IMG/VR virus record: IMGVR_UViG_2565956607_000008 | Location: 1-20,816 of that record | Direction: 5' to 3' (one strand) | DNA: 20,816 nt | Source: a virus | Lineage: Duplodnaviria; Heunggongvirae; Uroviricota; Caudoviricetes | Part shown: in pieces, positions 1 through 20,816 of the stretch | Layout of the letters: the number at the start of each line of letters is the position of its first letter | Position numbering within the stretch: position 1 is the stretch's first letter | Position numbers and translations under genes: made by a program | The notes under the pieces: generated by a model | Seen by the model: the letters and a program-made list of their open reading frames with translations, nothing else | What the model was told of the DNA's origin: nothing | The model's database searches: none

Positions 1-387
1 TCACAGGTATTTGGTTTCAATACCCTTGTAAACAGTTCTAAGCGTGTCTTCAGGCACTTTACCCACCAGCCCACGCAACAACGACAACGTTATGTTTACC
101 TTACGCAATGTCTTTACATATCTGGCGTTCGTCCTCCAGATCTTCAATGTTTCGTCTTTATCGCTGTGGTATGCTTCTAAATTGCGTTCTGTGACGTGAT
201 ACGCCTCTGTTTTAAACTGCTCAACAGGAATTCCCCAATCGTTGCGTAACAGCGTTAAAACGCGACTACGTTCGTGATTTCCGGCTTTCCTTAATATGTC
301 GTCAAACTCTTTTGGGGTAAGCTTCCTGCCACTTAGTAGGATATCGCGTATATTCGCGGCGACCTGAGAGCGTGTAAGAGTGCTCAT
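1..387 (-). CDS. Hypothetical protein of the P4/CP4-like island (128 aa)
   Basis: Complete ORF; its start overlaps the stop of the upstream 64-aa gene (ATGA-type overlap at 384..387); same strand as the island integrase. No recognisable motif. Confidence 0.45.
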   Translation of the reverse strand: MSTLTRSQVAANIRDILLSGRKLTPKEFDDILRKAGNHERSRVLTLLRNDWGIPVEQFKTEAYHVTERNLEAYHSDKDETLKIWRTNARYVKTLRKVNITLSLLRGLVGKVPEDTLRTVYKGIETKYL

Positions 388-578
388 TTTCGTCCCCCCA
401 GAAATCTGTCGGCAAATTGATCAAGGCTGGAGGCAAGCCACACCCGGCGCTTGCGTCCATTGATGGTCTGATTTATATAGGGAGGAAAGCTTCGGATATA
501 TCGCTTTAACTGATAGAAGCGTGACAGACAGACGCCAAGATATTCTGCTGCGTCTTTAGCGGTCAGGTAATTAATCAT
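384..578 (-). CDS. Small HTH DNA-binding protein, AlpA/excisionase-like (64 aa)
   Basis: Translation MINYLTAKDAAEYLGV... resembles the N-terminal helix-turn-helix of AlpA/Xis-type phage regulators; sits in a P4-like island. Confidence 0.5.
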   Translation of the reverse strand: MINYLTAKDAAEYLGVCLSRFYQLKRYIRSFPPYINQTINGRKRRVWLASSLDQFADRFLGGRK

Positions 579-659
579 TTTATTCCCTTACTGTTGTACC
601 AAAATGTAATATGGAGGAGACTTCCTGTCTCCCCAAATTACTCTACAATTTTTGTGCGA

Positions 660-851
660 TTAAATCAGATCTATTACTAAGTAATCATCGCCAGAGGCAA
701 TGCCGATAGCTTTTCCACCGCTGGTGGATTTCACATCATAAACCCAGGTGCTGGTGCTCACCTTTTGTGGCTCTGATCTAATCAGTGCCGCGAAGGTTTC
801 AAAATCAACATGGGTTACGTTCAGCTTTTGATTGGTAGGTTTCAACTGCAT
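660..851 (-). CDS. Hypothetical small protein (63 aa)
   Basis: ORF on the island strand between two AlpA-like genes; weak ribosome-binding site; no motif recognised. Confidence 0.35.
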   Translation of the reverse strand: MQLKPTNQKLNVTHVDFETFAALIRSEPQKVSTSTWVYDVKSTSGGKAIGIASGDDYLVIDLI

Positions 852-899
852 TCTTAATACCTAATAACGTATTGTTTGTATCCTGTTTGTTTCTGTTCT

Positions 900-1091
900 T
901 TAGTTACTACGCGATTCGGCTATACGTTGATCGATCCAGTCATCGATCTCGCTTTCAATAAAAGCTATTGCGCGAGCACCAATCTTGACTGATTGGGGGA
1001 ATTGTCCTCGGCTCATCAGAGCATATACCCACGCCTTGCTATAGCCAGTGCGTTTCAAAACCTCAGATAGCCGAATCAGCGACTTTTTCAT
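900..1091 (-). CDS. alpA: AlpA-family prophage transcriptional regulator (63 aa)
   Basis: Translation MKKSLIRLSEVLKRTGYSKAWVYALMSRGQFPQSVKIGARAIAFIESEIDDWI is the typical AlpA (CP4-57 regulatory protein) HTH pattern; typical position near a P4-type integrase. Confidence 0.7.
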   Translation of the reverse strand: MKKSLIRLSEVLKRTGYSKAWVYALMSRGQFPQSVKIGARAIAFIESEIDDWIDQRIAESRSN

Positions 1092-1247
1092 ATCTACCTC
1101 GTAATACGTTGCTTGACTATGTGAGATAGTAAATCATTGTTTTTTTAAGTTTTCTGTGAATTTGGAGAAAAAATTTTTGGGAATAGAATTACCCCAAATT
1201 GGGCGTTATTTTTTAGTTCTAACGCACAATTTGGGAACATCCTTCCT

Positions 1248-2003
1248 TTATTTTGGACGCTTTTTGGTTGCTTTTTTCTTAAATTTGGGGGCGTACTTAT
1301 CCAAAGCGTTCGTTAGCAATCTCCGAAATGTATCTGGGTGGGTATCGCTGTCTTCATCGTTCCCGAATATTATGTTGTTTTCTATTACTTGGGCACTAAC
1401 CCTATTGATACTAAGGTTTCCTCCACTATGGAAATCTTTGCTTGATTCAAATAAGGCAATCGCCATTCCGGCGATCATCTTTAAAGCCGTATCTTTTCCT
1501 CTCCAGTTTTGTTCTCTTTCTACTTTTTTTGACAGTGCTCCAATTTCTGGTTCGTTATCTGGAACATTCATATCCAGTTCTGGGAAGAAGTTCACAACCT
1601 CGGAGCGCTTGAAATAAAACGAATCGTAAGACCCATACCAATCATCCTCATCATCGTGATATAAAAAGTCTTCCCCTTTCCTAACGTTGAAAGTCCCTTC
1701 TTCCCCCGGTATCGGGCTCTCCCTGTATTCATGCCCCATAGCCAGAAGACCTAAAAACTCCACACACTGCTTTTCAAAGTCGTCATTAGTTGTAAAACCT
1801 GATACCCAATCGAACTGATAAAAGCCCAGCCCCCCTAAAGTATCTGGTTTAGCTTTGCTCAATCTGTAGTTACTTAAGATAGCGGCAGCGATCATTCTTT
1901 CATTTTCATTGTTTAGTCTTGCCAGTTCGCTGATCAGATTACCAAACCAGATTTTATCTTCTGACTCGTTATAAAACGCATCTAGTCCTGTCATCTTAGT
2001 CAC
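1248..2003 (-). CDS. Hypothetical cargo protein of unknown function (251 aa), translationally coupled to the integrase
   Basis: Start overlaps the integrase stop by 8 nt (1996..2003); acidic central region; no motif recognised. The antisense ORF 1156..1617 is judged spurious. Confidence 0.55.
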   Translation of the reverse strand: MTKMTGLDAFYNESEDKIWFGNLISELARLNNENERMIAAAILSNYRLSKAKPDTLGGLGFYQFDWVSGFTTNDDFEKQCVEFLGLLAMGHEYRESPIPGEEGTFNVRKGEDFLYHDDEDDWYGSYDSFYFKRSEVVNFFPELDMNVPDNEPEIGALSKKVEREQNWRGKDTALKMIAGMAIALFESSKDFHSGGNLSINRVSAQVIENNIIFGNDEDSDTHPDTFRRLLTNALDKYAPKFKKKATKKRPK

Positions 2004-3282
2004 GGCGTGTTCTCCTTCCGAACTCGTAAGGGCTTATATGTATTTCTCGATTGGCGTCCAGATAATCTGCCCACCATTGAAGCATTAGTTTGCGCTCTTC
2101 TAAGTAATCAGCCTTGTGCTTGTAGGCTCTTTTAACGTCTTTATATTCTTTGTGGCTCATCTGGCGCTCTACTGCGTCCTCCTGCCACAAACCGGACTCC
2201 ATCAGGGAACTACAGGCTGTGGCACGGAATCCATGTCCAGTTACGTCCTCTTGCGTGTTATAGCCCATTAAGCGTAATGCCTTGTTTACCGTGTTTTCAC
2301 TCATCACGCCTTTGGTGTTTCTTTCATTCGGAAACACAACATCGTAGCTTCCGCTTAGTTCTCTCAACTGCTTTACAATAGAAACAGCCTGACGGCTAAG
2401 AAGCACGATATGTTCGTCTTTTCCCGTTTTTGTGCCACGGGTGGAAAACCTCACACCATCGATAGGCTCTCTTTTTTTAGGGATAATCCACTCAGCCCGA
2501 TCAAGGTCAAACTCTTTCCAACGGGCAAACCTTAACTCGCTTGAACGAACAAATGTCAACATGGTTAGCTCAATGGCAAGGCGGGTAAGAGGATTACCTT
2601 TAAAGCTGCCCAATCGAGTGAAAAAGTCTGGTAAATCTCTGGGATGTAGTGCGGCATGATGCTTAGTTTCATATTGCATTAACCGGACATCGAGATCATT
2701 CGTGATGATTTCTGTCTTAATGCCGCTCAGACGGGCGCTATGTATGATGTCCTTAACTCGTTGTTTAAGTCGGTTGGCTGTATCGTGTTTCCCGGCGTCA
2801 TCTACCTTCTTAAACAAAGGTAAAATTGTCATCGCCTCCAGTTTGCGAATATCCGAAGTGCCAATGTGAGGGAAAATATACATTTCAAGGCTTCTAAGTA
2901 CGCGTTTTCGTTGGTCTTCGTTCCACATCTGGTGGCTTTCAACCCATTGACGTCCTATTGTCTCAAAAGTGAATGCGCCTTTTTCTTCTGCTTTTGCTGC
3001 TCTTTGCTCTGCTTTGGGATCTATCCCCTTGACTAACAACTTTTTGGCGTTGTCTCGTTTTTCTCTGGCGTCTTGTAAGCTAATGGTTGGATATACACCA
3101 AAAGCAAGTCTGTCTTCTTTCTTATCTGATGGGCGGCGATACTTCATTCGCCAATACTTCGACCCGGTCTGGGATACTTCAAGATAAAGACCACCACCAT
3201 CAGACAATTTATAAGTTTTGTCTCGTGGCTTAGCTGCTTTGCACTGACGGTCTGTTAATTTGTTGAGGGTATTTCTGGACAT
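1996..3282 (-). CDS. int: Tyrosine site-specific integrase, P4/CP4-57 type (428 aa)
   Basis: N-terminal DUF4102-like arm-binding pattern (LTDRQCKAAKP...DGGGLYLEV...YWRMKYR), C-terminal catalytic region with HGFRAT and later Y; lies 165 bp from the 3' end of the tRNA on the same strand. Confidence 0.9.
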   Translation of the reverse strand: MSRNTLNKLTDRQCKAAKPRDKTYKLSDGGGLYLEVSQTGSKYWRMKYRRPSDKKEDRLAFGVYPTISLQDAREKRDNAKKLLVKGIDPKAEQRAAKAEEKGAFTFETIGRQWVESHQMWNEDQRKRVLRSLEMYIFPHIGTSDIRKLEAMTILPLFKKVDDAGKHDTANRLKQRVKDIIHSARLSGIKTEIITNDLDVRLMQYETKHHAALHPRDLPDFFTRLGSFKGNPLTRLAIELTMLTFVRSSELRFARWKEFDLDRAEWIIPKKREPIDGVRFSTRGTKTGKDEHIVLLSRQAVSIVKQLRELSGSYDVVFPNERNTKGVMSENTVNKALRLMGYNTQEDVTGHGFRATACSSLMESGLWQEDAVERQMSHKEYKDVKRAYKHKADYLEERKLMLQWWADYLDANREIHISPYEFGRRTRRD

Positions 3283-3446
3283 GTTGGGGGCACATATACA
3301 ATCGAACCAGCAATGCCCCTAATTATGCCCCATAGATTTACTTGATTTCAATAGACGGAAATGGACGTCATGAGAATAAAATCTCTTTATTTTTATATGT
3401 TTACATGGGATTTATAGACAATGGTAGACGTTGGTGTACAGCGGGA

Positions 3447-3521
3447 TGGTGTCCCCTGCAGGAATCGAACCTGCAATTAGCCCTTAGGAGGGGCTCGTTA
3501 TATCCATTTAACTAAGGGGAC
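3447..3521 (-). tRNA. argW: tRNA-Arg (anticodon CCU)
   Basis: Reverse complement folds by hand into a 75-nt cloverleaf: 7-bp acceptor stem GTCCCCT/AGGGGAC, D-arm GTTA/TAAC, anticodon stem AGCCC/GGGCT with loop CTCCTAA (anticodon CCT), T-arm GCAGG-TTCGATT-CCTGC, discriminator A, CCA end. Confidence 0.9.
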
Positions 3522-3716
3522 ATAGAACTCACTGATTTTTAAGCGTTCAGCTTGTGTTGCATGTTATCCTATCATTCCCCGTACCATCAAGCATTTCATT
3601 CCTTTTATTTCCTTTCCGTTCGCATCAATTCGCTTAGAAAATCACTTCGTTCACTTGCCATTGCGTACACATTGAGTACAGAATGCAGAATTTCAGTGTG
3701 TACAGGATACAGAGCC

Positions 3717-4892
3717 GTGGCCCTTAGTGATACCAAACTCCGTAGCATCAATGCTAAGCCATACAGCGGCGCAGCTGAGGTCACAGATGGTGACGGGCTA
3801 AGTGTACGCATAACTCCCACAGGCACGATCACATTCCAGTTTCGTTATCGCTGGAACGGTAAGCCCGTTCGTCTCTCCATTGGCCGCTATCCCGCTATGT
3901 CTCTCAAGGAGGCGCGCGTAGTCGTCGGTGAGATGCGCGAATTGTACCTCAAGGGACTAAACCCGAAAAATTATTTTGCCAAAGAAGATGGCGAGTTGAC
4001 TCTCAAAGAGTGCCTGGATCAGTGGTGGGGTAAGTATGTTGAAACGCTGAAGCCGAACACTCAGACGCTGTACAAGTCCGTTGTGTACAACACGATGTAC
4101 ACAGAATTCCCGGACGCTCCGGTAGTTAACATTCCTATTTCTGCATGGGTGCGTTTCTTTGATAAGCAGGAAAAGAAGAACAGCAAAAAGGCCAGAGTGC
4201 TTCTTCTACAGCTACGTTCTGTAATGAACTGGTGTATCAGCCGCCAGTTGATCCCATCGTGCGAGGTCCTGAAGCTTAGCGTTAAGAGCATTGGGAAAAA
4301 ACCTGATGTGGGTAGCCGAGTTCTCACATATACCGAGTTGGCAAAAATCTGGCTGGCGCTGGAGAATAACAAGATCGTGACTTCCAACAAGGTGCTTCAT
4401 CAGCTGCTTTTGCTTTGGGGAGCCAGGCTATCAGAGCTGCGTCTGGCTACCGCCAGTGAATTTAACATGGATGATCTTATCTGGACGACGCCAGGAGAGC
4501 ATTCCAAGATGGGTAACGTTATCCGTCGCCCGGTGTTTGGCCAGGTGAAACCTTTTGTTGAAAGGCTCCTCAATGCTGGAAATGATGTTCTGTTTCCCGG
4601 CCAGGAACTGGACAAGCCAATAGATCGCTCATCAGCTAATCTCTATATGAAAAAGTTAAGGAATAAAATTGATATCCCAGAATGGCGAACACATGACTTC
4701 AGGCGCTCGCTGGTGACAAATTTATCAGGTGAAGGGGTTATGCCCCACGTCACCGAAAAGATGTTGGGGCATGAGTTGGGAGGAGTGATGGCGGTGTATA
4801 ACAAGCACGATTGGCTGGTAGAACAGAAAGAAGCATATGAGCTATATGCAGATAAAATTTTTTGGCATGTCAAGAAAATAAATGACCAATAA
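3717..4892 (+). CDS. int: Tyrosine integrase of the lambdoid prophage (about 391 aa; GTG start proposed)
   Basis: The ORF track gives 3552..4892, but the conserved integrase N-terminus (ALSDTKLRSINAKP...DGDGLSVRI...FQFRYRWNGK) begins at an in-frame GTG at 3717 preceded by AGGA; C-terminal catalytic region has HDFRRS. Start choice is uncertain. Confidence 0.8.
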   Translation: MALSDTKLRSINAKPYSGAAEVTDGDGLSVRITPTGTITFQFRYRWNGKPVRLSIGRYPAMSLKEARVVVGEMRELYLKGLNPKNYFAKEDGELTLKECLDQWWGKYVETLKPNTQTLYKSVVYNTMYTEFPDAPVVNIPISAWVRFFDKQEKKNSKKARVLLLQLRSVMNWCISRQLIPSCEVLKLSVKSIGKKPDVGSRVLTYTELAKIWLALENNKIVTSNKVLHQLLLLWGARLSELRLATASEFNMDDLIWTTPGEHSKMGNVIRRPVFGQVKPFVERLLNAGNDVLFPGQELDKPIDRSSANLYMKKLRNKIDIPEWRTHDFRRSLVTNLSGEGVMPHVTEKMLGHELGGVMAVYNKHDWLVEQKEAYELYADKIFWHVKKINDQ

Positions 4893-4928
4893 CTTTAGAC
4901 GTAAGTATTGAATTCTCTGGGGTATGAA

Positions 4929-6245
4929 ATGGAAATGATATTTAATGAAGATAAAGATATTGAAAATGCATTGCAGTGGCTATCTAAAACTCTACCAGAA
5001 CCTAATTCATTGTTTGATAGAATGTGTCTGGCACAAGAGAGTTATATTAAAGAATCGGCCTTGAAGGTTAATATTGGAAAGGAATCGAAAATAGAATGGC
5101 ATGGATGTGATGTTGTCGCAGGTTTTTTCTCTCAAGCTAAATCCTATCTTGATAATCGACGTTCTTATGATATTTCAGCTGCATCTAAAATACTTCCTTG
5201 GGTGAAACAACTTGGTGTTAATGTTGAATATCTTAACAATATTCCAGGTGCGGTAGAACGTGCTAAAAGGATGTTGGAAAGTTATACCGTTTATCCGGAT
5301 AATGCATTGTTTGAATTAATATTAGCAGGAAATTATGCGGCTAAAGGTTTCGATGTTGAGTTTATACCTGAGCAGAAAGGAATAGCTAAAACTCCTGAGT
5401 TTAAATGTAGCTTTGATGGTAAGGCTCTTTTTGTTGTTGAATGCAAAAGATTAAAAAAGGGGCAATACGCCCAACAAGAGGAGTCGGCTCATTCAACAAG
5501 AGCTTCTTTTATTGAATCTCGTGTACATCTGAAAAGAATGAGTGTCTGGATGGATGTCACATATAAATGTGAAGTAAATGAAACACCGGACGATTATCTT
5601 TTAAAACATTTATGTAATTATTATGGGAAAGAATATTCCTGGAGTGATGACTACGGTAGTGGTTTTATAAAGCCTGCAAATTTGCGTAGGGTGAATGATG
5701 ATATTAAATTGAACGGTTCTCTATCATTACACACCAAATTGGCAAGACTAATTAAAACATCTCCACTCGATGGTGAGTTTTACAATGTTTATGCGTTTGG
5801 TCGACCAGATGAACGAGATCCACGTTTTTTCTCTAAAATTAATTATGCAACATTACTGACATGGCGAAATGTAAGCGAGGTGTCATTAGAAAACAGGTCC
5901 AGGCATATCACTAAACATTTAAAAGAAATTGAAGATCAAATATCAAATAATGGACTTGGTGTAGGGCATTTAGTTATTGATGCTGACGTACAAAAAGATG
6001 TCGCTGATAAACGGAGGGAAAAAAATATTGAGGCTGCACTTTCTTTCCGGATAAAGTCCAAGCTTGTTCGGTTAAATATTCATTATCTTGTTCCTCGTGT
6101 TGATGAAGATAATTCGTGGCTGGTGGACGAAACTCTTGAATTTTTCAGCGGTGACGAGTTGATTAGTCATTTGTTTCCTGAGGTGAAATTATTTTCAGGG
6201 ATGGAACTTTTTGAAAATGATTTGCCTGCATGGCATCAGAAATGA
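4929..6245 (+). CDS. AT-rich cargo protein with a PD-(D/E)xK nuclease-like motif (about 438 aa)
   Basis: ATG at 4929 preceded by GGGG (ORF track uses TTG at 4908). Residues GFDVEF...x...FVVECKRL give a D...ExK pattern. Immediately downstream of the integrase and followed by an intrinsic terminator. Confidence 0.6.
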   Translation: MEMIFNEDKDIENALQWLSKTLPEPNSLFDRMCLAQESYIKESALKVNIGKESKIEWHGCDVVAGFFSQAKSYLDNRRSYDISAASKILPWVKQLGVNVEYLNNIPGAVERAKRMLESYTVYPDNALFELILAGNYAAKGFDVEFIPEQKGIAKTPEFKCSFDGKALFVVECKRLKKGQYAQQEESAHSTRASFIESRVHLKRMSVWMDVTYKCEVNETPDDYLLKHLCNYYGKEYSWSDDYGSGFIKPANLRRVNDDIKLNGSLSLHTKLARLIKTSPLDGEFYNVYAFGRPDERDPRFFSKINYATLLTWRNVSEVSLENRSRHITKHLKEIEDQISNNGLGVGHLVIDADVQKDVADKRREKNIEAALSFRIKSKLVRLNIHYLVPRVDEDNSWLVDETLEFFSGDELISHLFPEVKLFSGMELFENDLPAWHQK

Positions 6246-6252
6246 TTTTTAT

Positions 6253-6280
6253 GCCACCCAGGATAGGGTGGCTTTTTATT
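6253..6280 (+). terminator. Intrinsic terminator after the int-cargo unit
   Basis: Hairpin GCCACCC-AGGATA-GGGTGGC followed by TTTTTATT, directly after the stop at 6243..6245. Confidence 0.6.
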
Positions 6281-6469
6281 CTAACTATGGCTACCACTAA
6301 TCCCACCATTTTCAATCCATTGAAACACAGCTTTTCTGCTATATCGCGTAGGATAAGTGAGAACTGGATTTGGGAAATTATGATCTTTACGTAAACGCCA
6401 TACTGCTGTTTTTTTCTTGCCCAGTAATTCGAATACTTCTTTCTCTTCCATAAAATCTGTAGAAGTCAT
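6281..6469 (-). CDS. xis: Excisionase-like HTH protein (about 62 aa)
   Basis: Internal ATG at 6467..6469 with GAGGTG ribosome-binding site; translation MTSTDFMEEKEVFELLGKKKTAVWRLRKDHNFPNPV... is an AlpA/Xis-type HTH; located beside int. ORF-track start at 6544 would overlap the next gene. Confidence 0.6.
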   Translation of the reverse strand: MTSTDFMEEKEVFELLGKKKTAVWRLRKDHNFPNPVLTYPTRYSRKAVFQWIENGGISGSHS

Positions 6470-6476
6470 AAGCACC

Positions 6477-6998
6477 TCATTCAAAATTACCGTTAAAAAT
6501 ACACGTTCCACACCCACCGCGAGCCCCTTCAGTACAAACATCACAGCGATCTACTTTTTTACGAGGTCGTTCTTTGATGTGCAGCCTTGGTTCCCCGTCT
6601 TTTGGTTCCGGCCATGAGCGCTGCTTGTTCACCGCCAGCTTTTCGATCATCGCCTGGGTAATCTGCTCATCTGCAATACCGGAACGGTGCTGAGCGTCCC
6701 ACAACAGGAACTGCATATCCGCCCACTCTGAAAGGTCGTCTGGTGCCGCTGCGGCCTCCAGCGCTTCTTTGCTGAGGTGCTTCAGCGGGCCAACCGGGCC
6801 GACATTGCCGAAAGTTGCCTGTGACCACTCGGCGTGCTCGTTGCGTACCTGTTCTCTGTCCATTGCGTCCAGTGCTATGCGGGCCAGCGCTTCAGCTTCT
6901 TCTGCTGGCAGCATTACGTTGCTTCCAGCTCCATAGGTTCCACGCCATGATTTAATTTTTTCCAGGCGCTCTCTCGCCAGTTTGGTTATATCAGTCAT
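6477..6998 (-). CDS. MazG-like nucleotide pyrophosphohydrolase domain protein (DUF550-like) with C-terminal Cys cluster (about 173 aa)
   Basis: Start ATG 6996..6998 overlaps the upstream stop (ATGACTGA); EWADMQFLLWDA resembles the MazG-type E-x-x-D helix; C-terminal CDVC...CGTC. The longer ORF-track N-terminus overlaps a convincing neighbouring gene. Confidence 0.55.
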   Translation of the reverse strand: MTDITKLARERLEKIKSWRGTYGAGSNVMLPAEEAEALARIALDAMDREQVRNEHAEWSQATFGNVGPVGPLKHLSKEALEAAAAPDDLSEWADMQFLLWDAQHRSGIADEQITQAMIEKLAVNKQRSWPEPKDGEPRLHIKERPRKKVDRCDVCTEGARGGCGTCIFNGNFE

Positions 6999-7191
6999 CG
7001 GAGTTATCCTCGCAGCAGTAGTGAGCGCCGTCCGGGTCAGTACTTTTGAAACCGCAGATATCACACTCAATTTCGTCATGGGCTTCTTCATCGCATTCGT
7101 GACTTTCCGGATCGTCGGCTTTGTAATAACCGCCGCACAAATTGCAGCGGACTTCTGCCACATCGTCATAGTTAGTAGTCCCGGTTATCAT
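6991..7191 (-). CDS. Small highly acidic cysteine-rich protein (66 aa), zinc-ribbon-like
   Basis: Translation rich in D/E with CxxC...C...CxxC...CC; ATGA overlap with the upstream gene at 7188..7191. Confidence 0.55.
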   Translation of the reverse strand: MITGTTNYDDVAEVRCNLCGGYYKADDPESHECDEEAHDEIECDICGFKSTDPDGAHYCCEDNSDD

Positions 7192-7427
7192 TTGTCAGCC
7201 CCCTCATGTAGCTGCTCTGCGATGCACGAAAAAAAAGACTCCCGCGTATGACTTTTAAGAGCTGATGCAAACGCCGCGTTAAGAACGGCAGCATCACAGC
7301 CGTCATCGATATAGAGTGCGATTTTTTTCTCCAGGCGCGCTTTGGCTTCCTGCAGCTGCATACCCCGGCAGGCGCGCGGGATATATTCCGCAATCTGTGA
7401 AATAGCCTTTTCGTTCTGTTTAAACAT
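7188..7427 (-). CDS. Hypothetical early-operon protein (79 aa)
   Basis: ATG 7425..7427 with GAGGTGA ribosome-binding site; overlaps neighbouring genes at both ends. Confidence 0.5.
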   Translation of the reverse strand: MFKQNEKAISQIAEYIPRACRGMQLQEAKARLEKKIALYIDDGCDAAVLNAAFASALKSHTRESFFSCIAEQLHEGADK

Positions 7428-7623
7428 GCTTCACCTCGATAGGCTTGATGGTGTCGAGCAGCAGTCGGCGGCGCGTATTTTCTGCAAAGTGACGGCGCCC
7501 GGTTTCTTTGTGGTAAAACTCGTTTTTGCCGACGACCCACATCCGCTCTGTCTGGTGCAGTTTTTTTACCTTCGGACCGTCTTTGGTGATAACGGTGCCG
7601 GTATGGGTTTTTACGATTGTCAT
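7420..7623 (-). CDS. Hypothetical early-operon protein (about 67 aa)
   Basis: Internal ATG 7621..7623 preceded by GGGGAGG; ATGA overlap with the stop of the ParB-like gene. Confidence 0.5.
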   Translation of the reverse strand: MTIVKTHTGTVITKDGPKVKKLHQTERMWVVGKNEFYHKETGRRHFAENTRRRLLLDTIKPIEVKHV

Positions 7624-8405
7624 ACAGCCTCCCCAAGCACCCAACGGAGTGCGCTCGCATACTCACCCTCGGCTGATTCCAGGGCTTTTGTGATTTCTTT
7701 GCGGGTTTTCAGGCGCGGCTTTGCCTCGCCGAGGATCTGACGCTGACGCCGGGCTTTTTCATGGCCGGTTGTGCCAGCAGTTGCCGCTTCGATTTCAGAT
7801 ACCTTCTCCCGCTGCTCTTCAGGTTTAAGCGATGCCAGCTGACGCGCCTGGGTAACAGTGACCGTTCCGGACTCCACTGCATCGCGAACAGCCTGGGTGG
7901 CATCCAGCAGTGACAGCGTTGCGCGTACGGTCTGGACACTCACGCCAAACATCAGCGCTAAATCGTCCTCGTCGTGCCCGCGCTCCAGCGCATCAGCCAT
8001 TTTCTTTGCTCGGCCCAGTGGCGTATCTGCTTGGCGGATTTCGTTAGCACTTACCATCGCCTGCGCCATGCGAACGGCGGAGCCACGTTTAGCGACTGCC
8101 GGAACCAGTAACGGTTCTTTACCCTCTTTCAACAGTCGCTTGTTGGCTTCCAGTGTATGGCGCACACGCTGGCGACCATCGACTACACAAGACAGCCCTG
8201 TTTCCGGGTCTTTCCAGACGATAATCGGCTCAAGAACGCCCTGATCCATGATGTTCAGCACCATTGCCTCGCTGATAGGCAGGTGGATACGCTCATCGTA
8301 AAGCGGGTGCGTTTTGTCCGTAACCAAGTGCAGGTTTTCAGGTTCGAACGTTAAAACATTCGTTTTGCCGCTGGCGCCGTATACCACCTTTGAGTCTTTA
8401 GCCAT
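7620..8405 (-). CDS. ParB-like nuclease domain protein (261 aa)
   Basis: VVDGRQRVRHTLEA resembles the ParB/sulfiredoxin-fold arginine motif; common in lambdoid early regions. Confidence 0.65.
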   Translation of the reverse strand: MAKDSKVVYGASGKTNVLTFEPENLHLVTDKTHPLYDERIHLPISEAMVLNIMDQGVLEPIIVWKDPETGLSCVVDGRQRVRHTLEANKRLLKEGKEPLLVPAVAKRGSAVRMAQAMVSANEIRQADTPLGRAKKMADALERGHDEDDLALMFGVSVQTVRATLSLLDATQAVRDAVESGTVTVTQARQLASLKPEEQREKVSEIEAATAGTTGHEKARRQRQILGEAKPRLKTRKEITKALESAEGEYASALRWVLGEAV

Positions 8406-8704
8406 CAGAGAGCCTCTACGTTACGGAAGCTGGTGGGGCAAATTGCTTTCAAATCGCGCATTGCTTCGAGGACATGCAGATTTGTGCGCTTCTTGGTGTG
8501 TCGCTCGGTCAGACGATCACACTCTTTCGCCCAGGATTTGACCTCTGCGAGAAGGGCGTCACGTTCGGTTCGCGTCTGGCGCAGAGCTACATTCGAAACA
8601 TCGAGGACGGTAGCCAGTTCCCTGATGATTGCTGCCTGTGCTGGTGGCATAGTTTGGGCTATTTCGTACGCCTGTTTAATAAGTTGATTTGCTGTCTTAG
8701 CCAT
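8405..8704 (-). CDS. Hypothetical protein, first gene of the early-left operon (about 99 aa)
   Basis: Internal ATG 8702..8704 with GGAGAA ribosome-binding site (MAKTANQLIKQAYE...); ATGA overlap with the ParB-like gene start. Confidence 0.5.
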   Translation of the reverse strand: MAKTANQLIKQAYEIAQTMPPAQAAIIRELATVLDVSNVALRQTRTERDALLAEVKSWAKECDRLTERHTKKRTNLHVLEAMRDLKAICPTSFRNVEAL

Positions 8705-9007
8705 CTTTTGTTCTCCATCTGACGCGCTGCAACGCGTAAATTTAGGGTGCAGCAACCCAACCCATGAGAGTGGGTGAATAGCTGGTTAAAATTTCTTGCT
8801 GATGGGGAGCCGCCACTGCAATGGCGGCACGTTAGTTCTCCACACAACGGAAAGAGCACTGAAGCACTGGAAACTCACTTGACTAACACAGTGCTTTTTC
8901 CTGTTGTGTGCCGGGCTTCCACCGGCTCCCATCTGTTTTTAAAGCCACTCAGATATCGTCTGGGCTGCGTCGTCTCCGTGCATCACACGTTTTCGCGACC
9001 GCTGAAA

Positions 9008-9067
9008 TAAATCTAAAATAATTTAGTTTTTTGGTCAAGGTGAATAAACTAAATATTCTTAGTTTTC
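9008..9067. promoter_or_regulatory. Putative left operator/promoter region (OL/pL)
   Basis: Two 14-bp near-palindromes CTAAAATAATTTAG (9013..9026) and CTAAATATTCTTAG (9049..9062) sharing half-sites with the OR repeats; a leftward TTGACC / TAGATT-like promoter overlaps them. Confidence 0.45.
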
Positions 9068-9092
9068 ACCATTGATAGAGTAGAGGAAAGGA

Positions 9093-9737
9093 TTAGCGGC
9101 GCATCTGGCGGCGGTGTTCGACAACGACACCGATGATGGAAATTTTTTCAACAGCAGAGTTTAAAGCAGCAAAATCAGGGTTTAACGGGACCAATTCGAA
9201 AACCTCTTCACCATTTTCGTTGACACCCCTTGCACGGTATTTTTTAAAAGTGGCGTATTCACTACCGTTTTTGGCTACAACATAGTCCCCAGGACCTGGA
9301 CACAAGTCAGGATCCACAATGATAGTGTCTCCCTCTTTGAACTCTGGCTCCATAGATTTTCCACGTACCTTAAGAGCGAAGGTACCAAACGAATGAGCGC
9401 CGTTTGTTAAAATGTAATCCACGGCACCCTCTAAATTACGAGCATCACTTTCAGATGTCCAAGTTCCTGCTTGAACCCAACTTATGATAGGGATCTGCAT
9501 AGCGCCTAAGTTGCCAGGCGCTACATTGGAGAGTTCCTCTTTACCGGTGAGGAGAAAGTCCTCAGAAACACCAAAATACCGAGCTAATTTTGTCAGCGAG
9601 ACTCCTCCGGGTATGTTTTGGTCTTTCTCCCAGTATCCAATGGTGACATCTGTCACTCCAACAACTTTACCCAGTTGCTTCTGGGTAAGCTTACGATCCT
9701 TTCTTAATGATTTTAAACGACTTCCAAATGTGCTCAC
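9093..9737 (-). CDS. cI: CI-like prophage repressor (HTH_XRE N-terminus, S24 LexA-like peptidase C-terminus; 214 aa)
   Basis: N-terminal MSTFGSRLKSLRKDRKLTQKQLGKVVGV... HTH; C-terminal ...KVRGKSMEPEFKEGDTIIVDPD... Ser-Lys dyad region typical of autocleaving repressors; GTG start; divergent from cro. Confidence 0.85.
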   Translation of the reverse strand: MSTFGSRLKSLRKDRKLTQKQLGKVVGVTDVTIGYWEKDQNIPGGVSLTKLARYFGVSEDFLLTGKEELSNVAPGNLGAMQIPIISWVQAGTWTSESDARNLEGAVDYILTNGAHSFGTFALKVRGKSMEPEFKEGDTIIVDPDLCPGPGDYVVAKNGSEYATFKKYRARGVNENGEEVFELVPLNPDFAALNSAVEKISIIGVVVEHRRQMRR

Positions 9738-9760
9738 TGTGGTTCGCCATGTTATGAAAA

Positions 9761-9824
9761 CTAAATTATCTTAGCTTTAATTGACCTAAATTTGCTTTGG
9801 TCTTAATATCTAAATAAATTTAGG
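9761..9824. promoter_or_regulatory. Putative right operator region (OR) with three repressor-binding palindromes
   Basis: CTAAATTATCTTAG (9761..9774), CTAAATTTGCTTTGG (9786..9800), CTAAATAAATTTAG (9810..9823), spaced about 24 bp apart between the divergent cI and cro starts. Confidence 0.5.
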
Positions 9825-9831
9825 AGGGTGT

Positions 9832-10041
9832 ATGACAACAACAGAGTTAGAAACGTTCTTCGGAACCCCCAACAAGGCAGCAGACTTCTTCGGTGTTTCT
9901 CCTGAGGCTTTTTATCAATGGCGAAAACGACCGGGCAGTTTGATCCCAAAAGGTCGTGCTGCAGAAGCTGCATATCGTACTAATGGGCAGCTTGTTTTTC
10001 GACCTGAACTTTACCAAAAGGCTACAGATTCAGCTGCTTGA
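9832..10041 (+). CDS. cro: Cro-like small DNA-binding regulator (69 aa)
   Basis: ATG preceded by AGGAGG at 9821..9826; divergent from cI across the operator region; small basic HTH-like protein. Confidence 0.7.
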   Translation: MTTTELETFFGTPNKAADFFGVSPEAFYQWRKRPGSLIPKGRAAEAAYRTNGQLVFRPELYQKATDSAA

Positions 10042-10186
10042 AAGTAACTACAAATCGAATTTTAAAGGGGTAGGTGTGACAAAAAAAATTGAATCAGAGG
10101 TGATAAAGCGGTTGCAAGCGCTCAACCCTGAAACGGTAAGGCTGGATGAAATGAATCGAGTAGTGACTCTGATCGGGTGGACCTTA

Positions 10187-10510
10187 TCAGAAAAACTTCC
10201 AGACACCTATAGCGATGAGAACAAAGGCAAGGATATCGAACACGACTCCGATTCGCTTGGGATTTCTCGGGTAACAAGAAATGGTTGCTGTAACCCGACC
10301 GAGGCCGTCGTACTGGAGCATTTCCTGGTAGGGGTGGTTAATCCACTCACCAATGCCCCAAAAAAAGACGCCAAGGGAAACCAGTGCTGTAGGGCCAGGA
10401 GGATATGCAGAAAGAACTCCAGTACCGTTCAGCAGAAAAACGAATGCACCAGCGACAATCAAAACTTTGTACCAGTAGTCCAGAGTCAATTTAGACAAAG
10501 GGTTATTCAT
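10187..10510 (-). CDS. Small integral membrane protein (107 aa, about 3 predicted TM helices), possible moron
   Basis: Strongly hydrophobic segments with aromatic belts. The overlapping plus-strand ORF 9956..10546 translates to Cys/Arg-rich text typical of antisense noise. Weak ribosome-binding site, so uncertain. Confidence 0.4.
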   Translation of the reverse strand: MNNPLSKLTLDYWYKVLIVAGAFVFLLNGTGVLSAYPPGPTALVSLGVFFWGIGEWINHPYQEMLQYDGLGRVTATISCYPRNPKRIGVVFDILAFVLIAIGVWKFF

Positions 10511-10568
10511 TTAATACACCGGCTGTTCCGTGGGCTAAGAAAGTGATTTTAAGCGAAGGGTTATCAAC

Positions 10569-11036
10569 ATGGTAGAACAAAAGCAAAGTTTGAAAGATGT
10601 AGTCAAGGCTATGTGTAAGTCCATACATGGTGGGCGTGAGGCTATGGCTGGCGCGCTAGGCATGACCTTAACGCAGTTCAATAACAACCTTTATGAGAAA
10701 AATGGTTGTCGTTTCTTCGAAGTCAGCGAACTGGAAGCGATGGAGGACATTTCCAACACGTCGTTACTGGCTGACTACTTCGCTCGCCGTCGTGGTGCTC
10801 TGCTGGTGGATGTTCCGCACCTGGAAGAACTGGACCGCGTGGACTTATTTAGCCGGGCAATGCGTACCTCTGCCGCCAGGGGGCAGGTTGATCAGATTAT
10901 CGAACAGGCGCTTGAAGATGGCGTTATTGAAAGGCACGAGGCCGAAGAAATCATGGTGCATCACCGCCGTCACCTGGCAGCTCGTGAAGAAGAGATTGCC
11001 GCAATCATCACGCTTTTTTCACGCAAAAAGAAGTGA
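10569..11036 (+). CDS. CII-like phage regulatory protein (CP76/YdaT-like family; 155 aa)
   Basis: Position downstream of cro; N-terminal pattern (LKDVVKAMCKSIHGGREAMAGALGMTLTQFNN) recalled as the phage CP76-type CII family. Recollection, not a search. Confidence 0.6.
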   Translation: MVEQKQSLKDVVKAMCKSIHGGREAMAGALGMTLTQFNNNLYEKNGCRFFEVSELEAMEDISNTSLLADYFARRRGALLVDVPHLEELDRVDLFSRAMRTSAARGQVDQIIEQALEDGVIERHEAEEIMVHHRRHLAAREEEIAAIITLFSRKKK

Positions 11037-11273
11037 CGCCAGCGAGTTGCAGCTCCTGGCGTCGTGGCGTGTCGTTATCAGTGGAGATTACTAACGCATG
11101 AACAGTTTATCAACACAGTACCGCAGGTCGCAACTTGTAGCGCGTCCGGTTCCTGGTGGATCAGGGCCGGTGCAGTTCGTGTATGGGGTAAGAGTACCAG
11201 GCGGGTTCGAGCCTGTCTGCTACCAGTTTGCTCAGTGGGTGGTAGGGGACTTTAACGGCCAGGCGGAGAAAGT

Positions 11274-11453
11274 ATGCGAGAACTTAACCGATGGTTCAGA
11301 GATCACTACGGTGTCCCGGTCAGGGTCATACGCTGGGAGCCCCAAACACAGCGCGTTATATACCTGCGTGAAGGGTACGAGCATGAATGCTTTAGCCCCC
11401 TCGAGCAATTCAGACGTAAATTCAGAGAAATAAAGGACGATCATGAGCACTAA
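11274..11453 (+). CDS. Small basic protein (59 aa), below the ORF-track size cut-off
   Basis: ATG 11274 preceded by GGAG; translation MRELNRWFRDHYGVPVRVIRWEPQTQRVIYLREGYEHECFSPLEQFRRKFREIKDDHEH; its stop overlaps the start of the replication gene. The alternative ORF 11098..11433 looks low-complexity. Confidence 0.35.
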   Translation: MRELNRWFRDHYGVPVRVIRWEPQTQRVIYLREGYEHECFSPLEQFRRKFREIKDDHEH

Positions 11454-12396
11454 ATTAACAGGATACGTCTGGGACGCTTGTGCATCTTCGGGGATGAAGC
11501 TATCCAGCGTGGCAATCATGGCGCGCCTGGCTGACTTCAGCAACGATGAGGGTGTTTGCTGGCCTTCTATTGCGACCATATCCCGTCAGATTGGCGCTGG
11601 TGAAAGTACTGTCAGAACGGCGATAGCTGCACTTGAGAAAGAGGGGTGGCTCACTCGTACGCAGCGCCGCAACGGCAACCGTAATGCATCGAACGTCTAC
11701 CAGCTCAACGTTTCCAAACTACAGAAAGCGGCATTTTCTCACCTGTCAGTTTCTGACACATCAAAATCTGACGCGTCAAAATCTGATGCGTCAAAAATTG
11801 ACCCCTCAAAATTTGATGCGTCGGAATCCATCAAAAAAACCGGTTTTGACCCGTCAGAATCTGGTGGGGATCCGTCAGTAAAATCAACTACTGATCCATC
11901 AGATATAAATCCTTCTTGTCCGGACGCTTCGCAACCGGACGAACAGGGCTCTGCTGATGAATTTCTGTCACGACATCCTGACGCGGTGGTGTACAGCGCT
12001 GCAAAGCGGCAGTGGGGCAGCCAGGACGATTTAACCTGCGCTGAGTTCATTTGGGGAAAAATTATCAGCATGTACGAACTGGCGGCTGAAAGTGATGGTG
12101 AGGTAGTTCGCCCTAAAGAACCAAACTGGACCGCATGGGCGAATGAGGTTCGCCTGATGGTGATGCAGGACGGGAGAACCCATAAACAAATTTGCTCACT
12201 TTTCAAGCGCGCCAACAAAGATTCGTTCTGGTGTAAAAACGTGCTCAGCCCGTCGAAGCTGCGGGAAAAATGGGATGAGCTGTCGTTAAAACTATCTGCT
12301 CCACTCAATAGCTCCCGCCAGGAATCGTCCATTTCGCGAGCCAGCTTCGACGGGGTTGATTACTCATTGCCAGAAAACTCGGGGTTCCGCACATGA
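11443..12396 (+). CDS. Replication initiator, lambda O-like architecture (317 aa)
   Basis: N-terminal winged-helix-like region, then pentapeptide repeats (SKSDA-like) encoded by 15-bp DNA iterons, then C-terminal domain; stop overlaps the dam start (ATGA). Confidence 0.7.
   Translation: MSTKLTGYVWDACASSGMKLSSVAIMARLADFSNDEGVCWPSIATISRQIGAGESTVRTAIAALEKEGWLTRTQRRNGNRNASNVYQLNVSKLQKAAFSHLSVSDTSKSDASKSDASKIDPSKFDASESIKKTGFDPSESGGDPSVKSTTDPSDINPSCPDASQPDEQGSADEFLSRHPDAVVYSAAKRQWGSQDDLTCAEFIWGKIISMYELAAESDGEVVRPKEPNWTAWANEVRLMVMQDGRTHKQICSLFKRANKDSFWCKNVLSPSKLREKWDELSLKLSAPLNSSRQESSISRASFDGVDYSLPENSGFRT
11751..11835. repeat. Iteron array inside the replication gene (putative prophage origin)
   Basis: Four to five tandem 15-bp units TCAAAATCTGACGCG / TCAAAATCTGATGCG / TCAAAAATTGACCCC / TCAAAATTTGATGCG containing TGACGCGTCA-type palindromes, followed by an A-rich stretch. 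Confidence 0.55.
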
Positions 12397-13202
12397 GCAA
12401 GCCATTTCTGAAATGGGCTGGTGGAAAGTATACCCAGCTGGCTGACCTGTTCGTGCATATCCCGGCAGGGAAACGCCTGATAGATCCATTCGTTGGTGGT
12501 GGGTCAGTATTCCTGAACAGCGAAAAGCACGCAGATTACCTGCTGGCGGACGTTAACCCGGACCTGATTAATCTGTATCAGATGTTAGCGGTCGTGCCGG
12601 ATGAAGTGGAATTGAAGGCCCGCTGGATGTTCGAGCACATGCGGTCACCAGATGGTTATGAGCTGATCCGTTCCGAGTTCAACGCTCAGACGCTGGATGC
12701 TACTGAACGCGCAGCTGCATTCCTGTATCTCAACCGGCATTGCTTCAATGGCCTGATGCGCTACAACCAGGCTAACAAATTCAATGTGGGCTGGGGAGGC
12801 TACAAGGCTCCGTATTACCCGATGGATGAGATGAAAGCCTTCGCGGCTATGGCGCATAACTGCGTATTCATGACTGCTGATTACCGTCGGACAATCAGCC
12901 TGGCCGGGAAAGGGGATGTGGTTTACTGCGATCCGCCTTACGAACCGATGCCGGGAACAGCCGGATTCACTGCCTACGCCGCTGGTGGGTTTAACTGGGA
13001 GAACCAGGTAGACCTGGCGAAGCAATGTGTATCTGCCTTTCACCGCGGGGCTCGGGTAGTAATTTCTAACTCATCCGCACCGAAGGTTCTCGATCTGTAC
13101 CGGGAGCATGGTTTTAACCTGCAATTCATCAAAGCGCGCCGTTCGATCTCCTGCAAAAGCAGTACGCGGGAAGTCGCCAAAGATGTCGTGGCTATCCTGT
13201 GA
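12393..13202 (+). CDS. dam: DNA adenine methyltransferase, Dam family (N6-adenine, orphan; 269 aa)
   Basis: Motif FLKWAGGK near the N-terminus and catalytic DPPY (VYCDPPYEP); no adjacent restriction endonuclease gene. Confidence 0.9.
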   Translation: MSKPFLKWAGGKYTQLADLFVHIPAGKRLIDPFVGGGSVFLNSEKHADYLLADVNPDLINLYQMLAVVPDEVELKARWMFEHMRSPDGYELIRSEFNAQTLDATERAAAFLYLNRHCFNGLMRYNQANKFNVGWGGYKAPYYPMDEMKAFAAMAHNCVFMTADYRRTISLAGKGDVVYCDPPYEPMPGTAGFTAYAAGGFNWENQVDLAKQCVSAFHRGARVVISNSSAPKVLDLYREHGFNLQFIKARRSISCKSSTREVAKDVVAIL

Positions 13203-13226
13203 GCTGCCTGCCGTGGAGAAAATGAC

Positions 13227-14207
13227 ATGAGAGCATTACTCACTCCTGAAATTGCCCCACGCATGGGCATTGTTCTGCTTCGCCCTGGCGCCGATCTGAT
13301 GCCGATGTTCAGGAGAGGGCGGGTACTGATTGAGCCTGCACCGGAAAAATACAGTGAATACGCAACCGGCGCCATTCCTCCCGCCACGCAGCCACTGGCA
13401 GAAGACCCGGTTTTGAAACCAGTATTCGAAAACCACGACGTCATTCTGCGTGCGGGGGGGATTAGCTCGCTGGAGGCCGAGCTGGAGCGTCGTTTTGAAT
13501 GCCAGTACCCGCACGGCTCATGGCACAGTGAAAATTTTACGCTGTTCCGGCATGAGCCTGGCAGCATCCGGCTTTGCTGGGCCTGCGACAACCTGGTGCG
13601 AGATCAGTACACAGAGACGCTGGCAGGCATTGCGCGTGAGAACCTGGTATCCTGGCTGATAAAGGTCATCCGCTCACAACTGGGGTTCAACGAAGACCAT
13701 CAACTGACGATCCCGGAGTTGTGCTGGTGGCTGGTTATAAACAATCTGGCGCACGTCATTCCTGAATCGCTGGCCCGGAAAGCCCTGCGATTGCCGGAAA
13801 TAAAGCATCAACCAGTGATGAAGGAGAGCGATATTGTGCCGGAGCCAGCGGCGAGCGAAGTGGTGCAGAAAAAGATTCTCGGTCTTCGCGTAGATCCTGA
13901 AACGCCGGAATCATTCATGCTGCGACCAAAGCGTCGCCGCTGGGTAAACGAGAGCTGGACGCGCTGGGTTAAGTCCCAGCAGTGTGTCTGCTGTAACAAA
14001 CAAGCAGATGATCCCCATCACCTGATAGGCCACGGACAAGGTGGAATGGGAACAAAAGCGCATGACCTGTTTGTGTTGCCGCTTTGCAGAGCGCATCACG
14101 ACGAGTTGCACGCTGACACCGTGGCATTTGAGGAGAAGCACGGCTCACAGCTGGAGCTGCTGTTTCGATTTCTGGATCGTTCGCTGGCAATTGGCGTGCT
14201 GGCTTAA
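13227..14207 (+). CDS. DUF968-like phage protein with C-terminal HNH/zinc-binding motif (326 aa)
   Basis: C-terminal CVCC...HHLIGHGQGGMGTKAHDLFVLPLCRAHHDELH pattern; position in the nin-like region between replication genes and Q. Confidence 0.65.
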   Translation: MRALLTPEIAPRMGIVLLRPGADLMPMFRRGRVLIEPAPEKYSEYATGAIPPATQPLAEDPVLKPVFENHDVILRAGGISSLEAELERRFECQYPHGSWHSENFTLFRHEPGSIRLCWACDNLVRDQYTETLAGIARENLVSWLIKVIRSQLGFNEDHQLTIPELCWWLVINNLAHVIPESLARKALRLPEIKHQPVMKESDIVPEPAASEVVQKKILGLRVDPETPESFMLRPKRRRWVNESWTRWVKSQQCVCCNKQADDPHHLIGHGQGGMGTKAHDLFVLPLCRAHHDELHADTVAFEEKHGSQLELLFRFLDRSLAIGVLA

Positions 14208-14225
14208 TTCAGTGGAGATGAGTTA

Positions 14226-14570
14226 ATGCGTGATATGTATGAAATTTTAGACCGCTGGGGAGCATGGGCTGCAGCTGATAGTAGTGGTGTTGATTGGAAA
14301 CCCATTGCCGCAGGTTTTAAAGGTTTGTTACCTCATGGAAAGAAAACACGTCATCAATGCGATGATGATGAAGGAATCATGATTGACGGCTGTGTAGCGC
14401 GATTGCGGAAGTATAAGCCAGAAGAGTATGAGTTAATAATTGCTCATTTTGTTATTGGTTTCTCATTAAGAAGCATCGCGAAGAAACGGAAGTGTTCTGA
14501 TGGGACCATCAGGAAGGAATTGCAGACTGCAATGGGGTTTGTAGATGGTTGTTTAGAAATGGTTAACTGA
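14226..14570 (+). CDS. Late-gene antitermination protein Q (QuuD-like family; 114 aa)
   Basis: MRD...LDRWGAWAA...DWKPIAAGFKGL...RHQCDDDEG...DGCVARL...CSDGTIRKELQTAMGFVDGCL closely follows the pattern I recall for DLP12-type Q antiterminators. Confidence 0.8.
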   Translation: MRDMYEILDRWGAWAAADSSGVDWKPIAAGFKGLLPHGKKTRHQCDDDEGIMIDGCVARLRKYKPEEYELIIAHFVIGFSLRSIAKKRKCSDGTIRKELQTAMGFVDGCLEMVN

Positions 14571-14594
14571 AGTCTTAATGTGACTTCAGTTAAC
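14562..14594. terminator. Perfect 13-bp-stem hairpin (33-bp palindrome) between convergent Q and the reverse-strand cassette
   Basis: GTTAACTGAAGTC-TTAATGT-GACTTCAGTTAAC; overlaps the Q stop codon; only weak U-tracts on either side, so it may be a bidirectional terminator or a protein-binding palindrome. Confidence 0.4.
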
Positions 14595-14606
14595 ATTAAC
14601 GGCTAA

Positions 14607-15068
14607 TTAAAAGCTTTTAAGATATTTGCTTTTGATTTTTTCACTAACACTTTGTAATTCATGCAGTGTTGTGCCAACTTTATCAGCTTCATATTTTGTG
14701 TCATTGGTACATGCTTGGCGCAACTCTGCTATGAAACCTGTATCTTTTGTGCGGCTTGCATCAAGGAGTTGAATGCGTTCACATATAAACTCAACATGCC
14801 GTACGGACGATGTAAATATGAAATAAGATACTCTTTTGTCTTTTTCTTTATTCTCAAGTAGTTCCAGCATTTCACTATAAATGAAATCTAACTTGTAAAA
14901 CAACTCGTCTATCAATCTGTTTATTTCAAGTTTTTTGAGATTGTTTGCATTATTTTTCCGCGCCAAGTAGGCAGTAACTATCCATCCAATGATAGTTAAA
15001 CATATGCCCACAATAGCAATTATGGTAGCTGGTAGTGCCCATAAATTTGGAGTAACGGCTTGTTCCAT
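14607..15068 (-). CDS. Cassette gene C: single-pass membrane protein with helical cytoplasmic domain (153 aa)
   Basis: N-terminal hydrophobic helix (LWALPATIIAIVGICLTIIGWIVTAYLA) then charged helical region; 1-nt TAATG overlap with gene B; GAGGGATG ribosome-binding site; AT-rich. Confidence 0.7.
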   Translation of the reverse strand: MEQAVTPNLWALPATIIAIVGICLTIIGWIVTAYLARKNNANNLKKLEINRLIDELFYKLDFIYSEMLELLENKEKDKRVSYFIFTSSVRHVEFICERIQLLDASRTKDTGFIAELRQACTNDTKYEADKVGTTLHELQSVSEKIKSKYLKSF

Positions 15069-15385
15069 TATTTGGCATCCCTCAGAGCATCATTGATATA
15101 AGTAACAACCTCGGCAACTAATGCCGGATCCTTACTTTTAAGATTTTTCTTTAGGTTGTTAATCTTATCTTTGCTGATTCCCTTTCGCACCAGTCCACCA
15201 AAGGCCTCCTCCAAAAATGAGGATCCATACCCGAAAACCCCGTCAAAGTCAACGCAAATTTCATCATTTTCCAGTATTGCAGGAACTAAATAAAATTCGC
15301 GGAATTTTTCGCCACTATTCTCTCCAAGCGACTCGTAGCGAGGGCCAGGATATCTGGAGAATTCCTTGATATATAAAGTTTTCAT
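15068..15385 (-). CDS. Cassette gene B: STAS-like (DUF4325-like) small protein (105 aa)
   Basis: VDFDGVFGYGSSFLEEAFGGL parallels the anti-sigma-factor-antagonist motif around the phosphorylatable serine; strong AAGGAGAAG ribosome-binding site; ATGA overlap with gene A. Confidence 0.7.
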   Translation of the reverse strand: MKTLYIKEFSRYPGPRYESLGENSGEKFREFYLVPAILENDEICVDFDGVFGYGSSFLEEAFGGLVRKGISKDKINNLKKNLKSKDPALVAEVVTYINDALRDAK

Positions 15386-16482
15386 GCCGCTTCTCCTTCA
15401 GTTGGTAGTGGCACACTCCACTCAACAATTGTACCATTGATGGATTTATGAGCATCCCACATCAATTCGGGCCTTGCTTTCTTCCTTTTAGTATATCTGT
15501 AGTTCCCCTTGTTTGATATGATTCTGAGTTGGGCATGTGTAAAATTATCTATAATTGATTGTAAATCCGTGCCGCCTTTCCCTCTGTAACCAAGTTTTGT
15601 TCTTGTGCGTTTAACCTGTAATGATGCTTTTATATGCTCTGAATCTAATTCAATAGGCTTGCCTATAATTTCAATAAGTTTTGATAAAACTCTTTCTCCT
15701 TGAGTTAATTTCAAAGTTTTGGGAATTCCAACTCCTAAATCGCATATGGATAAAATCAATTTATTATTCATTATTGCTGCAAAACACCACCATTTATTTT
15801 TAATGTTGTTCTTTTGCTTGTCGTATAGATCATCTCTATATGCGTGCTCTACCGAGTTGGACATCGCCTCAATTAGAGGTCTGTATAAATTAGTGTAATC
15901 CGTTCCCATTTTCTCAGTTACTGCTTCTAATAGTTTCCCAGCAATTGTAGAATCAACCAGTTCACCTCTAATAACCTCCCAGCACTTAACAGATGGGTTC
16001 TCTTTCATCTCTCGACCTTTTACCCCAAATGCAGAATATATACCAATACGGTTAAGTACGCTATCAACTACATGATGTTCGCCTTTCTGTGTAGTTTTGA
16101 ATGGAGGGCGAGTTACAGTGTATCTTATATCTGGATAGTTACTTTTTAAACTCTCCAGTTTTGCTAGTAAATATAATCCTGCAGCGGCCGATATGTAAAT
16201 CGTATTTCTGAAGCAAACATATATTTTTTGAGTTTTAAACTGCTCTTGCTTGGCTTTTTTTTCAATATTTTCAATAAAACTTATTACGTTGTCATGGTAA
16301 TTAGAGTTATAGATATCAAGAATAGTAGGTGCAACTATTTTTTCAGAATTTGATTTTCGTATGTTACCATTACGTTTGTATCTTTTGTGTTCGGTTGACT
16401 TTTTGCTTGCGTTTGCACGGAGAAACCTTTTTCTCCTTATTCTTTTTAACACTGAAGTATAGAGCTGTTCTATTTTTTTCAT
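15382..16482 (-). CDS. Cassette gene A: protein with basic N-terminal region and C-terminal GHKL/HATPase-like ATP-binding domain (366 aa)
   Basis: AAGGAG ribosome-binding site 8 nt upstream; N-box-like EAMSNSVEHAY (E205..N209..H213), G1-like CDLGVGI (D248xGxG), G2-like GYRGKGGTDL (about 299..308); AT-rich. Confidence 0.7.
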   Translation of the reverse strand: MKKIEQLYTSVLKRIRRKRFLRANASKKSTEHKRYKRNGNIRKSNSEKIVAPTILDIYNSNYHDNVISFIENIEKKAKQEQFKTQKIYVCFRNTIYISAAAGLYLLAKLESLKSNYPDIRYTVTRPPFKTTQKGEHHVVDSVLNRIGIYSAFGVKGREMKENPSVKCWEVIRGELVDSTIAGKLLEAVTEKMGTDYTNLYRPLIEAMSNSVEHAYRDDLYDKQKNNIKNKWWCFAAIMNNKLILSICDLGVGIPKTLKLTQGERVLSKLIEIIGKPIELDSEHIKASLQVKRTRTKLGYRGKGGTDLQSIIDNFTHAQLRIISNKGNYRYTKRKKARPELMWDAHKSINGTIVEWSVPLPTEGEAA

Positions 16483-16707
16483 TTTACTCGACTCCTTGAT
16501 GTAATAATCAGCTCAGTTTACAAAAACACTAACGCGTACGCAAAAACTATCGTAATCTGTTAAGAGTGGTCACTTCGACACGAACTTAAAACATATTGAA
16601 GCCTCGCTTTTGCGGGTTTTGTTCCGTTCAGGGCTCTTGGGTTGAGATGTTCTGCATGACACATCGCAAGTAAGCATCTTCTGGCGCCTTTGACAGAGTG
16701 TTACATA

Positions 16708-16737
16708 TTGACTAACACAAAGTTTACAAATTAGATT
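16708..16737 (+). promoter_or_regulatory. Putative late promoter (pR'-like)
   Basis: TTGACT (16708..16713), 17-18 bp spacer, TTAGAT/TAGATT (16731..16737); upstream of a non-coding leader ending in terminators before the lysis genes. Sequence-only prediction. Confidence 0.3.
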
Positions 16738-17010
16738 ATCGACATGGTGAATCCCCCTATGCGGTGGGGCGACCAGTCACTTACAGTGATCTGTAAATGC
16801 AGCGCGGGCCATGTCGACTGGGACATGCTCACCGGGAGGCACCCGGCACCATACAATGCTACTAAGCTATTTGGTAGTGGGGTTGCCGTTTCGGCTTCTC
16901 CAGCTATGTTTAAAAGGTAGTAACGGAAAACGAGCGCTCTCCTGGTAAATCGGTAGCTCGGACTATTAGGTGCGCCTCGTTCCGTTGCAGAATCAGTATT
17001 GCCTACCTTC

Positions 17011-17037
17011 TGCCCGCCCCTCTGAGCGGGCTTTTTT
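17011..17037 (+). terminator. Intrinsic terminator (tR'-like) in the late leader
   Basis: GCCCGC-CCCTCTGA-GCGGGC followed by TTTTTTT. Confidence 0.6.
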
Positions 17038-17083
17038 TCGCCATGAATAAGTCTCCCCGGCAAGATGAGGAACAAATCATTTG

Positions 17084-17113
17084 AGGCTGCGCTTATGCGC
17101 GGCCTTTTTCATT
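17084..17113 (+). terminator. Second intrinsic terminator upstream of the holin
   Basis: GGCTGCGC-TTAT-GCGCGGCC (8-bp stem with one G-U pair) followed by TTTTTCATTT. Confidence 0.5.
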
Positions 17114-17216
17114 TCAGGCTCACGGGAATCATCATCGATAAAGCTCGTTGTTAAATCAGCCCGATGGGCCTGACCCTTTCAAACACACAGCACCCCGTTA
17201 ACCCGGAGGTGAACCT

Positions 17217-17528
17217 ATGGCAAAGCATATGCAAGACAAAGAAAGCATGGCCGGAATCACCTGGCTGGCTCTGCTGATCATTGCTGGCTGGGGCGGCCTT
17301 GTCCGATTCCTGATGGATGTGAAGCAGGGCAAAGCGAAATGGAGTTGGATAAATGCTTTTGCGCAGATTGTGGTTTCGGCGTTTACCGGGGTCATTGGTG
17401 GGCTCATCAGCATTGAAGGTGGCCTGAGTATTTACATGATACTGGCCACGGCCGGTATCAGTGGCGCTATGGGTTCCGTAGCGCTCACGTATTTCTGGGA
17501 ACGAATTACCGGAGTGAAAGCACAATGA
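17217..17528 (+). CDS. Holin (103 aa, multi-TM)
   Basis: GGAGGTG ribosome-binding site; hydrophobic helices with charged C-terminus; immediately upstream of and overlapping (ATGA) the endolysin gene. Confidence 0.75.
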   Translation: MAKHMQDKESMAGITWLALLIIAGWGGLVRFLMDVKQGKAKWSWINAFAQIVVSAFTGVIGGLISIEGGLSIYMILATAGISGAMGSVALTYFWERITGVKAQ

Positions 17529-18064
17529 CAGCAGAACAGATTATCGAGGGGATCCTCGGCAAAGAGGGTGGTTATGTCGATCACCCCTCTGATAAAGGCG
17601 GGCCAACCCGCTGGGGCATCACGCAAACCACAGCTCGCGCACATGGCTACACCGGTGATATGCGAAACCTGCCCAGGGAAACAGCAAAGCAAATCCTGCT
17701 GAGCGATTACTGGACCGGCCCCCGGTTCGACCAGGTAGCAGCTCTATCTACGTTACTGGCAGACGAGCTTTGCGACACTGGCGTGAACATGGGGCCCAGC
17801 GTCGCCAGTAAGTTTTTCCAGCGCTGGCTCACTGCCCTGAACATGCGCGGGAAGCTTTATCCAGACCTTATCCCAGATGGCGCGATTGGACCCCGAACCA
17901 TCACCGCTCTGAAGGGGTATCTTTCTGCCCGCGGGAAAGAAGGCGAGCTGGTTTTGCTAAGAGCATTGAATTGCAGTCAGGGCGCCAGATACCTCGAACT
18001 GGCGGAGGGCCGCGAAGCCAACGAGGATTTTCTCTACGGCTGGGTTAAGGAGCGTGTCCTGTGA
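17525..18064 (+). CDS. Endolysin, GH108 family with peptidoglycan-binding domain (179 aa)
   Basis: N-terminal EGGYVDHPSDKGGPTRWGITQ is the hallmark of glycoside hydrolase family 108. Confidence 0.85.
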   Translation: MTAEQIIEGILGKEGGYVDHPSDKGGPTRWGITQTTARAHGYTGDMRNLPRETAKQILLSDYWTGPRFDQVAALSTLLADELCDTGVNMGPSVASKFFQRWLTALNMRGKLYPDLIPDGAIGPRTITALKGYLSARGKEGELVLLRALNCSQGARYLELAEGREANEDFLYGWVKERVL

Positions 18065-18405
18065 AGATGATCATTTTCGCTTTGCTCGTGCTGGTGGCTG
18101 TGCTCGTTCTGTTACTTCTGCGCAAATATACCCGGCTGGAGTTCGTAGGCCATGCCAGCCTGCTGCTGAAAACATGGTCTGTAAAGCTGGGAGCTATCGG
18201 CGCGCTGGTTGGTGTATGGGCGCAGTCGTTCCCGGATGCTGCGCTGCACGCCTGGGCGGTGCTGCCGCCGGATATCAAAAACATCCTGCCGCCAAACATC
18301 GTTGCGTTGATTAGCCCTGCGCTGGTGGTGCTGGCCGTACTATCGCAATACGTACGCCAGCCAGCATTGAAAGAAAAGGCCGACGAACTGAAGGAGCAGC
18401 AATGA
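18061..18405 (+). CDS. Membrane protein in the lysis cassette (114 aa), function unclear
   Basis: Overlaps the endolysin stop (GTGA); N-terminal and internal hydrophobic helices; could be an accessory holin/antiholin-type protein. Confidence 0.5.
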   Translation: MKMIIFALLVLVAVLVLLLLRKYTRLEFVGHASLLLKTWSVKLGAIGALVGVWAQSFPDAALHAWAVLPPDIKNILPPNIVALISPALVVLAVLSQYVRQPALKEKADELKEQQ

Positions 18406-18677
18406 GCTTTGAAATTATCGCGGGACTGGTGGTCGTCATCCTGGGTGCTATTGCTGGCGCGTTCGGCATTGGTCATGCTCGCGGGGCCAGTAAGGCGAAA
18501 GCCAAAGCTGATCAGCAACGTACCGAAGAGAACGCCGCTGCTACTGTCGCCGCGGCAGAACGCCGTGCTGAAGTCACGAAAGGGGCAAGCGATGTACAGG
18601 AAGACGTTAAGCGTATGGGCGATGACGATGTTGATCGCGAGCTGCGCGAAGGATTTACCCGCCCCGGTAGTCGTTGA
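18402..18677 (+). CDS. i-spanin (Rz-like; 91 aa)
   Basis: AAGGAG ribosome-binding site; N-terminal TM helix followed by charged, Ala-rich periplasmic region. Confidence 0.6.
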   Translation: MSFEIIAGLVVVILGAIAGAFGIGHARGASKAKAKADQQRTEENAAATVAAAERRAEVTKGASDVQEDVKRMGDDDVDRELREGFTRPGSR

Positions 18678-18807
18678 TACGGCCTGCAGCTGGGTGAGGA
18701 TCATCTACCTGACCGACCACGATATTGACGTGATGGACCGTCAGACCAAGCGAGACATTCTGGCGCACAACAAAGCAGTAGTAGTCAACTGCCAGAAATT
18801 AAAGTGA
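18592..18807 (+). CDS. o-spanin (Rz1-like lipoprotein; about 71 aa) in the +1 frame, overlapping and extending beyond the i-spanin
   Basis: ATG 18592 preceded by AAAGGGG; signal peptide MYRKTLSVWAMTMLIAS followed by Cys (lipobox IASC); mature part Pro/Val-rich. Confidence 0.55.
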   Translation: MYRKTLSVWAMTMLIASCAKDLPAPVVVDTACSWVRIIYLTDHDIDVMDRQTKRDILAHNKAVVVNCQKLK

Positions 18808-18905
18808 CAATTCTCATACTTTTTTAAGACTAATCTTAATTAAGGGGTTGCCAGTGGATAAAGTGTTGCTGCTGCAATTGGCAGTATCGCTCTGGGGCAA
18901 TACCT

Positions 18906-19115
18906 ATGGGTAATTATTATTATGTTAATAAAAATGCGCAGTCAAATGGTGATCATGAGGTACACGTAAGTTCCTGTGCCAGATTACCCGCAGTTGAAAA
19001 CAGGCTTTTCCTTGGGATATTTGAATCGTGTTCACCCGCTGTGCGCGAAGCCAAGAAAACCTACACGCAATCAAATGGCTGTTATTATTGCTGTTATGCG
19101 TGTCATACGTCATGA
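18906..19115 (+). CDS. Possible small Cys/Tyr-rich protein (69 aa)
   Basis: AT-rich ORF with weak ribosome-binding site, followed by an intrinsic terminator; unusual YYY and CYYCCYAC composition. Low confidence. Confidence 0.25.
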   Translation: MGNYYYVNKNAQSNGDHEVHVSSCARLPAVENRLFLGIFESCSPAVREAKKTYTQSNGCYYCCYACHTS

Positions 19116-19137
19116 CAATTAGTATGAATCTAACCAA

Positions 19138-19160
19138 GGTCGCCAATGGCGGCCTTTTTT
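19138..19160 (+). terminator. Intrinsic terminator
   Basis: GGTCGCC-AAT-GGCGGCC (7-bp stem with one G-U pair) followed by TTTTTT. Confidence 0.5.
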
Positions 19161-19184
19161 ATTGCCAGAAGCAGGAGAAGAATC

Positions 19185-19385
19185 ATGTTAACAGTAAAAG
19201 TAATGTCATCAGATGGTGGCGAAGAAATCCATAGCGGCCTGAGCGTTGGTTTCAACCCCAATCAGCAGAGTATCTCAGTGTCTGGAATGGACCAGAACGT
19301 GTTCCTGAAGCAGGGGGAGGTGGCCTATGTGATGAACGCAAACGGCAAGACCATTTCCCGTTACGAACACAGGACCCAGCAGTAG
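19185..19385 (+). CDS. Hypothetical small protein (about 66 aa)
   Basis: ATG 19185 preceded by AGGAG; the ORF-track start at 19146 lies inside the terminator hairpin, so the shorter start is preferred. Confidence 0.4.
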   Translation: MLTVKVMSSDGGEEIHSGLSVGFNPNQQSISVSGMDQNVFLKQGEVAYVMNANGKTISRYEHRTQQ

Positions 19386-19821
19386 GCATTACAGAAGCTC
19401 CTGAGCTAAGGGGCTTCGATAATGCTAAACCGAAAAATCGGGTTAAAACCTGATAAAAACCCCGTGGAGGAAATCCCAAAGCTACGGGGTGCTGCAGGGG
19501 CAGCCAATGTCGGAGTTTAGTCAGATTGTGAGGCATTTTACTACTTGTTTTGAGTAAAAATAGAAGGTCTGACACTACAGGGAGTGGCTCATCCCTGAGC
19601 TCACGGATAGAACAGTGGACTTTGTCATGGCAGAGCAAAGTCATAAGATAGTTTAGATAACACTCCGGATATGACAAGCGTAGCGGGTGTAAATCAGTTA
19701 ACGGAGCTCAGCGGCTAAGGCATCAAGCATTCACTGAGTATCGTTGATAATGCTATAGTTCACCAGAAAGAGCAGATTGCATGGTGTCAGGAGACACAGC
19801 TCATATTTAGTGGATTTGCCC

Positions 19822-20727
19822 CTATATTTCCAGACACCTGTCATCACTTAACCCATTACTGGCCCGCTGCCGTAGATATTCCCGTGGCGAGCGATAACCC
19901 AGTGCACTATGCGGATGCCATTCGTTATAATGCTCGAACGCCTCTGCAAGGTTCTTTGCTGCCGTTAACCCGTCTGGTTTGGGCATGATACTGATGTAAT
20001 CACGCTTTATCGTTTTCACGAAGCTCTCTGCTATGCCGTTACTCTCCGGACTCCGCACCGCCGTGTTCTTCGGTTCAAGTCCCAACATCCGGGCGAACTG
20101 GCGTGTTTCATTAGCCCGGTAGCATGAACCATTATCCGTCAGCCACTCCACTGGAGATGTCGGAAGCTCGCTGCCGAAGCGGCGTTCCACCGCTCCCAGC
20201 ATGACGTCCTGTACTGTTTCACTGTTGAAGCCGCCCGTAGTGACCGCCCAGTGCAGTGCCTCACGGTCACAGCAGTCCAGCGCGAACGTGACTCGCAGTC
20301 TCTCTCCGTTATCACAGCAGAACTCGAACCCGTCAGAGCACCATCGCTGATTGCTTTCTTTCACGGCCACTCTGCCTGTATGTGCCCGTTTCGATGGCGG
20401 TACAGCAGGTTTTCGCTCAAGCAACAGCGCATTCTGGCGCATGATCCGGTAAACACGTTTGGCATTGATCGCAGGCATACCATCAAGTTCTGCCTGTCTG
20501 CGAAGCAGCGCCCATACCCGACGATAACCATACGTGGGCAGCTCTCCGATAACATGGTGTATACGGAGAAGCACATCCGTATCATCAGTGTGACGACTGC
20601 GGCGGCCATCCATCCAGTCATCGGTTCGTCTGAGAATGACGTGCAACTGCGCACGCGACACCCGGAGACAACGGCTGACTAAGCTTACTCCCCATCCCCG
20701 GGCAATAAGGGCGCGTGCGCTATCCAC
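19822..20727 (-). CDS. insD: IS2 transposase OrfB (InsD; 301 aa)
   Basis: Translation [43 protein letters not shown]... with DDE-type integrase core matches IS2 InsD as I recall it. Confidence 0.95.
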
Positions 20728-20816
20728 TTTTTTGCACGCCCATATTCAACGGCTTCTTTAAGGAGTTCATTTTCCATCGTTTTTTTGCCGAGCAGGCGCT
20801 GGAGTTCTTTAATCTG
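20685..20816 (-). CDS. insC: IS2 OrfA (InsC), 3' portion; N-terminus lies beyond the window
   Basis: Reverse-strand translation ...[43 protein letters not shown] then stop at 20685..20687; overlaps insD in the frameshift region. Confidence 0.85.

What the first reader, a model, noticed from the sequence alone, without database searches (positions are those of the whole stretch)
1996..4892. tRNA-Arg(CCU) flanked by two divergent tyrosine integrase genes: compound integration hotspot
A P4-type integrase lies 165 bp past the tRNA 3' end on the same strand, the usual arrangement for tRNA-targeting islands. A second, lambdoid-type integrase starts about 195 bp from the tRNA 5' end and points away from it, heading a full prophage. 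Integration on the 5' side of a tRNA gene is unusual; the prophage att site may lie in the short 3522..3716 spacer, or the tRNA may be carried on mobile DNA. Two independent elements abut one tRNA gene.
Basis: partly seen in the sequence, partly recalled or inferred. Interest (0 to 1): 0.5.

Follow-up and report, generated by a model that had tools for sequence, protein, structure and literature searches.

The report
Two mobile elements share argW tRNA
One E. coli arginine tRNA gene (argW) has a small genomic island recombined into its 3' end and a prophage recombined into its 5' end, the prophage bringing a replacement 5' end and promoter; the reverse-orientation site is uncommon in general but already recorded for Shiga-toxin phages, so this is an ordinary new example.

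Summary
tRNA-Arg(CCU) (argW, 3447..3521, minus strand) lies between two intact tyrosine integrase genes: 1996..3282 (-) and 3717..4892 (+).

These are two independent elements, because E. coli genomes exist that carry each one alone.
- **Island A** (about 10.3 kb) uses the usual 3'-end site, a 23-bp repeat of tRNA nt 53-75.
- **Prophage B** does not use the 3522..3716 spacer, and it does not carry a whole tRNA. Its att core is the first 23 nt of the tRNA gene (3499..3521).

Three comparisons support this core. The empty site (attB) has it. The far end of a 97-98% identical prophage (strain Ec42) has the displaced native 5' fragment next to yfdC. Two free phage genomes have arm-core-spacer-int with no other tRNA sequence.

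The spacer is phage DNA. It holds a sigma-70-like promoter (TTGATG-18 nt-TAACAT, 39 nt upstream of the tRNA) that is conserved in 25 of 25 relatives from about 15 genera. Only 29 bp of the gene are certainly chromosomal.

The second integrase is not lambda-type. It has the P4-type arm domain.

The same att site and the same two-integrase layout are already annotated for argW-integrating Stx2a phages. This is a new member of a known kind, of low to moderate interest.

The parts
1..3446 (-). Right-hand 3.4 kb of island A. The whole element is about 10.3 kb in genomes that show it complete, and the window starts inside it.
   Evidence: Window 1..3522 is 100% identical to many E. coli genomes where the element lies between the csc sucrose genes and argW. 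The island is bounded by 23-bp repeats at L002:1139-1161 and 11447-11469.
1996..3282 (-). Integrase A, P4-type tyrosine recombinase, 428 aa
   Evidence: PF13356, PF22022 and PF00589 all score above their cut-offs. It is identical to RefSeq WP_023149819. R, HxxR and Y align with those of IntB.
3447..3521 (-). argW, tRNA-Arg(CCU), a three-part mosaic gene
   Evidence: ARAGORN; cloverleaf fold at -29 kcal/mol; the parts are defined in the rows below.
3447..3469 (-). Island A att repeat = tRNA nt 53-75 (TGGTGTCCCCTGCAGGAATCGAA)
   Evidence: The same 23 bp recur at the far end of the island in L002 and L004, and flank homology to an island-free genome resumes there.
3470..3498 (-). The only 29 bp of the gene (tRNA nt 24-52) that lie outside both att repeats and are therefore certainly chromosomal
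   Evidence: Derived from the two att blocks.
3499..3521 (-). Prophage B att core = tRNA nt 1-23 (TATATCCATTTAACTAAGGGGAC on the + strand). Base 3517 is G (tRNA C5), where native E. coli has A (U5).
   Evidence: Three-way comparison of attL, attB and attR. The same core is annotated as the att duplication in Stx2a phage records. attP in free phages contains it.
3561..3590 (-). Phage-borne sigma-70-like promoter facing the tRNA: -35 TTGATG (3590..3585), 18-nt spacer, -10 TAACAT (3566..3561), 39 nt upstream of tRNA nt 1
   Evidence: TTGnnn-18-TAnnnT lies at this fixed distance in 25 of 25 aligned relatives. The surrounding sequence is poorly conserved. Function is inferred, not shown.
3655..3709 (+). 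Candidate int promoter (TTGCCA 3655..3660, 18 nt, CAGAAT 3679..3684) overlapped by three conserved GTAC repeats (3665, 3676, 3700), which are likely arm-type Int sites
   Evidence: Consensus scan; conservation in the alignment; similar GTAC motifs in the opposite arm next to attR and in attP. Their roles are inferred.
3717..4892 (+). Integrase B, 391 aa tyrosine recombinase with a P4-type arm domain
   Evidence: PF13356 and PF00589. R237, K264, H326, R329, H352 and Y361 are invariant in the family alignment. It is 99% identical to a cluster of 1129 sequences.
3522..19810 (+). Visible part of prophage B, a lambdoid-organised, Klebsiella-like siphophage: int, early genes, S24 repressor, cro, replication, Dam, Q, lysis
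   Evidence: About 100% identical to the prophage of E. coli p10A, which continues with terminase, portal, capsid and tail genes.

Best explanation
The window shows the E. coli argW gene occupied at both ends by two unrelated integrative elements.

**Island A.** Island A (about 10.3 kb) recombined with the 3' end of the gene in the usual way. Its attP carried tRNA nt 53-75, so the gene is regenerated. The displaced 3' fragment sits at the far end of the island, next to the csc genes, and its integrase gene follows the tRNA on the same strand.

**Prophage B.** Prophage B uses the reverse geometry. Its attP carries a copy of tRNA nt 1-23 (acceptor 5' strand plus D arm) about 195 bp upstream of its integrase gene and facing away from it. 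Strand exchange took place inside the 18-bp stretch TATATCCATTTAACTAAG. As a result:
- The native promoter and the native 5' 23 nt are left at the far end of the prophage, next to yfdC.
- The functional gene now has a phage-derived 5' end, which carries a U5-to-C5 change.
- The gene is most likely transcribed from a phage-borne sigma-70-type promoter 39 nt upstream, giving a leader of roughly 30 nt that RNase P would remove.

**Independence of the two elements.** The two att cores do not overlap (29 bp lie between them), so the two elements can integrate and excise independently.

**Shown versus inferred.** The att cores, the independence of the elements, the composition of attP and the conservation of the promoter motif are shown. 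Promoter activity, the RNase P step, the arm-site role of the GTAC repeats and present-day excision competence are inferred.
For: - **Independent occupancy.** Genomes exist with island A only, with prophage B only, and one with both (Ec42).
- **Junctions of prophage B.** attB is ...GGCTCGT TATATCCATTTAACTAAGAGGAC AATGCGG... The window attL keeps the tRNA side and then switches to phage sequence after ...AAGGGGAC. The Ec42 attR joins a non-tRNA phage arm to TATATCCATTTAACTAAGAGGAC plus the native upstream region and yfdC.
- **attP in free phage genomes.** Hafnia phage yong2 and vB_EcoP_phi296 have arm-23-nt core-spacer-int, with no further tRNA sequence. An Erwinia typographi contig shows the same.
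- **Public annotation.** Public Stx2a phage records annotate the same 24-25 bp as attL/attR or as the insertion duplication. A preprint states a 24-bp att at argW.
- **Family-wide layout.** All 23 loci with an IntB relative of at least 68% identity in which ARAGORN found a tRNA have tRNA-Arg(CCU) divergent from int, with its 5' end 173-196 bp upstream.
- **Promoter motif.** TTGnnn-18-TAnnnT lies 39 nt upstream of the tRNA in 25 of 25 sequences (38 nt in two; 29 nt in one that has a deletion).
- **Sister clade.** The 55%-identical sister clade sits 181 bp divergent from the 5' end of sbcB, so the geometry is a lineage trait.
- **Island A.** A 23-bp 3'-end repeat lies at its far end.
- **tRNA folding.** Both tRNA versions fold as cloverleaves.
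Against: - The far end of prophage B in this very genome lies outside the window. attR was read in Ec42, a 97-98% identical relative, and in more distant Stx2a phages. The 100% identical prophage in p10A has lost its far end to an IS26 rearrangement.
- The strict consensus scan did not report the tRNA-facing promoter, which matches 8 of 12 consensus positions where the tool requires 9. Its support is conservation only, with no transcript data.
- An IS2-like element interrupts the late region at 19811, so this copy may no longer be a viable phage.
- Because the island A repeat is identical to the native sequence, it cannot be determined which bases of nt 53-75 are island-derived.
Confidence: 0.88

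Rival explanations
1. The prophage integrates in the intergenic spacer 3522..3716, between argW and yfdC, and leaves the tRNA gene untouched.
For: The integrase starts 195 bp from the tRNA and no tRNA fragment is visible in the window on that side.
Against: In the empty site only 75 bp separate argW from yfdC, and none of that sequence resembles 3522..3716. Homology to the empty site ends inside the tRNA at nt 1, and it resumes at the far end of the prophage with tRNA nt 23-1. The spacer is present in free phage genomes and is conserved with the integrase across genera.
Confidence: 0.02
2. The whole tRNA gene is phage cargo, and island A inserted into that phage-borne copy.
For: Some 'phage' records (vB_EcoS-733R5, Klebsiella phage 1 LV-2017) contain the complete tRNA next to int. 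Lambdoid phages often carry rare-codon Arg tRNAs (general knowledge).
Against: The vB_EcoS-733R5 record also contains the host csc genes, so it is a prophage cut-out and not a virion genome. Free phage genomes with internal attP have only 23 nt of tRNA. In p10A the tRNA 3' side continues directly into native chromosomal flank.
Confidence: 0.03
3. The arrangement is a decayed relic: one or both integrases or att sites are inactive, and the 'hotspot' is just a fossil of old insertions.
For: An IS2-like element interrupts prophage B at 19811. The att core carries one mismatch between attL (G at 3517) and attR of the relative (A). There are no excision data.
Against: Both integrases are full length with catalytic residues present. 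Both elements are about 100% identical to copies in other genomes, and each occurs alone, which implies recent independent mobility. The single core mismatch lies outside the 18-bp stretch where exchange occurred, and it matches the C5 form seen in many relatives' tRNAs.
Confidence: 0.15

Closest known systems
argW-integrating Stx2a phages of STEC (VT2phi_272 HQ424691 / Oslovirus PA2 group; Stx2a prophage of O157:H7 TW14359)
   Same: The integrase gene plus spacer is about 76% identical in DNA over 97-98% of the query. The att core is the same 23-25 bp, equal to the 5' end of argW, and is annotated as attL/attR. int is divergent from the tRNA in the same way. The VT2phi_272 record also has a second integrase on the 3' side of the tRNA. 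The literature places the prophage between yfdC and argW/intS (PMC8309913).
   Different: Prophage B carries no stx genes. The rest of its genome is Klebsiella-like siphophage (HK97-type head, P27-type terminase in p10A) rather than short-tailed Sepvirinae. Its core carries C5 where the Stx phages carry the E. coli U5. The 3'-side neighbour here is a 10.3-kb island, not a CPS-53/KplE1-type element.
5'-end ('reversed orientation') integration into tRNA genes, as cited to Zhao & Williams 2002 and others
   Same: The element carries the 5' portion of the target gene rather than the 3' portion, so it must also supply the promoter. The displaced fragment lies upstream. This mode is described as 'considerably less frequent' than 3' integration (PMC6563490). 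Islander accepts islands with an upstream 5' fragment (PMC4383910).
   Different: I could not read the original paper (not held), so I cannot compare organism, integrase family or core position. What is shown here is a whole enterobacterial integrase clade with this geometry and a conserved promoter.
CPS-53/KplE1 (IntS) and P4-like islands at tRNA 3' ends
   Same: Island A follows this pattern. It has a P4-type integrase co-oriented just downstream of the tRNA, small AlpA/HTH-type genes, and a direct repeat of the tRNA 3' end. KplE1 also uses argW (PMC2951348, listed).
   Different: Island A is a different element. Its integrase is 428 aa, its repeat is 23 bp, and it has a rolling-circle-replication-associated gene and other cargo. 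I made no direct sequence comparison with IntS.
sbcB-integrating prophages (site used by Stx2c phages)
   Same: The integrase is 55% identical to IntB. It sits 181 bp from, and divergent to, the 5' end of the target gene.
   Different: The target is a protein-coding gene, not a tRNA. The att is reported as 12 bp. I did not map its core.

Membership tests
Tyrosine recombinases with P4-type (DUF4102 / Arm-DNA-bind_3) arm domain | C-terminal catalytic domain PF00589 above the gathering score | tested here: met
   IntA 62.0 bits and IntB 64.6 bits against a cut-off of 27.1.
Tyrosine recombinases with P4-type (DUF4102 / Arm-DNA-bind_3) arm domain | N-terminal arm-binding domain PF13356 | tested here: met
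   IntA 100.3 bits and IntB 68.2 bits against a cut-off of 27.
Tyrosine recombinases with P4-type (DUF4102 / Arm-DNA-bind_3) arm domain | Catalytic residues R, K, HxxR, H/W, Y present | tested here: met
   IntB R237, K264, H326, R329, H352 and Y361 are invariant in a 13-sequence alignment. In IntA, the R (VRSSELR), HGFR, SH and RAY motifs align with them.
   The Pfam scan at E <= 0.001 reports only PF13356 and PF00589 for IntB. NCBIfam gives only a weak PRK09692 integrase-domain match, the same model as for IntA.
argW 5'-end integration module (as in Stx2a phages at argW) | att core equal to the first about 23-25 nt of argW at the int-proximal junction | tested here: met
   Window 3499..3521 compared with attB and with the annotated attL of HQ424691 and LC645442.
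argW 5'-end integration module (as in Stx2a phages at argW) | Displaced native 5' fragment plus native promoter at the far junction, next to yfdC | tested here: inconclusive
   Met in the 97-98% identical Ec42 prophage (L005:21844-21866) and in Stx2a phages. The far end in the window's own genome lies outside the window, and it is lost to IS26 in the 100% identical p10A copy.
argW 5'-end integration module (as in Stx2a phages at argW) | Integrase homologous to, and arranged like, that of the Stx2a phages | tested here: met
   About 76% DNA identity over int plus spacer. The tRNA is divergent, 173-196 bp upstream, in 23 loci.
argW 5'-end integration module (as in Stx2a phages at argW) | attP of the free element holds the core only | tested here: met
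   Hafnia phage yong2 and vB_EcoP_phi296. These are relatives, not this phage itself.
Canonical 3'-end tRNA island (island A) | Direct repeat of the tRNA 3' end at the far boundary, with the integrase next to the intact gene | tested here: met
   A 23-bp repeat at L002:1139-1161 and 11447-11469, and likewise in L004. These genomes are 100% identical to window 1..3522. The far end itself lies outside the window.
Phage-encoded complete tRNA gene | Whole tRNA present in the unintegrated phage genome | tested here: not met
   Only 23 nt are present in attP. Records that show a whole tRNA include host csc genes.
Functional replacement promoter for the tRNA | Transcription of argW starts in phage DNA in lysogens | not testable with these tools
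   Only motif conservation is available. It needs 5'-RACE, dRNA-seq or a reporter fusion.

The most novel reading that the evidence does not exclude
IntB and its sbcB-targeting sister clade may form an integrase lineage that systematically recombines with the 5' ends of host genes and replaces their promoters. At argW this would put the only AGG-decoding tRNA under a phage-supplied, possibly differently regulated promoter. That could benefit AGG-rich mobile genes: 5.6-9.0 AGG per 1000 codons here, against roughly 1-2 per 1000 in E. coli genes (the latter figure from memory). It would also leave a host-range 'scar' in the acceptor stem (U5 to C5). Such a D-arm/5'-end site would be a fourth tRNA sublocation class beyond the three 3'-side classes.
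Probability: 0.15. Interest if true: 0.5.

Novelty: new member of a known kind. Interest (0 to 1): 0.25.

Why it matters
- **For annotation.** Island and prophage finders that look only for 3' tRNA fragments will misplace this prophage's boundary. They may call the tRNA phage cargo, as several public 'phage genome' records effectively do.
- **For biology.** One 75-bp gene can serve as two non-overlapping attachment sites. A lysogen of this phage group expresses argW from foreign 5' sequence and, most likely, a foreign promoter.
- **Limits.** The same site is used by medically important Stx2a phages, so the conserved promoter and arm motifs defined here apply to them too. None of this changes current understanding of site-specific integration.

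Tried and rejected
1. I looked for the far end of the 100% identical prophage in strain p10A. It is truncated by IS26 and joined to wcaM, so I used Ec42 instead.
2. I took vB_EcoS-733R5 as a possible virion genome showing a whole tRNA in attP. I rejected it because the record contains host csc genes.
3. The strict promoter and terminator scan found no tRNA-facing promoter in either the phage spacer or the native upstream region. The promoter call rests on a 25-sequence alignment instead.
4. Literature searches for explicit statements such as '5 end of argW', 'upstream of argW' or 'argW promoter' returned nothing in the held library. Zhao & Williams 2002 and Williams 2002 are not held.
5. A synthetic attP query found no phage record with contiguous coverage of 80% or more. 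It did lead to yong2 and phi296, where attP could be read directly.
6. PADLOC found nothing for the orphan genes next to int or for the low-GC three-gene block.
7. Relatives of 63% identity or less have no tRNA and no core upstream of int. The one I followed up targets sbcB.
Full report
**1. Observation**

ARAGORN finds a single tRNA in the window, tRNA-Arg(CCU), at 3447..3521 on the minus strand.

On the 3' side of the tRNA, 164 bp away and on the same strand, ORF 1996..3282 encodes a 428-aa protein. It has Arm-DNA-bind_3 (PF13356), Phage_int_M and Phage_integrase domains.

On the 5' side the long ORF 3552..4892 is best read from GTG 3717, giving 391 aa. This is the RefSeq call in an identical copy. 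It starts 195 bp from the tRNA 5' end, is divergent from the tRNA, and has PF13356 plus PF00589.

The two proteins are 25% identical end to end. Both belong to the P4-type arm-domain group. The label 'lambdoid-type' fits the organisation of the prophage but not its integrase. The finding's coordinates and distances are correct.

**2. Where the window comes from, and independence of the two elements**

The window is the E. coli argW locus.

- Many complete E. coli genomes match window 1..3522 at 100% and then continue directly into yfdC, mlaA and fadL. They carry the left element only, for example WCHEC005784.
- Strains p10A and p10B match window 3447..19810 at about 100%. To the left of the tRNA they have the native flank and the csc sucrose genes. 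They carry the right element only.
- Both kinds of match break exactly at the ends of the tRNA gene.
- Only one of 5426 complete genomes (Ec42) has the same junction with both elements.

**3. Island A: the usual 3'-end mode**

I compared an island-free genome (L001) with island-bearing ones (L002, L004). The 23-bp sequence TGGTGTCCCCTGCAGGAATCGAA (tRNA nt 75-53 as read on the plus strand) occurs twice. One copy is in the intact gene. The other is about 10.3 kb away, next to the csc flank, and flank homology resumes there.

The integrase follows the tRNA on the same strand. Small HTH/AlpA-like genes and a rolling-circle-replication-associated gene follow. This is the canonical P4-like layout.

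**4. Prophage B: the reverse, 5'-end mode**

I compared three sequences.

- The empty site reads ...GGCTCGT-TATATCCATTTAACTAAGAGGAC-AATGCGGCATGAG..., that is, the tRNA 5' end followed by the native upstream region.
- The window reads ...GGCTCGT-TATATCCATTTAACTAAGGGGAC-ATAGAACTCACTG....
- The far end of the Ec42 prophage reads ...TGTTTTAAAAC-TATATCCATTTAACTAAGAGGAC-AATGCGGCATGAG..., followed by yfdC.

The att core is therefore the first 23 nt of the tRNA gene: the acceptor 5' strand and most of the D arm. Exchange took place within the 18 bp TATATCCATTTAACTAAG.

The phage supplied the outermost bases. These include a C at tRNA position 5 (window 3517 = G), where native E. coli has U. This turns a U5-G68 wobble pair into a C-G pair. 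Both versions fold as cloverleaves, at -29 versus -26 kcal/mol. Lysogens (window, p10A, Ec42) have C5. Non-lysogens have U5, as does the argW copy beside VT2phi_272, an Stx2a prophage whose att core carries U5.

**5. attP**

Some 'phage genome' records show a complete tRNA next to int. At least one of them (vB_EcoS-733R5) also contains the host csc genes, so it is a prophage cut-out.

Two records have int internal to the phage genome: Hafnia phage yong2 and the Stx phage vB_EcoP_phi296. In both, the 23-nt core is flanked on one side by the spacer and int, and on the other by a non-tRNA arm carrying GTGTACAT...GAGTAC motifs. An Erwinia typographi contig looks the same.

The phage therefore carries only the 5' 23 nt, not a tRNA gene.

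**6. The spacer is phage DNA with a replacement promoter**

Integration separates argW from its native promoter, which I read by eye as TTACCC-17 nt-TATACT just upstream. That promoter stays at attR.

I aligned the tRNA-to-int interval from the window, VT2phi_272 and 23 loci from about 15 genera of Enterobacterales.

- **Motif conservation.** TTG is invariant and TA..AT is nearly so, within otherwise poorly conserved sequence.
- **Spacing and position.** Every one of the 25 sequences has TTGnnn-18 nt-TAnnnT. It ends 39 nt before tRNA nt 1 in 22 of them, 38 nt in two, and 29 nt in one that has a deletion.
- **Window coordinates.** In the window this is TTGATG (3590..3585) and TAACAT (3566..3561) on the minus strand.
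- **Strict scan.** The strict consensus scan missed it because it matches 8 of 12 positions where the tool requires 9.

I infer that it drives the chimeric tRNA with a leader of about 30 nt removed by RNase P. That step is not shown.

Nearer to int there is a conserved candidate int promoter (TTGCCA-18-CAGAAT, 3655..3684). It is overlapped by three conserved GTAC repeats. Counterparts of these repeats occur in the other arm. They are plausibly arm-type Int sites, but this is inference.

**7. A lineage trait**

IntB has close relatives across Enterobacterales. A scan of one genome per species gave 80 loci.

- In all 23 loci at 68% identity or more where ARAGORN found a tRNA, it is tRNA-Arg(CCU), divergent from int, with its 5' end 173-196 bp upstream.
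- One more locus is attP-like, and two lack enough flank to judge.
- Relatives at 63% identity or less have no tRNA upstream. The E. coli one (55% identity) sits 181 bp divergent from the start of sbcB, which is the same geometry on a protein-coding gene.
- The phage-borne acceptor-stem bases vary among genera and mostly match the host 3' strand. Occasional wobble pairs occur, for example in L018 and L031.

**8. What is already known**

argW is a standard Stx2a prophage site in O157:H7 clade 8 and other STEC. In strain TW14359 the prophage lies between yfdC and argW/intS (PMC8309913).

GenBank record HQ424691 (VT2phi_272) annotates attL as 25 bp at the 5' end of the tRNA and attR at the far end. 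It also shows a second integrase on the other side of the tRNA. LC645442 and its sister records annotate the same 24 bp as the insertion duplication. A preprint states a 24-bp att at argW (10.1101/2024.03.06.583675).

Recombination with the 5'-distal part of tRNA genes is described as considerably less frequent than with the 3' part, but it is documented (PMC6563490, citing Zhao & Williams 2002 and others). Islander accepts upstream 5' fragments (PMC4383910).

In the held library I found no explicit statement about the 5' end of argW or its promoter being replaced. That is only a weak negative.

Among 5426 complete E. coli genomes, 229 carry an IntB-family gene over at least 80% of its length. 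Most of these match at 60-80% DNA identity, and the ones sampled (about 77%) are O157:H7 and other STEC-type strains.

**9. Verdict**

This leaves a gene in which only 29 bp (3470..3498) lie outside both att repeats.

The feature is a new instance of a known integration module, here on a non-Stx, Klebsiella-like prophage paired with a different 3' island. It is not a new kind of system.

Three caveats apply.
- The window's own attR is out of view.
- Promoter function is inferred from conservation.
- An IS2-like insertion at 19811 may have disabled this prophage copy.

AGG codons are enriched in the mobile genes, at 5.6-9.0 per 1000. This allows the speculative idea that control of this rare-codon tRNA matters to the elements. 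I rate that idea as unlikely to be demonstrable from sequence alone.

Noticed in passing
window 19811..20816: An IS3-family, IS2-like element (terminal repeat TGGATTTGCCCCTATATTTCCAGACACCTGTCATCACTTAACCC; 301-aa rve transposase at 19822..20727, minus strand) interrupts prophage B after the lysis genes. The otherwise identical p10A prophage continues uninterrupted at this point. The window ends inside the IS.
   Followed up: partly
window 14607..16482 (minus strand): A low-GC (33-42%) block of three genes, antisense to the late operon, lies between the Q antiterminator and the holin. The proteins are 366 aa (no domain hit), 105 aa (DUF4325 STAS-like) and 153 aa. None has a PADLOC hit. This position and composition are typical of a moron or candidate defence cassette.
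   Followed up: partly
window 4908..6245 (+): A 445-aa ORF (438 aa from the annotated start at 4929) lies immediately after IntB. It has low GC (about 35-37%) and no Pfam or PADLOC hit. It is replaced by a different gene in related prophages (Ec42, vB_EcoS-733R5).
   Followed up: partly
L003:25234..30700 (E. coli p10A, NZ_CP049081): The far end of the 100% identical prophage in p10A is replaced by IS26 joined to a wcaM fragment and ISKpn26. An IS26-mediated rearrangement links the argW prophage to the colanic acid/O-antigen region.
   Followed up: no
L002:1162..8000 (island A outside the window): The unseen part of island A carries an 821-aa plus 330-aa pair of hypothetical proteins, a serine recombinase and a rolling-circle-replication-associated protein. 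It could be a satellite or mobilisable island with a cargo system. I did not analyse it.
   Followed up: no
L018 and L031 (Xenorhabdus sp. BG5; an uncultured Enterobacterales MAG): In some lysogens the phage-supplied acceptor 5' strand does not match the host 3' strand perfectly and creates G-U wobbles (U2-G71 in L018, U3-G70 in L031). This suggests the replaced 5' end records the previous host of the phage.
   Followed up: partly
L091:395..3179 (E. coli CUPS SST 5/1): The 55%-identical sister integrase sits 181 bp divergent from the start codon of sbcB. The reversed (5'-end) geometry therefore extends to a protein-coding target. I did not map the core or any replacement promoter.
   Followed up: partly

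Follow-up and report, generated by a model that had tools for sequence, protein, structure and literature searches.

The gene that directly follows the integrase of this prophage raises the question of what its product does and why it lies at that position. An earlier reading of the window (by which we mean the whole 20,816-nucleotide stretch of DNA that was analyzed) had been made from the letters alone, and proposed an AT-rich cargo gene, co-transcribed with the integrase gene, that encodes a candidate stand-alone defense nuclease with a PD-(D/E)xK-like motif. We therefore examined the locus, the predicted structure of the protein, its family and the genomic surroundings of its relatives, and weighed the defense reading against other roles for a nuclease-like protein on mobile DNA.

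The prophage is bounded by a chromosomal attachment site at argW, a tRNA-Arg(CCT) gene found by ARAGORN on the minus strand (3447..3521), and argW adjoins the same integrase in E. coli p10A, W409, M505, EC31 and Ec42. The integrase gene (int; plus strand, 3717..4892) encodes a P4-type tyrosine integrase, with Pfam matches to Arm-DNA-bind_3 (8.5e-19) and Phage_integrase (1.6e-17). Its mechanically called open reading frame opens at TTG 3552; the RefSeq start at the 100%-identical p10A locus corresponds to 3717. Between the int stop at 4892 and the ATG of the cargo gene lies a spacer of 36 nt (plus strand, 4893..4928), exactly the gap that had been described. The cargo gene itself (plus strand, 4929..6245; 438 amino acids plus stop) encodes a member of an unnamed three-domain family with a nuclease fold. 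As previously noted, its frame is open for 438 to 445 amino acids, the longer form running from TTG 4908 to the stop at 6245. Such a frame is far beyond chance, with a probability of ~2e-16 for a random 445-codon open frame at the local base composition and ~7e-12 across the whole window. On sequence grounds ATG 4929 is the supported start, since RefSeq calls this start in E. coli p10A, where the locus is 100% identical, since homologs of 437 to 438 amino acids align from this ATG, and since a Shine-Dalgarno-like GGGG run (4919-4922) is placed 6 nt upstream of it. The difference in base composition that had been remarked on is pronounced, the GC content being 0.358 in the cargo gene, 0.471 in int and 0.52 in the prophage backbone to the right, and the GC3 being 0.256 in the cargo gene and 0.527 in int.

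Downstream, the gene ends at an intrinsic terminator (plus strand, 6253..6280), identified by a pattern scan and ViennaRNA, which consists of the hairpin GCCACCC-AGGATA-GGGTGGC followed by TTTTTATT. The hairpin (6253-6272) has a stem of 7 bp, 6 of which are GC pairs, and a calculated folding energy of -14.9 kcal/mol, in agreement with its earlier description as strong. No terminator-like site was found in the 36-nt spacer, which makes co-transcription with int plausible, and a promoter scan gave no signal above background. The lysogen would express the gene, probably as part of the int transcript, which would stop at the 6253-6280 terminator. The T-run of the hairpin is present on the plus strand only, so that, speculatively, leftward early transcripts could continue across the gene in the antisense direction once the prophage is induced.

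Convergent to the cargo gene lies a small HTH gene (minus strand, 6281..6469; 62 amino acids) that resembles xis, AlpA and Cox genes, with weak matches to HTH_17, Phage_Cox and AlpA. It heads a leftward early operon that includes a dATP/dGTP pyrophosphohydrolase (DUF550), a ParB-like gene and a LexA-like repressor, among others. We considered whether this gene could be a dedicated inhibitor of the cargo, by analogy with Tha and Ith of staphylococcal prophages (PMC11087260), and rejected the idea: the same gene is retained beside four different cargos in sister prophages, and is therefore conserved prophage backbone and not cargo-specific.

Comparison with these sister prophages also established the gene as cargo. 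Among 5426 complete E. coli genomes, p10A and p10B are the only 2 with this exact gene, and in many others the int and backbone are shared, at ~94% DNA identity, and the insert differs. In W409, the slot holds a DUF2971 gene on the opposite strand that matches the PADLOC candidate PDC-S31 (3.5e-36); in EC31, it holds three genes, the first of which matches PDC-S42 (2.2e-37); in M505, a single gene for a 286-amino-acid protein of unrecognized function; and in Ec42, a 437-amino-acid allele of the same nuclease family with 63% amino-acid identity. Because unrelated occupants lie within flanks that are ~94% identical, the slot between int and xis is a cargo-exchange point, which agrees with the original assignment of the gene as cargo. 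Two of the alternative occupants (PDC-S31 and PDC-S42) are listed defense candidates, PDC entries being predictions that are not all validated. Six IMG/VR prophage contigs carry the gene, in each case ~1.2 kb away from the end of the contig and thus in this position next to int. The gene is an accessory (moron) gene in the variable int-xis slot of an argW-site lambdoid prophage.

To characterize the product, we predicted its structure with AlphaFold2 from an alignment of 52 sequences, which yielded a model with a pLDDT of 90.6 and a pTM of 0.89. According to DSSP, the model has a central core (amino acids 124-212; plus strand, 5298..5564) made up of a helix (124-138), three strands (142-145, 158-162 and 165-175), a second helix (179-202) and a final strand (206-212). 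This modeled alpha-beta-beta-beta-alpha-beta topology is that of the restriction-endonuclease (PD-(D/E)xK) fold superfamily, and structural similarity to solved members of the superfamily was found, with figures of 8.7 for AF1548, 8.3 and 8.1 for NucC, 8.1 for NgoMIV, 7.4 for CdiA-CT EC869, 7.1 for LlaBIII, 7.0 for an XisH-like protein, 6.7 for Hjc, 6.5 each for Can2 and HindIII, 6.3 for HamA, and 6.0 each for SduA and McrC. The Foldseek search against the PDB, which had been suggested as a check of the nuclease assignment, returned no significant match for the model, with Cap4 and Cap5 at an E-value of ~1.

The predicted catalytic motif within this core was delineated by aligning 211 full-length homologs, with 18-99% identity to the query (numbering from the ATG). 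E129 and E171 are conserved in 100% of these sequences and K173 and E184 in 99.5%, while position 157 is always acidic (184 D and 27 E) and is preceded by P in 88%. In the model, the first core helix contains E129, [D/E]157 directly precedes the second strand (158-162), the third strand (165-175) includes E171-x-K173, and the next helix (179-202) includes E184. The predicted site, E129...P156-[D/E]157...E171-x-K173...E184, has the textbook E...PD...(D/E)xK layout, and its codons are located on the plus strand at 5313-5315 (E129), 5397-5399 (E157), 5439-5441 (E171), 5445-5447 (K173) and 5478-5480 (E184). This amends the active site of the sequence-only reading, which had combined the aspartate of GFDVEF with the ExK of VVECKRL and had proposed to check the conservation of these D, E and K residues among homologs. 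Both stretches are present and the ExK residues are conserved, but just 31% of the 211 sequences have a D at the position of the aspartate (D142, counted from the ATG), which places it outside the site; we rejected it as a catalytic residue in favor of the PD/PE at 156-157. Of the residue numbers given from the TTG start, D149 is correct, whereas E179 and K181 are off by one and should read E178 and K180.

The core is flanked on both sides by regions of considerable size. The N-terminal region (amino acids 1-120; plus strand, 4929..5288) is all-helical, with model helices between amino acids 9 and 117, and contains the near-invariant residues R31, D61, P90 and G96; it matches no known domain, in Pfam or otherwise. 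The C-terminal region (amino acids 233-410; plus strand, 5625..6158) is an alpha/beta region, with strands alternating with helices between amino acids 236 and 407 of the model, and carries W312, Q337, H347, R362 and E401. In a second alignment of 104 diverse sequences (17-61% identity), only four columns are invariant, E129, E171, Q337 and H347, while D157, K173, E184, W312, R362 and E401 are each conserved in over 90%. With Q337 and H347 invariant beside E129 and E171, the C-terminal residues are as constrained as the catalytic ones. We also considered an internal duplication, with a second, degenerate nuclease domain in the C-terminal part; hhalign found the core unlike the C-terminal halves (probability <2%), and no duplication is detectable. 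Two thirds of the protein have no recognizable relative, though they are as conserved as the active site.

The protein has no match in Pfam or NCBIfam, and thus none to any curated nuclease family (Mrr_cat, NucS, RecB-like, Cas4 and others), and when it was compared together with four distant homologs to PADLOC-DB v2.0.0, no family was matched at E<=1. None of the 52 aligned homologs matched Pfam, the best nuclease-related hit being AHJR-like (E-value 0.17, in 1 of the 52), and two sequence profile searches of the PDB came back empty. A single family, PHROG 37220, whose function is unknown, matched the protein (amino acids 49-207; 1e-12), so that the description of the rest of the protein as unrecognized holds. 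A literature search by accession (WP_023149821) found no paper.

The family itself is large. A word-index search retrieved 139 relatives, all full length, nearly all of 430-475 amino acids and covering 98-100% of the query, which range from 99% identity (Klebsiella and E. coli) down to 36-40% (Burkholderia, Cupriavidus, Variovorax and Acidisoma); no Pfam domain was found in any of them, and each bears the name "hypothetical protein". When 1.84 billion cluster representatives were searched exhaustively with a profile, the family grew to 669 clusters (defined at 50% identity) at E<=1e-3, 386 at E<=1e-10 and 165 at E<=1e-30. Since full-length matches dominate this search, the three-part architecture is fixed across the family. 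The family is common in Klebsiella pneumoniae prophages, E. coli islands (those of O157:H7 included), P2-like phages and conjugative plasmids; it is broad, yet missed by current defense finders, Pfam and NCBIfam.

We then analyzed the surroundings of the relatives. When neighboring genes of at least 70 amino acids were clustered across 27 loci, no partner recurred across independent loci. Only tyrosine integrases recur as neighbors, at 5 independent loci of the 27, and the recurrence of SMEK_N and of a 473-amino-acid neighbor is confined to one related ICE lineage; a conserved partner gene was therefore rejected, and the gene is stand-alone, as had been proposed. In the window, too, there is no toxin-antitoxin partner, with only 36 nt upstream and the terminator directly downstream. 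PADLOC and Pfam were then run on 133 neighbors from 17 non-redundant loci. PADLOC matches among these neighbors comprise GajA plus GajB (2 loci), ZorE, the Lamassu-like LmuB (3e-128), a pAgo-associated REase (2e-153), MADS, PARIS-like/AriA-like ATPases and type II methyltransferases, and Pfam identified integrases and IS66/rve transposases. In an E. coli island, the gene is accompanied by Zorya-type genes (ZorE, 4e-176) and a ScoMcrA-like HNH gene; in Pectobacterium, it directly follows GajA/GajB-like genes; and on an A. tumefaciens plasmid, it adjoins an AAA ATPase and a helicase (Gabija-like). The Burkholderia member closes off a P2-like prophage and has a DGQHR/DndB-like gene and an integrase as neighbors. 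Other members are found on an ICE carrying Tra genes, in an IS-rich island of Cupriavidus, and on a Sphaerotilus plasmid, where the gene lies between an IS5 and amidase/ParAB genes, one example of several loci with no defense neighborhood. Relatives at 22-29% identity are present in 65 plasmid records, 53 of which are conjugative plasmids.

A distant relative was found in a further position of this kind. P2-like Escherichia phage 899 encodes a 461-amino-acid relative between its tail-fiber-assembly and tail-sheath genes, which hhalign aligns with a probability of 99.1 and which keeps the FEL..., PD, VECKR, Q, H and ET motifs; its 90% cluster is found on at least 1000 contigs. This relative occupies the P2 Z/fun locus, described as a second defense-enriched P2 hotspot, with validated defense genes (PMC9519451; 10.1101/2024.10.15.618418).

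Taken together, the gene is a good candidate for a one-gene anti-phage defense system, which we infer from its genomic context: the defense reading is well supported by the neighboring genes and the hotspot position, this co-location being correlative. We lean towards the explanation that this lone accessory gene encodes a self-contained, metal-dependent nuclease that directly cleaves incoming DNA bearing a particular feature. Such a nuclease would shield the lysogen from superinfecting phages or from invading DNA of other kinds, by cutting DNA that enters with a feature that host and prophage DNA lack, in a Type IV-like or otherwise feature-dependent manner, with the N-terminal helical and C-terminal alpha/beta regions supplying target discrimination or gating of the nuclease core. 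Lacking a partner methylase, antitoxin or signal synthase, the enzyme has to be intrinsically safe for host and prophage alike. This safety could be achieved either by recognition of a feature that is peculiar to foreign nucleic acid, which would give Type IV-like direct immunity, or by autoinhibition until triggered, which would result in abortive infection. A feature-dependent nuclease fits a lone gene, because it needs neither a methylase nor an antitoxin. Our preference for direct immunity over abortive infection rests mainly on a functional screen in which 7 of 11 putative PD-(D/E)xK DNase systems gave direct immunity, not abortive infection (PMC9519451).

A bolder reading, which we put forward tentatively, is that the family represents a new single-protein immune system, in which the two conserved domains, the N-terminal one being a helical bundle, make up a so far unseen module that senses or recognizes the target and thereby gates the core, and in which some lineages could pair with DNA-backbone modification. 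Distant members repeatedly lie beside DNA phosphorothioation modules, namely dndBCD with DGQHR and an Ssp-like cluster, and some lineages could thus use the nuclease as an alternative restriction partner of backbone modification. An obligatory linkage with DGQHR/Dnd was rejected, as it is seen at only 3 loci, and we treat it as a lead and not as a rule.

Somewhat less probable, and in our view rather unlikely, is that the second route to safety is the one taken, and that the protein is an abortive-infection or toxin nuclease. Its own N- and C-terminal domains would then inhibit the core until a phage protein or an infection cue activates it, upon which host and phage DNA, or tRNA/RNA, would be degraded and the cell killed or arrested. 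Related arrangements that depend on other genes found no support: for a toxin with an immunity partner, no recurrent partner gene of at least 70 amino acids was found across the 27 loci, and for a CBASS or CRISPR effector, the protein has no sensor domain (neither SAVED nor CARF) and no synthase neighbor (neither a cyclase nor Cas10 among the neighbors).

We consider it improbable that the nuclease serves the mobile element itself, in recombination, transposition or a homing-type process, or as a helper of excision or replication. PD-(D/E)xK proteins that act in transposition exist, such as TnsA and Rpn, and RefSeq calls the Rhizobium and Agrobacterium homologs "transposase"; in addition, the family is always on mobile DNA, with an adjacent tyrosine integrase in the 5 independent loci and a position at the prophage end in 6 of 6 IMG/VR loci. 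However, no Pfam or NCBIfam transposase model matches any member, including (for NCBIfam) the Rhizobium and Agrobacterium proteins that bear this name, and no terminal inverted repeats flank the gene, the only pair being 16 nt long with 88% complementarity and having its arms inside int and the xis-like gene. With neither model support nor inverted repeats, the "transposase" reading of the RefSeq names was rejected. Most loci, moreover, have no adjacent integrase. In sister prophages whose integrase and backbone are the same, unrelated cargo takes the place of the gene, which shows it to be dispensable for the life cycle of that phage.

That the gene is a lysogenic-conversion gene, acting in regulation, counter-defense or host physiology with a nuclease fold used for binding only, has a similarly low probability: variable slots of prophages also bear virulence and counter-defense cargo (10.1101/2021.01.21.427644; 10.1101/2024.10.15.618418) and two thirds of the protein have no assignable function, but the E...[D/E]...ExK...E set is 99.5-100% conserved over very divergent members, which argues for catalysis rather than binding alone, and the neighbors are defense genes, not virulence genes.

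If the protein defends against phages, one more unannotated one-gene system would be added, with a family of at least 669 clusters (50% identity), and in argW-site lambdoid prophages the slot between int and xis would be marked as an exchange point for defense cargo. Control of the nuclease by its conserved flanking domains could, in turn, reveal a new way of discriminating foreign from self nucleic acid.

Among the closest known systems that we compared are the Mrr/AF1548-type and Type IV restriction endonucleases. The cargo protein differs from these in that it matches neither Mrr_cat nor another curated nuclease family, shows no recognizable reader domain (winged-helix, SRA, EVE or another known type), and places its core centrally, between two unassigned flanking domains. 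Unlike the CBASS and type III CRISPR effectors NucC, Cap4 and Can2/Card1, it has no cyclase or Cas10 nearby and no SAVED or CARF domain, and NucC is about half its size. In the defense nucleases Shedu SduA and Hachiman HamA, a PD-(D/E)xK core is combined with sensing regions, and their likeness to the cargo protein is at the level of the fold only, as it matches neither PADLOC model and has no HamB-type helicase partner. The PD-(D/E)xK toxins of the CdiA-CT type (the EC869 DNase and the Burkholderia tRNases) are C-terminal modules of secreted CdiA proteins, each with a dedicated immunity gene, whereas the cargo protein has neither a delivery domain nor an immunity gene. From Type II restriction-modification it is set apart by having no adjacent, conserved cognate methyltransferase: methyltransferases, of differing families, occur near only few loci with no conserved adjacency, and none adjoins the gene in the window, where the prophage adenine methylase (12393-13202) is ~6 kb away. 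The central, non-catalytic domain of eukaryotic acetyl-CoA carboxylase (AC3-AC5) was also among the closest systems compared.

PADLOC v2 includes the PD-T4, PD-T7 and PD-lambda systems. Since no PADLOC v2 model matches either the window protein or its P2-borne homolog, the family is not among the systems tested in the functional screen, and differs in this respect from the functional-screen and Z/fun systems. It nevertheless resembles the single-gene systems of that E. coli screen, which are prophage-borne lone genes with weak PD-(D/E)xK similarity and without methylases (PMC9519451), as well as the cargo of the P2 Z/fun hotspot, where its 461-amino-acid homolog sits. By its modeled architecture, the protein resembles many defense nucleases built on a restriction-fold core, and it represents a previously undescribed family and architecture among stand-alone PD-(D/E)xK nucleases of the defense type, as a candidate for defense.

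The tRNA-Arg(CCT) gene argW (window 3447-3521, minus strand) bounds the prophage studied here, which lies on its 5' side. On the opposite, 3' side stand an unknown 251-aa gene and a second P4-type tyrosine integrase (together 1248-3282, minus strand; integrase 1996-3282, minus strand, Arm-DNA-bind_3 6.6e-29), and argW is therefore flanked by two different integrative elements. This left-hand integrase is also present in E. coli Ec42, and in E. coli p10A chromosomal csc genes take its place. Within the prophage, a second AT-rich cassette (14607-16482, minus strand, GC 0.33-0.39) is bordered by the Q antiterminator (14226-14570) on one side and by the lysis genes on the other. Of its three genes, those encoding 366 aa and 153 aa are unknown, and the third, of 105 aa, is STAS-like (DUF4325, 3e-14). 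PADLOC matched none of them, and the cassette looks like a further cargo slot.

Relatives of the 438-aa cargo protein also occur in other mobile settings. In the P2-like Escherichia phage 899, a 461-aa family homologue occupies the Z/fun slot and is directly followed by a 348-aa hypothetical gene (locus L033, 6495-7541), whose sole PADLOC match is a faint one, to PDC-M04A (7e-4). A contig labelled Chryseobacterium sp. 18061 (locus L014, 6494-10723) carries a homologue that is 54% identical, and its neighbours, namely an HTH gene, a 257-aa gene, a resolvase and DUF1643, are those of the homologue in an E. coli island (L002). In a Bacteroidota genome such a neighbourhood is unusual, and it points to either contamination or very recent transfer. 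In RefSeq, 3 homologues (L031 5971-7311, L032 5794-7140 and L042 5941-7308) are named "transposase". Two of these, L031 and L032, were scanned with NCBIfam, and no model matched either; Pfam likewise gave no match for any of the 52 closer homologues tested. The name has probably been passed on from an earlier misannotation.

The leftward early operon of the prophage includes a ParB/RepB/Spo0J-like gene (7620-8405, minus strand), and at a comparable position a related Klebsiella quasipneumoniae prophage has a DndB/DGQHR-like gene (L012 10464-11540). Both genes belong to the ParB/Srx-type superfamily. Distant family members, with identities of 22-25%, are found beside phosphorothioation modules. 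The one on a Rhizobium WSM1689 plasmid (locus L031, 1-7311; hhalign probability 100) adjoins dndBCD and DGQHR_dnd_1 (9e-140), and the one in Burkholderia cepacia (L004 9408-11211) lies one gene away from a DGQHR protein. On an Agrobacterium sp. T29 plasmid (locus L042, 1-7308), the family member adjoins a cysteine desulfurase, DUF4007 and a large ATPase, neighbours that, going by their annotation, we take to be Ssp-like. This placement could mean simply that family members and such modules share islands, or that the two are functionally linked.

Follow-up and report, generated by a model that had tools for sequence, protein, structure and literature searches.

The 66-aa ORF described here is a genuine coding gene under purifying selection. 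It belongs to a lambdoid prophage contained in the window, the whole stretch of 20,816 nt which was analyzed. Sequence comparisons indicate that its product is formed by one CCHC motif in two diverged tandem copies, CxxC-x11-HxC and CxxC-x10-HxC, and that it is a two-module variant of the P22 Orf45 family, which is catalogued but uncharacterized. The second module, to judge from profile searches, is among the most widely reused C-terminal modules of the "ea" and "nin" regions. On present evidence the ORF is an ordinary hypothetical accessory gene. Its features are the following:

6991..7191 (including the stop codon), minus strand: 66-aa ORF with an ATG start and a TGA stop; acidic, with two CCHC knuckles
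7081..7191, minus strand: module A, residues 1-37, MITGT.NYD...C16xxC19GGYYKADDPE.H31xC33; homologous to P22 Orf45/phrog_25957
6994..7080, minus strand: module B, residues 38-66, EIEC43DIC46GFKSTDPDGAH57YC59CEDNSDD; portable C-terminal tail
7093..7146, minus strand: codons of putative Zn site 1 (C16 7146..7144, C19 7137..7135, H31 7101..7099, C33 7095..7093)
7015..7065, minus strand: codons of putative Zn site 2 (C43 7065..7063, C46 7056..7054, H57 7023..7021, C59 7017..7015)

Composition and coding frame

The product of the ORF is MITGTTNYDDVAEVRCNLCGGYYKADDPESHECDEEAHDEIECDICGFKSTDPDGAHYCCEDNSDD. It contains 12 Asp and 8 Glu (30%), 3 Lys/Arg, 7 Cys and 3 His, which gives a pI of 4.05 and a net charge of about -17, calculated from the composition. 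No other product of the operon comes near it in acidity or in Cys content. The initial annotation had described a small, very acidic, Cys-rich protein with a CxxC...C...CxxC...CC pattern, and both descriptions agree with our results: There are 20 Asp/Glu and 7 Cys, and the pattern is read in the translation as C16-x2-C19, C33, C43-x2-C46 and C59-C60.

Homologues of the protein form 57 clusters in a collection of 5.8 billion proteins and correspond to at least 85 loci. The exact 66-aa sequence is present on 126 contigs, always under the name "hypothetical protein". In the 30 unique DNA versions of the full gene, codon-position entropy is 0.21, 0.21 and 0.79 at positions 1, 2 and 3, respectively. 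Module A has a pN/pS ratio (Nei-Gojobori) of 0.22 and module B one of 0.17, at a pS around 0.6. Since third-position variation dominates in these 30 distinct homologues and pN/pS is about 0.2, the gene is a real one, under selection. The DNA of an E. coli p10A prophage is 99.9% identical, and RefSeq has the same 201-nt CDS there, also as a hypothetical protein.

An overlapping 230-aa ORF in another frame, 6477..7169, is an artefact. It is ruled out by RefSeq annotation and by the entropy pattern, which, like the pN/pS values, fits the 66-aa frame. A hidden RNA element is also ruled out: An Rfam scan of the region gave no match. On the opposite strand, the ORF 6982..7251 overlaps the 66-aa gene, and RefSeq has no gene at this position.

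The early-left operon and its gene junctions

The prophage is integrated at tRNA-Arg(CCT), 3447..3521. The parts of it which concern the 66-aa gene are these:

3552..4892, plus strand: integrase
4908..6245, plus strand: low-GC gene of 445 aa, function unassigned
8755 down to 6281, minus strand: string of overlapping genes, leftward
7188..7427, minus strand: upstream coupled gene, 79-aa phrog_1344 protein (PHROG match)
6477..6998, minus strand: downstream coupled gene, 173-aa DUF550/PF04447 dATP/dGTP pyrophosphohydrolase (Pfam E=1.2e-41, RefSeq CDS)
9093..9737, minus strand: CI-type repressor
9038..9010, minus strand: predicted sigma-70-like promoter, pL-like, placed as expected for pL
9781..9809, plus strand: predicted sigma-70-like promoter, placed as expected for pR

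The leftward string contains, in this order, a phrog_15091 protein, a ParB-like protein, phrog_1226, phrog_1344, the 66-aa ORF, the DUF550/PF04447 gene and an excisionase-like HTH gene. Genes on the plus strand include Cro, CII, an O-like replication protein, a Dam methylase, DUF968/HNH, Q and lysis genes. No terminator-like site was found on the minus strand between 8755 and 6281. Translational coupling within an early-left operon had been proposed in the initial annotation. The architecture bears this out, with its serial start/stop overlaps, promoters placed as pL and pR and the lack of a minus-strand terminator in this interval, so the 66-aa gene is probably expressed from a leftward early operon of the pL type.

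The junctions with the two neighboring genes are tight. The start of the 66-aa ORF overlaps the stop of the upstream 79-aa ORF in an ATGA (7191..7188), while at its 3' end it shares 8 nt, ATGACTGA (6998..6991), with the downstream DUF550 gene, from the ATG of the latter to its own stop. This ATG at 6998 is the true start of the DUF550 gene, and the RefSeq CDS in E. coli p10A begins there too. Two initiation signals are found at these junctions:

7199..7205, minus strand: Shine-Dalgarno-like GAGGGGG, read from the sequence, 7 nt upstream of the ATG of the 66-aa ORF
6996..7011, minus strand: initiation region of the downstream gene, with the Shine-Dalgarno sequence GAGGA (7011..7007) and the ATG (6998..6996), inside codons E61-D66

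The GAGGGGG site falls within the last codons of the upstream gene, whose C-terminal endings, ...GADK* or ...GAGK*, recur at other loci. At the other end, the last codons of module B are GAG GAT AAC TCC GAT GAC TGA, and an ATG is placed 8 nt ahead of the stop in 83 of 85 module-B genes. Codon E61 shows zero variation at all three positions in the 30 unique DNA versions. The 3' end of the 66-aa gene has a second, mechanical role, as ribosome binding site and start codon for the next gene. The ...CCEDNS[DN][DE] ending is therefore conserved in part as dual coding for translational coupling.

Two related modules and their distribution

Seven positions, C16, C19, C33, C43, C46, H57 and C59, are invariant in 29 full-length homologues, and H31 is at least 90% conserved in the same set. 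H38 and C60 do vary; at position 60, some homologues have Y or S. The acidic positions D9, D26 and D44 are also invariant in the alignment. A profile-profile comparison with hhalign aligns modules A and B across CxxCG..K..DP..HxC (probability 82%, E=1e-5), which is why we consider them diverged copies of a single motif. One zinc per module would be the parsimonious arrangement.

The initial annotation spoke of a zinc-ribbon-like arrangement. The conserved Cys and His residues do fit zinc binding, but they form two CxxC...HxC sets in homologous halves, each of which also occurs alone, rather than a ribbon. A classical C4 zinc ribbon does not describe the protein: No zinc-ribbon family of Pfam matches it at E<=1, and each conserved CxxC is accompanied by an HxC of its own.

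The same low-confidence AlphaFold2 model (pLDDT 65, pTM 0.32) was obtained in two runs, from alignments of 29 and 54 sequences. It predicts that each CxxC lies on a beta-hairpin with a short helical turn after it, and it has no helix of four or more residues. A Foldseek search of the PDB with this model (pLDDT 65) found nothing below E=1.2; the top matches were tandem zinc fingers and UBZ domains, with TM scores of 0.33 at most. In BFVD, Foldseek matched nothing but a 37-aa protein of this family. CCHC/C2HC beta-beta-alpha fingers of the UBZ or FOG/NEMO type have the same Cys-Cys-His-Cys order, and the low-confidence model suggests a CxxC hairpin and helical turn like theirs. The ligand spacing of these fingers is H-x3-5-C/H, while the H-x-C found here is shorter and non-canonical, and no zinc-finger family of Pfam is matched.

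Module A leads to phage P22. Residues 1-35 match positions 1-35 of the 45-position phrog_25957 profile (E=2.5e-17), and a tblastn comparison with P22 orf45 gives 55% identity over 40 aa (E=6e-10). P22 Orf45 (gp31, YP_063723.1; phrog_25957) and also epsilon34 gp30 share MITGT.NYD and CxxCGGY[YF]KAD.PE.HxC with residues 1-37. Like the 66-aa ORF, P22 orf45 is a small ATGA-coupled ORF of the early-left "ea" accessory region. On the other hand, it has one knuckle and a non-acidic, Gln/Pro-rich tail, while the 66-aa protein has a second knuckle, module B, and is far more acidic. The usual architecture of the phrog_25957 family is a single module of about 38-45 aa, and the protein of the window departs from it in its length and in the presence of module B. 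Module A is also found free-standing, as proteins of 37-39 aa in other phages, and in one case (P0042) it is fused to the phrog_1344 protein, the upstream neighbor in the window. No functional data for P22 Orf45 were found in the literature, where it has been listed as "unknown" since the genome papers. The paper on IsrK also names an "orf45", in Gifsy-1; this is apparently a leader ORF, located upstream of anrP, and unrelated.

Module B can be free-standing as well, as proteins of 44-45 aa. Far more often, larger proteins have it at their very C-terminal end. When 1.84 billion representative proteins were searched with a profile, 101 matches were obtained, most of them proteins of 80-460 aa which end with module B. 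Distant annotated relatives were absent from this search, which otherwise recovered more A- or B-module proteins and a few repetitive Cys-rich proteins. Module B is the extreme C-terminus in more than 70 unrelated clusters, defined at 50% identity. Among 70 representatives with this tail, the commonest identifiable domain is DUF550 (14 proteins, and also many IMG/VR loci). A zinc ribbon of the Lar_restr_allev type is found in four, two of them above the Pfam cutoff, and Ead/Ea22 domains in three. Four single-member matches complete the set, the other 46 proteins have no Pfam match. A striking case is P0110, in which the phrog_1344 protein is fused to module B. In eight loci, module A is followed, as an adjacent gene, by a CxxC..CxxC zinc ribbon joined to module B, and in P0030 modules A and B are fused together with this ribbon.

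The tailed "ea" proteins (DUF550-B, Lar-like-B and Ead/Ea22-B, annotated as hypothetical) have near-identical last 27-30 residues, EIECDICG[FH].S.DP[DE]G.H.CCEDNS[DN][DE], and share the 8-nt overlap with the next gene which is found in the window. They differ in their large N-terminal domains, which are enzymes, zinc ribbons or coiled coils, while the tail in the window is joined only to module A.

The family is found in temperate lambdoid and P22-like phages and prophages, confined to Enterobacteriaceae: Klebsiella, Salmonella, Escherichia, Raoultella, Yokenella, Mangrovibacter, Leclercia, Kluyvera and Citrobacter. It is a narrow family, since a scan with one genome per species gives only six loci, all of them in Enterobacteriaceae. 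The location of the gene varies, it may be in the ea region or in the nin region. Of 5426 complete E. coli genomes, only 2 have the full 1147-nt segment which carries the gene in the window (6281..7427).

Possible roles of the protein

The 66-aa protein is too small and too acidic for an enzyme or a DNA binder, and no enzyme or HTH family match was found in Pfam, PHROGs or NCBIfam. Pfam and NCBIfam scans gave nothing meaningful (best match C1_2, E=0.24), no PADLOC defense model matched at E<=0.01, and a sequence search of the PDB gave only chance Cys-pattern matches (best E=0.055). In the literature on orf45/eaF, on the peptide motifs and on lambdoid anti-defense screens, functional data on any member of the family were not found.

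The reading we prefer, which we rate a little below an even chance, is that of a zinc-stabilized, acidic protein-binding module. Each mini zinc knuckle, in its strongly acidic sequence, would probably bind one Zn. Phage recombination would have attached module B to many different early-region proteins, and the docking site of the knuckles would be a shared surface, probably a basic one, on some host or phage protein. When it is a tail, module B may deliver enzymes, for example the DUF550 nucleotide pyrophosphohydrolase, to this shared partner. The free A+B protein may take the same site as an adaptor, a decoy or an inhibitor. This docking role is suggested by the invariant C/C/H/C sets, the homology of the two halves, the existence of each half as a free-standing protein, the promiscuity of the tail and the charge of -17. 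Several observations count against it: A promiscuous tail could also reflect stability, oligomerization or turnover and not docking to a shared target, the H-x-C spacing is unusual in comparison with known CCHC fingers, the AlphaFold2 models have low confidence, and the genes which follow module B are so diverse that gene context yields no obligate partner. A bolder version would see modules B and A as a previously undescribed, portable zinc-knuckle "address tag" which lambdoid phages of Enterobacteriaceae add to early effectors (dNTP pyrophosphohydrolases, Lar-like ribbons and Ead/Ea22 proteins) and which steers them to one host or phage target, possibly a host nuclease or defense protein, with the free A+B protein as a tag-only blocker or regulator. 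We find this version rather unlikely.

The wide reuse of module B has some practical interest. The lambdoid early-left "ea" and "nin" regions abound in small genes to which no role has been assigned, and the model phage P22 is no exception. Tagging, mutating or pulling down one short motif could give information on dozens of accessory proteins at once which are not otherwise related. If the shared partner were a host defense or DNA-metabolism protein, a sizeable block of phage "dark matter" would be explained.

The initial annotation suggested an anti-defense factor, and we have found no anti-restriction or defense family match, no structural relative and no literature in its favor: The suggestion is left unsupported, although not refuted. 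The family searches also looked for homology to a characterized regulator with a non-defense role, which was absent. An acidic protein which mimics DNA, or otherwise blocks a restriction or defense nuclease early in infection or induction, is in our opinion unlikely. The composition is suggestive (20 of 66 residues are Asp/Glu, with a net charge of -17), and the charge density range of Ocr-type DNA mimics embraces that of the 66-aa protein. T7 Ocr and ArdA also resemble it in early expression, which is probable here. The gene is in an early accessory region, and in P22 a few genes separate orf45 from the anti-RecBCD genes abc1 and abc2, which lie upstream of it. The distribution is patchy, as judged by the 2 of 5426 E. 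coli genomes and the ea or nin location. The fusion of module B to Lar_restr_allev-type ribbons in 4 of 70 clusters is the sole link with a defense flavor, and an indirect one. Nevertheless, the Pfam, NCBIfam and PHROG searches recover neither Ocr or ArdA nor Ral/Lar, nor another such family, Ocr and ArdA show no likeness in fold either, and the PDB offers no relative. Known DNA mimics are mostly helical and zinc-free, and T7 Ocr and ArdA in particular are zinc-free helical dimers; the 66-aa protein, on the other hand, is built of Cys/His knuckles, and its model shows short hairpins alone. A stand-alone DNA mimic would not predict module B as a tail of enzymes. Lar (Rac prophage) and Ral (lambda) are, like our protein, small Cys-containing lambdoid accessory products, and Lar-family ribbons share polypeptides with module B. 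The 66-aa protein itself has no PF14354 match at E<=1, however, and the Lar-like domain is found only in some module-B proteins. Lar and Ral are not strongly acidic, and the Lar link is further weakened by the fact that most members of that family are uncharacterized. The accessory regions of lambdoid phages encode small zinc proteins able to target RNA polymerase, lambda Orf73/TraR for example. The two CxxC pairs, 23 residues apart, could thus form a single C4 ribbon which binds RNA polymerase or another transcription component, as small phage regulators of the TraR/DksA type do, and the weak Foldseek neighbors are zinc fingers. We regard this as extremely doubtful: Neither the DksA/TraR zinc finger nor any zinc-ribbon family matches in Pfam at E<=1, the protein has no coiled-coil, the secondary structure of the AlphaFold2 model lacks a helix of four or more residues, and all fold matches are non-significant (E>=1.2). 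In independent proteins, each CxxC is found along with an HxC of its own, which makes two separate sites the more parsimonious reading.

Two other explanations start from the neighboring genes. The early regions of P22-like phages are highly mosaic (PMC2629481), and the 66-aa gene might be a by-product of this mosaicism, a conserved boundary sequence which acts as recombination linker and translational-coupling cassette and codes for a functionless peptide. The initiation signals of the neighbors at both gene ends agree with this idea, as does the ATG 8 nt ahead of the stop in 83 of 85 loci, and many mosaic proteins have modules A and B at their N- and C-termini, where junction modules are expected. 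It is nevertheless very improbable. Synonymous sites are near saturation (pS around 0.6) while amino acids are kept, above all every Cys/His ligand. Together with pN/pS values of 0.17-0.22, this means that conservation acts at the protein level and not at the DNA level; DNA so diverged is also a poor substrate for homologous recombination. Quite unlikely as well, if less so, is a dedicated partner or regulator of the adjoining MazZ-like DUF550 dATP/dGTP pyrophosphohydrolase, whose knuckles would serve as a zinc tail in trans. DUF550 enzymes hydrolyze dGTP and dATP (PMC12884076). Translational coupling links the 66-aa gene to the DUF550 gene, no other identifiable domain is found in cis with module B as often as DUF550 (14 of 70 clusters), and about a dozen A+B loci have the same 173-aa DUF550 gene directly downstream. 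However, the gene which comes after most A+B genes is a different, unrelated one, and an obligate link to DUF550 was rejected since module B precedes highly diverse genes across loci. Module B is also carried by many proteins other than DUF550, P22 Orf45 does not adjoin the DUF550-type EaA, and the DUF550 enzyme of the window already has a C-terminal tail of its own, CxxC-x7-CxxC, which is different from module B.

Modules of the 66 amino acid protein in related prophages

The two modules of the 66 amino acid protein, the P22 Orf45-like knuckle (module A) and the C-terminal CCHC tail (module B), are also found in separate genes. In eight related prophage loci (L005, positions 2888..3219, L012, L053, L063, L065, L066, L070 and L076), module A is a standalone gene of 38 amino acids. 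It is followed by a gene of 66–77 amino acids, which is formed by a CPRC..CRNC zinc ribbon and module B, and both genes overlap by either 4 or 22 nt. In the homologous protein P0030 all three parts, module A, ribbon and module B, are joined in a single protein of 94 amino acids.

Start and C-terminal end of the DUF550 enzyme

The DUF550 pyrophosphohydrolase has a Cys-rich tail of its own:
6480..6548, minus strand, C-terminal end of the enzyme, RCDVCTEGARGGCGTC, with the pattern CxxC-x7-CxxC

Many DUF550 homologues have module B in place of this tail. A small zinc module of some kind seems to be the regular C-terminal ending of DUF550 enzymes in these phages. A 230 amino acid ORF (6477..7169, minus strand) prolongs the DUF550 frame upstream across most of the 66 amino acid gene. 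Codon-position statistics and the RefSeq annotation reveal this ORF to be an artefact; the DUF550 gene really starts with the ATG at 6998.

Other features of the window

The integration region and the early-left string of this integrating lambdoid prophage contain the following genes:
1996..3282, minus strand, tyrosine integrase, on one side of tRNA-Arg(CCT) (3447..3521)
3552..4892, plus strand, second tyrosine integrase, on the other side of this tRNA
4908..6245, plus strand, gene for a 445 amino acid product, between integrase and excisionase-like gene
7620..8405, minus strand, ParB-like protein (HTH_ParB, phrog_1033), early-left string

Tyrosine integrases are found on both sides of the tRNA, which suggests that two elements are integrated in tandem at a single tRNA-Arg(CCT). 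Left of the tRNA in E. coli p10A, the annotation contains no integrase; a gene about 440 bp away on this side encodes an MFS transporter. The ParB-like gene is kept in Klebsiella and E. coli relatives.

The 445 amino acid gene has about 35% GC, versus 50–58% for the remaining prophage, and its place is typical for prophage cargo or a defence moron; its product has no match in Pfam or PADLOC. Low GC (33–38%) is also found in a block that follows the Q antiterminator (14226..14570) and precedes the lysis genes. This block and two features further to the right are:
14607..16482, minus strand (opposite), three genes
16715..16907, plus strand, STnc100 sRNA match, just upstream of the lysis region
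19822..20727, minus strand, IS3-family transposase ORF (rve/HTH_21)

The products of the block have 366, 105 (DUF4325, STAS-like) and 153 amino acids, none of them with a PADLOC match; the block may represent a defence cassette or a moron of an uncharacterised kind. The STnc100 match (Rfam) reaches 76 bits, versus a gathering score of 47, and the transposase ORF is inserted within the late region, close to the right end of the window.

Follow-up and report, generated by a model that had tools for sequence, protein, structure and literature searches.

Organisation of the locus

The window, by which we mean the whole stretch of viral DNA that was analysed (20.8 kb), is the immunity and early region of a Klebsiella-type lambdoid prophage. 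Its left arm runs on the minus strand and comprises a ParB-like gene, three small genes, the EaA gene described here and xis, with stops and starts that overlap. The gene cI is located at 9093-9737 on the minus strand, and the EaA gene lies downstream of it between the ParB-like gene and xis. The right arm carries cro, cII, an O-like gene, a gene for a Dam-type (D12 N6-adenine) methyltransferase, Q and the lysis genes. The following features were assigned at the EaA gene and next to it:

6477..6998, minus strand: EaA-family PF04447 (DUF550/MazZ-type) coding sequence, 173 amino acids, stop codon TGA at 6479-6477 included
6864..6998, minus strand: N-terminal EaA leader, residues 1-45, predicted helix-loop-helix (homologue alignments, AF2)
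6564..6845, minus strand: PF04447 catalytic core, all-alpha MazG-HisE fold, residues 52-145 (Pfam, AF2, Foldseek)
6756..6767, minus strand: E78-x2-E81, first metal-binding motif, corresponding to MazZ E35/E38 (7ODY alignment, conservation)
6693..6728, minus strand: EWADMQFLLWDA helix with E91-x2-D94 (MazZ E50/D53) and D101 (MazZ D60) (7ODY alignment)
6480..6563, minus strand: Cys4 cassette, residues 146-173 (RKKVDR-CDVC-TEGARGG-CGTC-IFNGNFE), Cys core at 6501-6545
7007..7011, minus strand: Shine-Dalgarno sequence GAGGA, 8 nt 5' of the ATG at 6998, read from the sequence
6999..7169, minus strand: spurious 57-codon N-terminal extension of the ORF-track form, noncoding in its frame as judged by the substitution pattern
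6991..7191, minus strand: gene for an acidic, Cys-rich protein of 66 aa, in translational coupling with the EaA gene (phrog_25957, E=2.5e-17)
6281..6469, minus strand: excisionase-like gene, 62 aa, HTH_17/AlpA-like, directly downstream of the EaA gene

The ATG of the xis-like gene follows 8 nt past the EaA stop codon, and its Shine-Dalgarno sequence GAGGTG overlaps this stop. Rfam and tRNA scans gave no match within 6477-6998, and neither the 173-aa protein nor its neighbours matched an entry of NCBIfam or PADLOC.

Start codon and product of the EaA gene

The open reading frame as listed by the ORF track encodes 230 amino acids from 7169 and contains an internal ATG at 6998, from which a protein of 173 amino acids is read. 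This product begins with MTDITKLARERLEK and ends with CDVCTEGARGGCGTCIFNGNFE; its central helix is EWADMQFLLWDA (residues 91-102, nt 6693-6728) and its C-terminal part is RKKVDRCDVCTEGARGGCGTCIFNGNFE. The ATG at 6998 overlaps the stop codon of the upstream 66-aa gene (ATGACTGA), which has its own Shine-Dalgarno sequence (GAGGGGG) and is an annotated coding sequence in the Klebsiella phages ST13-OXA48phi12.2 and ST16-OXA48phi5.1. In the latter phage the 66-aa gene stands before an unrelated non-DUF550 gene with the same 8-nt overlap.

A preliminary description of this DNA had suspected that the ORF-track start was too long and that the N-terminal 57 codons overlapped a well-supported upstream gene. 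Both suspicions were borne out, and the overlap covers exactly 6999-7169. Near-identical NCBI proteins (98-99% identity, e.g. P0003) have 173 amino acids and are named 'DUF550 domain-containing protein'. Moreover, the comparison with ST16-OXA48phi5.1 (L005) placed 16 of the 20 substitutions at third positions of the 66-aa frame, and among the 18 changed codons nine were synonymous in this frame and none in the frame of the extension. Together with the GAGGA Shine-Dalgarno sequence, these results established the start and indicate that the translated gene is the short form from 6998. That the 230-aa form is the translated product is hardly credible. Its frame is indeed open from 7169 and has been used by two automatic gene calls (P0001, P0002), but the extension overlaps a conserved and separately annotated gene, which also precedes an unrelated gene, and the substitutions follow the frame of that gene. 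Besides, a strong Shine-Dalgarno sequence was found before 6998 and none before 7169, the PF04447 score was not raised by the extension, and the N-terminus MT..(T/A)RE(R/Q)L, with which many differently built relatives begin, coincides with the short start.

Family, fold and active site

Residues 52-145 matched positions 2-95 of the 97 positions of PF04447 (E=1.2e-41, 141.3 bits against a cut-off of 23). This family was formerly called DUF550 and is now the dATP/dGTP pyrophosphohydrolase family, a name which comes from the assay of the enzyme of phage SH-Ab 15497 (PMC12884076, PMC8342488). By sequence, the only relative in the PDB was 7ODY, the MazZ protein of cyanophage S-2L. A phmmer search with the single sequence found it at E=0.017, which improved to E=1.6e-7 with a family profile of 46 sequences; the identity to MazZ is only about 29%. 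Residues 15-101 of MazZ (7ODY chain A, 87 residues) score 44 bits in PF04447, above the threshold, and the family therefore includes a solved and assayed enzyme.

Similar results were obtained at the level of structure. With an alignment of 30 close homologues AlphaFold reached a mean pLDDT of 43 only; after the alignment had been rebuilt with 25 distant relatives, reached via the phiM5 homologue, the core (residues 45-140) was predicted at a pLDDT of 89-95. In the leader, two AF2 helices (residues 3-22 and 32-44) were predicted at a pLDDT of 55-67. In a Foldseek search against the PDB the first four matches were chains of 7ODY (probability 1.0, target-normalised TM 0.72-0.79, rmsd 2.7-3.0 A), followed by RS21-C6/DCTPP1, YpjD, Bacillus MazG, HisE and Sulfolobus MazG, and the matches in BFVD bear the name 'dATP/dGTP diphosphohydrolase MazZ domain-containing protein'. 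MazG-fold matches are thus present. The profiles of canonical MazG (PF03819) and of MazG-like proteins (PF12643), on the other hand, did not match the 173-aa protein at E<=1, and in the predicted model the tie to canonical MazG exists at the level of the fold only. Accordingly, the assignment to a MazG-like, DUF550-type family given in the preliminary description holds for PF04447/MazZ, with P22 EaA as a member, and fails for canonical MazG; the PF04447 match, the profile match to 7ODY, its top rank in Foldseek and the conserved metal ligands all agree in this.

By sequence, the 173-aa protein is a further member of a known and catalogued phage family, of which near-identical proteins are already annotated at NCBI. 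Besides the Pfam match, phrog_3323 covers residues 1-97. The eaa gene of P22 shares 76.7% identity over the core (tblastn, residues 47-149). At E<=0.001 the PF04447/EaA family numbers 7,012 homologues, and 4,165 clusters were counted at 50% identity. Among 150 listed representatives of such clusters the core of about 100 residues is 70-85% identical, with protein lengths of 158-477 aa. The flanks are mosaic: the leader is common to many EaA variants, variable inserts come next in the relatives and stand between LYRHAQP-type linkers, and alternative modules form the C-terminus. Some of the variable inserts hold zinc-ribbon-like motifs. The family is also found in virulent Webervirus phages and in phiM5, where it adjoins genes of DNA metabolism. 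Our search of the literature returned no functional study and no biochemical data on any lambdoid EaA.

This combination of a nearly constant core with widely varying flanks and lengths could be read as the trace of an arms race, with hypervariable modules arranged round an invariant core. The protein would then be a house-cleaning or counter-defence enzyme that acts on non-canonical or defence-made nucleotides such as oxidised or deaminated dNTPs or chain terminators. The occurrence in virulent phages and beside DNA-metabolism genes would suit such a role, as would the next-best structural neighbours DCTPP1/RS21-C6, YpjD and MazG, which are house-cleaning enzymes. We nevertheless regard this explanation, which is drawn by analogy, as unlikely, given that the pocket residues described below fit a binder of canonical guanine and that ordinary shuffling of lambdoid modules can account for the mosaic structure.

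For MazZ it has been reported that E35, E38, E50 and D53 are metal ligands, that R83 acts on the transition state and that D60 contacts N2 of guanine, with W15, K76, N80, W85, R94 and H95 as further pocket residues (PMC8342488). In the HMMER alignment the four metal ligands correspond to E78, E81, E91 and D94, R83 to R127, D60 to D101, and the pocket residues to W58, K120, N124, W129, R138 and H140. Since E91-x2-D94 and D101 align to E50/D53 and D60 of MazZ, the EWADMQFLLWDA helix carries the E-x2-D metal motif together with the base-contact aspartate, which confirms the earlier suggestion of a MazG-type metal-binding motif in this helix. E78, E81, E91 and D94 are invariant in 46 sequences, down to 29% identity. 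The aligned active-site residues are mostly invariant at 29-42% identity, and those of the partner-subunit pocket and the transition state (K120, N124, R127, W129, R138, H140) are invariant or at least 90% conserved, the latter applying to K120, N124 and H140. The sole metal ligand of MazZ that is not kept is E34, which is replaced by K77; this residue is likewise not conserved among MazZ-1 homologues. The conservation of the catalytic residues is thereby established, and it points to a pyrophosphohydrolase that would cleave purine (d)NTPs.

The retention of the guanine-contact residue as D101 and the position in the early operon would also be compatible with an enzyme of the same fold whose physiological substrate is the alarmone (p)ppGpp. 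Such an enzyme would dampen the stringent response or abortive infection mediated by a toxin. An action of this kind has been described for the phage MazG-like pyrophosphatase Atd1, which cleaves ppGpp and gives protection from TIR-STING toxicity (bioRxiv 10.1101/2022.06.09.495361). We judge this to be improbable. Atd1 is described as a protein with a MazG catalytic domain, whereas the 173-aa protein lacks a canonical MazG match at E<=1, and both assayed PF04447-type enzymes use (d)GTP or dATP/dGTP. Moreover, the pocket of MazZ is almost wholly buried (PMC8342488), which would be expected to disfavour a 3'-diphosphorylated substrate, and a search for a PADLOC or anti-defence annotation found none.

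The role characterised for MazZ/DUF550 enzymes is the supply of dGMP and the removal of dATP for 2-aminoadenine DNA. Neither PurZ nor DatZ (or dpoZ) was found among the scanned ORFs of the window. Since the window also encodes a Dam-type methyltransferase, the enzyme would not feed the 2-aminoadenine pathway, and a role in a Z-genome was rejected on the evidence of these 20.8 kb of the prophage. The DUF550 enzymes of Z-phages form a clade of their own (PMC12884076); therefore, the substrate preference of the EaA protein may differ from theirs.

The C-terminal Cys4 cassette

The four cysteines of the tail, C152, C155, C163 and C166, are the only cysteines of the protein and form the pattern C-x2-C-x7-C-x2-C, with CDVC at 152-155 and CGTC at 163-166. 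This C-terminal cluster, already noticed in the preliminary description, proved to be real and under constraint. In 15 cassettes which are otherwise 26-45% identical, the four cysteines as well as G158, R160 and G162 are invariant. Among 119 close relatives about 20 distinct amino-acid variants were found, none of them at the invariant positions (estimated chance about 0.001), and all tail substitutions were synonymous in the comparisons with L002 (3 of 3), a gene of Klebsiella phage 1 LV-2017, and with L001 (3 of 3). The tail matched no Pfam family at E<=5, and the 15 cassettes gave only scattered sub-threshold matches; a search of the tail and the cassette proteins against the PDB by sequence and profile returned no meaningful match. 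The only match of the tail was phrog_14816 (residues 147-169). AF2 predicted the tail at a pLDDT below 50. With this value and no zinc-finger match in Pfam or the PDB, zinc binding is deduced from the Cys pattern alone, and most likely the tail is a small zinc-binding knuckle. A kinship of the cassette with lambda Ea8.5 or with a solved zinc finger was considered and rejected, as it had no match in the PDB, which should include the Ea8.5 homologue 2M7A, and belonged to no Pfam family.

The same tail was found on proteins of entirely different build. In Klebsiella phage 1 LV-2017 it ends a 131-aa protein without a DUF550 domain (L002). The DNA homology of the window to this gene starts at 6572, just past the core, and peaks (93-100%) over the tail and the 5' end of xis. 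A divergent copy, CRTCNDGLRGGCSSC, forms the C-terminus of a basic coiled-coil protein of 92 aa in mEp390, where the gene of this protein is separate from the EaA gene, and the cassette was present in 95 of the 120 listed relatives of the 92-aa protein. Of the close EaA relatives, 119 of 120 carry it. Among DUF550 proteins in general it is rare, occurring in only 4 of 148 representatives besides the window's own two clusters, and in none of 25 distant DUF550 proteins. A scan of IMG/VR with a 45-nt degenerate pattern gave at least 119 stretches; in 114 of the 119 listed, the motif stood 4-7 codons before an in-frame stop, and among the matches listed the cassette sat on at least six unrelated protein bodies. 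As judged from these sequences, the cassette is a separate mobile C-terminal module.

The position of the cassette follows a strict rule. In all 105 listed contigs with enough downstream sequence, a same-strand ORF of 49-120 aa starts between -32 and +35 nt from the stop. Clustering divided these ORFs into about ten groups; by Pfam, they are excisionase-like in 89 of the 105 listed contigs:

Cluster of 38 (38 contigs): Exc (lambda Xis-like), sub-threshold
Clusters of 25, 3 and 1 (29 contigs): HTH_17, sub-threshold for the 25 and the 3, above threshold for the single contig
Cluster of 19 (19 contigs): DUF4224
Cluster of 2 (2 contigs): DUF1233 'putative excisionase'
Single contig (1 contig): PrtN
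Clusters of 13, 2 and 1 (16 contigs): no Pfam assignment

Among the matches listed, the cassette thus adjoins at least five different excisionase-type families, and in at least 35 of 56 loci an integrase-like match was found no more than 3.5 kb downstream. The cassette therefore marks, in the contigs listed, the gene directly before a small ORF of the same strand, which is excisionase-like by Pfam in 89 of the 105, and does so whichever xis family is present. The mobility and the position of the cassette are established by these counts. We also considered whether the conservation of the tail could merely be due to DNA hitch-hiking with xis. The xis genes beside the cassette come from several families that are not related to one another, so that hitch-hiking with one allele is insufficient, and we rejected it as the sole explanation.

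The tail may instead be a functionless passenger, that is, the 3' leftover of an older xis-adjacent gene which was fused to the EaA core by recombination and persists only because recombination has a conserved boundary in the DNA that joins it to xis. The homology to L002 sets in exactly where the core ends and peaks over the tail and the start of xis, a pattern that such an event would leave behind. The separate EaA and cassette genes of mEp390 and the small share of DUF550 representatives that have the tail agree with it as well. We consider this scenario rather unlikely, though, because the protein sequence of the tail is conserved even between loci that differ in their DNA and in both neighbouring genes, with seven invariant positions at 26-45% identity. 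The clustering of variants outside these positions and the exclusively synonymous substitutions speak against a passenger too, and a single xis allele offers no explanation for at least five adjoining excisionase-type families. The best reading of the sequence data is that a putative zinc knuckle is kept by selection at the xis-proximal position.

A broader proposal can be put forward only tentatively and at low confidence. The cassette C-x2-C-x-[DE]-G-x-R-x-G-C-x2-C, placed 4-7 residues from the stop, might be an undescribed mobile and probably zinc-binding mini-domain that is selected on whichever gene directly precedes the excisionase gene in enterobacterial lambdoid prophages.

Discussion

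In all likelihood the gene analysed in our study encodes an EaA/PF04447 purine (d)NTP pyrophosphohydrolase of the lambdoid early operon which carries a mobile Cys4 tail. The protein consists of three parts, namely a short helical leader, a pyrophosphohydrolase core of the MazG-HisE fold and the 28-residue Cys4 cassette. Its translation starts at the ATG at 6998, and its gene is one cistron of a tightly overlapping leftward early operon read from a cI-proximal promoter. From S-2L MazZ and the DUF550 enzyme of SH-Ab 15497 we infer a homotetramer with active sites at the dimer interfaces. By the same analogy, E78, E81, E91 and D94 would hold two or three Mg2+ or Mn2+ ions, and the enzyme would convert a purine (d)NTP (dGTP, possibly dATP or GTP) to the monophosphate and pyrophosphate. 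Most likely the purine nucleotide pool would thereby be reshaped or sanitised soon after the phage has been induced or has infected a cell. The Cys4 tail was gained by recombination where the core ends, and it forms a mobile module of its own that is bound to the place next to xis.

The closest characterised counterpart is S-2L MazZ (7ODY), which belongs to PF04447, was the best match by profile and by structure, and shares the metal ligands, R83, D60 and the pocket. MazZ is (d)GTP-specific, has a chain of 111 residues in 7ODY and is encoded in a datZ-mazZ-purZ cluster responsible for the synthesis of 2-aminoadenine DNA. The 173-aa protein, in contrast, adds a leader and the Cys4 tail and lies in a lambdoid early-left operon with neither purZ nor datZ in the window. 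The enzyme of Acinetobacter phage SH-Ab 15497 also has a DUF550 domain and was assayed as a dATP/dGTP pyrophosphohydrolase, a result of Zhou et al. 2021 that is cited in PMC12884076 and PMC8342488. It differs in being fused to DUF5664 and linked to PurZ. Canonical MazG and Atd1 share the all-alpha NTP-pyrophosphatase superfamily and the E-x2-E ... E-x2-D chemistry with the 173-aa protein but represent another family, whose profiles PF03819 and PF12643 remained unmatched at E<=1, and Atd1 was assayed on (p)ppGpp.

Among phage and prophage proteins, EaA of Salmonella phage P22 and the proteins named 'Eaa/Eaa1' in enterobacterial prophages resemble the 173-aa protein in the core (76.7% identity), in their early-left, xis-proximal place and in their mosaic build. 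The P22 type is composed of the leader, variable inserts with LYRHAQP-type linkers, the core and a variable tail. The EaA protein of mEp390 (309 aa, annotated as similar to P22 EaA) is longer and has another C-terminal module without the Cys4 cassette. A likeness also exists to the exo-xis proteins of lambda, which are encoded by small non-essential early-left genes between the recombination genes and xis. Several of these proteins bind zinc via Cys motifs and influence the lysis-lysogeny decision; Ea8.5 is a homeodomain/zinc-finger hybrid reported to be exclusive to lambda, and Orf73 is a TraR-like C4 zinc protein (PMC8614690).

The gene itself is routine: the ORF-track call turned out to be too long, and the protein could be assigned to a family for which work on Z-genome phages has revealed the chemistry. 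Enterobacterial phages with ordinary DNA, temperate as well as virulent, very commonly carry PF04447/EaA enzymes. The novelty is modest and lies in the role that EaA/MazZ-type enzymes may have in phages with normal DNA, together with the rule for where the Cys4 cassette is placed. The cassette is a cleanly defined and unannotated module with a strict place directly upstream of a small, mostly excisionase-like gene. If our tentative proposal on its selection is true, it would connect a variety of early proteins, among them the pyrophosphohydrolase described here, with one shared partner or process where the early-left operon has its excision/integration end. Such a process may be, for example, the regulation of excision or of the choice between lysis and lysogeny, for which other exo-xis genes have been reported to matter.

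Integration locus and the gene between integrase and xis

1996-3282 (-), tyrosine integrase
3447-3521 (-), tRNA-Arg(CCT), within 1996-4892 with one tyrosine integrase on each side
3552-4892 (+), tyrosine integrase
4908-6245 (+), 445-aa ORF between integrase and the excisionase-like gene xis, with a weak match to phrog_37220
6253-6272, strong terminator (hairpin and T-run) 3' of the 445-aa ORF

The two tyrosine integrases around the tRNA gene are divergently oriented, and this pair suggests a single tRNA locus at which two integrated elements adjoin. Integrase and xis of the prophage in the window are convergent, which is likewise the case in Escherichia phage vB_EcoS-733R5. The slot of the 445-aa ORF is occupied by other genes in vB_EcoS-733R5 as well as in Klebsiella phage 1 LV-2017. 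Searches of Pfam, NCBIfam and PADLOC with this ORF returned no match, and we consider it a candidate for a moron or for defence cargo.

Right-hand part of the window

12393-13202 (+), D12-class N6-adenine DNA methyltransferase (Dam-like) of the early-right operon
14607-16482 (-), three-gene block with the antiterminator Q gene on one side and the lysis genes on the other
16715-16907 (+), gammaproteobacterial sRNA STnc100 (Rfam, full length, 76 bits vs a gathering score of 47)
19822-20727 (-), IS3-family transposase (rve, rve_3, HTH_21) at the right end of the window

The D12-class methyltransferase gene suggests that the phage DNA carries ordinary adenine. The three-gene block encodes proteins of 366, 105 and 153 aa. 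The 105-aa protein contains a DUF4325 STAS-like domain, and the other two were without a match. The block resembles a moron insertion and may be a defence module. The IS3-family transposase lies inside the late region of the prophage or adjoins it.

Cys-rich proteins and the Cys4 cassette

6991-7191 (-), very acidic, Cys-rich 66-aa protein upstream of EaA, matching phrog_25957 (function unknown)

The cysteines of the 66-aa protein are arranged as C16-x2-C19, C33, C43-x2-C46 and C59-C60, and it is probably a small early protein that binds zinc. Klebsiella phages keep its gene with the same ATGA-type overlap in front of different downstream genes.

Several otherwise unrelated small prophage proteins end in the C-terminal Cys4 cassette of EaA (IMG/VR loci L014-L132, for example L018, 8189-8233; L045, 8046-8090; L078, 989-1033; and L116). 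Two of these bodies are families, one of 90 aa ('...KMYETDKDDRDHQLCRRCNDGIRGGCSSCAYNVR') and one of 93 aa, and two are proteins of 132 aa and 236 aa. Among the IMG/VR matches listed, a small ORF on the same strand follows each cassette-ending protein within ~35 nt; this ORF is excisionase-like in 89 of the 105 contigs with enough downstream sequence.

Other Cys-rich modules occur in EaA/DUF550 homologues. P0037 and P0055 contain a zinc-ribbon-like insert between the N-terminal leader and the PF04447 core (CWSC...CPKC, or C...CIKC), and P0410 has a DnaJ-like CxxCxGxG pair C-terminal to the core. Therefore, Cys-rich modules are recurrent in the EaA/DUF550 family, where they possibly bind zinc.

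Follow-up and report, generated by a model that had tools for sequence, protein, structure and literature searches.

Introduction

In phage lambda, the operators that flank cI control the promoters PR and PL. Its left operator region comprises three OL sites, OR is 2.4 kb away with the genes rexA and rexB in the intervening DNA, and the cI mRNA that is made from PRM is leaderless and starts with an AUG codon. Lambda operators are 17 bp long with a symmetry axis that falls on a base pair, and CI and Cro share operators in every lambdoid switch that has been studied (PMC6649833). It is well established for lambda and P22 that, as a rule, weak middle sites are filled cooperatively (PMC6649833). 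The immC region of P22 has the gene order PL/OL, repressor, PRM/OR/PR and cro, and its operators conform to the consensus ATTTAAGATATCTTAAAT, in which TTAAG half-sites are positioned 4 bp apart (PMC5175364). Another arrangement is found in the Shiga-toxin phage 933W, which has three OR and two OL operators; its natural operators comprise 10 half-sites, and its repressor has been reported to bind non-cooperatively (PMC3317979).

Here we describe the immunity region of a lambdoid prophage that is integrated at tRNA-Arg and is represented by a 20,816-nucleotide stretch of DNA (IMG/VR record IMGVR_UViG_2565956607_000008; the whole of this stretch is referred to as the window). E. coli p10A has a prophage that is 100% identical to it, and its relatives reside mostly in Klebsiella. 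Among 5426 complete E. coli genomes, most of the immunity region is present in 9. An initial annotation, made from the sequence alone, proposed that five operator-like palindromes flank the cI gene in a layout that mirrors OL and OR of lambda. All five palindromes are present where it placed them, and we are highly confident that this is an immC-type immunity region in which the dyads function as operators of CI and, by analogy, of Cro, based on the statistics of the sites, their overlap with promoters, their conservation in relatives and their co-variation with the CI recognition helix. The operators do lie on both sides of cI as proposed, but P22 immC is a closer template than lambda, as cI abuts OL, the sites are 18 bp long and P22-like, and the operator-promoter spacings agree to within 1 bp.

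Results

The switch is formed by an S24 repressor and a divergently transcribed cro gene. The cI gene (9093..9737, minus strand) has a GTG start codon, as initially annotated, and encodes a 214-residue protein that was identified using Pfam, PHROG (phrog_4), the PDB and an alignment with P22 C2. Its N-terminal region contains a Pfam HTH_3 domain (residues 8-62, E 6.7e-13) and matches the N-terminal domain of P22 c2 in the PDB (1adr, E 2e-10), whereas its C-terminal region contains a Pfam Peptidase_S24 domain (E 4e-20) and matches the C-terminal domain of lambda CI. By virtue of these HTH and Peptidase S24 domains, the protein is classified as a putative self-cleaving phage repressor of the CI/LexA type. 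The C-terminal domain can be aligned with that of lambda CI and shares its Ala-Gly cleavage site and Ser/Lys dyad: the VQAG, GKSM and TFKK segments align with VQAG, GNSM and TFKK in lambda, respectively, which positions the cleavage motif at Ala90-Gly91 and the catalytic residues at Ser128 and Lys165. Over its full length, CI shares 35% identity with C2 (E 4e-31). Its recognition helix reads TDVTIGYWEK, which differs from the SNVAISQWER helix of P22 but retains its valine.

As in lambda, cI and cro are transcribed divergently. The cro gene (9832..10041, plus strand) encodes 69 residues and was assigned based on the Pfam P22_Cro family (PF14549; 35.2 bits, as compared to a cut-off of 30.2), an alignment with P22 Cro (28% identity) and its best sequence match in the PDB, N15 Cro (2hin), which is weak (E 0.007). 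Its ATG is located 9 nt past the 14-bp core of OR1 and is preceded by a strong Shine-Dalgarno sequence, AGGAGG, at positions 9822-9827. The Cro recognition helix, PEAFYQW, contains the same Pro-x-Ala-x-Tyr-Gln pattern as the Cordes-type, all-helical Cro of N15, although the N15 consensus site, TTATAGCTAGCTATAA, is unlike the sites described here. In the Cro 'evolutionary code', Pro at H1, Ala at H3 and Gln at H6 correspond to T2, A5 and G6, respectively (PMC6649833). The PEAFYQ helix accordingly predicts T, A and G, and the sites show C, A and A/G if a P22-based register is assumed, which is a partial fit. A plus-strand open reading frame at 10076-10546, which has a Shine-Dalgarno sequence and a GTG start, was considered and rejected, as it exhibits 27-29% identity as compared to 48-56% for the overlapping minus-strand gene. 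The cII analogue in this prophage is of the CP76/YmfL type.

The five sites share the dyad-symmetric consensus A-N-CTAAR-N4-YTTAG-N-T, and none is assigned to a strand. Two of them are located to the left of cI, OL1 (9011..9028, ATCTAAAATAATTTAGTT; core CTAAAATAATTTAG at 9013-9026) and OL2 (9047..9064, AACTAAATATTCTTAGTT; core CTAAATATTCTTAG at 9049-9062), and three are located between cI and cro, OR3 (9759..9776, AACTAAATTATCTTAGCT; core CTAAATTATCTTAG at 9761-9774), OR2 (9784..9801, ACCTAAATTTGCTTTGGT; core CTAAATTTGCTTTG at 9786-9799) and OR1 (9808..9825, ATCTAAATAAATTTAGGA; core CTAAATAAATTTAG at 9810-9823). Four were identified as dyad matches and OR2 as a weak site; the latter had been annotated as 9786..9800, and we find that its core ends at 9799 and that its right half is degenerate. 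As in P22, each 18-bp operator is constructed from 5-bp half-sites that are 4 bp apart, such that the symmetry axis falls between base pairs. The OR sites are centered at 9767.5, 9792.5 and 9816.5, which yields spacings of 25 and 24 bp (25 and 23 bp in P22), in agreement with the annotated spacing of about 24 bp that is also seen in the three OR sites of lambda. OL1 and OL2 are separated by 36 bp center-to-center (35 bp in P22), and about 800 bp separate the centers of OL1 (9019.5) and OR1, in contrast to the longer OL-OR distance in lambda. A matrix of 98 half-sites shows that C3, A5 and A6 occur in all 98, while A1, T4 and R7 occur in 80, 84 and 89, respectively. Position 1 of the 18-bp frame played no part in the detection of the sites, but it is nevertheless an adenine in 80 of the 98, as in P22. 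This conservation of A/T at the outer positions favors an 18-bp P22-like operator over a 14-bp one of the kind found in phage 434 (ACAA-N6-TTGT), whose short dyad is similar in overall size but whose half-site and recognition helix are unlike those described here.

The arrangement of these sites is non-random. With up to one mismatch allowed, CTAAANNNNTTTAG occurs four times in the window as compared to 0.86 expected, and all of these matches are in the immunity region. The family consensus CTAARNNNNYTTAG has four perfect matches in the window, every one an operator site described here, and zero in a further 37 kb of prophage and flanking chromosome (~58 kb scanned in all). OL1 is a perfect dyad match, whereas OR2 has one mismatch to the family consensus. 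When the AT-rich intergenic stretches on either side of cI (GC 0.30) were subjected to dinucleotide shuffling, the P values for two sites with up to one mismatch in each stretch were 1e-4 and 1.5e-4. In a position weight matrix scan of the window, the five sites score 18.6-24.0 bits and the next best match 13.4, although the scan is circular as the matrix was trained on the five sites themselves. On its own, the half-site CTAAAT shows no enrichment across the window (18 found, 12.5 expected), so the signal resides in the dyad arrangement and its clustering. Rather than recurring at similar density throughout the window, dyad matches cluster around cI only, and a search elsewhere in the prophage confirmed that perfect matches are confined to the intergenic regions that flank it.

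To determine how the sites are conserved, we compared related loci. Close relatives of CI are absent from the species-representative genome collection, in which the best match is 45% identical, so the footprint was taken from IMG/VR. Of 80 loci fetched, 42 encode a CI that is at least 66% identical, and the sample comprised 20 distinct relatives (CI 66-100% identical). The five sites occupy kept positions in all 20, while the neighboring leader decays. The 24/25-bp OR spacing is likewise present in every relative, and OL1 and OL2 are 34-36 bp apart. The OR core is 80-99% conserved as compared to 58% for the cI leader, and the mean column conservation of OR3 is 92%, again versus 58% in the adjacent leader. 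The recognition helices of both CI and Cro are invariant in this set. The distant hits from the genome collection served as a control for specificity. In contrast to the close relatives, CI homologues that are 40-47% identical and have other recognition helices lack CTAAR dyads, and instead have 5+4+5 dyads of their own upstream of cI. The helix QQSYQAIE, which is 434-like and occurs in Gilliamella CI relatives, pairs with three copies of ACAGT-N4-ACTGT, whereas the P22-like helix S[HN][GV][SA]ISQWE pairs with TTAAG-N4-CTTAA.

These data bear on two other explanations for the dyads. First, the palindromes could be by-products of AT-rich promoter DNA that are conserved as promoter parts and not as protein-binding dyads. 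PR, PL and the candidate PRM do have -10, spacer and upstream regions that are overlapped by the sites, the GC content of the intergenic DNA is 30%, and the half-site alone is not enriched in the window. However, we consider this explanation scarcely credible, as the shuffles retained the local AT-rich dinucleotide content and still gave P ~1e-4 per region, both halves of the dyads are conserved even where they are promoter-free (the left half of OR3, OL2 and the right half of OR1), the intact half of OR2 swaps among relatives, and the dyads of distant homologues differ in a manner that tracks the recognition helix. Second, the main protein to recognize the sites could be Cro or a different regulator, such as a nucleoid protein of the host or some other phage HTH protein, instead of the S24 repressor. 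The invariance of the Cro helix and the AT-richness of the region, which could attract nucleoid proteins, are compatible with this idea, but it is most unlikely given that distant homologues with other CI recognition helices have correspondingly different dyads and that the sites share the geometry of the P22 c2 complex. Moreover, since CI and Cro share operators in the lambdoid switches studied, binding by Cro is expected in addition to, and not instead of, binding by CI.

A promoter scan revealed only two good sigma-70 promoters beside cI, PR and PL, and both overlap the operators. PR (TTGACC-17-TAATAT, plus strand) has a -35 hexamer at 9781..9786 that is 99% conserved, and a -10 hexamer at 9804..9809 whose TA..AT pattern is present in all relatives; its transcript is predicted to start near 9816, within OR1. 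The -35 hexamer is 4 nt from OR3 and overlaps OR2, as is the case in P22. OR2 is otherwise positioned in the PR spacer, and OR1 covers the predicted start and extends into the cro Shine-Dalgarno sequence. The status of OR2 requires consideration, as its right half (GCTTTG) is degenerate and varies even among close relatives, the site scores 18.6 bits as compared to 21-24 for the others, and it overlaps the conserved -35 hexamer. There is thus a modest chance that only four operators exist, and that 9786-9799 is no more than a stray half-site within the spacer of PR to which dimers do not bind. Against this, a dyad in which one or both halves are perfect occupies this exact location in all 20 relatives, 24 and 25 bp from its neighbors; the good half is the left one in some and the right one in others, no relative lacks a good half, and several have two (e.g. 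CTAAAAAAGATTAG and CTAAATTAGGTTAG). P22 OR2 also occupies the same place relative to the -35 hexamer. We therefore favor five operators, with OR2 probably being a weak site that depends on cooperative binding, and its conservation could partly reflect the -35 hexamer and spacer that it overlaps.

The maintenance promoter was placed by homology with P22 only. The promoter scan returned zero leftward promoters in OR. The candidate PRM -10 hexamer, TAAGAT (9768..9773, minus strand; TAARAT in relatives), is located inside OR3 and is not accompanied by a -35-like hexamer; in P22, TAAGAT likewise occupies bases 10-15 of the 18-bp OR3, where it forms the -10 end of the annotated PRM promoter. A lambda-like PRM, with OR2 centered at -42, would start at ~9750 without an acceptable -10 hexamer and was not adopted. 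The P22-homologous hexamer predicts a start near 9762 and a leader of ~25 nt (AGUUUUCAUAACAUGGCGAACCACA, 9738..9762, minus strand), whose 5' end is derived from the annotated P22 RM transcript start. This leader contains no usable Shine-Dalgarno sequence, as had been noted: the best anti-Shine-Dalgarno pairing of the 25 bases upstream of cI is -1.9 kcal/mol, as compared to -10.7 kcal/mol for cro. Together with the GTG start, this absence suggests that initiation of cI is weak. The initial annotation had offered a leaderless or weakly initiated transcript, and only the second of these is supported. A leaderless mRNA of the lambda PRM type is disfavored by the GTG start, the 21 nt that separate the 18-bp OR3 from the start codon, the Shine-Dalgarno sequences (-5 to -10.7 kcal/mol) that more distant relatives have in the gap between OR3 and cI, and the P22-homologous PRM. 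A leader of ~25 nt with weak initiation fits better, which sets the predicted message, with its GTG start behind a leader, apart from that of lambda. It also differs from P22, in which OR3 abuts the c2 ATG and a 4-nt leader is annotated, whereas here ~21-25 nt separate OR3 from the start codon. Relatives use GTG, ATG or TTG as the cI start codon. An out-of-frame ATG at 9750, which would open a 19-codon upstream reading frame overlapping the cI start, is absent from relatives L090 and L091 and was therefore not regarded as a conserved feature.

On the left side, PL (TTGACC-17-TAGATT, minus strand) is interlaced with the OL sites. Its -35 hexamer is at 9033..9038 (CTTGAC is kept in relatives), its -10 hexamer is at 9010..9015 (kept as TTTAGATT), and its transcript is predicted to start near 9003. 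OL1 is located in the PL spacer and -10 hexamer, 4 nt from the -35 hexamer, and OL2 is just upstream of the latter, centered at about -52 relative to the start. P22 has the same 4-nt distance between OL1 and an identical -35 hexamer (TTGACC, GGTCAA on the other strand), as well as an annotated 17-bp PL spacer. When compared to the curated P22 record, the OR3/-35/OR2/OR1 and OL1/-35/OL2 spacings all agree to within 1 bp. No third OL dyad, at up to two mismatches, is present between OL2 and the cI stop codon in the window or in the 20 relatives. P22, in contrast, has three OL sites, of which OL3 is itself weak, and thus the present region has five operators and not six. By its sequence, the operator architecture is of the P22 immC type, save for OL3. 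Its two OL and three OR sites match 933W in number, although the operator sequence and repressor of that phage are unrelated in specificity.

OL2 is unusual in that it forms the top of an extended 32-nt palindrome (9039..9070, minus strand) that was detected by RNA folding and covariation of its arms. The palindrome is located directly upstream of the PL -35 hexamer and 22 nt past the cI stop codon, and its outer arms covary across the relatives, as read directly from the sequences instead of from the MAFFT alignment, which put the arm registers out of phase. No comparable extension is present at the other four operators. Part of the conservation of OL2 may therefore serve another purpose, as the hairpin may end or stabilize the cI transcript. 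Taken further, 9049-9062 could chiefly be the top of such an RNA hairpin, with its resemblance to an operator being secondary. The covarying arms unique to OL2 are consistent with this possibility, as are the position of the palindrome 22 nt after the cI stop codon, where it is preceded by a conserved tract that is rich in C (45% in the 20 relatives) and poor in G (7%), and the separate GC hairpin that is found there in relatives with a weak palindrome and also in P22. It is nonetheless unlikely, as the central 14 bp conform to the operator consensus in all relatives, even those without an outer stem (L099, L100 and L102-105), P22 OL2 is equally far from OL1 and the PL -35 hexamer, and there is no U-tract after the palindrome on either strand. 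The missing U-tract indicates that the palindrome is not a canonical intrinsic terminator. The hairpin and operator roles of OL2 are not mutually exclusive, and we tentatively raise the rather doubtful idea that, as a second role, OL2 acts as a non-canonical 3'-end or termination element of the cI transcript that is Rho-dependent or roadblock-assisted. If true, this element would keep the maintenance transcript out of the PL operon, and would couple repressor occupancy with insulation of the lytic genes.

The region that follows PL differs from P22, in which the N-like gene 24 and an annotated nutL are present; neither is found here. The first PL gene (99 residues, phrog_15091) was rejected as an N-like antiterminator, as it does not contain an arginine-rich motif, and small open reading frames in the PL leader have no family matches. 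Rfam searches, at gathering thresholds and at E values up to 1 over 8600-10600, gave no hits for either the immunity region or the PL leader.

Discussion

For CI binding, the order of occupancy, cooperativity, the transcript starts and induction, we infer a switch that would operate as follows. CI dimers would bind each A-N-CTAAR-N4-YTTAG-N-T site via the helix-turn-helix, using the recognition helix TDVTIGYWEK. As in lambda, the operators that flank cI would control PR and PL. With OR1 (at the start of PR) and OR2 (in the spacer and -35 hexamer of PR) occupied, cro and the rightward early genes would be turned off, and the weak OR2 probably fills cooperatively by way of the C-terminal domain of CI. 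On the left, OL1 (in the spacer and -10 hexamer of PL) and OL2 (upstream of the PL -35 hexamer) would jointly silence the leftward early operon. Binding of Cro or excess CI to OR3 would turn off cI, as the PRM -10 hexamer is likely inside this site. The cI gene would be translated weakly from a short, leadered PRM message that has a GTG start and no Shine-Dalgarno sequence, and induction would proceed by RecA-stimulated self-cleavage at Ala90-Gly91, catalyzed by Ser128 and Lys165.

The switch is thus an ordinary, textbook one, and its immunity specificity is new but of a known kind, which leaves current understanding unchallenged. Whereas P22 has TTAAG half-sites, the half-sites here read CTAA(A/G), so a single invariant base is changed. 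Because C is invariant at position 3 (98/98 half-sites), the phage is probably heteroimmune, and the CTAAR half-site and TDVTIGYW helix together suggest that it works in a P22-like manner yet does not belong to the P22 immunity group. A full-text literature search with four of the operator sequences returned no paper, and a search on Klebsiella phage switches led only to N15, PY54 and phiKO2, which are telomere phages and have different sites; we could not find the exact DNA specificity of this switch described in the papers searched.

The operator consensus and promoter map defined here apply to an immunity group whose members are prophages of Klebsiella and, in some cases, of E. coli. The consensus allows prophages that mutually exclude one another to be predicted, and it helps annotate switches that are presently labeled only 'LexA family protein' or 'hypothetical'. 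As the repressor/operator pair differs from that of P22 at a single invariant half-site base, it could be used to study a shift in specificity, in which T is changed to C at position 3 and the helix undergoes the substitutions N to D, A to T, S to G and Q to Y. The pair could also serve as an orthogonal genetic part. Outside the switch, PADLOC returned nothing for the reverse-oriented cassettes or for the 445-residue protein beside the integrase, and the sole domain detected in these proteins by Pfam is a STAS-like DUF4325 in the 105-residue cassette protein.

Operator dyads around cI and their conservation

The initial annotation proposed five operator-like palindromes in an arrangement resembling the OL and OR regions of lambda, and all five were found at the positions it gave. 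OL1 (9013-9026, CTAAAATAATTTAG) and OL2 (9049-9062, CTAAATATTCTTAG) lie downstream of cI, and OR3 (9761-9774, CTAAATTATCTTAG), OR2 (9786-9799, CTAAATTTGCTTTG) and OR1 (9810-9823, CTAAATAAATTTAG) lie between the divergent cI and cro genes; OR2, the right half of which is degenerate, ends at 9799 rather than 9800. Allowing one mismatch or fewer, CTAAANNNNTTTAG has four matches in the window, all at cI-flanking sites (0.86 expected), the window's four perfect matches to the family consensus CTAARNNNNYTTAG are likewise cI-flanking sites, and another 37 kb, drawn from this prophage and the adjoining chromosome, has no perfect match to CTAARNNNNYTTAG. To allow for an AT-rich motif and an intergenic GC content of 30%, dinucleotide-preserving shuffles were restricted to the two intergenic stretches, where the occurrence of two sites with at most one mismatch had P values of 1e-4 and 1.5e-4, respectively. 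The bare half-site is not enriched across the window; what stands out is the dyad arrangement together with its clustering.

We compared 42 IMG/VR loci encoding a CI 66-100% identical to that of the window, which reduce to 20 distinct flank versions. Exactly five dyads are present at the same places in every version, with OR spacings of 24 and 25 bp in 20/20 and an OL1-OL2 spacing of 34-36 bp. Averaged over columns, conservation is 0.92 for OR3, 0.99 for the PR -35 element, 0.80 for OR2 and 0.91 for OR1, and only 0.58 for the stretch from OR3 to the cI start. The intact half of OR2 differs between relatives (CTAAATTTGCTTTG, CAAAAATAGTTTAG, CTAAAAAAGATTAG) and one half is intact in every one, a pattern such as would be expected for a weak site kept by selection. 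The half-site matrix (n=98) reads A (80/98), N, C (98/98), T (84/98), A (98/98), A (98/98), R (89/98), W, W; position 1 played no part in finding the sites, and that it is conserved nonetheless favours an operator of 18 bp.

Comparison with P22 and 933W

P22 operators have the published consensus ATTTAAGATATCTTAAAT, in which 4 bp separate the TTAAG half-sites (PMC5175364). The P22 operators share the 18-bp frame of the window sites, but differ at position 3 (C here, T in P22) and position 7 (A/G here, G in P22). Taking as 18-bp limits our own reading within the annotated OR1-3/OL1-3 binding features of the P22 record (L145), OR3 occupies 3665-3682 in P22 and 9759-9776 in the window, the PR -35 element 3687-3692 and 9781-9786, OR2 3690-3707 and 9784-9801, OR1 3713-3730 and 9808-9825, OL1 2894-2911 and 9011-9028, the PL -35 element (GGTCAA on the plus strand) 2916-2921 and 9033-9038, and OL2 2929-2946 and 9047-9064, so that relative positions match to within 1 bp. 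P22 has a weak third OL site, whereas the window's family has none. The three plus two operator count also occurs in 933W, where the natural operators amount to ten half-sites (PMC3317979).

The dyad tracks the recognition helix of the repressor

Among the relatives, the CI recognition helix [TS]DVT[IV]GYWE[KR] is essentially invariant, as is the Cro helix PEAFYQW, which carries a single Q-to-L change in one relative. As a control, we examined more distant loci (L005-L012, L116-L117 (Gilliamella); L108, L111, L113, L125, L135). CI homologues that are 40-47% identical and have different recognition helices lack CTAAR dyads, and other dyads of the same 5+4+5 form are present upstream of their cI genes: the helix QQSYQAIE accompanies three ACAGT-N4-ACTGT sites ~22-23 bp apart, and the P22-like helix S[HN][GV][SA]ISQWE accompanies TTAAG-N4-CTTAA sites. 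The dyad type therefore tracks the reading head of the repressor, and these loci, with their own clean operator triplets, form a ready-made data set on recognition-helix/operator co-variation.

CI (214 amino acids; 9093-9737, minus strand) contains HTH_3 and Peptidase_S24 domains and is 35% identical to P22 C2 over its full length (E 4e-31). Its N-terminal domain has the P22 c2 DNA-binding domain as its best solved-structure match, its C-terminal domain matches lambda CI, and its VQAG cleavage motif (Ala90-Gly91) and Ser128/Lys165 pair align with the lambda CI equivalents. Cro (69 amino acids; 9832-10041, plus strand) scores above the Pfam P22_Cro threshold, shares 28% identity with P22 Cro and has a weak match to N15 Cro. 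RefSeq labels the two 'LexA family protein' and 'Cro/CI family regulator', and database records name such proteins 'LexA family protein' or 'hypothetical'.

Promoters and predicted operation of the switch

A consensus scan identified PR on the plus strand (-35 TTGACC, 9781-9786; -10 TAATAT, 9804-9809) and PL on the minus strand (-35 TTGACC, 9038-9033; -10 TAGATT, 9015-9010), each with 17 bp between its elements. OR1 overlies the predicted start of PR. OR2 takes up the PR spacer and extends into the -35 element, and OR3 lies 4 nt upstream of that element. OL1 covers the PL spacer and -10 element, with OL2 immediately upstream of the -35 element. In P22, TAAGAT forms the end of the PRM promoter and lies inside OR3; this hexamer occurs at the same offset in the window's OR3 (9773-9768). 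CI dimers at OR1 and OR2 would block PR and those at OL1 and OL2 would block PL, with the weak OR2 probably filled cooperatively via the CI C-terminal domain. Since OR3 overlaps the predicted PRM -10 element, Cro or excess CI bound there would switch cI off. DNA damage would lead to RecA-stimulated self-cleavage of CI and thus to induction. The kind of system is textbook and the new part is its specificity: no paper in the full-text literature searched contains the four operator sequences, and related searches returned other switches only.

Translation start of cI

The GTG at 9737 is the only plausible cI start, since the HTH domain starts as early as residue 8 and there is no upstream in-frame alternative. 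The initial annotation had noted the lack of an obvious Shine-Dalgarno sequence and suggested a leaderless or weakly initiated message. Weak initiation is supported, as anti-Shine-Dalgarno pairing in the 25 nt upstream reaches only -1.9 kcal/mol for cI as compared to -10.7 for cro. The leaderless reading is not supported. Leaderless translation relies heavily on an AUG at the 5' terminus; a GUG start would not supply this, and 21 nt separate OR3 from the cI start. In the more distant of the relatives (L088, L093-L105; CI ~66-89% identical) this gap contains a Shine-Dalgarno sequence (AGGTGG, GAGGAA, AAGGG or GGAGGG; -3.4 to -10.7 kcal/mol). Relatives start cI with GTG, ATG or TTG, the TTG starts being paired with strong Shine-Dalgarno sequences (-6.4 to -10.7 kcal/mol). 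The annotated P22 RM transcript begins at the fourth base of OR3; by homology, the PRM transcript would start near 9762 and carry a 25-nt leader. We therefore read the cI message as leadered and weakly initiated, a prediction. A 19-codon ORF (9694-9750, minus strand) starts out of frame at an ATG at 9750, overlaps the cI start and is kept in close relatives; it is probably fortuitous, as CTG replaces this ATG in two relatives (L090, L091).

Structures on the left side

A 32-nt palindrome, GGTGAAAA-operator-TT(TA)TTCACC (within 9039-9092, minus strand), has OL2 at its apex. The outer arms show covariation in relatives (GTG/CAC, ATG/CAT, CAG/CTG, TGG/CCA), most of which have a predicted RNA fold of ~-9 to -12.6 kcal/mol; relatives with a weak palindrome have a separate GC hairpin instead, as in P22. 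The 21-nt tract between the cI stop and the palindrome averages 45% C and 7% G in 20 relatives, the sequence itself being divergent, and no U-tract follows the palindrome. A possible function is that of a 3'-end element or Rho-dependent terminator for the PRM transcript, whose orientation is the same as that of PL.

PL is separated from the first leftward gene of the annotation by ~300 nt (8705-9003, minus strand) in which no gene is annotated and whose predicted fold is favourable (z = -3.1). Heteroimmune Klebsiella phages, which have different repressors, share blocks 8700-8862 and 8831-8976 at 95-98% identity, and the shared block sits in the early-left operon in the two annotated records inspected. 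Rfam returned no match to 8705-9003, even at E up to 1, and the first PL gene (8405-8704, 99 amino acids, phrog_15091) lacks an N-like arginine-rich motif. The segment might be a cis-acting leader RNA, perhaps for antitermination, or hold small unannotated genes.

Prophage setting and other genes

The 1.2 kb at 8900-10100 match the E. coli strain p10A chromosome at 100% identity, and RefSeq annotates there a lambdoid prophage integrated beside tRNA-Arg; of 5426 complete E. coli genomes, only 9 contain most of this region. The prophage order is integrase, early-left, cI, cro, CII/YmfL-type regulator, replication, Dam, Q, lysis and HK97-like structural genes. Window positions 1-3400 are host DNA (csc sucrose genes), and tRNA-Arg (3450-3521, minus strand) and the adjoining tyrosine integrase (3717-4892, plus strand) mark the attachment site. 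A 445-amino-acid protein without a family match (4908-6245) directly follows the integrase, and the distal prophage end (~24900-27700 of L148, the p10A locus 1403000-1440000) adjoins copies of IS26 and ISKpn26 that interrupt wcaM. Among phage records, Klebsiella phages vB_VIPKPNMC05 (98% identity) and Kp4866-6 (81%) come closest. Many p10A prophage proteins have accession numbers common to Klebsiella, which suggests recent transfer of the prophage from that genus.

Between cro and cII, a reverse-oriented gene (10187-10510, minus strand) encodes a 107-amino-acid hydrophobic, membrane-like protein. This frame is 48-56% identical in two relatives (L093, L096), whereas the overlapping plus-strand ORF (10076-10546) is only 27-29% identical; the better conservation of the minus frame indicates that the RefSeq call is right, and the plus-strand ORF was rejected. 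The gene is present in only a few relatives, its product has no Pfam, PHROG or PADLOC match, and it looks like a moron (prophage cargo). The interval from Q to holin, a usual spot for cargo or defence genes, holds a reverse-oriented three-gene cassette (14607-16482, minus strand) encoding proteins of 153, 105 (with a DUF4325/STAS-like domain) and 366 amino acids; these have no PADLOC match and no Pfam domain besides DUF4325. Rfam identifies the sRNA STnc100 (16715-16907, plus strand), with the Q antiterminator region on one side and the lysis genes on the other, at 76 bits, against a gathering score of 47.

What the first reader, a model, noticed from the sequence alone, without database searches (positions are those of the whole stretch)
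10187..10510. Reverse-strand small membrane protein between cro and the CII-like gene: possible exclusion moron
A 107-aa, roughly 3-TM protein is encoded opposite to rightward early transcription. Genes in this position in lambdoid prophages are often superinfection-exclusion or abortive-infection factors. The call competes with a plus-strand ORF whose C-terminal translation looks like antisense noise.
Basis: inference. Interest (0 to 1): 0.4.

Follow-up and report, generated by a model that had tools for sequence, protein, structure and literature searches.

The report
Membrane gene nested antisense inside another
The small reverse-strand membrane-protein gene is real and sits in a 508-bp add-on cassette of an E. 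coli/Klebsiella prophage, but the forward-strand reading frame that runs right through it is also kept intact by selection, so one stretch of DNA appears to be read on both strands.

Summary
The ORF at 10187-10510 (-) exists as described: 107 aa, ATG start, three predicted TM helices. It is a genuine gene. It belongs to an unnamed family (about 419 clusters at 50% identity, invariant GEWINHP motif), evolves under purifying selection (pN/pS 0.14-0.29) and folds confidently (AF2 pLDDT 91).

It lies in a 508-bp cassette (10055-10562) between cro and the CII/YmfL gene. A near-identical prophage (E. coli EC31) lacks the cassette.

The competing plus-strand ORF (10076-10546, 156 aa) is not just noise:
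- Its non-overlapping N-terminal ~35 aa are conserved across clades under purifying selection (pN/pS 0.3-0.4).
- The membrane gene uses no TTA, CTA or TCA codon in any of 38 unique sequences from mid-GC loci. These form 8 of the 11 clusters with an open antisense frame. Joint P is about 1e-10.
- That codon avoidance keeps the antisense frame open, yet the overlapped tail shows no amino-acid constraint and is predicted disordered.

Best reading: a nested antisense pair. The membrane gene faces against the early lytic operon. The plus ORF is translated across it, most simply to keep the early operon from suffering polarity.

An exclusion function is plausible but untested, and the protein matches no known exclusion or defence family. 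A related cassette sits unannotated in the dicBF operon of 793 of 5426 E. coli genomes.

The parts
10055..10562 (.). 508-bp cassette (indel) between cro and the CII/YmfL gene. It is absent from the otherwise near-identical prophage of E. coli EC31, which has 6 bp here.
   Evidence: blastn/MAFFT comparison of window and L002. Other contigs with different cro alleles join the cassette at 10003-10044.
10187..10510 (-). Gene for the 107-aa, 3-TM inner-membrane protein of the unnamed 'GEWINHP' family. This is the reported finding.
   Evidence: ORF; PGAP CDS WP_024176407.1; homologues; pN/pS 0.14-0.29 with codon position 3 varying most; AF2 pLDDT 90.9.
10076..10546 (+). Plus-strand ORF of 156 aa with a GTG start, in the PR early operon. 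It fully contains the membrane gene in antisense, with codons in register. It ends 22 nt before the CII ATG.
   Evidence: ORF. No stop in this frame in 38/38 unique sequences from mid-GC loci, against 2-6 expected each. Homologues are called by other pipelines; phrog_35040 hit; mEp390 gp39 is 28% identical over the full length.
10076..10186 (+). Non-overlapping N-terminal segment of the plus ORF. It encodes the conserved small domain (..EVIKRLQALNPETVRLDEMNRVVTLIGW..; family consensus fFerLe..PGSV.ID...G.VTLIGW).
   Evidence: Conserved across clades. Codon-position variability 0.43/0.32/0.66 and pN/pS 0.32-0.39 at moderate divergence. AF2 gives a helix plus three strands at pLDDT 50-66.
10064..10070 (+). 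Shine-Dalgarno-like AAAGGGG, 5 nt upstream of the GTG start of the plus ORF. It lies inside the cassette.
   Evidence: Read directly from the sequence. The segment NYKSNFKGVG-VTKK is conserved in cassettes joined to different upstream genes.
10546..10551 (-). -10-like hexamer TAAAAT, 36 nt upstream of the membrane gene's ATG. The -35 position is poor and overlaps the CII start codon. This is a candidate promoter only.
   Evidence: TA[A/G]AAT at the same distance in the window, L046, L006, L076 and the Qin-type L079. It falls below the threshold of the sigma-70 scan.
9832..10041 (+). cro-type gene immediately upstream, giving the context of the PR operon. A PR-like promoter TTGACC-17-TAATAT lies at 9781-9809.
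   Evidence: Pfam P22_Cro; promoter scan.
10569..11036 (+). CII/CP76 (YmfL-family) regulator gene immediately downstream (context).
   Evidence: Pfam PF06892 and phrog_101; PGAP annotation.

Best explanation
The locus is a 508-bp accessory cassette that carries two nested genes on opposite strands.

(1) The minus strand encodes a 107-aa inner-membrane protein. It has three TM helices and a cytoplasmic beta hairpin with the conserved GEWINHP and HPRN motifs. Its family is old and widespread but uncharacterised. The gene points against the early lytic operon. It can therefore be expressed while PR is repressed (lysogeny or establishment). Once PR fires, convergent transcription and the antisense early mRNA would oppose it (inferred).

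(2) The plus strand carries a 156-aa ORF that is the first gene after cro in the PR operon. It has its own RBS and a conserved N-terminal ~35-aa domain. Its ~115-aa tail was overprinted on the antisense strand of the membrane gene.

Selection removes every TTA, CTA and TCA codon from the membrane gene, so this tail never meets a stop. The tail's amino-acid sequence is otherwise free. The most economical reason is that ribosomes must translate across the reverse-oriented insert. That would keep the early transcript from becoming naked RNA, which is exposed to Rho-dependent polarity and to pairing with the membrane-gene mRNA before it reaches cII and the replication genes (inferred).

The function of the membrane protein is not shown. 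A prophage-benefit role at the membrane, such as superinfection exclusion or abortive infection, is the leading guess from position only.
For: Membrane gene is real:
- Full-length homologues at 33-98% identity and 419 clusters by profile search, nearly all 100-115 aa.
- pN/pS 0.14-0.29, with substitutions concentrated at its codon position 3.
- AF2 pLDDT 90.9.

Cassette:
- Clean 508-bp indel against EC31.

Plus ORF is maintained:
- Zero antisense stops in 42/58 unique homologue DNAs. This includes all 38 from mid-GC (<0.55) loci, which are the enterobacterial-type prophage contexts.
- Expectation from local codon usage is 2-6 stops per gene (P0 0.001-0.2 each).
- Joint P is about 1e-12 over 11 clusters at 70% identity, and 1e-10 for the 8 clusters with GC<0.55.
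- Pooled Leu codons: TTA 0, CTA 0, TTG 22, CTT 42, CTC 27, CTG 22. Ser TCA is 0 of 33. Other A-ending codons are common.
- The other four alternative frames carry 3-9 stops.
- Distant family members outside this context carry as many antisense stops as expected.

N-terminal domain outside the overlap:
- Conserved across clades, with position 3 most variable and pN/pS 0.32-0.39.

Tail is unconstrained:
- Antisense pN/pS is about 1.1.
- Synonymous sites at conserved 4-fold codons vary freely.
- AF2 pLDDT is 30-40.

Context:
- In 8 independent clades the cassette follows a cro-type gene in the rightward operon, although repressor, cro and downstream genes differ.
- In Qin-type prophages it sits in the DicA-repressed dicBF operon. 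There the plus ORF is fused in frame to the YdfB N-terminus (operon regulation from PMC10448788).
Against: - There are no expression data. Neither translation of the plus ORF nor transcription of the membrane gene is shown.
- No sigma-70 promoter at the scan threshold and no terminator was found for the membrane gene. There is only a conserved -10-like hexamer.
- The plus-strand RNA over the overlap is not notably C-rich or G-poor (C/G 0.96), so a strong rut site is not evident.
- If anti-polarity were the only need, the conserved N-terminal domain would be unexplained. The plus ORF product may therefore have a function of its own.
- The membrane protein matches no known exclusion or defence family.
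- The window's copy has Cys79 where the family has a near-conserved Gly.
Confidence: 0.6

Rival explanations
1. Both products are functional partners. The membrane protein is a lysogen-expressed exclusion, abortive-infection or toxin-like factor. The plus-strand protein is made first after cro when the phage itself goes lytic and acts as its antidote or escape factor. Encoding them on opposite strands makes them inseparable and reciprocally expressed.
For: - The N-terminal domain of the plus ORF is conserved and under purifying selection.
- A second N-terminal variant carries a CPxCG knuckle.
- The pair always travels together, in two different operon positions.
- The orientation gives reciprocal expression by design (inference).
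- Precedent recalled from memory, not tested here: P22 and lambda sieB with the in-frame esc product and the antisense sas RNA.
Against: - The overlapped two-thirds of the plus ORF shows no amino-acid constraint and is predicted disordered.
- There is no homology to any known toxin, antitoxin, Sie or Abi family.
- Many family members elsewhere have no antisense ORF at all, so the membrane protein does not generally need such a partner.
Confidence: 0.22
2. Only the minus-strand membrane gene is real. The plus-strand ORF is a chance 'shadow' ORF in the codon-aligned antisense frame, which is essentially the first reader's view.
For: - The codon-aligned antisense frame is the usual frame of shadow ORFs.
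- The tail has pN/pS of about 1.1 and is predicted disordered.
- High-GC members (L007, L013, L027) are open with P0 0.24-0.36 and lack the N-terminal domain.
- PGAP calls only the minus ORF.
Against: - Complete absence of TTA/CTA/TCA in 38 unique mid-GC sequences in 8 clusters with saturated synonymous divergence. Joint P is about 1e-10, while other non-optimal and A-ending codons are used freely.
- There is a conserved, selected N-terminal coding segment with an RBS, in frame with the only open frame.
- The plus ORF is fused in frame to ydfB in Qin-type prophages.
Confidence: 0.1
3. Only the plus-strand ORF is real, as annotated in phage mEp390 (gp39), phage HannyBb (CDS0038) and PHROG 35040. 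On this view the 107-aa minus ORF is the artefact.
For: - Phage annotators and several pipelines call the plus-type ORF.
- It hits phrog_35040 at E=2e-6.
- It runs in the same direction as the operon.
Against: - The substitution pattern shows the minus frame is the constrained one: pN/pS 0.14-0.29 against about 1.1.
- The 107-aa family is conserved at full length across Gamma-, Beta- and Epsilonproteobacteria and Desulfobulbia, including members whose antisense frame has up to 12 stops.
- AF2 gives pLDDT 91 for the membrane protein against 42 for the plus ORF.
Confidence: 0.02

Closest known systems
Lambdoid 'morons' (accessory genes inserted between conserved phage genes, e.g. lambda bor/lom, HK97 gp15). 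Concept cited from general knowledge.
   Same: It is a discrete extra DNA segment, present in some prophages and absent in near-identical relatives. It encodes a small membrane protein oriented against the surrounding lytic operon.
   Different: No clear own promoter or terminator was found. Base composition is not deviant: GC 46% against 47-51% in the flanks. Unlike classical morons, the opposite strand carries a selected ORF that belongs to the host operon.
Embedded antisense overlapping genes (OLGs) reported in E. coli O157:H7 and Pseudomonas aeruginosa (e.g. pop/ompA, PMC7103648; olg1/olg2, PMC8850804)
   Same: A long ORF is fully overlapped in antisense with a conserved gene. Stop codons are depleted beyond expectation. 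Annotation pipelines keep only one of the two.
   Different: - Here the evidence is comparative, from 8-11 divergent clades, with no Ribo-seq.
- The younger ORF has a non-overlapping conserved N-terminal domain plus an unconstrained overprinted tail.
- The pair is a mobile cassette in phage early operons.
- The selected property seems to be 'stay open' rather than a particular sequence.
P22/lambda sieB-esc-sas exclusion module
   Same: It is an accessory membrane-associated exclusion gene inside an early operon region. Sense/antisense interplay and a second product from the same DNA protect the phage itself.
   Different: There is no sequence similarity (PHROGs and PADLOC negative). In sieB the second product is in frame on the same strand and the antisense partner is a small RNA. 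Here the antisense partner is a translated operon ORF.
YdfB / the ydfABC-dicF-dicB operon of the Qin prophage of E. coli K-12
   Same: A sister cassette (46% identical membrane protein) occupies the ydfB-ydfC position of Qin-like prophages. Its plus-type ORF begins with the first 34 residues of K-12 YdfB. The operon is repressed by the CI-like DicA (PMC10448788).
   Different: K-12 itself lacks the cassette and has truncated YdfB plus YdfC instead. The window's cassette sits after cro in the rightward operon and has the PGSV...IGW type of N-terminal domain rather than the CPxCG type.
Burkholderia phage Bcep176 gp33, phage mEp390 gp39 and PHROG 35040
   Same: Bcep176 gp33 contains the 107-aa family domain in frame (39% identity). 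mEp390 gp39 and PHROG 35040 correspond to the plus-type ORF.
   Different: All are unannotated 'hypothetical' proteins. The Bcep176 copy has three antisense stops and no plus-type ORF. The mEp390 record calls only the plus-type ORF and misses the membrane gene.

Membership tests
Unnamed 3-TM 'GEWINHP' membrane protein family (no Pfam/NCBIfam/PHROG model) | Full-length similarity at ~100-115 aa. N-terminal NPLSKLxLDYWYK, GEWINHP at the end of TM2, an (G)HPRN loop and a C-terminal TM. | tested here: met
   Alignments. Profile search finds 419 representatives. The window copy has all motifs except Gly79, which is Cys.
Lambdoid moron | Segment present or absent between otherwise collinear, closely related phage genomes. 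| tested here: met
   EC31 prophage: flanks are 99.7% and 95% identical, and the 508 bp are replaced by 6 bp.
Lambdoid moron | Own promoter and own terminator flanking the gene. | tested here: inconclusive
   No minus-strand sigma-70 site at 9/12 or better and no terminator in 9650-10800. There is only a conserved -10-like TAAAAT with a poor -35.
Lambdoid moron | Expression from the repressed prophage. | not testable with these tools
   This needs strand-specific RNA-seq of a lysogen.
Known superinfection-exclusion / abortive-infection proteins (SieA, SieB, Imm, Sp, Sim, RexB, etc.) | Sequence or profile similarity to a described family. | tested here: not met
   No hits in PADLOC, PHROGs, Pfam, NCBIfam or PDB sequences.
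Known superinfection-exclusion / abortive-infection proteins | Fold similarity to a described exclusion protein. | tested here: not met
Known superinfection-exclusion / abortive-infection proteins | Protection of the lysogen against superinfecting phage. | not testable with these tools
   This needs plating or efficiency-of-plating assays.
Embedded antisense overlapping gene pair (OLG) | Long ORF fully overlapping a bona fide gene on the opposite strand, with stop codons depleted beyond the codon-usage expectation. | tested here: met
   0 stops observed against 2-6 expected per sequence, joint P about 1e-10 to 1e-12.
Embedded antisense overlapping gene pair (OLG) | Purifying selection on the amino-acid sequence of the overlapping product. 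| tested here: inconclusive
   Met for the non-overlapping N-terminal domain (pN/pS 0.32-0.39). Not seen in the overlapped tail.
Embedded antisense overlapping gene pair (OLG) | Direct evidence of translation of both frames. | not testable with these tools
   This needs Ribo-seq, tagging or mass spectrometry.
Type I toxin-antitoxin | Very small (typically <60 aa) single-TM toxin with a dedicated antisense small RNA. | tested here: not met
   The protein is 107 aa with three TM helices and a structured loop. No Rfam RNA lies in the cassette. The antisense partner is an operon mRNA with an ORF.

The most novel reading that the evidence does not exclude
The cassette is a self-contained two-strand conflict module. 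One strand encodes a membrane effector made only while the early operon is silent, for exclusion or abortive infection. The other strand encodes, in the very same nucleotides, an early lytic protein that neutralises it or lets the phage escape it. Its translation also silences the effector gene and protects the early transcript. That would be a protein-protein 'toxin/antidote' pair encoded antisense to each other and inherited as one indivisible unit. It is present in hundreds of E. coli (Qin-like dicBF operons) and Klebsiella prophages, yet missing from annotation.
Probability: 0.15. Interest if true: 0.85.

Novelty: new variant of a known kind. Interest (0 to 1): 0.62.

Why it matters
- Well-supported antisense overlapping protein-coding genes in bacteria and their phages are few and contested. 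This case has unusually clean comparative support: many divergent clades, a within-family negative control, and a conserved non-overlapping domain. It comes with a simple, testable rationale, namely keeping the operon translated across a reverse-oriented insert.
- It shows how a reverse-oriented accessory gene can be tolerated inside an essential early operon.
- It also exposes a systematic annotation problem. PGAP keeps the membrane gene here. Phage pipelines keep the other strand (mEp390 gp39, HannyBb, PHROG 35040). In 793 of 5426 complete E. coli genomes the Qin-type cassette in the dicBF operon is left unannotated.
- The 3-TM family itself (about 419 clusters) has no model in Pfam, NCBIfam, PHROGs or PADLOC. 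It is a candidate prophage-encoded membrane effector worth testing for phage exclusion.

Tried and rejected
- Family scans of the 107-aa protein against Pfam, PHROGs, NCBIfam, PADLOC and PDB sequences returned nothing.
- Fold searches of the confident AF2 model gave only generic helical bundles: GPCR fragments and complex I/Mrp subunits against PDB, and nothing significant against BFVD. afdb50 was unavailable.
- The promoter/terminator scan found nothing on the minus strand.
- Rfam found no RNA family in the cassette.
- I looked for a separate convergent small gene encoding the N-terminal domain next to distant family members. None was convincing. One possible PGFTFTP-like antisense ORF in L011 was not pursued.
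- Neighbours of non-phage family members (HerA/DUF87, DUF5677, DUF4926, TPR) hint at accessory or defence-island settings but are not decisive.
- Codon optimisation was rejected as the cause of TTA/CTA/TCA avoidance. CTG is only 19% of Leu, CTT is the commonest Leu codon, and the rare codons AGA, AGG, ATA and GGA are all used.
- 'Plus ORF is the only gene' was rejected by the pN/pS asymmetry and the wide distribution of the membrane family.
- The GenBank note that mEp390 gp39 resembles Bcep176 gp33 was checked and is not true at the protein level. The two are on opposite strands of homologous DNA.
- Literature searches found no description of this pair.

Full report
**Setting**

The window is 100% identical to the chromosome of E. 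coli p10A. It covers a lambdoid prophage integrated next to tRNA-Arg(CCT).

The immunity region reads, in order:
- a LexA/CI-type repressor, 9093-9737 (-);
- a PR-like promoter, 9781-9809;
- a P22_Cro-type gene, 9832-10041 (+);
- the reported ORF;
- a CII/CP76 ('YmfL family') gene, 10569-11036 (+);
- DUF4222, an O-like HTH replication protein, and Dam.

**Observation**

The ORF is exactly as described: 10187-10510 (-), ATG start, 107 aa. NCBI PGAP annotates it in p10A as hypothetical protein WP_024176407.1.

AlphaFold2 with a 20-sequence alignment gives pLDDT 90.9. It predicts helices at 13-30, 38-58 and 86-106 and a beta hairpin at 62-79. Hydropathy and charge distribution fit an N-in, three-TM inner-membrane protein with the hairpin loop in the cytoplasm (topology is inferred).

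**The minus ORF is a real gene**

- It has 20 full-length homologues at 33-98% identity.
- A profile search finds 419 cluster representatives, nearly all 100-115 aa.
- Related loci occur in Gamma-, Beta- and Epsilonproteobacteria, Desulfobulbia and others, and in at least 164 viral contigs.
- Motifs are sharply conserved: NPLSKLxLDYWYK, GEWINHP and (G)HPRN.
- On a codon alignment of 58 unique homologue DNAs, substitutions concentrate at its third codon position and pN/pS is 0.14-0.29. The codon-aligned antisense frame gives about 1.1.

No Pfam, NCBIfam, PHROG, PADLOC or PDB relative exists. Fold searches give only generic helix bundles.

**It is a cassette**

The prophage of E. coli EC31 has the same repressor and cro (99.7% identity up to 10054) and a 95% identical CII onward from 10563. 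It has 6 bp where the window has 508 bp. Other contigs join the same cassette to different cro alleles at 10003-10044.

However, no own promoter at the scan threshold and no terminator was found. Base composition is not deviant.

A -10-like TAAAAT lies 36 nt upstream of the ATG. It recurs as TA[A/G]AAT in four other clades, with a poor -35 that overlaps the CII start codon. This geometry is reminiscent of an activator-dependent leftward establishment promoter. That reading is inference only.

**The unexpected part: the plus strand**

The plus-strand ORF (10076-10546, 156 aa) has a GTG start with AAAGGGG 5 nt upstream. It ends 22 nt before the CII ATG. It contains the whole membrane gene in antisense, with codons in register.

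(a) Stop-codon avoidance
- The antisense frame has zero stops in 42 of 58 unique homologue DNAs. This includes all 38 from mid-GC (<0.55) loci, which are the enterobacterial-type prophage contexts, down to 46% protein identity.
- A stop in that frame requires TTA, CTA or TCA in the membrane gene.
- From the codon usage of neighbouring long ORFs, 2-6 such codons are expected per gene, with P(0) of 0.001-0.2 each.
- I took one conservative representative from each of the 11 clusters at 70% identity. Synonymous divergence between clusters is saturated (pS 0.6-0.8). The joint probability is about 1e-12, and 1e-10 for the 8 clusters with GC<0.55.
- Pooled Leu usage is TTA 0, CTA 0, TTG 22, CTT 42, CTC 27, CTG 22. 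TCA is 0 of 33 Ser. GCA, GGA, ACA, AGA and ATA are all used. This is therefore neither codon optimisation nor avoidance of A at the third position.
- The other four alternative frames carry 3-9 stops.
- Family members outside this context (Pseudomonas, Arcobacter, Shewanella, Bcep176 and others) carry as many antisense stops as expected. They serve as an internal control.

(b) A conserved N-terminal domain
- The part of the plus ORF that lies outside the overlap (10076-10186) encodes a peptide conserved across clades: ..fFerLe..PGSV.ID...G.VTLIGW. The window copy reads EVIKRLQALNPETVRLDEMNRVVTLIGW.
- Other clades have a second variant ending in a CPxCG knuckle.
- In the plus frame, codon-position variability is 0.43/0.32/0.66. 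pN/pS is 0.32-0.39 at moderate divergence.

(c) An unconstrained tail
- The overlapped tail shows no amino-acid constraint. Antisense pN/pS is about 1.1.
- Synonymous sites at conserved four-fold codons of the membrane gene vary freely: 1.5 bits, against 1.8 in the control group.
- AF2 predicts the tail as disordered (pLDDT 30-40). The N-terminal domain gets 50-66.

**Context**

In eight independent clades the cassette directly follows a cro-type HTH gene in the rightward operon. This holds even though the repressor, cro and downstream genes differ. In phage mEp390 it sits between the cro-like gp38 and the CII gp40, and only the plus-type ORF (gp39) is annotated.

A sister cassette has a 46% identical membrane protein and the CPxCG-type N-terminus. 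It sits in the DicA-repressed dicBF early operon of Qin-like prophages and in phage HannyBb. There the plus-type ORF starts with the first 34 residues of YdfB, fused in frame. K-12 itself has a truncated YdfB plus YdfC instead of the cassette. That the operon is transcribed from dicBp and repressed by the CI-like DicA is taken from PMC10448788.

In all of these settings the plus-type ORF runs with a repressor-controlled early operon, and the membrane gene runs against it.

The Qin-type cassette is covered at 80% or more in 793 of 5426 complete E. coli genomes. In the example inspected, PGAP annotates neither ORF there, only ydfA and an 'incomplete ydfB'. Database records contain both products as 'hypothetical protein', depending on the pipeline.

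**Interpretation**

What is shown:
- The membrane gene is real.
- It sits in a cassette that is present or absent between close relatives.
- The antisense frame is kept open by selection.
- The N-terminal domain of the plus ORF is a constrained coding sequence.
- The tail of the plus ORF is not constrained.

What is inferred:
- The membrane family is old and widespread, while the plus ORF is restricted. The tail was therefore probably overprinted on the antisense strand.
- 'Open but sequence-free' fits best a requirement for continued translation of the early transcript across a reverse-oriented insert. Two possible reasons are avoiding Rho-dependent polarity on cII and the replication genes, and shielding the mRNA from pairing with the convergent membrane-gene mRNA.
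- The orientation predicts reciprocal expression: the membrane protein when the early operon is off, and the plus ORF when it is on.

Weak points:
- There are no expression data.
- There is no clear promoter for the membrane gene.
- No obvious rut-like composition is present (C/G 0.96).
- The conserved N-terminal domain suggests that the plus product also has a function of its own.

**What the membrane protein does**

This remains unknown. Exclusion or abortive infection is a reasonable guess from orientation, membrane location and cassette behaviour. It fails every homology-based membership test. Non-phage neighbours (HerA-like, DUF5677, DUF4926) hint only at accessory or defence-type neighbourhoods.

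**Comparison with known systems**

- It behaves like a moron in its present/absent distribution, but lacks demonstrable own transcription signals.
- It resembles the reported embedded antisense overlapping genes of E. coli O157 and P. aeruginosa (PMC7103648, PMC8850804). It differs in that the evidence is comparative, and in that the selected feature is openness plus a separate N-terminal domain.
- It recalls, from memory only, the P22/lambda sieB-esc-sas arrangement.
- No paper describing this pair was found.

**Verdict**

- The 'exclusion' part is untested.
- The dismissal of the plus ORF is not supported.
- The locus is best described as a nested antisense two-ORF cassette. I rate it a new variant of a known kind, with interest about 0.6.

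Noticed in passing
L114:2500-3300 (E. coli CFSAN061769) and L115:2009-2935 (K-12 Qin): K-12 YdfB (42 aa) shares its first 34 residues with the N-terminus of the Qin-type plus ORF, which is ~205 aa as annotated in phage HannyBb. K-12 has ydfB-C-term plus ydfC where other strains have the membrane-gene cassette. 793 of 5426 complete E. coli genomes cover 80% or more of the cassette. In the example inspected, PGAP annotates neither of its ORFs.
   Followed up: partly
window 14607-16482 (-): Three reverse-oriented genes lie between the Q antiterminator (14226-14570) and the holin (17229-17528). PGAP calls them a 153-aa hypothetical, a STAS-like domain protein and a 366-aa hypothetical. This looks like another accessory or defence-type insert at the Q-lysis junction.
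   Followed up: no
window 16715-16907 (+): Rfam match to the sRNA family STnc100 (76 bits against a gathering score of 47), upstream of the lysis genes.
   Followed up: no
window 3447-3521 (-) and 3717-6245 (+): tRNA-Arg(CCT) lies next to the integrase (3717-4892), which is the likely attachment site. A 438-aa hypothetical protein (4929-6245) sits directly after the integrase and was not characterised.
   Followed up: no
L003:2962-3417 (phage mEp390 gp39) vs L005:2866-3330 (Bcep176 gp33): The GenBank note 'gp39 similar to Bcep176 gp33' is not true at the protein level (BLASTP E=0.53).
   Followed up: yes
window 10274-10276 (codon 79 of the 107-aa protein): The window (E. coli p10A) copy has Cys at position 79. 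Klebsiella copies and almost the whole family have Gly there (ISGYPRNP / ISGHPRN motif). This may be a slightly impaired or variant allele.
   Followed up: no
L011:150-414 relative to its membrane gene (Oleiphilaceae MAG): An 87-aa antisense ORF overlaps the 3' half of a distant family member. It starts with ...LKPGFTFTPN..., which resembles the PGFKFTP...CPxCG variant of the plus-ORF N-terminal domain. It could be an older or partial version of the nested arrangement.
   Followed up: no

Follow-up and report, generated by a model that had tools for sequence, protein, structure and literature searches.

Positions 11752–11947 of the DNA analyzed here probably constitute a cis-acting site bound by a phage replication initiator and, at the same time, the replication origin of a prophage, arranged like lambda ori. 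The whole stretch examined (20,816 nucleotides; hereafter the window) is a lambdoid prophage, and the site lies within the gene of its own initiator. The repeat array found there is very probably a replication origin because it is conserved as DNA and is placed where the lambda origin sits. An in-gene iteron origin is textbook knowledge for lambda, and the one described here is a new example of this known arrangement, well supported and unsurprising. An earlier note on this DNA had proposed an in-gene origin as in lambda; the proposal is supported by the homology of the initiator C-domain to that of lambda O, the matching position, selection at the DNA level, an AT-rich block, and co-inheritance with the DNA-binding domain. 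The analysis yields a precise candidate origin map, consisting of iterons, a conserved 36-bp core, a GATC pair, and an AT-rich block (Table 1). The replication module that it describes occurs widely in prophages of Klebsiella, E. coli, Shigella, Salmonella, and other Enterobacterales.

Table 1. Genes, protein domains, and candidate origin elements in the window.
Feature	Position	Strand	Evidence or details
cI-type repressor	9093–9737	−	Pfam/PHROG
Cro	9832–10041		Pfam/PHROG
CII-like	10569–11036		Pfam/PHROG
Small DUF4222 ORF	11274–11453	+	Pfam PF13973, E 8e-19; overlaps the initiator start codon
Replication initiator gene, 317 aa	11443–12396	+	ORF; PHROG 391
Winged-helix HTH_36 N-domain, presumed iteron-binding part	11443–11733	+	Pfam PF13730, E 7e-11 (above cut-off), residues 23–70
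Five head-to-tail 15-bp iterons	11752–11826		codon-phased xxT GAY nnn TCA AAA
10-bp iteron cores	11754–11763, 11769–11778, 11784–11793, 11799–11808, 11814–11823		
Spacer with A7 run (11833–11839)	11827–11844		encodes S-I-K-K-T-G
Conserved 36-bp core TTTGACCCGTCAGAATCTGGTGGGGATCCGTCAGTA	11845–11880		iteron 6 (11847–11856), iteron-like GGATCCGTCA (11868–11877), GATC (11869–11872)
AT-rich segment, 69% A+T, candidate unwinding element	11878–11912		iteron 8 TGATCCATCA (11892–11901), second GATC (11893–11896)
GC-rich segment with short inverted repeat	11913–11947		closes the shared module of N-domain and candidate ori
C-domain homologous to lambda O C-domain	11977–12336	+	BLASTP; model confidently helical
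C-terminal tail FDGVDYSLPENSGFRT, resembles C-terminus of host DnaT	12346–12393	+	BLASTP, hhalign
Dam-type adenine methyltransferase gene	12393–13202	+	Pfam PF02086, E 1e-51; directly downstream of the initiator gene
DUF968/HNH protein	13227–14207		Pfam/PHROG
Antiterminator Q	14226–14570		Pfam/PHROG

The initiator gene and the repeat array within it

The gene order around the array was read from Pfam and PHROG scans. The initiator gene is 99.2% identical to that of Klebsiella phage 1 LV-2017 and to those of a series of K. pneumoniae phages. The DUF4222 ORF also adjoins the initiator gene in annotated plasmid and chromosome records, and in 33 of 81 loci the initiator gene is directly followed by an adenine methyltransferase gene. 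One homologue is found on a small "plasmid" (NZ_CP148542.1), which was considered as evidence of autonomous replication and set aside as uninformative, being a prophage-like fragment with a DnaC-like gene.

The 317-aa protein matched PHROG 391, "replication initiation O-like" (E 7e-116, residues 1–299), and is 72–78% identical to the SfIV (p41) and SfII proteins. The records of related phages name its homologues replication protein O or primosomal protein, and annotation of the initiator module is inconsistent across records, where "primosomal protein I", "GntR family" or "GntR regulator", and "hypothetical" all appear. The HTH_36-type O-like initiators (PHROG 391; SfIV p41, SfII, phiNP rep) belong to the same family and show the same modular domain combinations. 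The combination of HTH_36 O-like proteins with P, Phg_2220_C, or DnaT_C modules has been described (Brezellec et al. 2017, PMC5509034); in the literature, we found no paper describing the iterons or the origin of the HTH_36 initiator family.

The AlphaFold2 model of the N-domain contained helices at residues 3–16, 20–31, 43–50, and 54–66, strands at 70–73 and 85–88, and a further helix at 90–97. Its best Foldseek matches were winged helices of the MarR/ArsR type with weak E-values of about 7e-3, and PDB sequence and fold searches with the initiator returned generic winged-helix matches only. The other Pfam matches on the N-domain (GntR, PaaX, RP-C, and DnaD_N) were weak. Phage_rep_O (PF04492) had no Pfam match in the initiator, and BLASTP against lambda O aligned the C-domain only, with 38% identity over 120 residues (E 6e-26) between initiator residues 179–298 and lambda O residues 179–280. 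Between the two folded domains, linker residues 102–163 had pLDDT values below 50 in the AlphaFold2 model and are predicted to be disordered.

Tandem Repeats Finder detected an array at 11752–11822 with a period of 15, 4.7 copies, and 78% matches. A gap-free repeat search extended the family to seven copies in the same register (11739–11876), spaced 15, 15, 15, 15, 33, and 15 nt apart. Both searches bear out the tandem 15-bp units claimed in the earlier note. The general form of the iteron is TGA-N4-TCA followed by AAA, and beyond the five tandem units there are three further TGA-N4-TCA or iteron-like sites, the last ending at 11901. The five units are in frame in the initiator ORF and read SDTSK-SDASK-SDASK-IDPSK-FDASE. 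That they encode a repeat linker in a replication initiator, as had also been stated, is confirmed by the reading frame, the PHROG 391 match, and the predicted disorder of the linker. A pentapeptide-repeat protein of the beta-helix type (PF00805; A(D/N)LXX) was rejected as an identity for this region, which had no such Pfam match and is predicted to be disordered (pLDDT 32–41).

The earlier note also placed a palindrome in each unit. The motif TGAYNNRTCA is indeed enriched, occurring six times in the window, five of them at 11754–11901, against 1.4 expected; none of 100 shuffles reached six. The perfect palindrome TGACGCGTCA was present in one unit only (11769–11778), and the other units are partly palindromic variants of TGA-N4-TCA (TGACACATCA, TGATGCGTCA, TGACCCCTCA, and TGATGCGTCG). 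Among the sites, positions 4 and 7 were complementary in 48% and positions 5 and 6 in 39%. A strict-palindrome iteron model was rejected, the central four bases being only partly symmetric, and we do not claim compensatory symmetry as strong evidence. With central bases of this kind, the initiator may act as a dimer on the palindrome or as monomers on direct repeats. TGA and TCA half-sites alternate every 7–8 bp along the array, so that the array might be occupied by a dimer at every 10-bp core, by dimers spanning the A-rich spacers, or by a continuous filament. At a spacing of 15 bp, adjacent sites do not face the same side of the helix; in classic origin arrays, the spacing is about two turns. 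An internal promoter in the array was considered and rejected; there was one weak consensus match (11753–11782), and matches were no more numerous than in shuffles.

The units had further been said to be followed by an A-rich stretch. This proved correct for the A7 run in the spacer and, in addition, for a more conserved AT-rich segment further downstream (Table 1). The AAA AAA/AAT codons of the spacer are moderately conserved at the same place among loci. The last 12 bases of the 36-bp core TTTGACCCGTCAGAATCTGGnGGGGATCCGTCAGTA form the 12-mer GATCCGTCAGTA, which is identical in 65 of 85 loci. Within the core, Asp is encoded by GAT in 85 of 85 loci and Val by GTA in 82, and at least 120 IMG/VR viral contigs contain the core pattern, with one copy in each. 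The second GATC, in the context GATCC[AG]TCA, follows the first by exactly 24 nt in 79 of 85 loci and in 84 of 86 IMG/VR contexts. Over the whole window, GATC is not enriched (64 observed, 74 expected), and only the conserved pair is notable.

The A+T content at +0 to +45 from the anchor averaged 0.60–0.74 in 85 loci, compared with a gene mean of 0.48, and fell to 0.44 and 0.31 at +45 to +75. Downstream of the core it was 0.70 in the 86 IMG/VR contexts. The AT-rich segment is the least stable 30–40 bp duplex of the gene and stands at the 97th–98th percentile in the window, a short block with a signal that is modest in absolute terms, the intergenic regions of the window being less stable. The GC-rich segment carries the inverted repeat I11 (11911–11923 / 11935–11947). 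The layout is thus iterons, the conserved 12-mer, an AT-rich block, and a GC-rich block.

Constraint on the repeat DNA and its inheritance with the DNA-binding domain

To compare relatives, we sampled 80 loci, one genome per species across Enterobacterales, together with five phage loci; 86 loci were compared, and codons were counted in 306 repeat units from 73 loci. An independent set consisted of 86 distinct viral contexts from IMG/VR. The Ser codon at unit position 4 was TCA in 275 of 306 units (90%), compared with 16% of Ser codons elsewhere in the genes, and the unit Lys codon was AAA in all 218 cases, compared with 63% elsewhere. The third base of unit position 1 was T in 277 of 306 units, though the residue itself varies (S, F, I, or P). 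As a control, conserved residues of the N-domain were examined in the same loci. Their codons were scrambled, with a mean top-codon share of 0.55 and one Ser using all six codons. The loci have therefore diverged enough for the contrast between repeat and N-domain codons to be meaningful.

Over the 270 nt that follow the N-domain, TGA-N4-TCA reached a density of 14.7 per kb; elsewhere in the 86 loci it was 0.33 per kb, a difference of about 45-fold. Neighboring sites were 15 nt apart in 166 of 255 pairs, and the others were separated by 15n or 15n+3, except for one pair at 40 nt. At least two sites were present in 84 of 86 loci, so the absence of repeats from homologous genes, which the earlier note had named as grounds against its proposal, was not observed. 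The IMG/VR contexts replicated the site density and spacing, with at least two upstream sites in 84 of 86, mostly 15 nt apart. The number of units ranged from 0 to 9 between proteins sharing at least 89% identity. Nearly all units have been lost from the chromosomal copies P0009 and P0053; unless a small number of sites is enough, these prophages would be defective. In one chromosomal variant, the conserved iteron DNA is kept but is read in another frame for seven codons. These results show that selection acts on the repeat DNA and not on the encoded peptide, which looks unimportant.

Three iteron classes were distinguished, each paired below with its peptide and with a recognition helix that is predicted, in a match that rests on few lineages and therefore on few independent events: TGAC.C.TCA (also TGAC..[GA]TCA) with peptide SDASK and helix STVRTAI; TGAAC[GA]TTCA with SERSE and STVITAI; and TGACCCCTCA alternating with its reverse complement TGAGGGGTCA, with IDPSN / TVEGS and TTVSAAI. 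The iteron predicted to pair with the helix STVITAI is TGAACGTTCA. All three classes occupy the same place and keep both TGA-N4-TCA and the 15-bp period. A different C-domain, of the Phg_2220_C type, follows the N-domain and repeats in 58 of 86 loci; this assignment was confirmed by Pfam for phiNP and made by sequence motif in the other loci. Similarity between the lambda-O-like and Phg_2220_C types stops just after the GC-rich segment, which indicates that the N-domain and the repeat/AT-rich block form one module. The N-domain, iterons, and AT-rich block have thus been co-inherited while the C-domain was swapped, and this joint inheritance of array and N-domain holds in hosts ranging from Klebsiella to Providencia and Yersinia. 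The O gene of the distant relative Phi24B has an in-gene tandem repeat of its own, of 22–24 bp, directly after the winged-helix domain.

Alternative explanations and known origins

A low-complexity Ser/Asp/Lys linker that expands and contracts by replication slippage, its DNA being functionless, would account for the in-frame units, the disordered hydrophilic linker, and the variable copy number. We regard this as very unlikely, since different genera have the same fixed repeat codons, although the remaining synonymous sites of the genes are saturated, and the third base of position 1 stays T while its residue varies. Furthermore, the frame-shifted variant keeps the DNA and loses the peptide, and the iteron classes keep TGA-N4-TCA despite radical peptide change (SDASK to SERSE to IDPSN/TVEGS). 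It is hardly conceivable that the conservation stems from an overlapping gene in another frame or from a structured RNA. Two ORFs of the window, 11633–11881 (+) and 11739–12332 (−), do overlap the repeats, but the alternative frames on either strand contain stops in 72–86 of the 86 loci. The single strand also folds well (z-score −6.3), because of the repeated palindromes, whereas Rfam yielded only sub-threshold chance matches to plant microRNA models.

The remaining alternatives accept that the repeats act as DNA. One holds that another factor recognizes the sites, either a host regulator or a Dam/SeqA system acting on the GATC pair. The constant distance within the pair and the methyltransferase gene that is often next to the initiator gene agree with it, but GATC accounts for two sites only and not for the 15-bp TGA-N4-TCA array, and the iteron changes with the initiator recognition helix and is inherited with the N-domain, making such a factor highly improbable. 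Methylation control would in any case add to the origin reading and not replace it; the GATC pair and the frequent neighboring methyltransferase gene suggest, speculatively, a methylation-sensitive control of the origin. According to the other, replication starts at another place, and the initiator binds the sites only to regulate itself, to control copy number, for handcuffing, or to exclude related phages. Conservation at the DNA level and the matching of iteron and N-domain fit any cis-acting site bound by the initiator, and iterons in plasmids and lambda have known secondary roles of this regulatory type. Two papers report that ectopic lambda ori copies inhibit phage growth (PMC4488673, PMC3349717), which we count in favor of this explanation. 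However, the conserved succession of iterons, an AT-rich block, and a GC-rich block, together with the match to the position of lambda ori, suits an origin and not an operator. In addition, Tandem Repeats Finder detected no other repeat array in the early region of the window, and matches to DnaA boxes in the window were not above chance, with none near the array. We therefore consider a purely regulatory role unlikely and prefer the reading of the array as an origin.

Lambda ori is likewise part of the initiator gene, in the segment that links the DNA-binding N-domain to the C-domain, and consists of repeated dyad-symmetric sites with an AT-rich stretch after them. In both lambda O and the initiator of the window, the C-domain alignment begins at residue 179. 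The lambda iterons are annotated at O codons ~117–145, ahead of the AT-rich stretch; here the iterons cover codons 104–153, between the end of the N-domain near residue 97 and the start of the C-domain. Lambda has four 18-bp sites with annotated starts 20–24 bp apart, whereas the array described here has 10-bp cores, a strict 15-bp (5-codon) period, and a variable number of units. The N-domains, Phage_rep_O in lambda O and HTH_36 here, are unrelated. Unlike lambda, the module also has a conserved GATC pair and an extra DnaT-like tail and lacks a P gene after the initiator gene.

Hybrid O proteins of lambda, phi80, and P22 established the N-domain and ori as one exchangeable specificity module. 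Other phage in-gene origins are those of P22 gene 18, SPP1 gene 38/oriL, and the lactococcal TP901-1 and Tuc2009 rep genes; there too the binding repeats are within the coding sequence of the initiator, while the proteins and repeat sequences are not known to be related to those described here. Iteron plasmids (pSC101 RepA, R6K pi, RK2 TrfA) likewise combine a winged-helix initiator with phased repeats, an AT-rich unwinding element, and a host helicase. Their iterons, of ~17–22 bp and spaced about two turns apart, are located outside the rep gene; each initiator contains two winged-helix domains, and DnaA boxes are usually present. In contrast to these Rep_3 / RepA-pi systems, the initiator of the window has one winged-helix domain and an unrelated helical C-domain, and its 15-bp array is in-gene. 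In-gene origins of this kind should be recognizable from sequence alone, by a disordered linker with fixed codons in a gene whose other synonymous sites are scrambled.

The C-terminal tail and helicase recruitment

BLASTP and hhalign comparison of the initiator with E. coli DnaT aligned the last 9–15 residues and nothing else, and a PDB sequence search with the initiator gave no DnaT match. The tail motif is ..IPxGFRG in relatives and ..LPENSGFRT in the window. The tail of the SfIV homologue, SQIPAGFRG, shares 8 of 9 residues with SQIPPGFRG of E. coli DnaT. Homology of the C-domain to the ssDNA-binding C-domain of DnaT, and of the initiator to the DnaT N-terminal oligomerisation domain, was considered and rejected, as only the tail aligns; for the same reason the record name "primosomal protein I" is unsupported beyond this short motif. 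The tail is retained across C-domain swaps.

We examined whether helicase loaders are encoded nearby. In the window, no P-type loader gene lies directly downstream of the initiator gene, which is followed by the Dam methylase gene, the DUF968/HNH gene, and then Q. P, DnaC-like, or helicase genes were also not found among the larger ORFs of the left arm (1248–8755) or in the two ORFs at 14607–16482. In most relatives, too, no loader or helicase gene neighbors the initiator gene. A P-like or DnaC-like gene adjoined the initiator gene in none of 50 loci with an ..IPxGFRG-like tail (window included) and in 8 of 36 loci with other tails, counts that are raw, uncorrected for shared ancestry, and based on the gene immediately downstream. 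Reviews and a 2026 cryo-EM paper call the recruitment of DnaB–DnaC by DnaT unknown and do not discuss the tail (PMC13377028, PMC5778457).

The DnaT-like tail could act as a portable peptide for recruitment of the host primosome, so that a single protein would bind the in-gene origin and load DnaB without a phage loader. We advance this only tentatively and consider it rather less probable than not. Such tail-mediated loading of DnaB may proceed via DnaB–DnaC or PriA/PriB. If true, the tail reading would give a function to the last residues of DnaT.

For the candidate origin as a whole, we infer all steps of the following mechanism. The initiator would be made from the early rightward operon (cro, cII-like, DUF4222, initiator). 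Its N-terminal winged-helix domain would bind the phased TGA-N4-TCA iterons, that is, the five tandem sites at 15-bp spacing, the conserved one in the 36-bp core, and the iteron-like sites further on, to form a multi-protein complex. This complex would strain and open the adjacent 35-bp AT-rich block with its two GATC sites, the GC-rich segment limiting the opening. The lambda-O-like C-domain and the DnaT-like tail would then bring in the host helicase machinery, with no phage loader of the P or DnaC type, and the repeat-encoded peptide would be a mere disordered tether between the two domains.

Lambdoid phages with an O-like initiator and a DnaT-like tail but without a P-like loader offer a natural experiment on helicase recruitment. 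Lambda P was found downstream of the initiator gene in six relatives, and five of these six initiators end in a different tail, W..PE.W..L, which we take to resemble the C-terminus of lambda O itself.

Iteron DNA among relatives

In the linker of P0005, an initiator homologue from a Klebsiella chromosome, the conserved iteron TTTGACCCGTCAGAATCTGG was read in a different frame, giving ..KKPVLTRQNLGDPSV.., and the reading then returned to frame; the peptide was altered and the DNA retained. Nearly all tandem units were gone in the chromosomal homologues P0009, P0008, and P0053 (Klebsiella, Salmonella), although the AT-rich block and GATCCGTCA were still present. These three may need only a few sites; otherwise, the prophages are replication-defective.

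The O gene of phage Phi24B, a distant HTH_36-type gene with a P gene of the helicase type behind it, contains a tandem repeat of its own. The repeat lies directly past the winged-helix domain and comprises 2.9 copies with a period of 22-24 bp and 93% matches, with an inverted repeat within the unit.

GATC pair and adenine methyltransferase genes

Within the putative origin, the two GATC sites of the AT-rich part were kept at their 24-nt distance in 79 of 85 loci. In 33 of 81 loci, the initiator gene was immediately followed by a gene for a Dam-type or other adenine methyltransferase. Together, these sequence features hint that initiation is under methylation control.

DnaT-like tail of the initiator

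The tail of the initiator matched the extreme C-terminus of DnaT (..VDYSLPENSGFRT in the window; ..SQIPAGFRG in the SfIV homologue vs SQIPPGFRG in DnaT), and among initiator relatives it was left in place when the preceding C-domain was swapped. In the 50 loci that carry a DnaT-like tail, no P-like or DnaC-like gene adjoined the initiator gene; of the 36 loci whose tails were of another kind, 8 had such a neighbour.

Coordinates of the features discussed
Feature	Record	Position	Strand	Remark
Tandem repeat, Phi24B	L088	2729-2792		within O gene 2438-3214
Initiator C-terminal tail	window	12346-12393		like host DnaT extreme C-terminus
SfIV homologue tail	L004	3400-3439		compared with DnaT
E. coli dnaT	L006	2479-3018		protein ends SQIPPGFRG
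GATC pair	window	11869-11872, 11893-11896		AT-rich part of putative origin
dam gene	window	12393-13202		directly after initiator gene
DUF4222 ORF, 59 aa	window	11274-11453	+	Pfam E 8e-19
Alternative candidate ORF, 111 aa	window	11098-11433		PHROG 1170; other frame than DUF4222 ORF
Tyrosine-integrase-like gene	window	1996-3282	-	PHROG 1, E 4e-55
Tyrosine-integrase-like gene	window	3552-4892	+	PHROG 1, E 3e-68
ParB-like protein gene	window	7620-8405	-	PHROG 1033, E 7e-74

Gene annotation and other genes

The start codon of the initiator gene in the window is overlapped by the DUF4222 candidate ORF, in place of which the 111-aa ORF is annotated in other records. In the Klebsiella phage ST101-KPC2phi6.3 (L002, 2501-3469), the 322-aa initiator ORF is intact; the deposited record cuts it into a short 'replication protein O' gene and antisense hypothetical genes, and exemplifies how inconsistently the initiator family is annotated. 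The two tyrosine-integrase-like genes are divergent neighbours at the left of the window, and may reflect two integrated elements or a junction. The early-left prophage region codes for the ParB-like protein.

Follow-up and report, generated by a model that had tools for sequence, protein, structure and literature searches.

A putative kinase-gated effector cassette in an apparent cargo slot between antiterminator gene Q and its most likely target region in a lambdoid prophage

Introduction

The closest described relative of the genes considered here is VapKSC, a toxin-antitoxin system in which gating by a kinase has been shown experimentally and which protects against phage Bas42 (PMC13373217). 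It consists of the kinase VapK, the STAS antitoxin VapS and the PIN toxin VapC (Chambers et al., EMBO J 2026, PMC13373217). In CapK-CapS, a GHKL kinase responds to a cue by phosphorylating a conserved serine of a STAS protein (PMC13373217). SpoIIAB-SpoIIAA and RsbW-RsbV are partner-switching pairs.

The locus analysed here lies in a window of 20,816 nucleotides (the whole stretch of DNA examined, IMG/VR record IMGVR_UViG_2565956607_000008) and encodes a reverse-oriented trio of genes, K, S and T, that resembles VapKSC in several respects: the order of the overlapping genes (kinase, STAS protein, third gene), a kinase that joins STAS-like and GHKL domains, a small DUF4325 partner whose STAS phospho-site has a conserved serine, and carriage on mobile elements near defence genes. 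The two differ in the third gene, which encodes a PIN nuclease in VapKSC but a 153-aa single-pass membrane helical bundle in K-S-T, and in the kinase itself, VapK having 298 aa whereas K has 366 aa including a basic 45-aa N-terminal tail. Compared with CapK-CapS, where CapS has a winged-helix domain and represses a downstream immune operon, S is devoid of a DNA-binding domain and no operon to be controlled follows K-S-T. Unlike the SpoIIAB and RsbW systems, the K-S-T operon encodes no sigma factor, K carries a STAS-like domain of its own and the third partner is a membrane protein.

The surroundings of the trio invite a second comparison, with the Q21-type antitermination cassette, which is made up of Q, a Q-binding element (QBE), a sigma-dependent pause element and a terminator (Yin, Kaelber and Ebright 2019, bioRxiv 10.1101/651190), the binding element of Q21 being two direct 8-bp repeats in tandem beside the pause element (bioRxiv 10.1101/651190). 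The window shares with this arrangement a PF06530 Q protein, a Q-specific DNA element (here a candidate) adjoining a -10-like hexamer, and a short leader with an intrinsic terminator at its end, followed by late genes. It departs from it in the length of Q (162 aa in Q21, 114 aa here), in the element, a short palindrome being the candidate here where two direct 8-bp repeats bind Q21, and in layout: Q21 is adjacent to its site, whereas here 0.15-2.9 kb of reverse-oriented cargo lies between the two.

Results

Q occupies positions 14226-14570 on the plus strand and encodes an antiterminator of the Q21-family subtype. In a profile search its PF06530 match covers 113 of 118 model positions (E 1.5e-46); the match to the Q21 structures 6P18/6JNX is weak (E 6e-4), and the C-terminal half contains a sigma-region-4-like helix-turn-helix. 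An initial annotation of this DNA had noted, after Q, some 1.9 kb of AT-rich sequence with three genes on the opposite strand, and both composition and coding content bear this out. G+C content across 14571-16514 is 36.1%, compared with 55.7% in the DUF968 gene, 51.9% in the holin and 57.2% in the endolysin gene of the flanks, and GC3 is 0.29-0.41 against 0.58-0.63. The three minus-strand ORFs, K (15382-16482), S (15068-15385) and T (14607-15068), are joined by start/stop overlaps (ATGA and TAATG), and a Shine-Dalgarno sequence, AAGGAG, can be read 9 nt ahead of the K start codon at 16482 (16492-16497, minus strand). The lysis genes, a LydA-type holin (RefSeq start 17229) and a GH108 endolysin, lie at 17217-18064 on the plus strand.

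Where Q and the cassette converge, the supposed perfect palindrome of 33 bp proves to be an inverted repeat of 13 bp, with perfect arms (14562-14574 and 14582-14594), around a 7-nt loop that is itself non-palindromic. The corresponding hairpin (14562-14594) overlaps the stop codon of Q and folds with -19.2 and -18.0 kcal/mol (z -6.4 and -7.3); no U-tract adjoins it on either strand. At locus L031, which carries a variant cassette, a true bidirectional terminator is found at this position.

The cassette is not conserved backbone: only two of 5426 complete E. coli genomes carry it (strains p10A and p10B), and in related prophages other cargo takes its position. This supports the proposal that the cassette is foreign, variable cargo, convergent with Q and situated between Q and its site of action. 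To call it inserted captures its foreign and variable nature, yet cassette exchange at a standing hot spot is the better description. For the window as a whole, the best explanation is a lambdoid prophage in which a recombination hot spot separates the Q gene from the Q target site.

Directly adjoining the cassette is a block (16515-16590) that is conserved in relatives and that the initial annotation did not include. As a Q-linked element it extends over 16529-16625, and in 48 of the 50 loci that have at least 3.5 kb of upstream DNA it lies downstream of a Q of this family; in SfII and L031 it is the sole DNA between cargo and holin. The left half of the block is a palindrome, GCGTACGC in the window (16534-16541), contained in the candidate Q-binding element CTAACGCGTACGCAAAAA (16529-16546, plus strand), which is invariant in relatives. 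Six other palindrome classes occur elsewhere, and these discrete classes covary with Q alleles: identity is 0.85 within a class and 0.50 between classes, with nearest-neighbour concordance in 71 of 74 cases, although physical linkage could inflate this association. It is the palindrome that covaries, rather than two tandem direct 8-bp repeats of the Q21 type. Given the link of the block to Q and the covariation of its left half with Q alleles, we place the late control region at 16529-16625 and consider it the most likely target of Q.

To the right of the palindrome, a presumptive rightward late-promoter or pause region (16548-16580, plus strand) contains TATCGT (16548-16553), TAATCT (16553-16558), TGTTAAGAGTGGT and TGGTCACTTCGAC (16567-16579), the last of which we take to be present also in the lambda 6S/late-leader region. 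Within the block, all 102 distinct sequences have TAnnnT at offset 24 and 76 of them have it at offset 19, and TATCGT, TAATCT and AAGAGT are candidates for the -10 of PR' or the pause element. The presumptive initial transcribed sequence that comes next is likewise conserved. Conservation on the plus strand ends at position -14, and no canonical -35 for the rightward promoter could be assigned upstream of the block. The block is closed by a tR'-like intrinsic terminator (16598-16625, also given as 16603-16625; plus strand, -10.7 kcal/mol, then UUUUGUU), an equivalent of which follows the block in relatives. It is the first that late transcription would meet and a third for the region, having been missed earlier. 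A short late-leader RNA is predicted to end here after roughly 60-95 nt; it folds unremarkably (z = +0.5), and a search of 16515-16625 against Rfam in E-value mode found no family. TTGATG-17-TACAAA was considered as a rightward promoter and dropped, there being no positional signal beyond that of the minus-strand -10.

This placement competes with an earlier one, which sees the Q-dependent late promoter in TTGACT-N18-TAGATT (16708-16737), its leader in 16745-17010 and tR' in the two hairpins that follow. The elements invoked are indeed there: TTGACT (16708-16713), presumably identical to the -35 of lambda PR', and TAGATT (16732-16737) are good hexamers 18 bp apart, located just upstream of the lysis genes and succeeded by two strong terminators. 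A promoter scan, however, was as a whole not above chance, with 5 sites against 7.6 expected, so that a hit to the consensus cannot by itself be taken to show a promoter. The hexamers, the sequence after them and the first hairpin belong to an STnc100-family sRNA unit (16708-17037, plus strand; predicted start near 16744). Positions 16715-16907 pass the threshold of Rfam model RF02076 (76.2 bits versus a gathering score of 47), with the first 30 model positions aligning to the apparent promoter (16708-16737), and the unit appears to run on to the terminator at 17012-17037, a length of about 294 nt. The unit has a conserved sigma-70 promoter of its own, whose -35 and -10 keep their positions: in 19 distinct loci the -10 ends 8 nt ahead of GGTGAATCCCC. 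STnc100 and PasD prophage sRNAs are typical of prophage late regions (bioRxiv 10.64898/2026.05.13.724894), a location that the unit in the window shares.

The behaviour of this unit across loci also argues against a role as the Q-dependent promoter. It occurs behind a DUF1133-type Q (L014) and after stx2B in an Stx2 phage (L020), is missing from SfII and L031 even though both have a Q of the window's family, lies anywhere from 159 to 3335 bp from the Q-linked block, is present in two copies at some loci, and shows no feature that varies along with the Q allele. Promoter-like and terminator sites ahead of the holin thus stand as described, but their reading as late promoter, leader of about 300 nt and first terminator gives way to the sRNA unit; a late promoter at 16708-16737 is in our judgement highly improbable, the comparative evidence pointing to the block at 16529-16625 instead. 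Of the two hairpins, one (17012-17031, then T7) ends the sRNA unit and the other (17083-17113, plus strand; -19.3 kcal/mol, z -5.6; hairpin 17083-17106, then T5) is common to all relatives just ahead of the lysis genes and acts as tR' in strain YJ4.

The opposite strand of the block offers a candidate for transcription of the cassette. A leftward sigma-70 promoter (16515-16543, minus strand) combines a -35, TTGCGT (16543-16538), with a -10, TAAACT (16520-16515), across a 17-bp spacer, with a predicted start near 16508. Of 85 distinct cargo flanks with the 18-mer, 52 have TAnnnT exactly 17 bp past TTGCGT and a further 7 have it at 16 or 18 bp, other offsets accounting for 0-10 flanks each; the rule is clear for palindrome class A only and not clean for classes B and C. 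This signal from the comparison of flanks makes it very probable that, as first suggested, the cassette has a promoter of its own. Since at least 85 different cargo flanks are preceded by this promoter, the interval looks to be a slot for variable cargo with a promoter supplied by the backbone. Dozens of unrelated cargos are found there, most with first-gene products of no known family; others match OLD/Gabija/PARIS-type ATPase models, PDC-S42 and PDC-M53A, where PDC entries are candidate defence systems only. With regard to the features of a moron, deviant composition and variable presence are both seen, the promoter -35 belongs to the backbone, and the 3' hairpin is without a U-tract.

The products of the cassette are only distantly related to characterised proteins. 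K (minus strand, 366 aa) has a basic tail at its N-terminus, then a STAS-like domain and a Ser/Thr kinase domain of the GHKL type, and its nearest folds are the anti-sigma kinases SpoIIAB and RsbW. The N, G1 and G2 boxes of the Bergerat fold can be assigned (E205-N209-E212-H213; D248-x-G250-x-G252; R300-G301-x-G303), the ATP-binding motifs are invariant across 62 homologs, and some homologs carry PF13581 or PF02518. A profile of K aligns collinearly with a VapK ortholog over 234 columns (E 4.4e-5), N, G1 and G2 motifs matching, in what is a remote relationship (hhalign probability 69%).

S (105 aa, minus strand) is a DUF4325 STAS-like protein (PF14213, E 3.2e-14). PF14213 is found in both S and a VapS ortholog; by sequence alone, the two do not match significantly (E 0.77 and 0.09). 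D48, G52, G54, S56, F57 and L58 are invariant in S homologs, and S55, conserved in at least 90% of them, lines up with the serine of the FASPFF motif in VapS (chain 9z7o_A) and with the GSSF motif of the STAS protein 3t6o, an alignment that puts the conserved Ser-Ser at the canonical STAS phospho-site. We infer, assuming the residue numbering, that the FASPFF serine is the phospho-acceptor Ser48 of the VapKSC paper. S is a candidate substrate of the kinase and a candidate neutraliser of T.

T (153 aa, minus strand), the candidate effector, is modelled as one N-terminal transmembrane helix continuous with a four-helix bundle, and by the positive-inside rule most of it is predicted to be cytoplasmic. 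No motif of a toxin or pore can be recognised in it, fold comparison gives generic matches, and there is neither a match to a PIN domain nor profile similarity to VapC. When the PDB was searched by sequence, neither K nor T had a significant match, and those of S, to STAS proteins and VapS, were marginal. We regard K and S as distant relatives of VapK and VapS, with T in the place of VapC.

Sequence comparison further indicates that the trio is a conserved unit. A Rac-like prophage and a Vibrio island carry it with identical order and overlaps and with 34-47% identity in K, and so do Marinobacter phage AS1, where it comes directly after a repressor-like gene in the immunity region, and 186-like prophages, where cI and int flank it on its own strand. 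The T proteins of trios from different elements align with one another, and the association is exclusively with mobile elements. Neither PADLOC 2.0 (PADLOC-DB, no matches at E up to 0.1) nor NCBIfam (nothing useful) recognises the cassette proteins, and PHROGs assigns all three to families of unknown function. We found no prior description of the trio or of the Q-side slot in the literature covered, which does not extend to the E. coli prophage defence screen of Brenes and Laub.

Discussion

What might such a trio do? The reading we favour, with modest confidence, is that K-S-T is a kinase-gated membrane effector expressed in the lysogen, most likely as an anti-phage switch. In the lysogen, transcription of the trio would start at about 16508, run leftward without dependence on late transcription and end near the hairpin at 14562-14594; the location of the trio beside cI or a repressor-like gene in other elements also speaks for expression in the lysogen. 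By analogy with VapKSC and with SpoIIAB/SpoIIAA partner switching, S would bind T at the membrane and keep it inactive until K senses an infection cue, perhaps through the STAS/kinase interface or its basic N-terminal tail; by analogy, and as a guess, the cue may be single-stranded or damaged DNA. K would then phosphorylate S on Ser55 or Ser56, S would release T, and T would damage or depolarise the inner membrane, thereby aborting infection. Q-modified late transcription from PR' would pass the three terminators (16603, 17012, 17083) and the STnc100-family unit into the holin gene.

There are other scenarios that might explain a trio of this kind. One is superinfection exclusion without cell death: T would block DNA entry or an early membrane step of incoming phages, with K and S tuning its activity. 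A small, single-pass membrane protein encoded in lysogen-expressed contexts fits this idea, which we nonetheless regard as unlikely given that a constitutive blocker requires no kinase-substrate pair, that most of T is predicted to be cytoplasmic and that the nearest characterised relative is a gated toxin. Alternatively, overlapping genes in a toxin-antitoxin-like layout and the exclusive tie to mobile elements might suggest addiction, that is, a module that stabilises prophage or cassette with no anti-phage role. A kinase input, however, implies that the trigger depends on a signal, phage protection is seen with VapKSC, and the other cargo types of the slot are defence-like, so we give this explanation still less credence.

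Finally, the trio might regulate its own prophage by partner switching, either because K inhibits the sigma-4-like Q or because T times lysis as a sensor or antiholin. K does have the fold of an anti-sigma factor kinase, Q is weakly similar to ECF sigma factors, and the cassette sits beside Q and the lysis genes. Yet the same trio is found elsewhere with no Q nearby (in 186-like prophages, the Vibrio island and the AS1 immunity region), the slot by Q holds dozens of unrelated cargos, and the cassette is present in just 2 of 5426 E. coli genomes, all of which leaves this explanation very doubtful.

If the favoured reading of a kinase-gated membrane effector is correct, the kinase-STAS sensor pair, described only in 2026, extends from a nuclease toxin to a membrane effector; the sensor would be modular, and the three-gene system is small and testable. 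A bolder and more tentative proposal, which we consider possible rather than probable, is that the Q-to-PR' interval of this Q family is a general plug-in slot for cargo expressed in the lysogen, in which Q, accumulating at the lytic switch and recognising a palindrome that overlaps the -35 TTGCGT, loads onto RNA polymerase for late transcription and at the same time shuts off defence cargo, sparing the lytic cycle of the phage itself; K-S-T would then represent a new, membrane helical-bundle class of effector for a VapK/VapS-type sensor. The Q family of the slot includes Stx1a, Stx2a, SfII, cdtI and mEp460-type phages. The placement argued for here would relocate the late control region for this large Q subfamily, Shiga-toxin phages among them, and predicts allele-specific palindromic Q sites, with a bearing on the switching of toxin and lysis genes. 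A high-turnover slot with a backbone promoter would also be a ready place to look for candidate defence genes.

Classical precedents for cargo in this interval, ahead of the lysis genes, are stx of Stx phages and the porin genes lc/nmpC of PA-2 and DLP12; the initial annotation likened the cassette to a moron or toxin gene at the position of stx. Like these, the genes in the slot are accessory, foreign in composition and located in the Q-to-S interval. The equivalence ends there: stx lies downstream of PR' and tR' and is part of the late transcript, whereas the slot is upstream of PR', is read from the opposite strand and has its own promoter built into the backbone. Both arrangements are present in the Stx2a phage Stx2a_1447.

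Variable genes behind Q

The window is a lambdoid prophage, 100% identical to the E. coli p10A/p10B prophage. Gene order runs from two tyrosine integrases around a tRNA-Arg(CCT) through a cI-like repressor with a CII-like gene and a replication gene with Dam to a DUF968/HNH gene, which directly precedes Q (14226-14570; PF06530, E 1.5e-46; weak match to Q21 structures, E 6e-4). The cassette lies between Q and a LydA-type holin, which is followed by a GH108 endolysin and finally an IS3-type transposase. At 36% G+C, versus 52-57% in the flanking genes, the cassette comprises three minus-strand genes with overlapping starts and stops, encoding a kinase-like protein (K, 15382-16482), a STAS-like DUF4325 protein (S, 15068-15385) and a membrane protein (T, 14607-15068), and has a strong ribosome-binding site, AAGGAG; the AT-rich, reverse-oriented three-gene insert described in the initial annotation is thus borne out. 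What had been called a perfect 33-bp palindrome at the end of Q is actually a hairpin, a 13-bp perfect inverted repeat with a 7-nt loop (14562-14594; -19.2 kcal/mol, z = -6.4), whose left arm contains the Q stop codon and which has no U-tract on either strand.

The cassette occurs in 2 of 5426 complete E. coli genomes, and an identical T protein in 298 blocks of the assembly collection. In all eight places listed, E. coli p10B included, it adjoins Q at the same position, while the lysis cassettes downstream differ. The suggested comparison with related prophages shows that relatives with the same backbone carry different reverse-oriented genes behind Q: DUF6731 and a hypothetical gene in strain YJ4, a 237-aa gene in SCU-308, an NA37 nucleoid-associated protein and partner in O104:H4, and other gene pairs in ST131, mEp460, SfII and an Stx2a phage. 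One relative, L031, has a variant of the window's cassette (K about 77% identical). Judged by these comparisons, the cassette is evidently variable cargo in a standing hot spot.

Several neighbouring features deserve mention. Q is itself AT-rich (42% G+C, GC3 0.36, versus 56% and 0.61 in its upstream neighbour), and homology with relatives ends within its 3' end (at 14401 against YJ4, at 14548 against SCU-308); Q, cargo and Q site appear to form a single module, mosaic and exchangeable. The integrase genes, 1996-3282 (-) and 3552-4892 (+), sit on either side of tRNA-Arg(CCT) (3447-3521), which suggests that two elements integrated at or beside the same tRNA gene. Immediately 3' of the prophage integrase, the other classical position for prophage cargo, lies a second AT-rich cargo gene: a 445-aa ORF (4908-6245, +; 35.8% G+C) without a match in Pfam or PADLOC searches. 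The early-left region holds a dATP/dGTP pyrophosphohydrolase-family gene (6477-7169, -) and a ParB-HTH gene (7620-8405, -). The IS3-family transposase (rve, HTH_21; 19822-20727, -) sits about 1 kb past the lysis genes and may mark an interruption or truncation of the prophage, which, if true, bears on its inducibility. In three relatives, Acb2/Tad1-type anti-defence sponge genes immediately follow the lysis cassette (L002 5412-5705, L004 6319-6603, L028 926-1210), so that defence-like and anti-defence cargo flank one late region.

Where Q probably acts

Immediately beside the cassette start lies a conserved block of about 75 bp (16515-16590), present in 847 of 5426 E. coli genomes and, in every annotated locus inspected, situated to the right of reverse cargo and downstream of the window's Q family. 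Scanning IMG/VR for its 18-mer CTAACGCGTACGCAAAAA and adding previously collected loci gave 141 loci with 85 distinct upstream flanks. Where at least 3.5 kb of upstream DNA was available, a Q-family gene preceded the block in 48 of 50 loci, ending 146-2938 bp (median 1.55 kb) away. Nothing but the block and its terminator separates cargo from holin in SfII (block to holin, 170 bp) and L031 (about 280 bp of intergenic DNA), so the late promoter must lie in the block. We therefore consider this Q-linked late control region the most likely place for Q to act.

All relatives share the block's right half (TGTTAAGAGTGGT...). On its left side, the adjoining 18 nt can be sorted into discrete classes, in each of which a short palindrome precedes a run of A or T: GCGTACGC in the window, GCGGnCCGC in YJ4, and elsewhere TACGTACGTA, TGTTATAACA, TTCGTtACGAA, TTACAATCGTAA and TGGAATTCCA. 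Q alleles track these classes, with identities of 0.85 within and 0.50 between them (0.78 versus 0.39 for the C-terminal half). For the HTH-like stretch, the nearest Q neighbour shares the palindrome class in 71 of 74 cases, and none of 2000 label permutations gave a difference as large as that observed. In the closest cross-class pair, most differences between the Q proteins fall in the predicted recognition helix, and the sites differ by a few bases. We infer from this covariation, a statistic that physical linkage could inflate, that Q binds the palindrome. DUF6731 cargo is found with class A and also with class C; cargo families thus cross palindrome classes, implying that Q keeps its matching site as cargo comes and goes.

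All 102 distinct sequences have a TAnnnT hexamer to the right of the palindrome, at offset 24 (TAATCT, 16553-16558), and 76 of them have a second hexamer, at offset 19. The two are candidates for promoter -10 and pause element, either way round; no canonical -35 could be assigned for a rightward promoter at the block. The 13-mer TGGTCACTTCGAC lies 3' of the hexamers and is presumably also present in the lambda 6S/late-leader region. Terminator 1 (16603-16625) follows.

In one IMG/VR contig (L129) the slot is "empty", with Q ending 146 bp ahead of the first block. Three tandem units there (oriented ~1200-1800) each have the same 18-mer, a TA(A/G)TCT hexamer and a terminator, with a short transcribed region that differs from unit to unit; they resemble a row of three sRNA genes, each bearing a Q site.

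The initial annotation had placed the late promoter further right, at TTGACT-N18-TAGATT (16708-16737), ahead of two terminators. Site and terminators are present in the sequence; taken as a whole, the promoter scan found promoter-like sites no more numerous than in shuffled sequence. The stretch 16715-16907 clears the Rfam threshold for STnc100, an sRNA family of prophages that is related to PasD (bioRxiv 10.64898/2026.05.13.724894). Across 19 distinct loci, the STnc100-like unit has a TTGAC-type -35 and a TAnnnT -10 at a fixed position, the latter ending 8 nt upstream of GGTGAATCCCC. Its distance from the block varies from 159 to 3335 bp, some loci have two copies, and it also occurs behind a DUF1133-type Q (Klebsiella phage 1 LV-2017) and after stx2B (Stx2a_1447). 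Because the hexamers are fixed while distance, copy number and Q type vary, the site is a genuine, conserved promoter, independent of the window's Q, and belongs to the sRNA unit rather than being Q's late promoter. The order is then Q; K-S-T in reverse; Q site and PR' region with terminator 1; STnc100-like unit with terminator 2; terminator 3, which is common to all relatives and is tR' in YJ4; and the holin gene. We hold this structural description, and with it the relocation of the late control region, with high confidence.

A predicted promoter for the cargo

The backbone also supplies a predicted leftward promoter for the cargo. On the minus strand, the invariant 18-mer provides a -35 (TTGCGT, 16543-16538), with a -10 (TAAACT, 16520-16515) 17 bp beyond. 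Among the 85 distinct flanks, TAnnnT occurs at this offset in 52, at 16 or 18 in 7 more and at any other offset in 0-10, a rule that is clear in palindrome class A only. On the plus strand, conservation is confined to the three positions defining the -10 hexamer and ends there; the cargo starts at about the predicted transcription start. The earlier proposal that the cassette has its own promoter gains support from this arrangement. With the leftward -35 overlapping the palindrome, bound Q could silence the cargo at a late stage of infection.

What the cassette might do

K (366 aa) had no match in a Pfam search. Homologs number 111 (E up to 0.001), and several bear the name ATP-binding protein; the N, G1 and G2 boxes are invariant in 62 homologs. 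S (105 aa) carries a motif that is invariant or almost invariant among homologs, D48-G-x-x-G-Y-G-S55-S56-F-L. The confident model of T (153 aa; pLDDT 87.9) shows a transmembrane helix running on into a four-helix bundle; its very small family comprises 15 representative clusters among 1.8 billion proteins. With K identities of 34-47%, the trio stays together in 186-like prophages (where it lies between cI and int), a Rac-like prophage, a Vibrio island and Marinobacter phage AS1 (where it immediately follows a repressor-like gene). Its places beside repressor genes suggest that it is expressed in the lysogen.

The closest known system is the three-gene VapKSC, described with CapK/CapS (Chambers et al., EMBO J 2026, PMC13373217), in which VapK, a STAS plus GHKL kinase, phosphorylates the STAS protein VapS at Ser48, freeing the PIN toxin VapC; the operon gives ~100-fold protection against phage Bas42 (PMC13373217). 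From Rahnella bruchi we recovered an ortholog with a DUF4325 VapS (E 2.5e-17) and a PIN-protein VapC. The K-family profile matches its VapK over 234 columns, motifs included (E 4.4e-5). S and VapS belong to the same Pfam family, DUF4325, although by sequence alone they show no significant similarity. T, in contrast, is unrelated to VapC, so that the third defining feature is absent. As the sensor half resembles VapKSC, we file the cassette as a VapKSC-type variant with a candidate membrane effector.

Our best guess at function, held with only moderate confidence, is kinase-gated membrane-effector defence: the sensor pair corresponds to that of a demonstrated anti-phage system, the trio is found exclusively on mobile elements, has a fast turnover and lies in contexts of lysogen expression, and some other cargo in the slot matches models of known or candidate defence systems. 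Of 69 first-gene products, five match PDC-S42 and five each the OLD, GajA, AriA, PtuA and HEC-01A ATPase models, maybe the same five proteins; at least two (L051 and SfII) match PDC-M53A, nine others are NA37-type, and most have no family. Against defence count the lack of any PADLOC match for K, S and T and of a toxin motif in T.

Two further observations concern the protein families. In the Vibrio island (L010/L011, 8102-9455), a "mini" trio sits beside full K-S-T, with a 193-aa GHKL-only K homolog that lacks the STAS-like domain (hhalign probability 96%, E 1.4e-9); its partners are another DUF4325 protein and a T-like protein of 147 aa. S aligns with positions 343-439 only of the 441-position profile of phrog_5816, which implies much larger phage proteins with a C-terminal DUF4325 domain; some phages possibly encode kinase-STAS fusions.

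Follow-up and report, generated by a model that had tools for sequence, protein, structure and literature searches.

What function is served by three overlapping genes that sit as cargo beside the lysis cassette of a tailed phage? In the window, which is the whole 20,816-nucleotide stretch of viral DNA analysed here, the minus strand encodes gene A (15382-16482; 366 aa), gene B (15068-15385; 105 aa) and gene C (14607-15068; 153 aa). Respectively, these specify a protein with a STAS domain, an RsbW/SpoIIAB-class GHKL Ser-kinase domain and a basic N-terminal tail; a DUF4325 STAS-like protein; and a predicted single-pass membrane protein. A preliminary description of this DNA had treated them as an operon distinct from the phage backbone. 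The open reading frame coordinates on which it relied are exact, and the genes are translationally coupled, with ATGA (A/B) and TAATG (B/C) junctions and Shine-Dalgarno-like sequences (AAGGAG, GAAGGAG and GAGGGA) preceding the three starts, that of gene A lying at 16492-16497 on the minus strand. The GC content of the cargo is 36.8%, as against 51-52% in its flanks.

The slot is flanked on the left by the plus-strand gene for antiterminator Q (14226-14570; Pfam Phage_antitermQ, E = 1.5e-46, and RefSeq annotation). At the convergent junction of Q and gene C, a perfect 13-bp inverted repeat (14562-14594) marks the left cargo boundary and could possibly form a bidirectional hairpin, with an uncertain role as a terminator because it has no U-tract. 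On the other side, the sequence again matches that of trio-less Klebsiella phages from 16674 onwards, and the plus-strand right flank (16708-17106), upstream of the holin and endolysin genes, carries a late promoter-like site (16708-16737), an STnc100-type leader RNA (16715-16907) and terminators at 17012-17031 and 17083-17106. A putative sigma-70 promoter for the trio (16515-16543, minus strand; -35 TTGCGT, 17-nt spacer, -10 TAAACT) was missed by a simple promoter scan and was found by comparative alignment, in which an 18-mer of the promoter is invariant in five relatives with diverging flanks. This 18-mer occurs once in the window and is positioned ~47-62 nt upstream of gene A in every close-clade locus, while a perfect palindrome, GCGTACGC (16534-16541), overlaps the putative promoter. 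We infer that 16515-16543 functions as the trio promoter. As the cassette is smaller than 2.2 kb and has its own conserved putative promoter, it is directly testable.

The motifs on which gene A had been assigned to the GHKL fold are all present in its translation: EAMSNSVEHAY (aa 205-215), CDLGVGI (247-253) and GYRGKGGTDL (298-307). Single-sequence searches of Pfam, NCBIfam and PDB sequences provided nothing useful for A, whose recognition required structure and profile methods; the match to NCBIfam RsbW was weak (E = 0.045, 13.1 bits, cut-off 145). Structure matches include SpoIIAB, RsbW, CheA-P4, GyrB and Topo II, which confirms the GHKL fold, and the kinase domain is structurally nearest to SpoIIAB, RsbW and SiaB. 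On the minus strand, A comprises a basic helical tail (residues 1-50, 16333-16482; 18 K/R, pI 11.6), a STAS-fold domain (residues 52-175, 15958-16329) with Ala (A99) at the canonical phospho-Ser position, and a GHKL/Bergerat ATP-binding domain (residues 195-360, 15403-15900) with its N-box at 15838-15870, G1 at 15724-15744 and G2 at 15562-15591. The tail is found in 73 of 80 A family members (median 54.5 aa, 18 K/R). The GHKL superfamily is recognised by four motifs on an alpha/beta sandwich, the N-box (ExxxN), G1 (DxGxG), G2 (GxxGxG-like) and G3 (GT), which A presents as E205/N209, D248-G250-G252, R300-G301-K-G303 and G350-T351. E205, N209, D248, G250, G252, R300, G301, G303 and T351 are invariant across 53 homologues, down to 30% identity, and the same set is kept in 16-17 of 17 loci that were found through B alone. 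A is a STAS protein with a serine-kinase-type GHKL domain of the RsbW/SpoIIAB class and an intact ATP site, and is a predicted kinase.

Gene B had been likened to DUF4325, and it passes the Pfam threshold for this family (PF14213, E = 3.2e-14; 52.8 bits, cut-off 23). PDB profile matches include the STAS protein 3t6o and VapS (9z7o), and VapS itself matches PF14213 (E = 2.7e-17). The Ser55-Ser56 codons of B (15218-15223, minus strand), in GYGSSFLEEAFG, specify the predicted site of phosphorylation, where STAS helix 2 begins; the pair aligns with the region around VapS S48 and with the GSSF motif of 3t6o. S56 is invariant and S55 near-invariant among 12 diverse loci. As loci retrieved with GYGSSFL would be circular evidence for a Ser-Ser motif, conservation was counted only for loci found via the kinase, all 64 of which have SS. 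By alignment, B has a conserved Ser-Ser at the position that is phosphorylated in SpoIIAA, CapS and VapS, and B is presumed to be a kinase substrate or antitoxin. Pfam analysis indicated no HTH or wHTH in either A or B.

In the product of gene C, only one segment, aa 11-35, is strongly hydrophobic, in keeping with its earlier designation as a single-pass membrane protein. This segment, ALPATIIAIVGICLTIIGWIVTAYL (14964-15038, minus strand), is followed by a K/R-rich stretch that fits the positive-inside rule, and a 79% identical homologue of C (L002) has a 19-residue Kyte-Doolittle mean of 2.5. The structural model (pLDDT 83.3) consists of a helix spanning residues 11-72 plus three further helices. 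C is accordingly predicted to be an N-out single-pass inner-membrane protein with ~10 residues on the periplasmic side and a cytoplasmic helical bundle. W10 is invariant, as are R117 and T121 of an ELRQAxTxD motif. A PDB fold search for C gave no significant match, only generic four-helix bundles (E ≥ 0.73), and no pore-forming signature; neither Pfam (PIN included) nor PADLOC gave a match, and the fold of this presumed effector is shared with no characterised protein. A weak PHROG match to holins (E = 0.037) is due to the transmembrane segment only. Third genes of only borderline hydrophobicity occur in 7 of 83 loci.

Co-occurrence across genomes, which the preliminary description had named as a check on its module, was found in 11 of 11 genome loci and 81 of 83 distinct viral loci. 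The trio is also present on plasmids and in the isolated phage Marinobacter AS1. A scan of genome contigs recovered 8 loci only, and scans of viral contigs were far richer. An indexed search returned 111 homologues of A, and an exhaustive HMM search expanded the A family to 3,363 clusters at 50% identity, 983 of them strong. Given the number of homologues, and a kinase-STAS-effector order that is conserved across phyla, A, B and C are real genes and not chance open reading frames, and the three travel together between phage accessory slots.

This distribution bears on the most conservative explanation, in which A and B would regulate a sigma factor as an RsbW/RsbV-type housekeeping pair that lies in a prophage by chance. 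The weak NCBIfam RsbW match and the structural similarity would fit, but neither the annotation of the window nor the genes around any locus include a sigma factor or PP2C phosphatase, the GC content is low, and the trio is patchy in E. coli (2 and 24 of 5,426 genomes, 0.04-0.4%), where it is always on mobile elements. The housekeeping explanation is scarcely credible, being effectively refuted by the distribution. More generally, the trio differs from SpoIIAB-SpoIIAA, RsbW-RsbV and SiaB-SiaC in being phage-borne, in having no PP2C phosphatase and in having a membrane protein as its presumed output, rather than a sigma factor (or, for SiaB-SiaC, a diguanylate cyclase), while its kinase, unlike SpoIIAB, RsbW and SiaB, is fused to a STAS domain of its own.

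The trio had not been recognised as a named defence system, and PADLOC 2.0 (including Rst_3HP, PD-T4/T7/Lambda and PDC) likewise gave no match to the window trio at E ≤ 1, and three divergent trios plus VapK returned noise-level matches only. Rst_3HP, a P2 hotspot system described in PMC9122126 as 'three genes with no clear predicted domain', was ruled out by the absence of these matches. Literature searches for DUF4325, STAS-like anti-phage proteins, accessions and PHROG identifiers did not find a description of the trio, and the only mention of HATPase in the DefensePredictor study (PMC13092281) concerns a predicted system unrelated to the trio.

[quoted passage not shown] Both systems consist of three genes in identical operon order, the first encoding a STAS-GHKL kinase with no N-terminal HTH and the second a small STAS protein of the DUF4325 family in which a Ser is conserved where helix 2 begins. 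Both kinases feature DxGVGIP in the G1 region and an RG-G G2 box, and both systems associate with mobile elements and defence genes. They differ in the third gene, C being a helical-bundle protein that spans the membrane once and VapC a PIN nuclease, with no PIN gene occupying the third slot in any of the 83 viral loci, and in that VapK lacks the ~50-aa basic tail of A. In addition, the trio resides mainly in prophage lysogeny modules. Against the A family HMM, VapK scored 24.5 bits, which falls short of significance at database scale, and CapK 15.1 bits; at the sequence level, the VapK and A kinases are related but separate sister families. Neither the VapKSC paper nor its 69 supplementary files mention a membrane or DUF4325 variant (PMC13373217). 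The A family, with 3,363 kinase clusters of which 983 are strong, is no less abundant than VapKSC, for which 289 loci were reported (PMC13373217).

In the CapK-CapS pair, too, a STAS-GHKL kinase precedes its STAS substrate, and a profile-profile alignment of A with CapK covered both domains (E = 1.2e-5, probability 81%). CapK carries an HTH at its N-terminus; CapS carries a wHTH at its C-terminus and represses a downstream immune operon (PMC13373217). A instead has a basic helix in place of the HTH, while B (105 aa) has no DNA-binding domain, and the trio is followed by Q, integrase or portal genes and not by an immune operon.

These comparisons support the earlier reading of the trio as a signalling module that would gate a membrane effector, plausibly in phage defence or abortive infection, and C is presumed by analogy to be this effector. 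The interpretation we favour, at about an even chance, is of a mobile effector module, carried by prophages and gated by phosphorylation, that is a sister of VapKSC and would protect the lysogen via a membrane effector. By analogy with VapKSC, B would act like an antitoxin in the resting lysogen, bound to the cytoplasmic bundle of an inert C. An infection-linked signal would activate A, which would phosphorylate B on Ser55/56, and B~P would release C. Free C may then oligomerise in the membrane, with loss of membrane integrity or potential, so that the infected cell would be arrested or killed or the incoming phage blocked, and lysogens and the resident prophage would be protected from competitors. 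As C is unrelated to VapC, the interaction between B and the effector is not transferable by homology. The distance of the A kinase from VapK and CapK, the lack of a phosphatase gene in the cassette and the borderline hydrophobicity of 7 of 83 third genes also weigh against this interpretation. If it is correct, the trio would add a third output, and the first membrane effector, to the repressor and PIN toxin that are controlled by kinase-STAS switches of the CapK/VapK type. This would strengthen the idea of modular phosphorylation triggers in bacterial immunity.

The signal itself may be a nucleic acid, detected through the basic tail of A or through its STAS/GHKL interface. This is considered because ssDNA is the signal for CapK, as it is for VapK, with VapK F54 and CapK W68 as ssDNA-contact residues (PMC13373217). 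An ssDNA or DNA-damage trigger would also fire at SOS induction of the prophage itself, so the trigger of the trio may differ. SOS-linked firing seems self-defeating for a cassette that is often beside an S24-type repressor.

The direction of the switch could also be reversed, as in a classical energy-sensing partner switch. Here, A would hold C or another target, unphosphorylated B would displace it, and A would inactivate B by phosphorylation; a fall in ATP/ADP on infection would stall the kinase, letting B win and freeing the effector. SpoIIAB, RsbW and SiaB, the nearest structural relatives of the A kinase domain, work in this way, and the additional STAS domain of A, with Ala at its phospho-site, could be an intramolecular pseudo-substrate. 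Since the cassette encodes no phosphatase that could return B~P to its unphosphorylated state, most B would be phosphorylated in the resting cell, which also suits such a switch. However, VapKSC is the sole characterised relative with the same layout, and its crystal structure (9Z7O) has the STAS protein bound to the effector and not to the kinase (PMC13373217). Neither a sigma factor nor any other obvious partner for A is encoded in the window or its neighbours, and we consider the partner switch unlikely.

Genomic neighbourhoods provide a second line of evidence on function. In 39 of 79 loci, a CI-type repressor, co-oriented with the trio, lies immediately upstream. The trio is found most often between repressor and integrase, and among the genes on its downstream side are integrases, P2 portal genes, RM enzymes and a PLD protein. 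Such positions, co-oriented directly after CI or between repressor and integrase, imply that the trio is expressed in lysogens. They also resemble the niche of lambda RexAB and lactococcal Sie2009-type exclusion genes, which lie downstream of CI or between repressor and integrase and include a membrane component, although RexAB has no kinase or STAS component. The family occurs chiefly in the lysogeny operons of temperate phages, among them those of Klebsiella, E. coli, Serratia and Vibrio, and so is likely to influence competition between phages and the outcome of phage therapy in hosts of clinical importance. In Serratia, the trio is located in the P2 gpA-gpQ old/tin hotspot (defined in PMC9122126). 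Defence-type neighbours were observed in a Vibrio island, where the trio is beside HipA, nSTAND3-AAA and a pair comprising an M78 peptidase and a Beta_protein, and where a second mini-trio is also found; the plasmid copies adjoin HepT/MNT and RelE. Somewhat short of even confidence, we propose a large unnamed phage-encoded immune or exclusion family (~1,000 strong kinase clusters), present in a rexAB-like niche in the immunity operons of temperate phages across four bacterial phyla. In it, a STAS-fused serine kinase, with a basic tail that would bind nucleic acid or membrane, would phosphorylate a DUF4325 protein and free a new type of single-pass membrane effector, with a trigger that is probably not ssDNA. 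The kinase-STAS pair would then be a general plug-in switch for unrelated effectors (repressor, PIN nuclease, membrane protein).

The same niche raises the prospect that C is a membrane-anchored superinfection-exclusion protein or sensor rather than a toxin, with A and B as regulators, or with A as the true effector that phosphorylates phage or host proteins. Lactococcal Sie proteins occupy the repressor-integrase position, where the trio is commonest, and are N-terminally anchored in the membrane. C is also the fastest-diverging component (20% identity to its E. coli L005 version, compared with 33% for A and 43% for B), as expected of a surface that contacts phage, and has no pore-forming signature. 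On the other hand, the gene order mirrors VapKSC, whose third gene is a toxin, and ~10 periplasmic residues would leave little surface to block injection from outside. This makes an exclusion protein or sensor improbable.

An effector that protects the lysogen was also weighed against an addiction or stabilisation (toxin-antitoxin) device, or one for lysis/lysogeny timing, that serves the mobile element. In the window, the trio adjoins the lysis cassette, and membrane depolarisation triggers holins; small plasmids carry the trio beside RelE and HepT/MNT modules. Yet the Q-lysis slot holds the trio in only 3 of 79 viral loci, with most in lysogeny operons, simple post-segregational killing needs no kinase sensor, and VapKSC and many other toxin-antitoxin systems protect against phage, all of which leaves a device of this kind distinctly unlikely.

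The trio forms a genuine cassette with clear boundaries and a wide distribution. Re-checking the sequence returned the open reading frames, lengths, strand, motifs and junctions exactly as in the preliminary description, with genes A (366 aa, 15382-16482), B (105 aa, 15068-15385) and C (153 aa, 14607-15068) all on the minus strand. Its distinctness from the phage backbone is visible in GC content, which is 36.1% for the trio coding sequence and 36.8% for the entire cargo (14571-16700) versus 51-52% for the flanks. On the left, antiterminator Q (14226-14570, plus strand) and gene C converge, and the 36-nt gap between them holds a perfect 13-bp inverted repeat (GTTAACTGAAGTC / GACTTCAGTTAAC, 14562-14594) that covers the Q stop codon, has no U-tract and may mark an insertion boundary or limit convergent read-through. 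On the right, similarity to trio-less Klebsiella phages picks up again at 16674. A sigma-70-like, promoter-like site (16708-16737, plus strand) marks the start of an Rfam STnc100 sRNA match (16715-16907, plus strand; 76 bits versus a gathering score of 47), after which come two strong terminators (17012-17031 and 17083-17106, plus strand). This arrangement looks like a lambdoid late promoter and leader, the target of Q antitermination, which would place the cassette between Q and the late promoter; 'STnc100' may simply be the phage leader RNA here. The same slot holds other cargo in related phages.

Sequence libraries matched A to PHROG phrog_3364 (function unknown) and, at 13 bits, to RsbW, with almost nothing else. 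In an alignment of 53 homologues with identity down to 30%, E205-x3-N209, D248-x-G250-x-G252, R300-G-K-G303 and G350-T351 are invariant and correspond to the N, G1, G2 and G3 boxes that make up a GHKL ATP site. An AlphaFold model from this alignment (pLDDT 80.8, pTM 0.78) matched SpoIIAB, CheA-P4 and GyrB in Foldseek, so that the GHKL assignment made earlier holds, and the modelled architecture is a basic tail, a STAS domain and an RsbW-class kinase. The tail, which in A has 18 K/R in 50 residues, is shared by 73 of 80 family members. Within the STAS domain (residues 52-175; 15958-16329, minus strand), the canonical phospho-Ser position is Ala in 54/80 members, so this domain probably has a regulatory role and is not itself a substrate; since Ser occupies this position in 15/80, autophosphorylation or a genuine substrate function of the domain may occur in some lineages. 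At 50% identity, members of the kinase family fall into 3,363 clusters at E<=1e-3, 983 of them with E<=1e-30.

B scores above the Pfam threshold for DUF4325. Across 12 diverse loci, S56 never varies and S55 hardly does, inside GYGSSFLEEAFG; the pair is SS in all 64 viral loci retrieved through the kinase, and remoter versions carry GTSF, GPSF, PSSF or GSSY. In alignments, this motif falls at the N-terminus of helix 2 in both the canonical STAS protein 3t6o and VapS, in keeping with the description of B as a DUF4325-like STAS protein, and the position is the one phosphorylated in SpoIIAA, CapS and VapS (PMC13373217). B also matched PHROG phrog_5816 (E=2.7e-16) over positions 343-439 of a 441-aa profile, so DUF4325 also occurs in phages as the C-terminal domain of long proteins, possibly kinase-STAS or effector-STAS fusions from which interaction partners might be learnt.

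C belongs to no family in Pfam, NCBIfam or PADLOC, and a fold search with its model gave no significant match. Profile searching recovered 35 relatives, in which W10, R117 and T121 are invariant. The model (pLDDT 83.3) features a helix at 11-72 that includes a TM segment (11-35) and three more helices, as expected of the single-pass membrane protein first described; K/R residues after the TM segment imply a predicted N-out, C-in topology. C is the fastest-diverging member of the trio, with 20% identity to the E. coli version versus 33% for A and 43% for B. A Sie-type role for this membrane protein is a rival to the effector role considered below.

The closest published systems are built on related kinases. 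CapK (HTH-STAS-GHKL) phosphorylates CapS (STAS-wHTH) with ssDNA as the stimulus (Chambers et al. 2026, PMC13373217), and the products of the related three-gene operon vapKSC, which protects from phage Bas42, are a STAS-GHKL kinase, a STAS antitoxin whose Ser48 is conserved, and the PIN toxin VapC (PMC13373217). With the sequences from Appendix Table S2 of that paper, VapS proved to be a DUF4325 protein (E=2.7e-17), which accounts for the description, in 2017, of a VapC clade as 'transcriptionally coupled to DUF4325 genes' (PMC5499597). The A profile aligned with CapK over STAS+GHKL (E=1.2e-5, probability 81%) and with the GHKL domain of VapK (E=2e-4). A 234-sequence A-family HMM gave only 24.5 bits for VapK and 15.1 bits for CapK, so A represents a sister family and not VapK. 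The trio thus shares a kinase of the STAS-GHKL type, a STAS protein and gene order with VapKSC, but differs in the defining toxin and in kinase orthology: it is like VapKSC in layout without belonging to it. No PADLOC 2.0 model matches any version of the trio, and the VapKSC paper and its supplementary files (PMC13373217) do not mention a membrane-protein variant. Within that coverage, the view that this is no already named defence system stands, and the cassette is a variant beside VapKSC that is well worth experimental testing.

Members of the trio are inherited together, as the preliminary description had proposed to check. A relative of A is found on 78 IMG/VR contigs and the B motif on 157; among 83 distinct viral B loci, 68 have the trio fully recognised by HMMs, a further 13 carry A and B together with a third gene of 134-212 aa, and the last two are one fragment and one contig edge. 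None of these 83 loci showed a PIN gene in third position. The order of A, B and a small third gene is kept, with junctions of -26 to +21 nt, in Buttiauxella, Pectobacterium, Erwinia, E. coli, Serratia, Vibrio, Pseudoalteromonas, Psychromonas, Amphritea, two Alphaproteobacteria MAGs, one Arcobacter MAG, Marinobacter phage AS1 and plasmids of Pasteurella, Leptospira and Acinetobacter.

Immediate upstream neighbours share the orientation of the trio in 69/79 cases and are CI-type repressors in 39/79 (29 Peptidase_S24/HTH and 10 P2/186-type), while downstream neighbours include integrases (9), P2-type portal genes (9), Q (3), restriction enzymes and a PLD protein. In Pectobacterium and Erwinia, P2-like prophages carry the trio between CI and integrase, and a Serratia P2-like prophage carries it between gpA and portal, at the site that Rousset et al. 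defined as the old/tin anti-phage hotspot (PMC9122126). In a Vibrio fluvialis island it is accompanied by HipA, nSTAND3-AAA and an M78 peptidase + Beta_protein pair, and directly after the full trio lies a second 'mini' trio (10120-11455 of locus L026; also loci L027 and L028) of a 187-aa GHKL-only kinase lacking both STAS and basic tail, a DUF4325 protein with the same GFGSSFLEEAFGGL motif and a TM protein of 147 aa; some lineages can therefore dispense with a kinase fused to STAS. The trio adjoins hok in the E. coli nin region (a version present in 24/5,426 genomes), and plasmid copies adjoin HepT/MNT and RelE. An addiction or lysis-timing role for the trio is a rival reading. The distribution as a whole is as expected for a lysogen-expressed accessory system captured repeatedly by mobile elements.

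Five relatives with diverging surroundings share an unchanged 18-mer (TTTTTGCGTACGCGTTAG) ahead of A, and it lies about 47-62 nt upstream of A in every close-clade locus. It can be read as a promoter (-35 TTGCGT, 17-nt spacer, -10 TAAACT) whose -35 and spacer overlap an invariant element, TTTGCGTACGCGTTAG (16529-16544, minus strand), that contains a perfect palindrome, GCGTACGC. Among all close relatives this element is under stricter conservation than coding sequence. This region probably provides the cassette with a promoter of its own and an operator, and TTTGCGTACGCGTTAG is a possible candidate for the latter; A, B and C feature no recognisable DNA-binding domain.

The domains are identified, the catalytic and acceptor residues are intact, and the genes are coupled, inherited together and located in lysogeny modules and hotspots; beyond this, we infer a series of steps in which A would phosphorylate B at Ser55/56. 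B without phosphate would hold back the cytoplasmic bundle of C, and phosphorylated B would free C to cause membrane damage, resulting in abortive infection or exclusion. Some role in anti-phage defence or competitor exclusion is likely, and the chances of this specific route from phosphorylation to C release and membrane damage are roughly even. By analogy with CapK, ssDNA could be the trigger, which is uncertain because it would also fire at the prophage's own SOS induction; a classical partner switch sensing ATP is a rival to the model as a whole. The original interpretation of a partner-switching module, likely serving phage defence or abortive infection, was essentially right.

In the RefSeq annotation, a lambdoid prophage is integrated next to a tRNA-Arg gene. 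Integrase, LexA-like repressor and Cro, replication genes, Dam methylase, DUF968 and Q precede the trio, which occupies the strand opposite to Q and is followed by holin, GH108 endolysin, terminase, head and tail genes. The trio proteins are labelled 'hypothetical', 'STAS-like domain-containing' and 'hypothetical'; about 140-190 contigs, chiefly of Klebsiella pneumoniae, carry identical proteins, none with a functional name. A 2.4-kb region is 100% identical in the E. coli p10A and p10B chromosomes and in no others among 5,426 complete E. coli genomes. The predominance of Klebsiella pneumoniae among carriers of the backbone and exact trio proteins, with only two E. coli genomes, suggests that a Klebsiella-type prophage recently crossed genus into p10A/p10B. 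The Dam-type methylase (12393-13202, plus strand) matched PADLOC 'orphan methyltransferase' models (E=2.5e-88) and probably serves phage anti-restriction self-protection rather than an RM system. Directly after the integrase, a 438-aa ORF (4929-6245, plus strand) with no match in Pfam or PADLOC lies in a second low-GC patch (35-38%); it is a further orphan cargo gene, its slot adjoins the integrase, and it is possibly a second candidate for an accessory or defence function.
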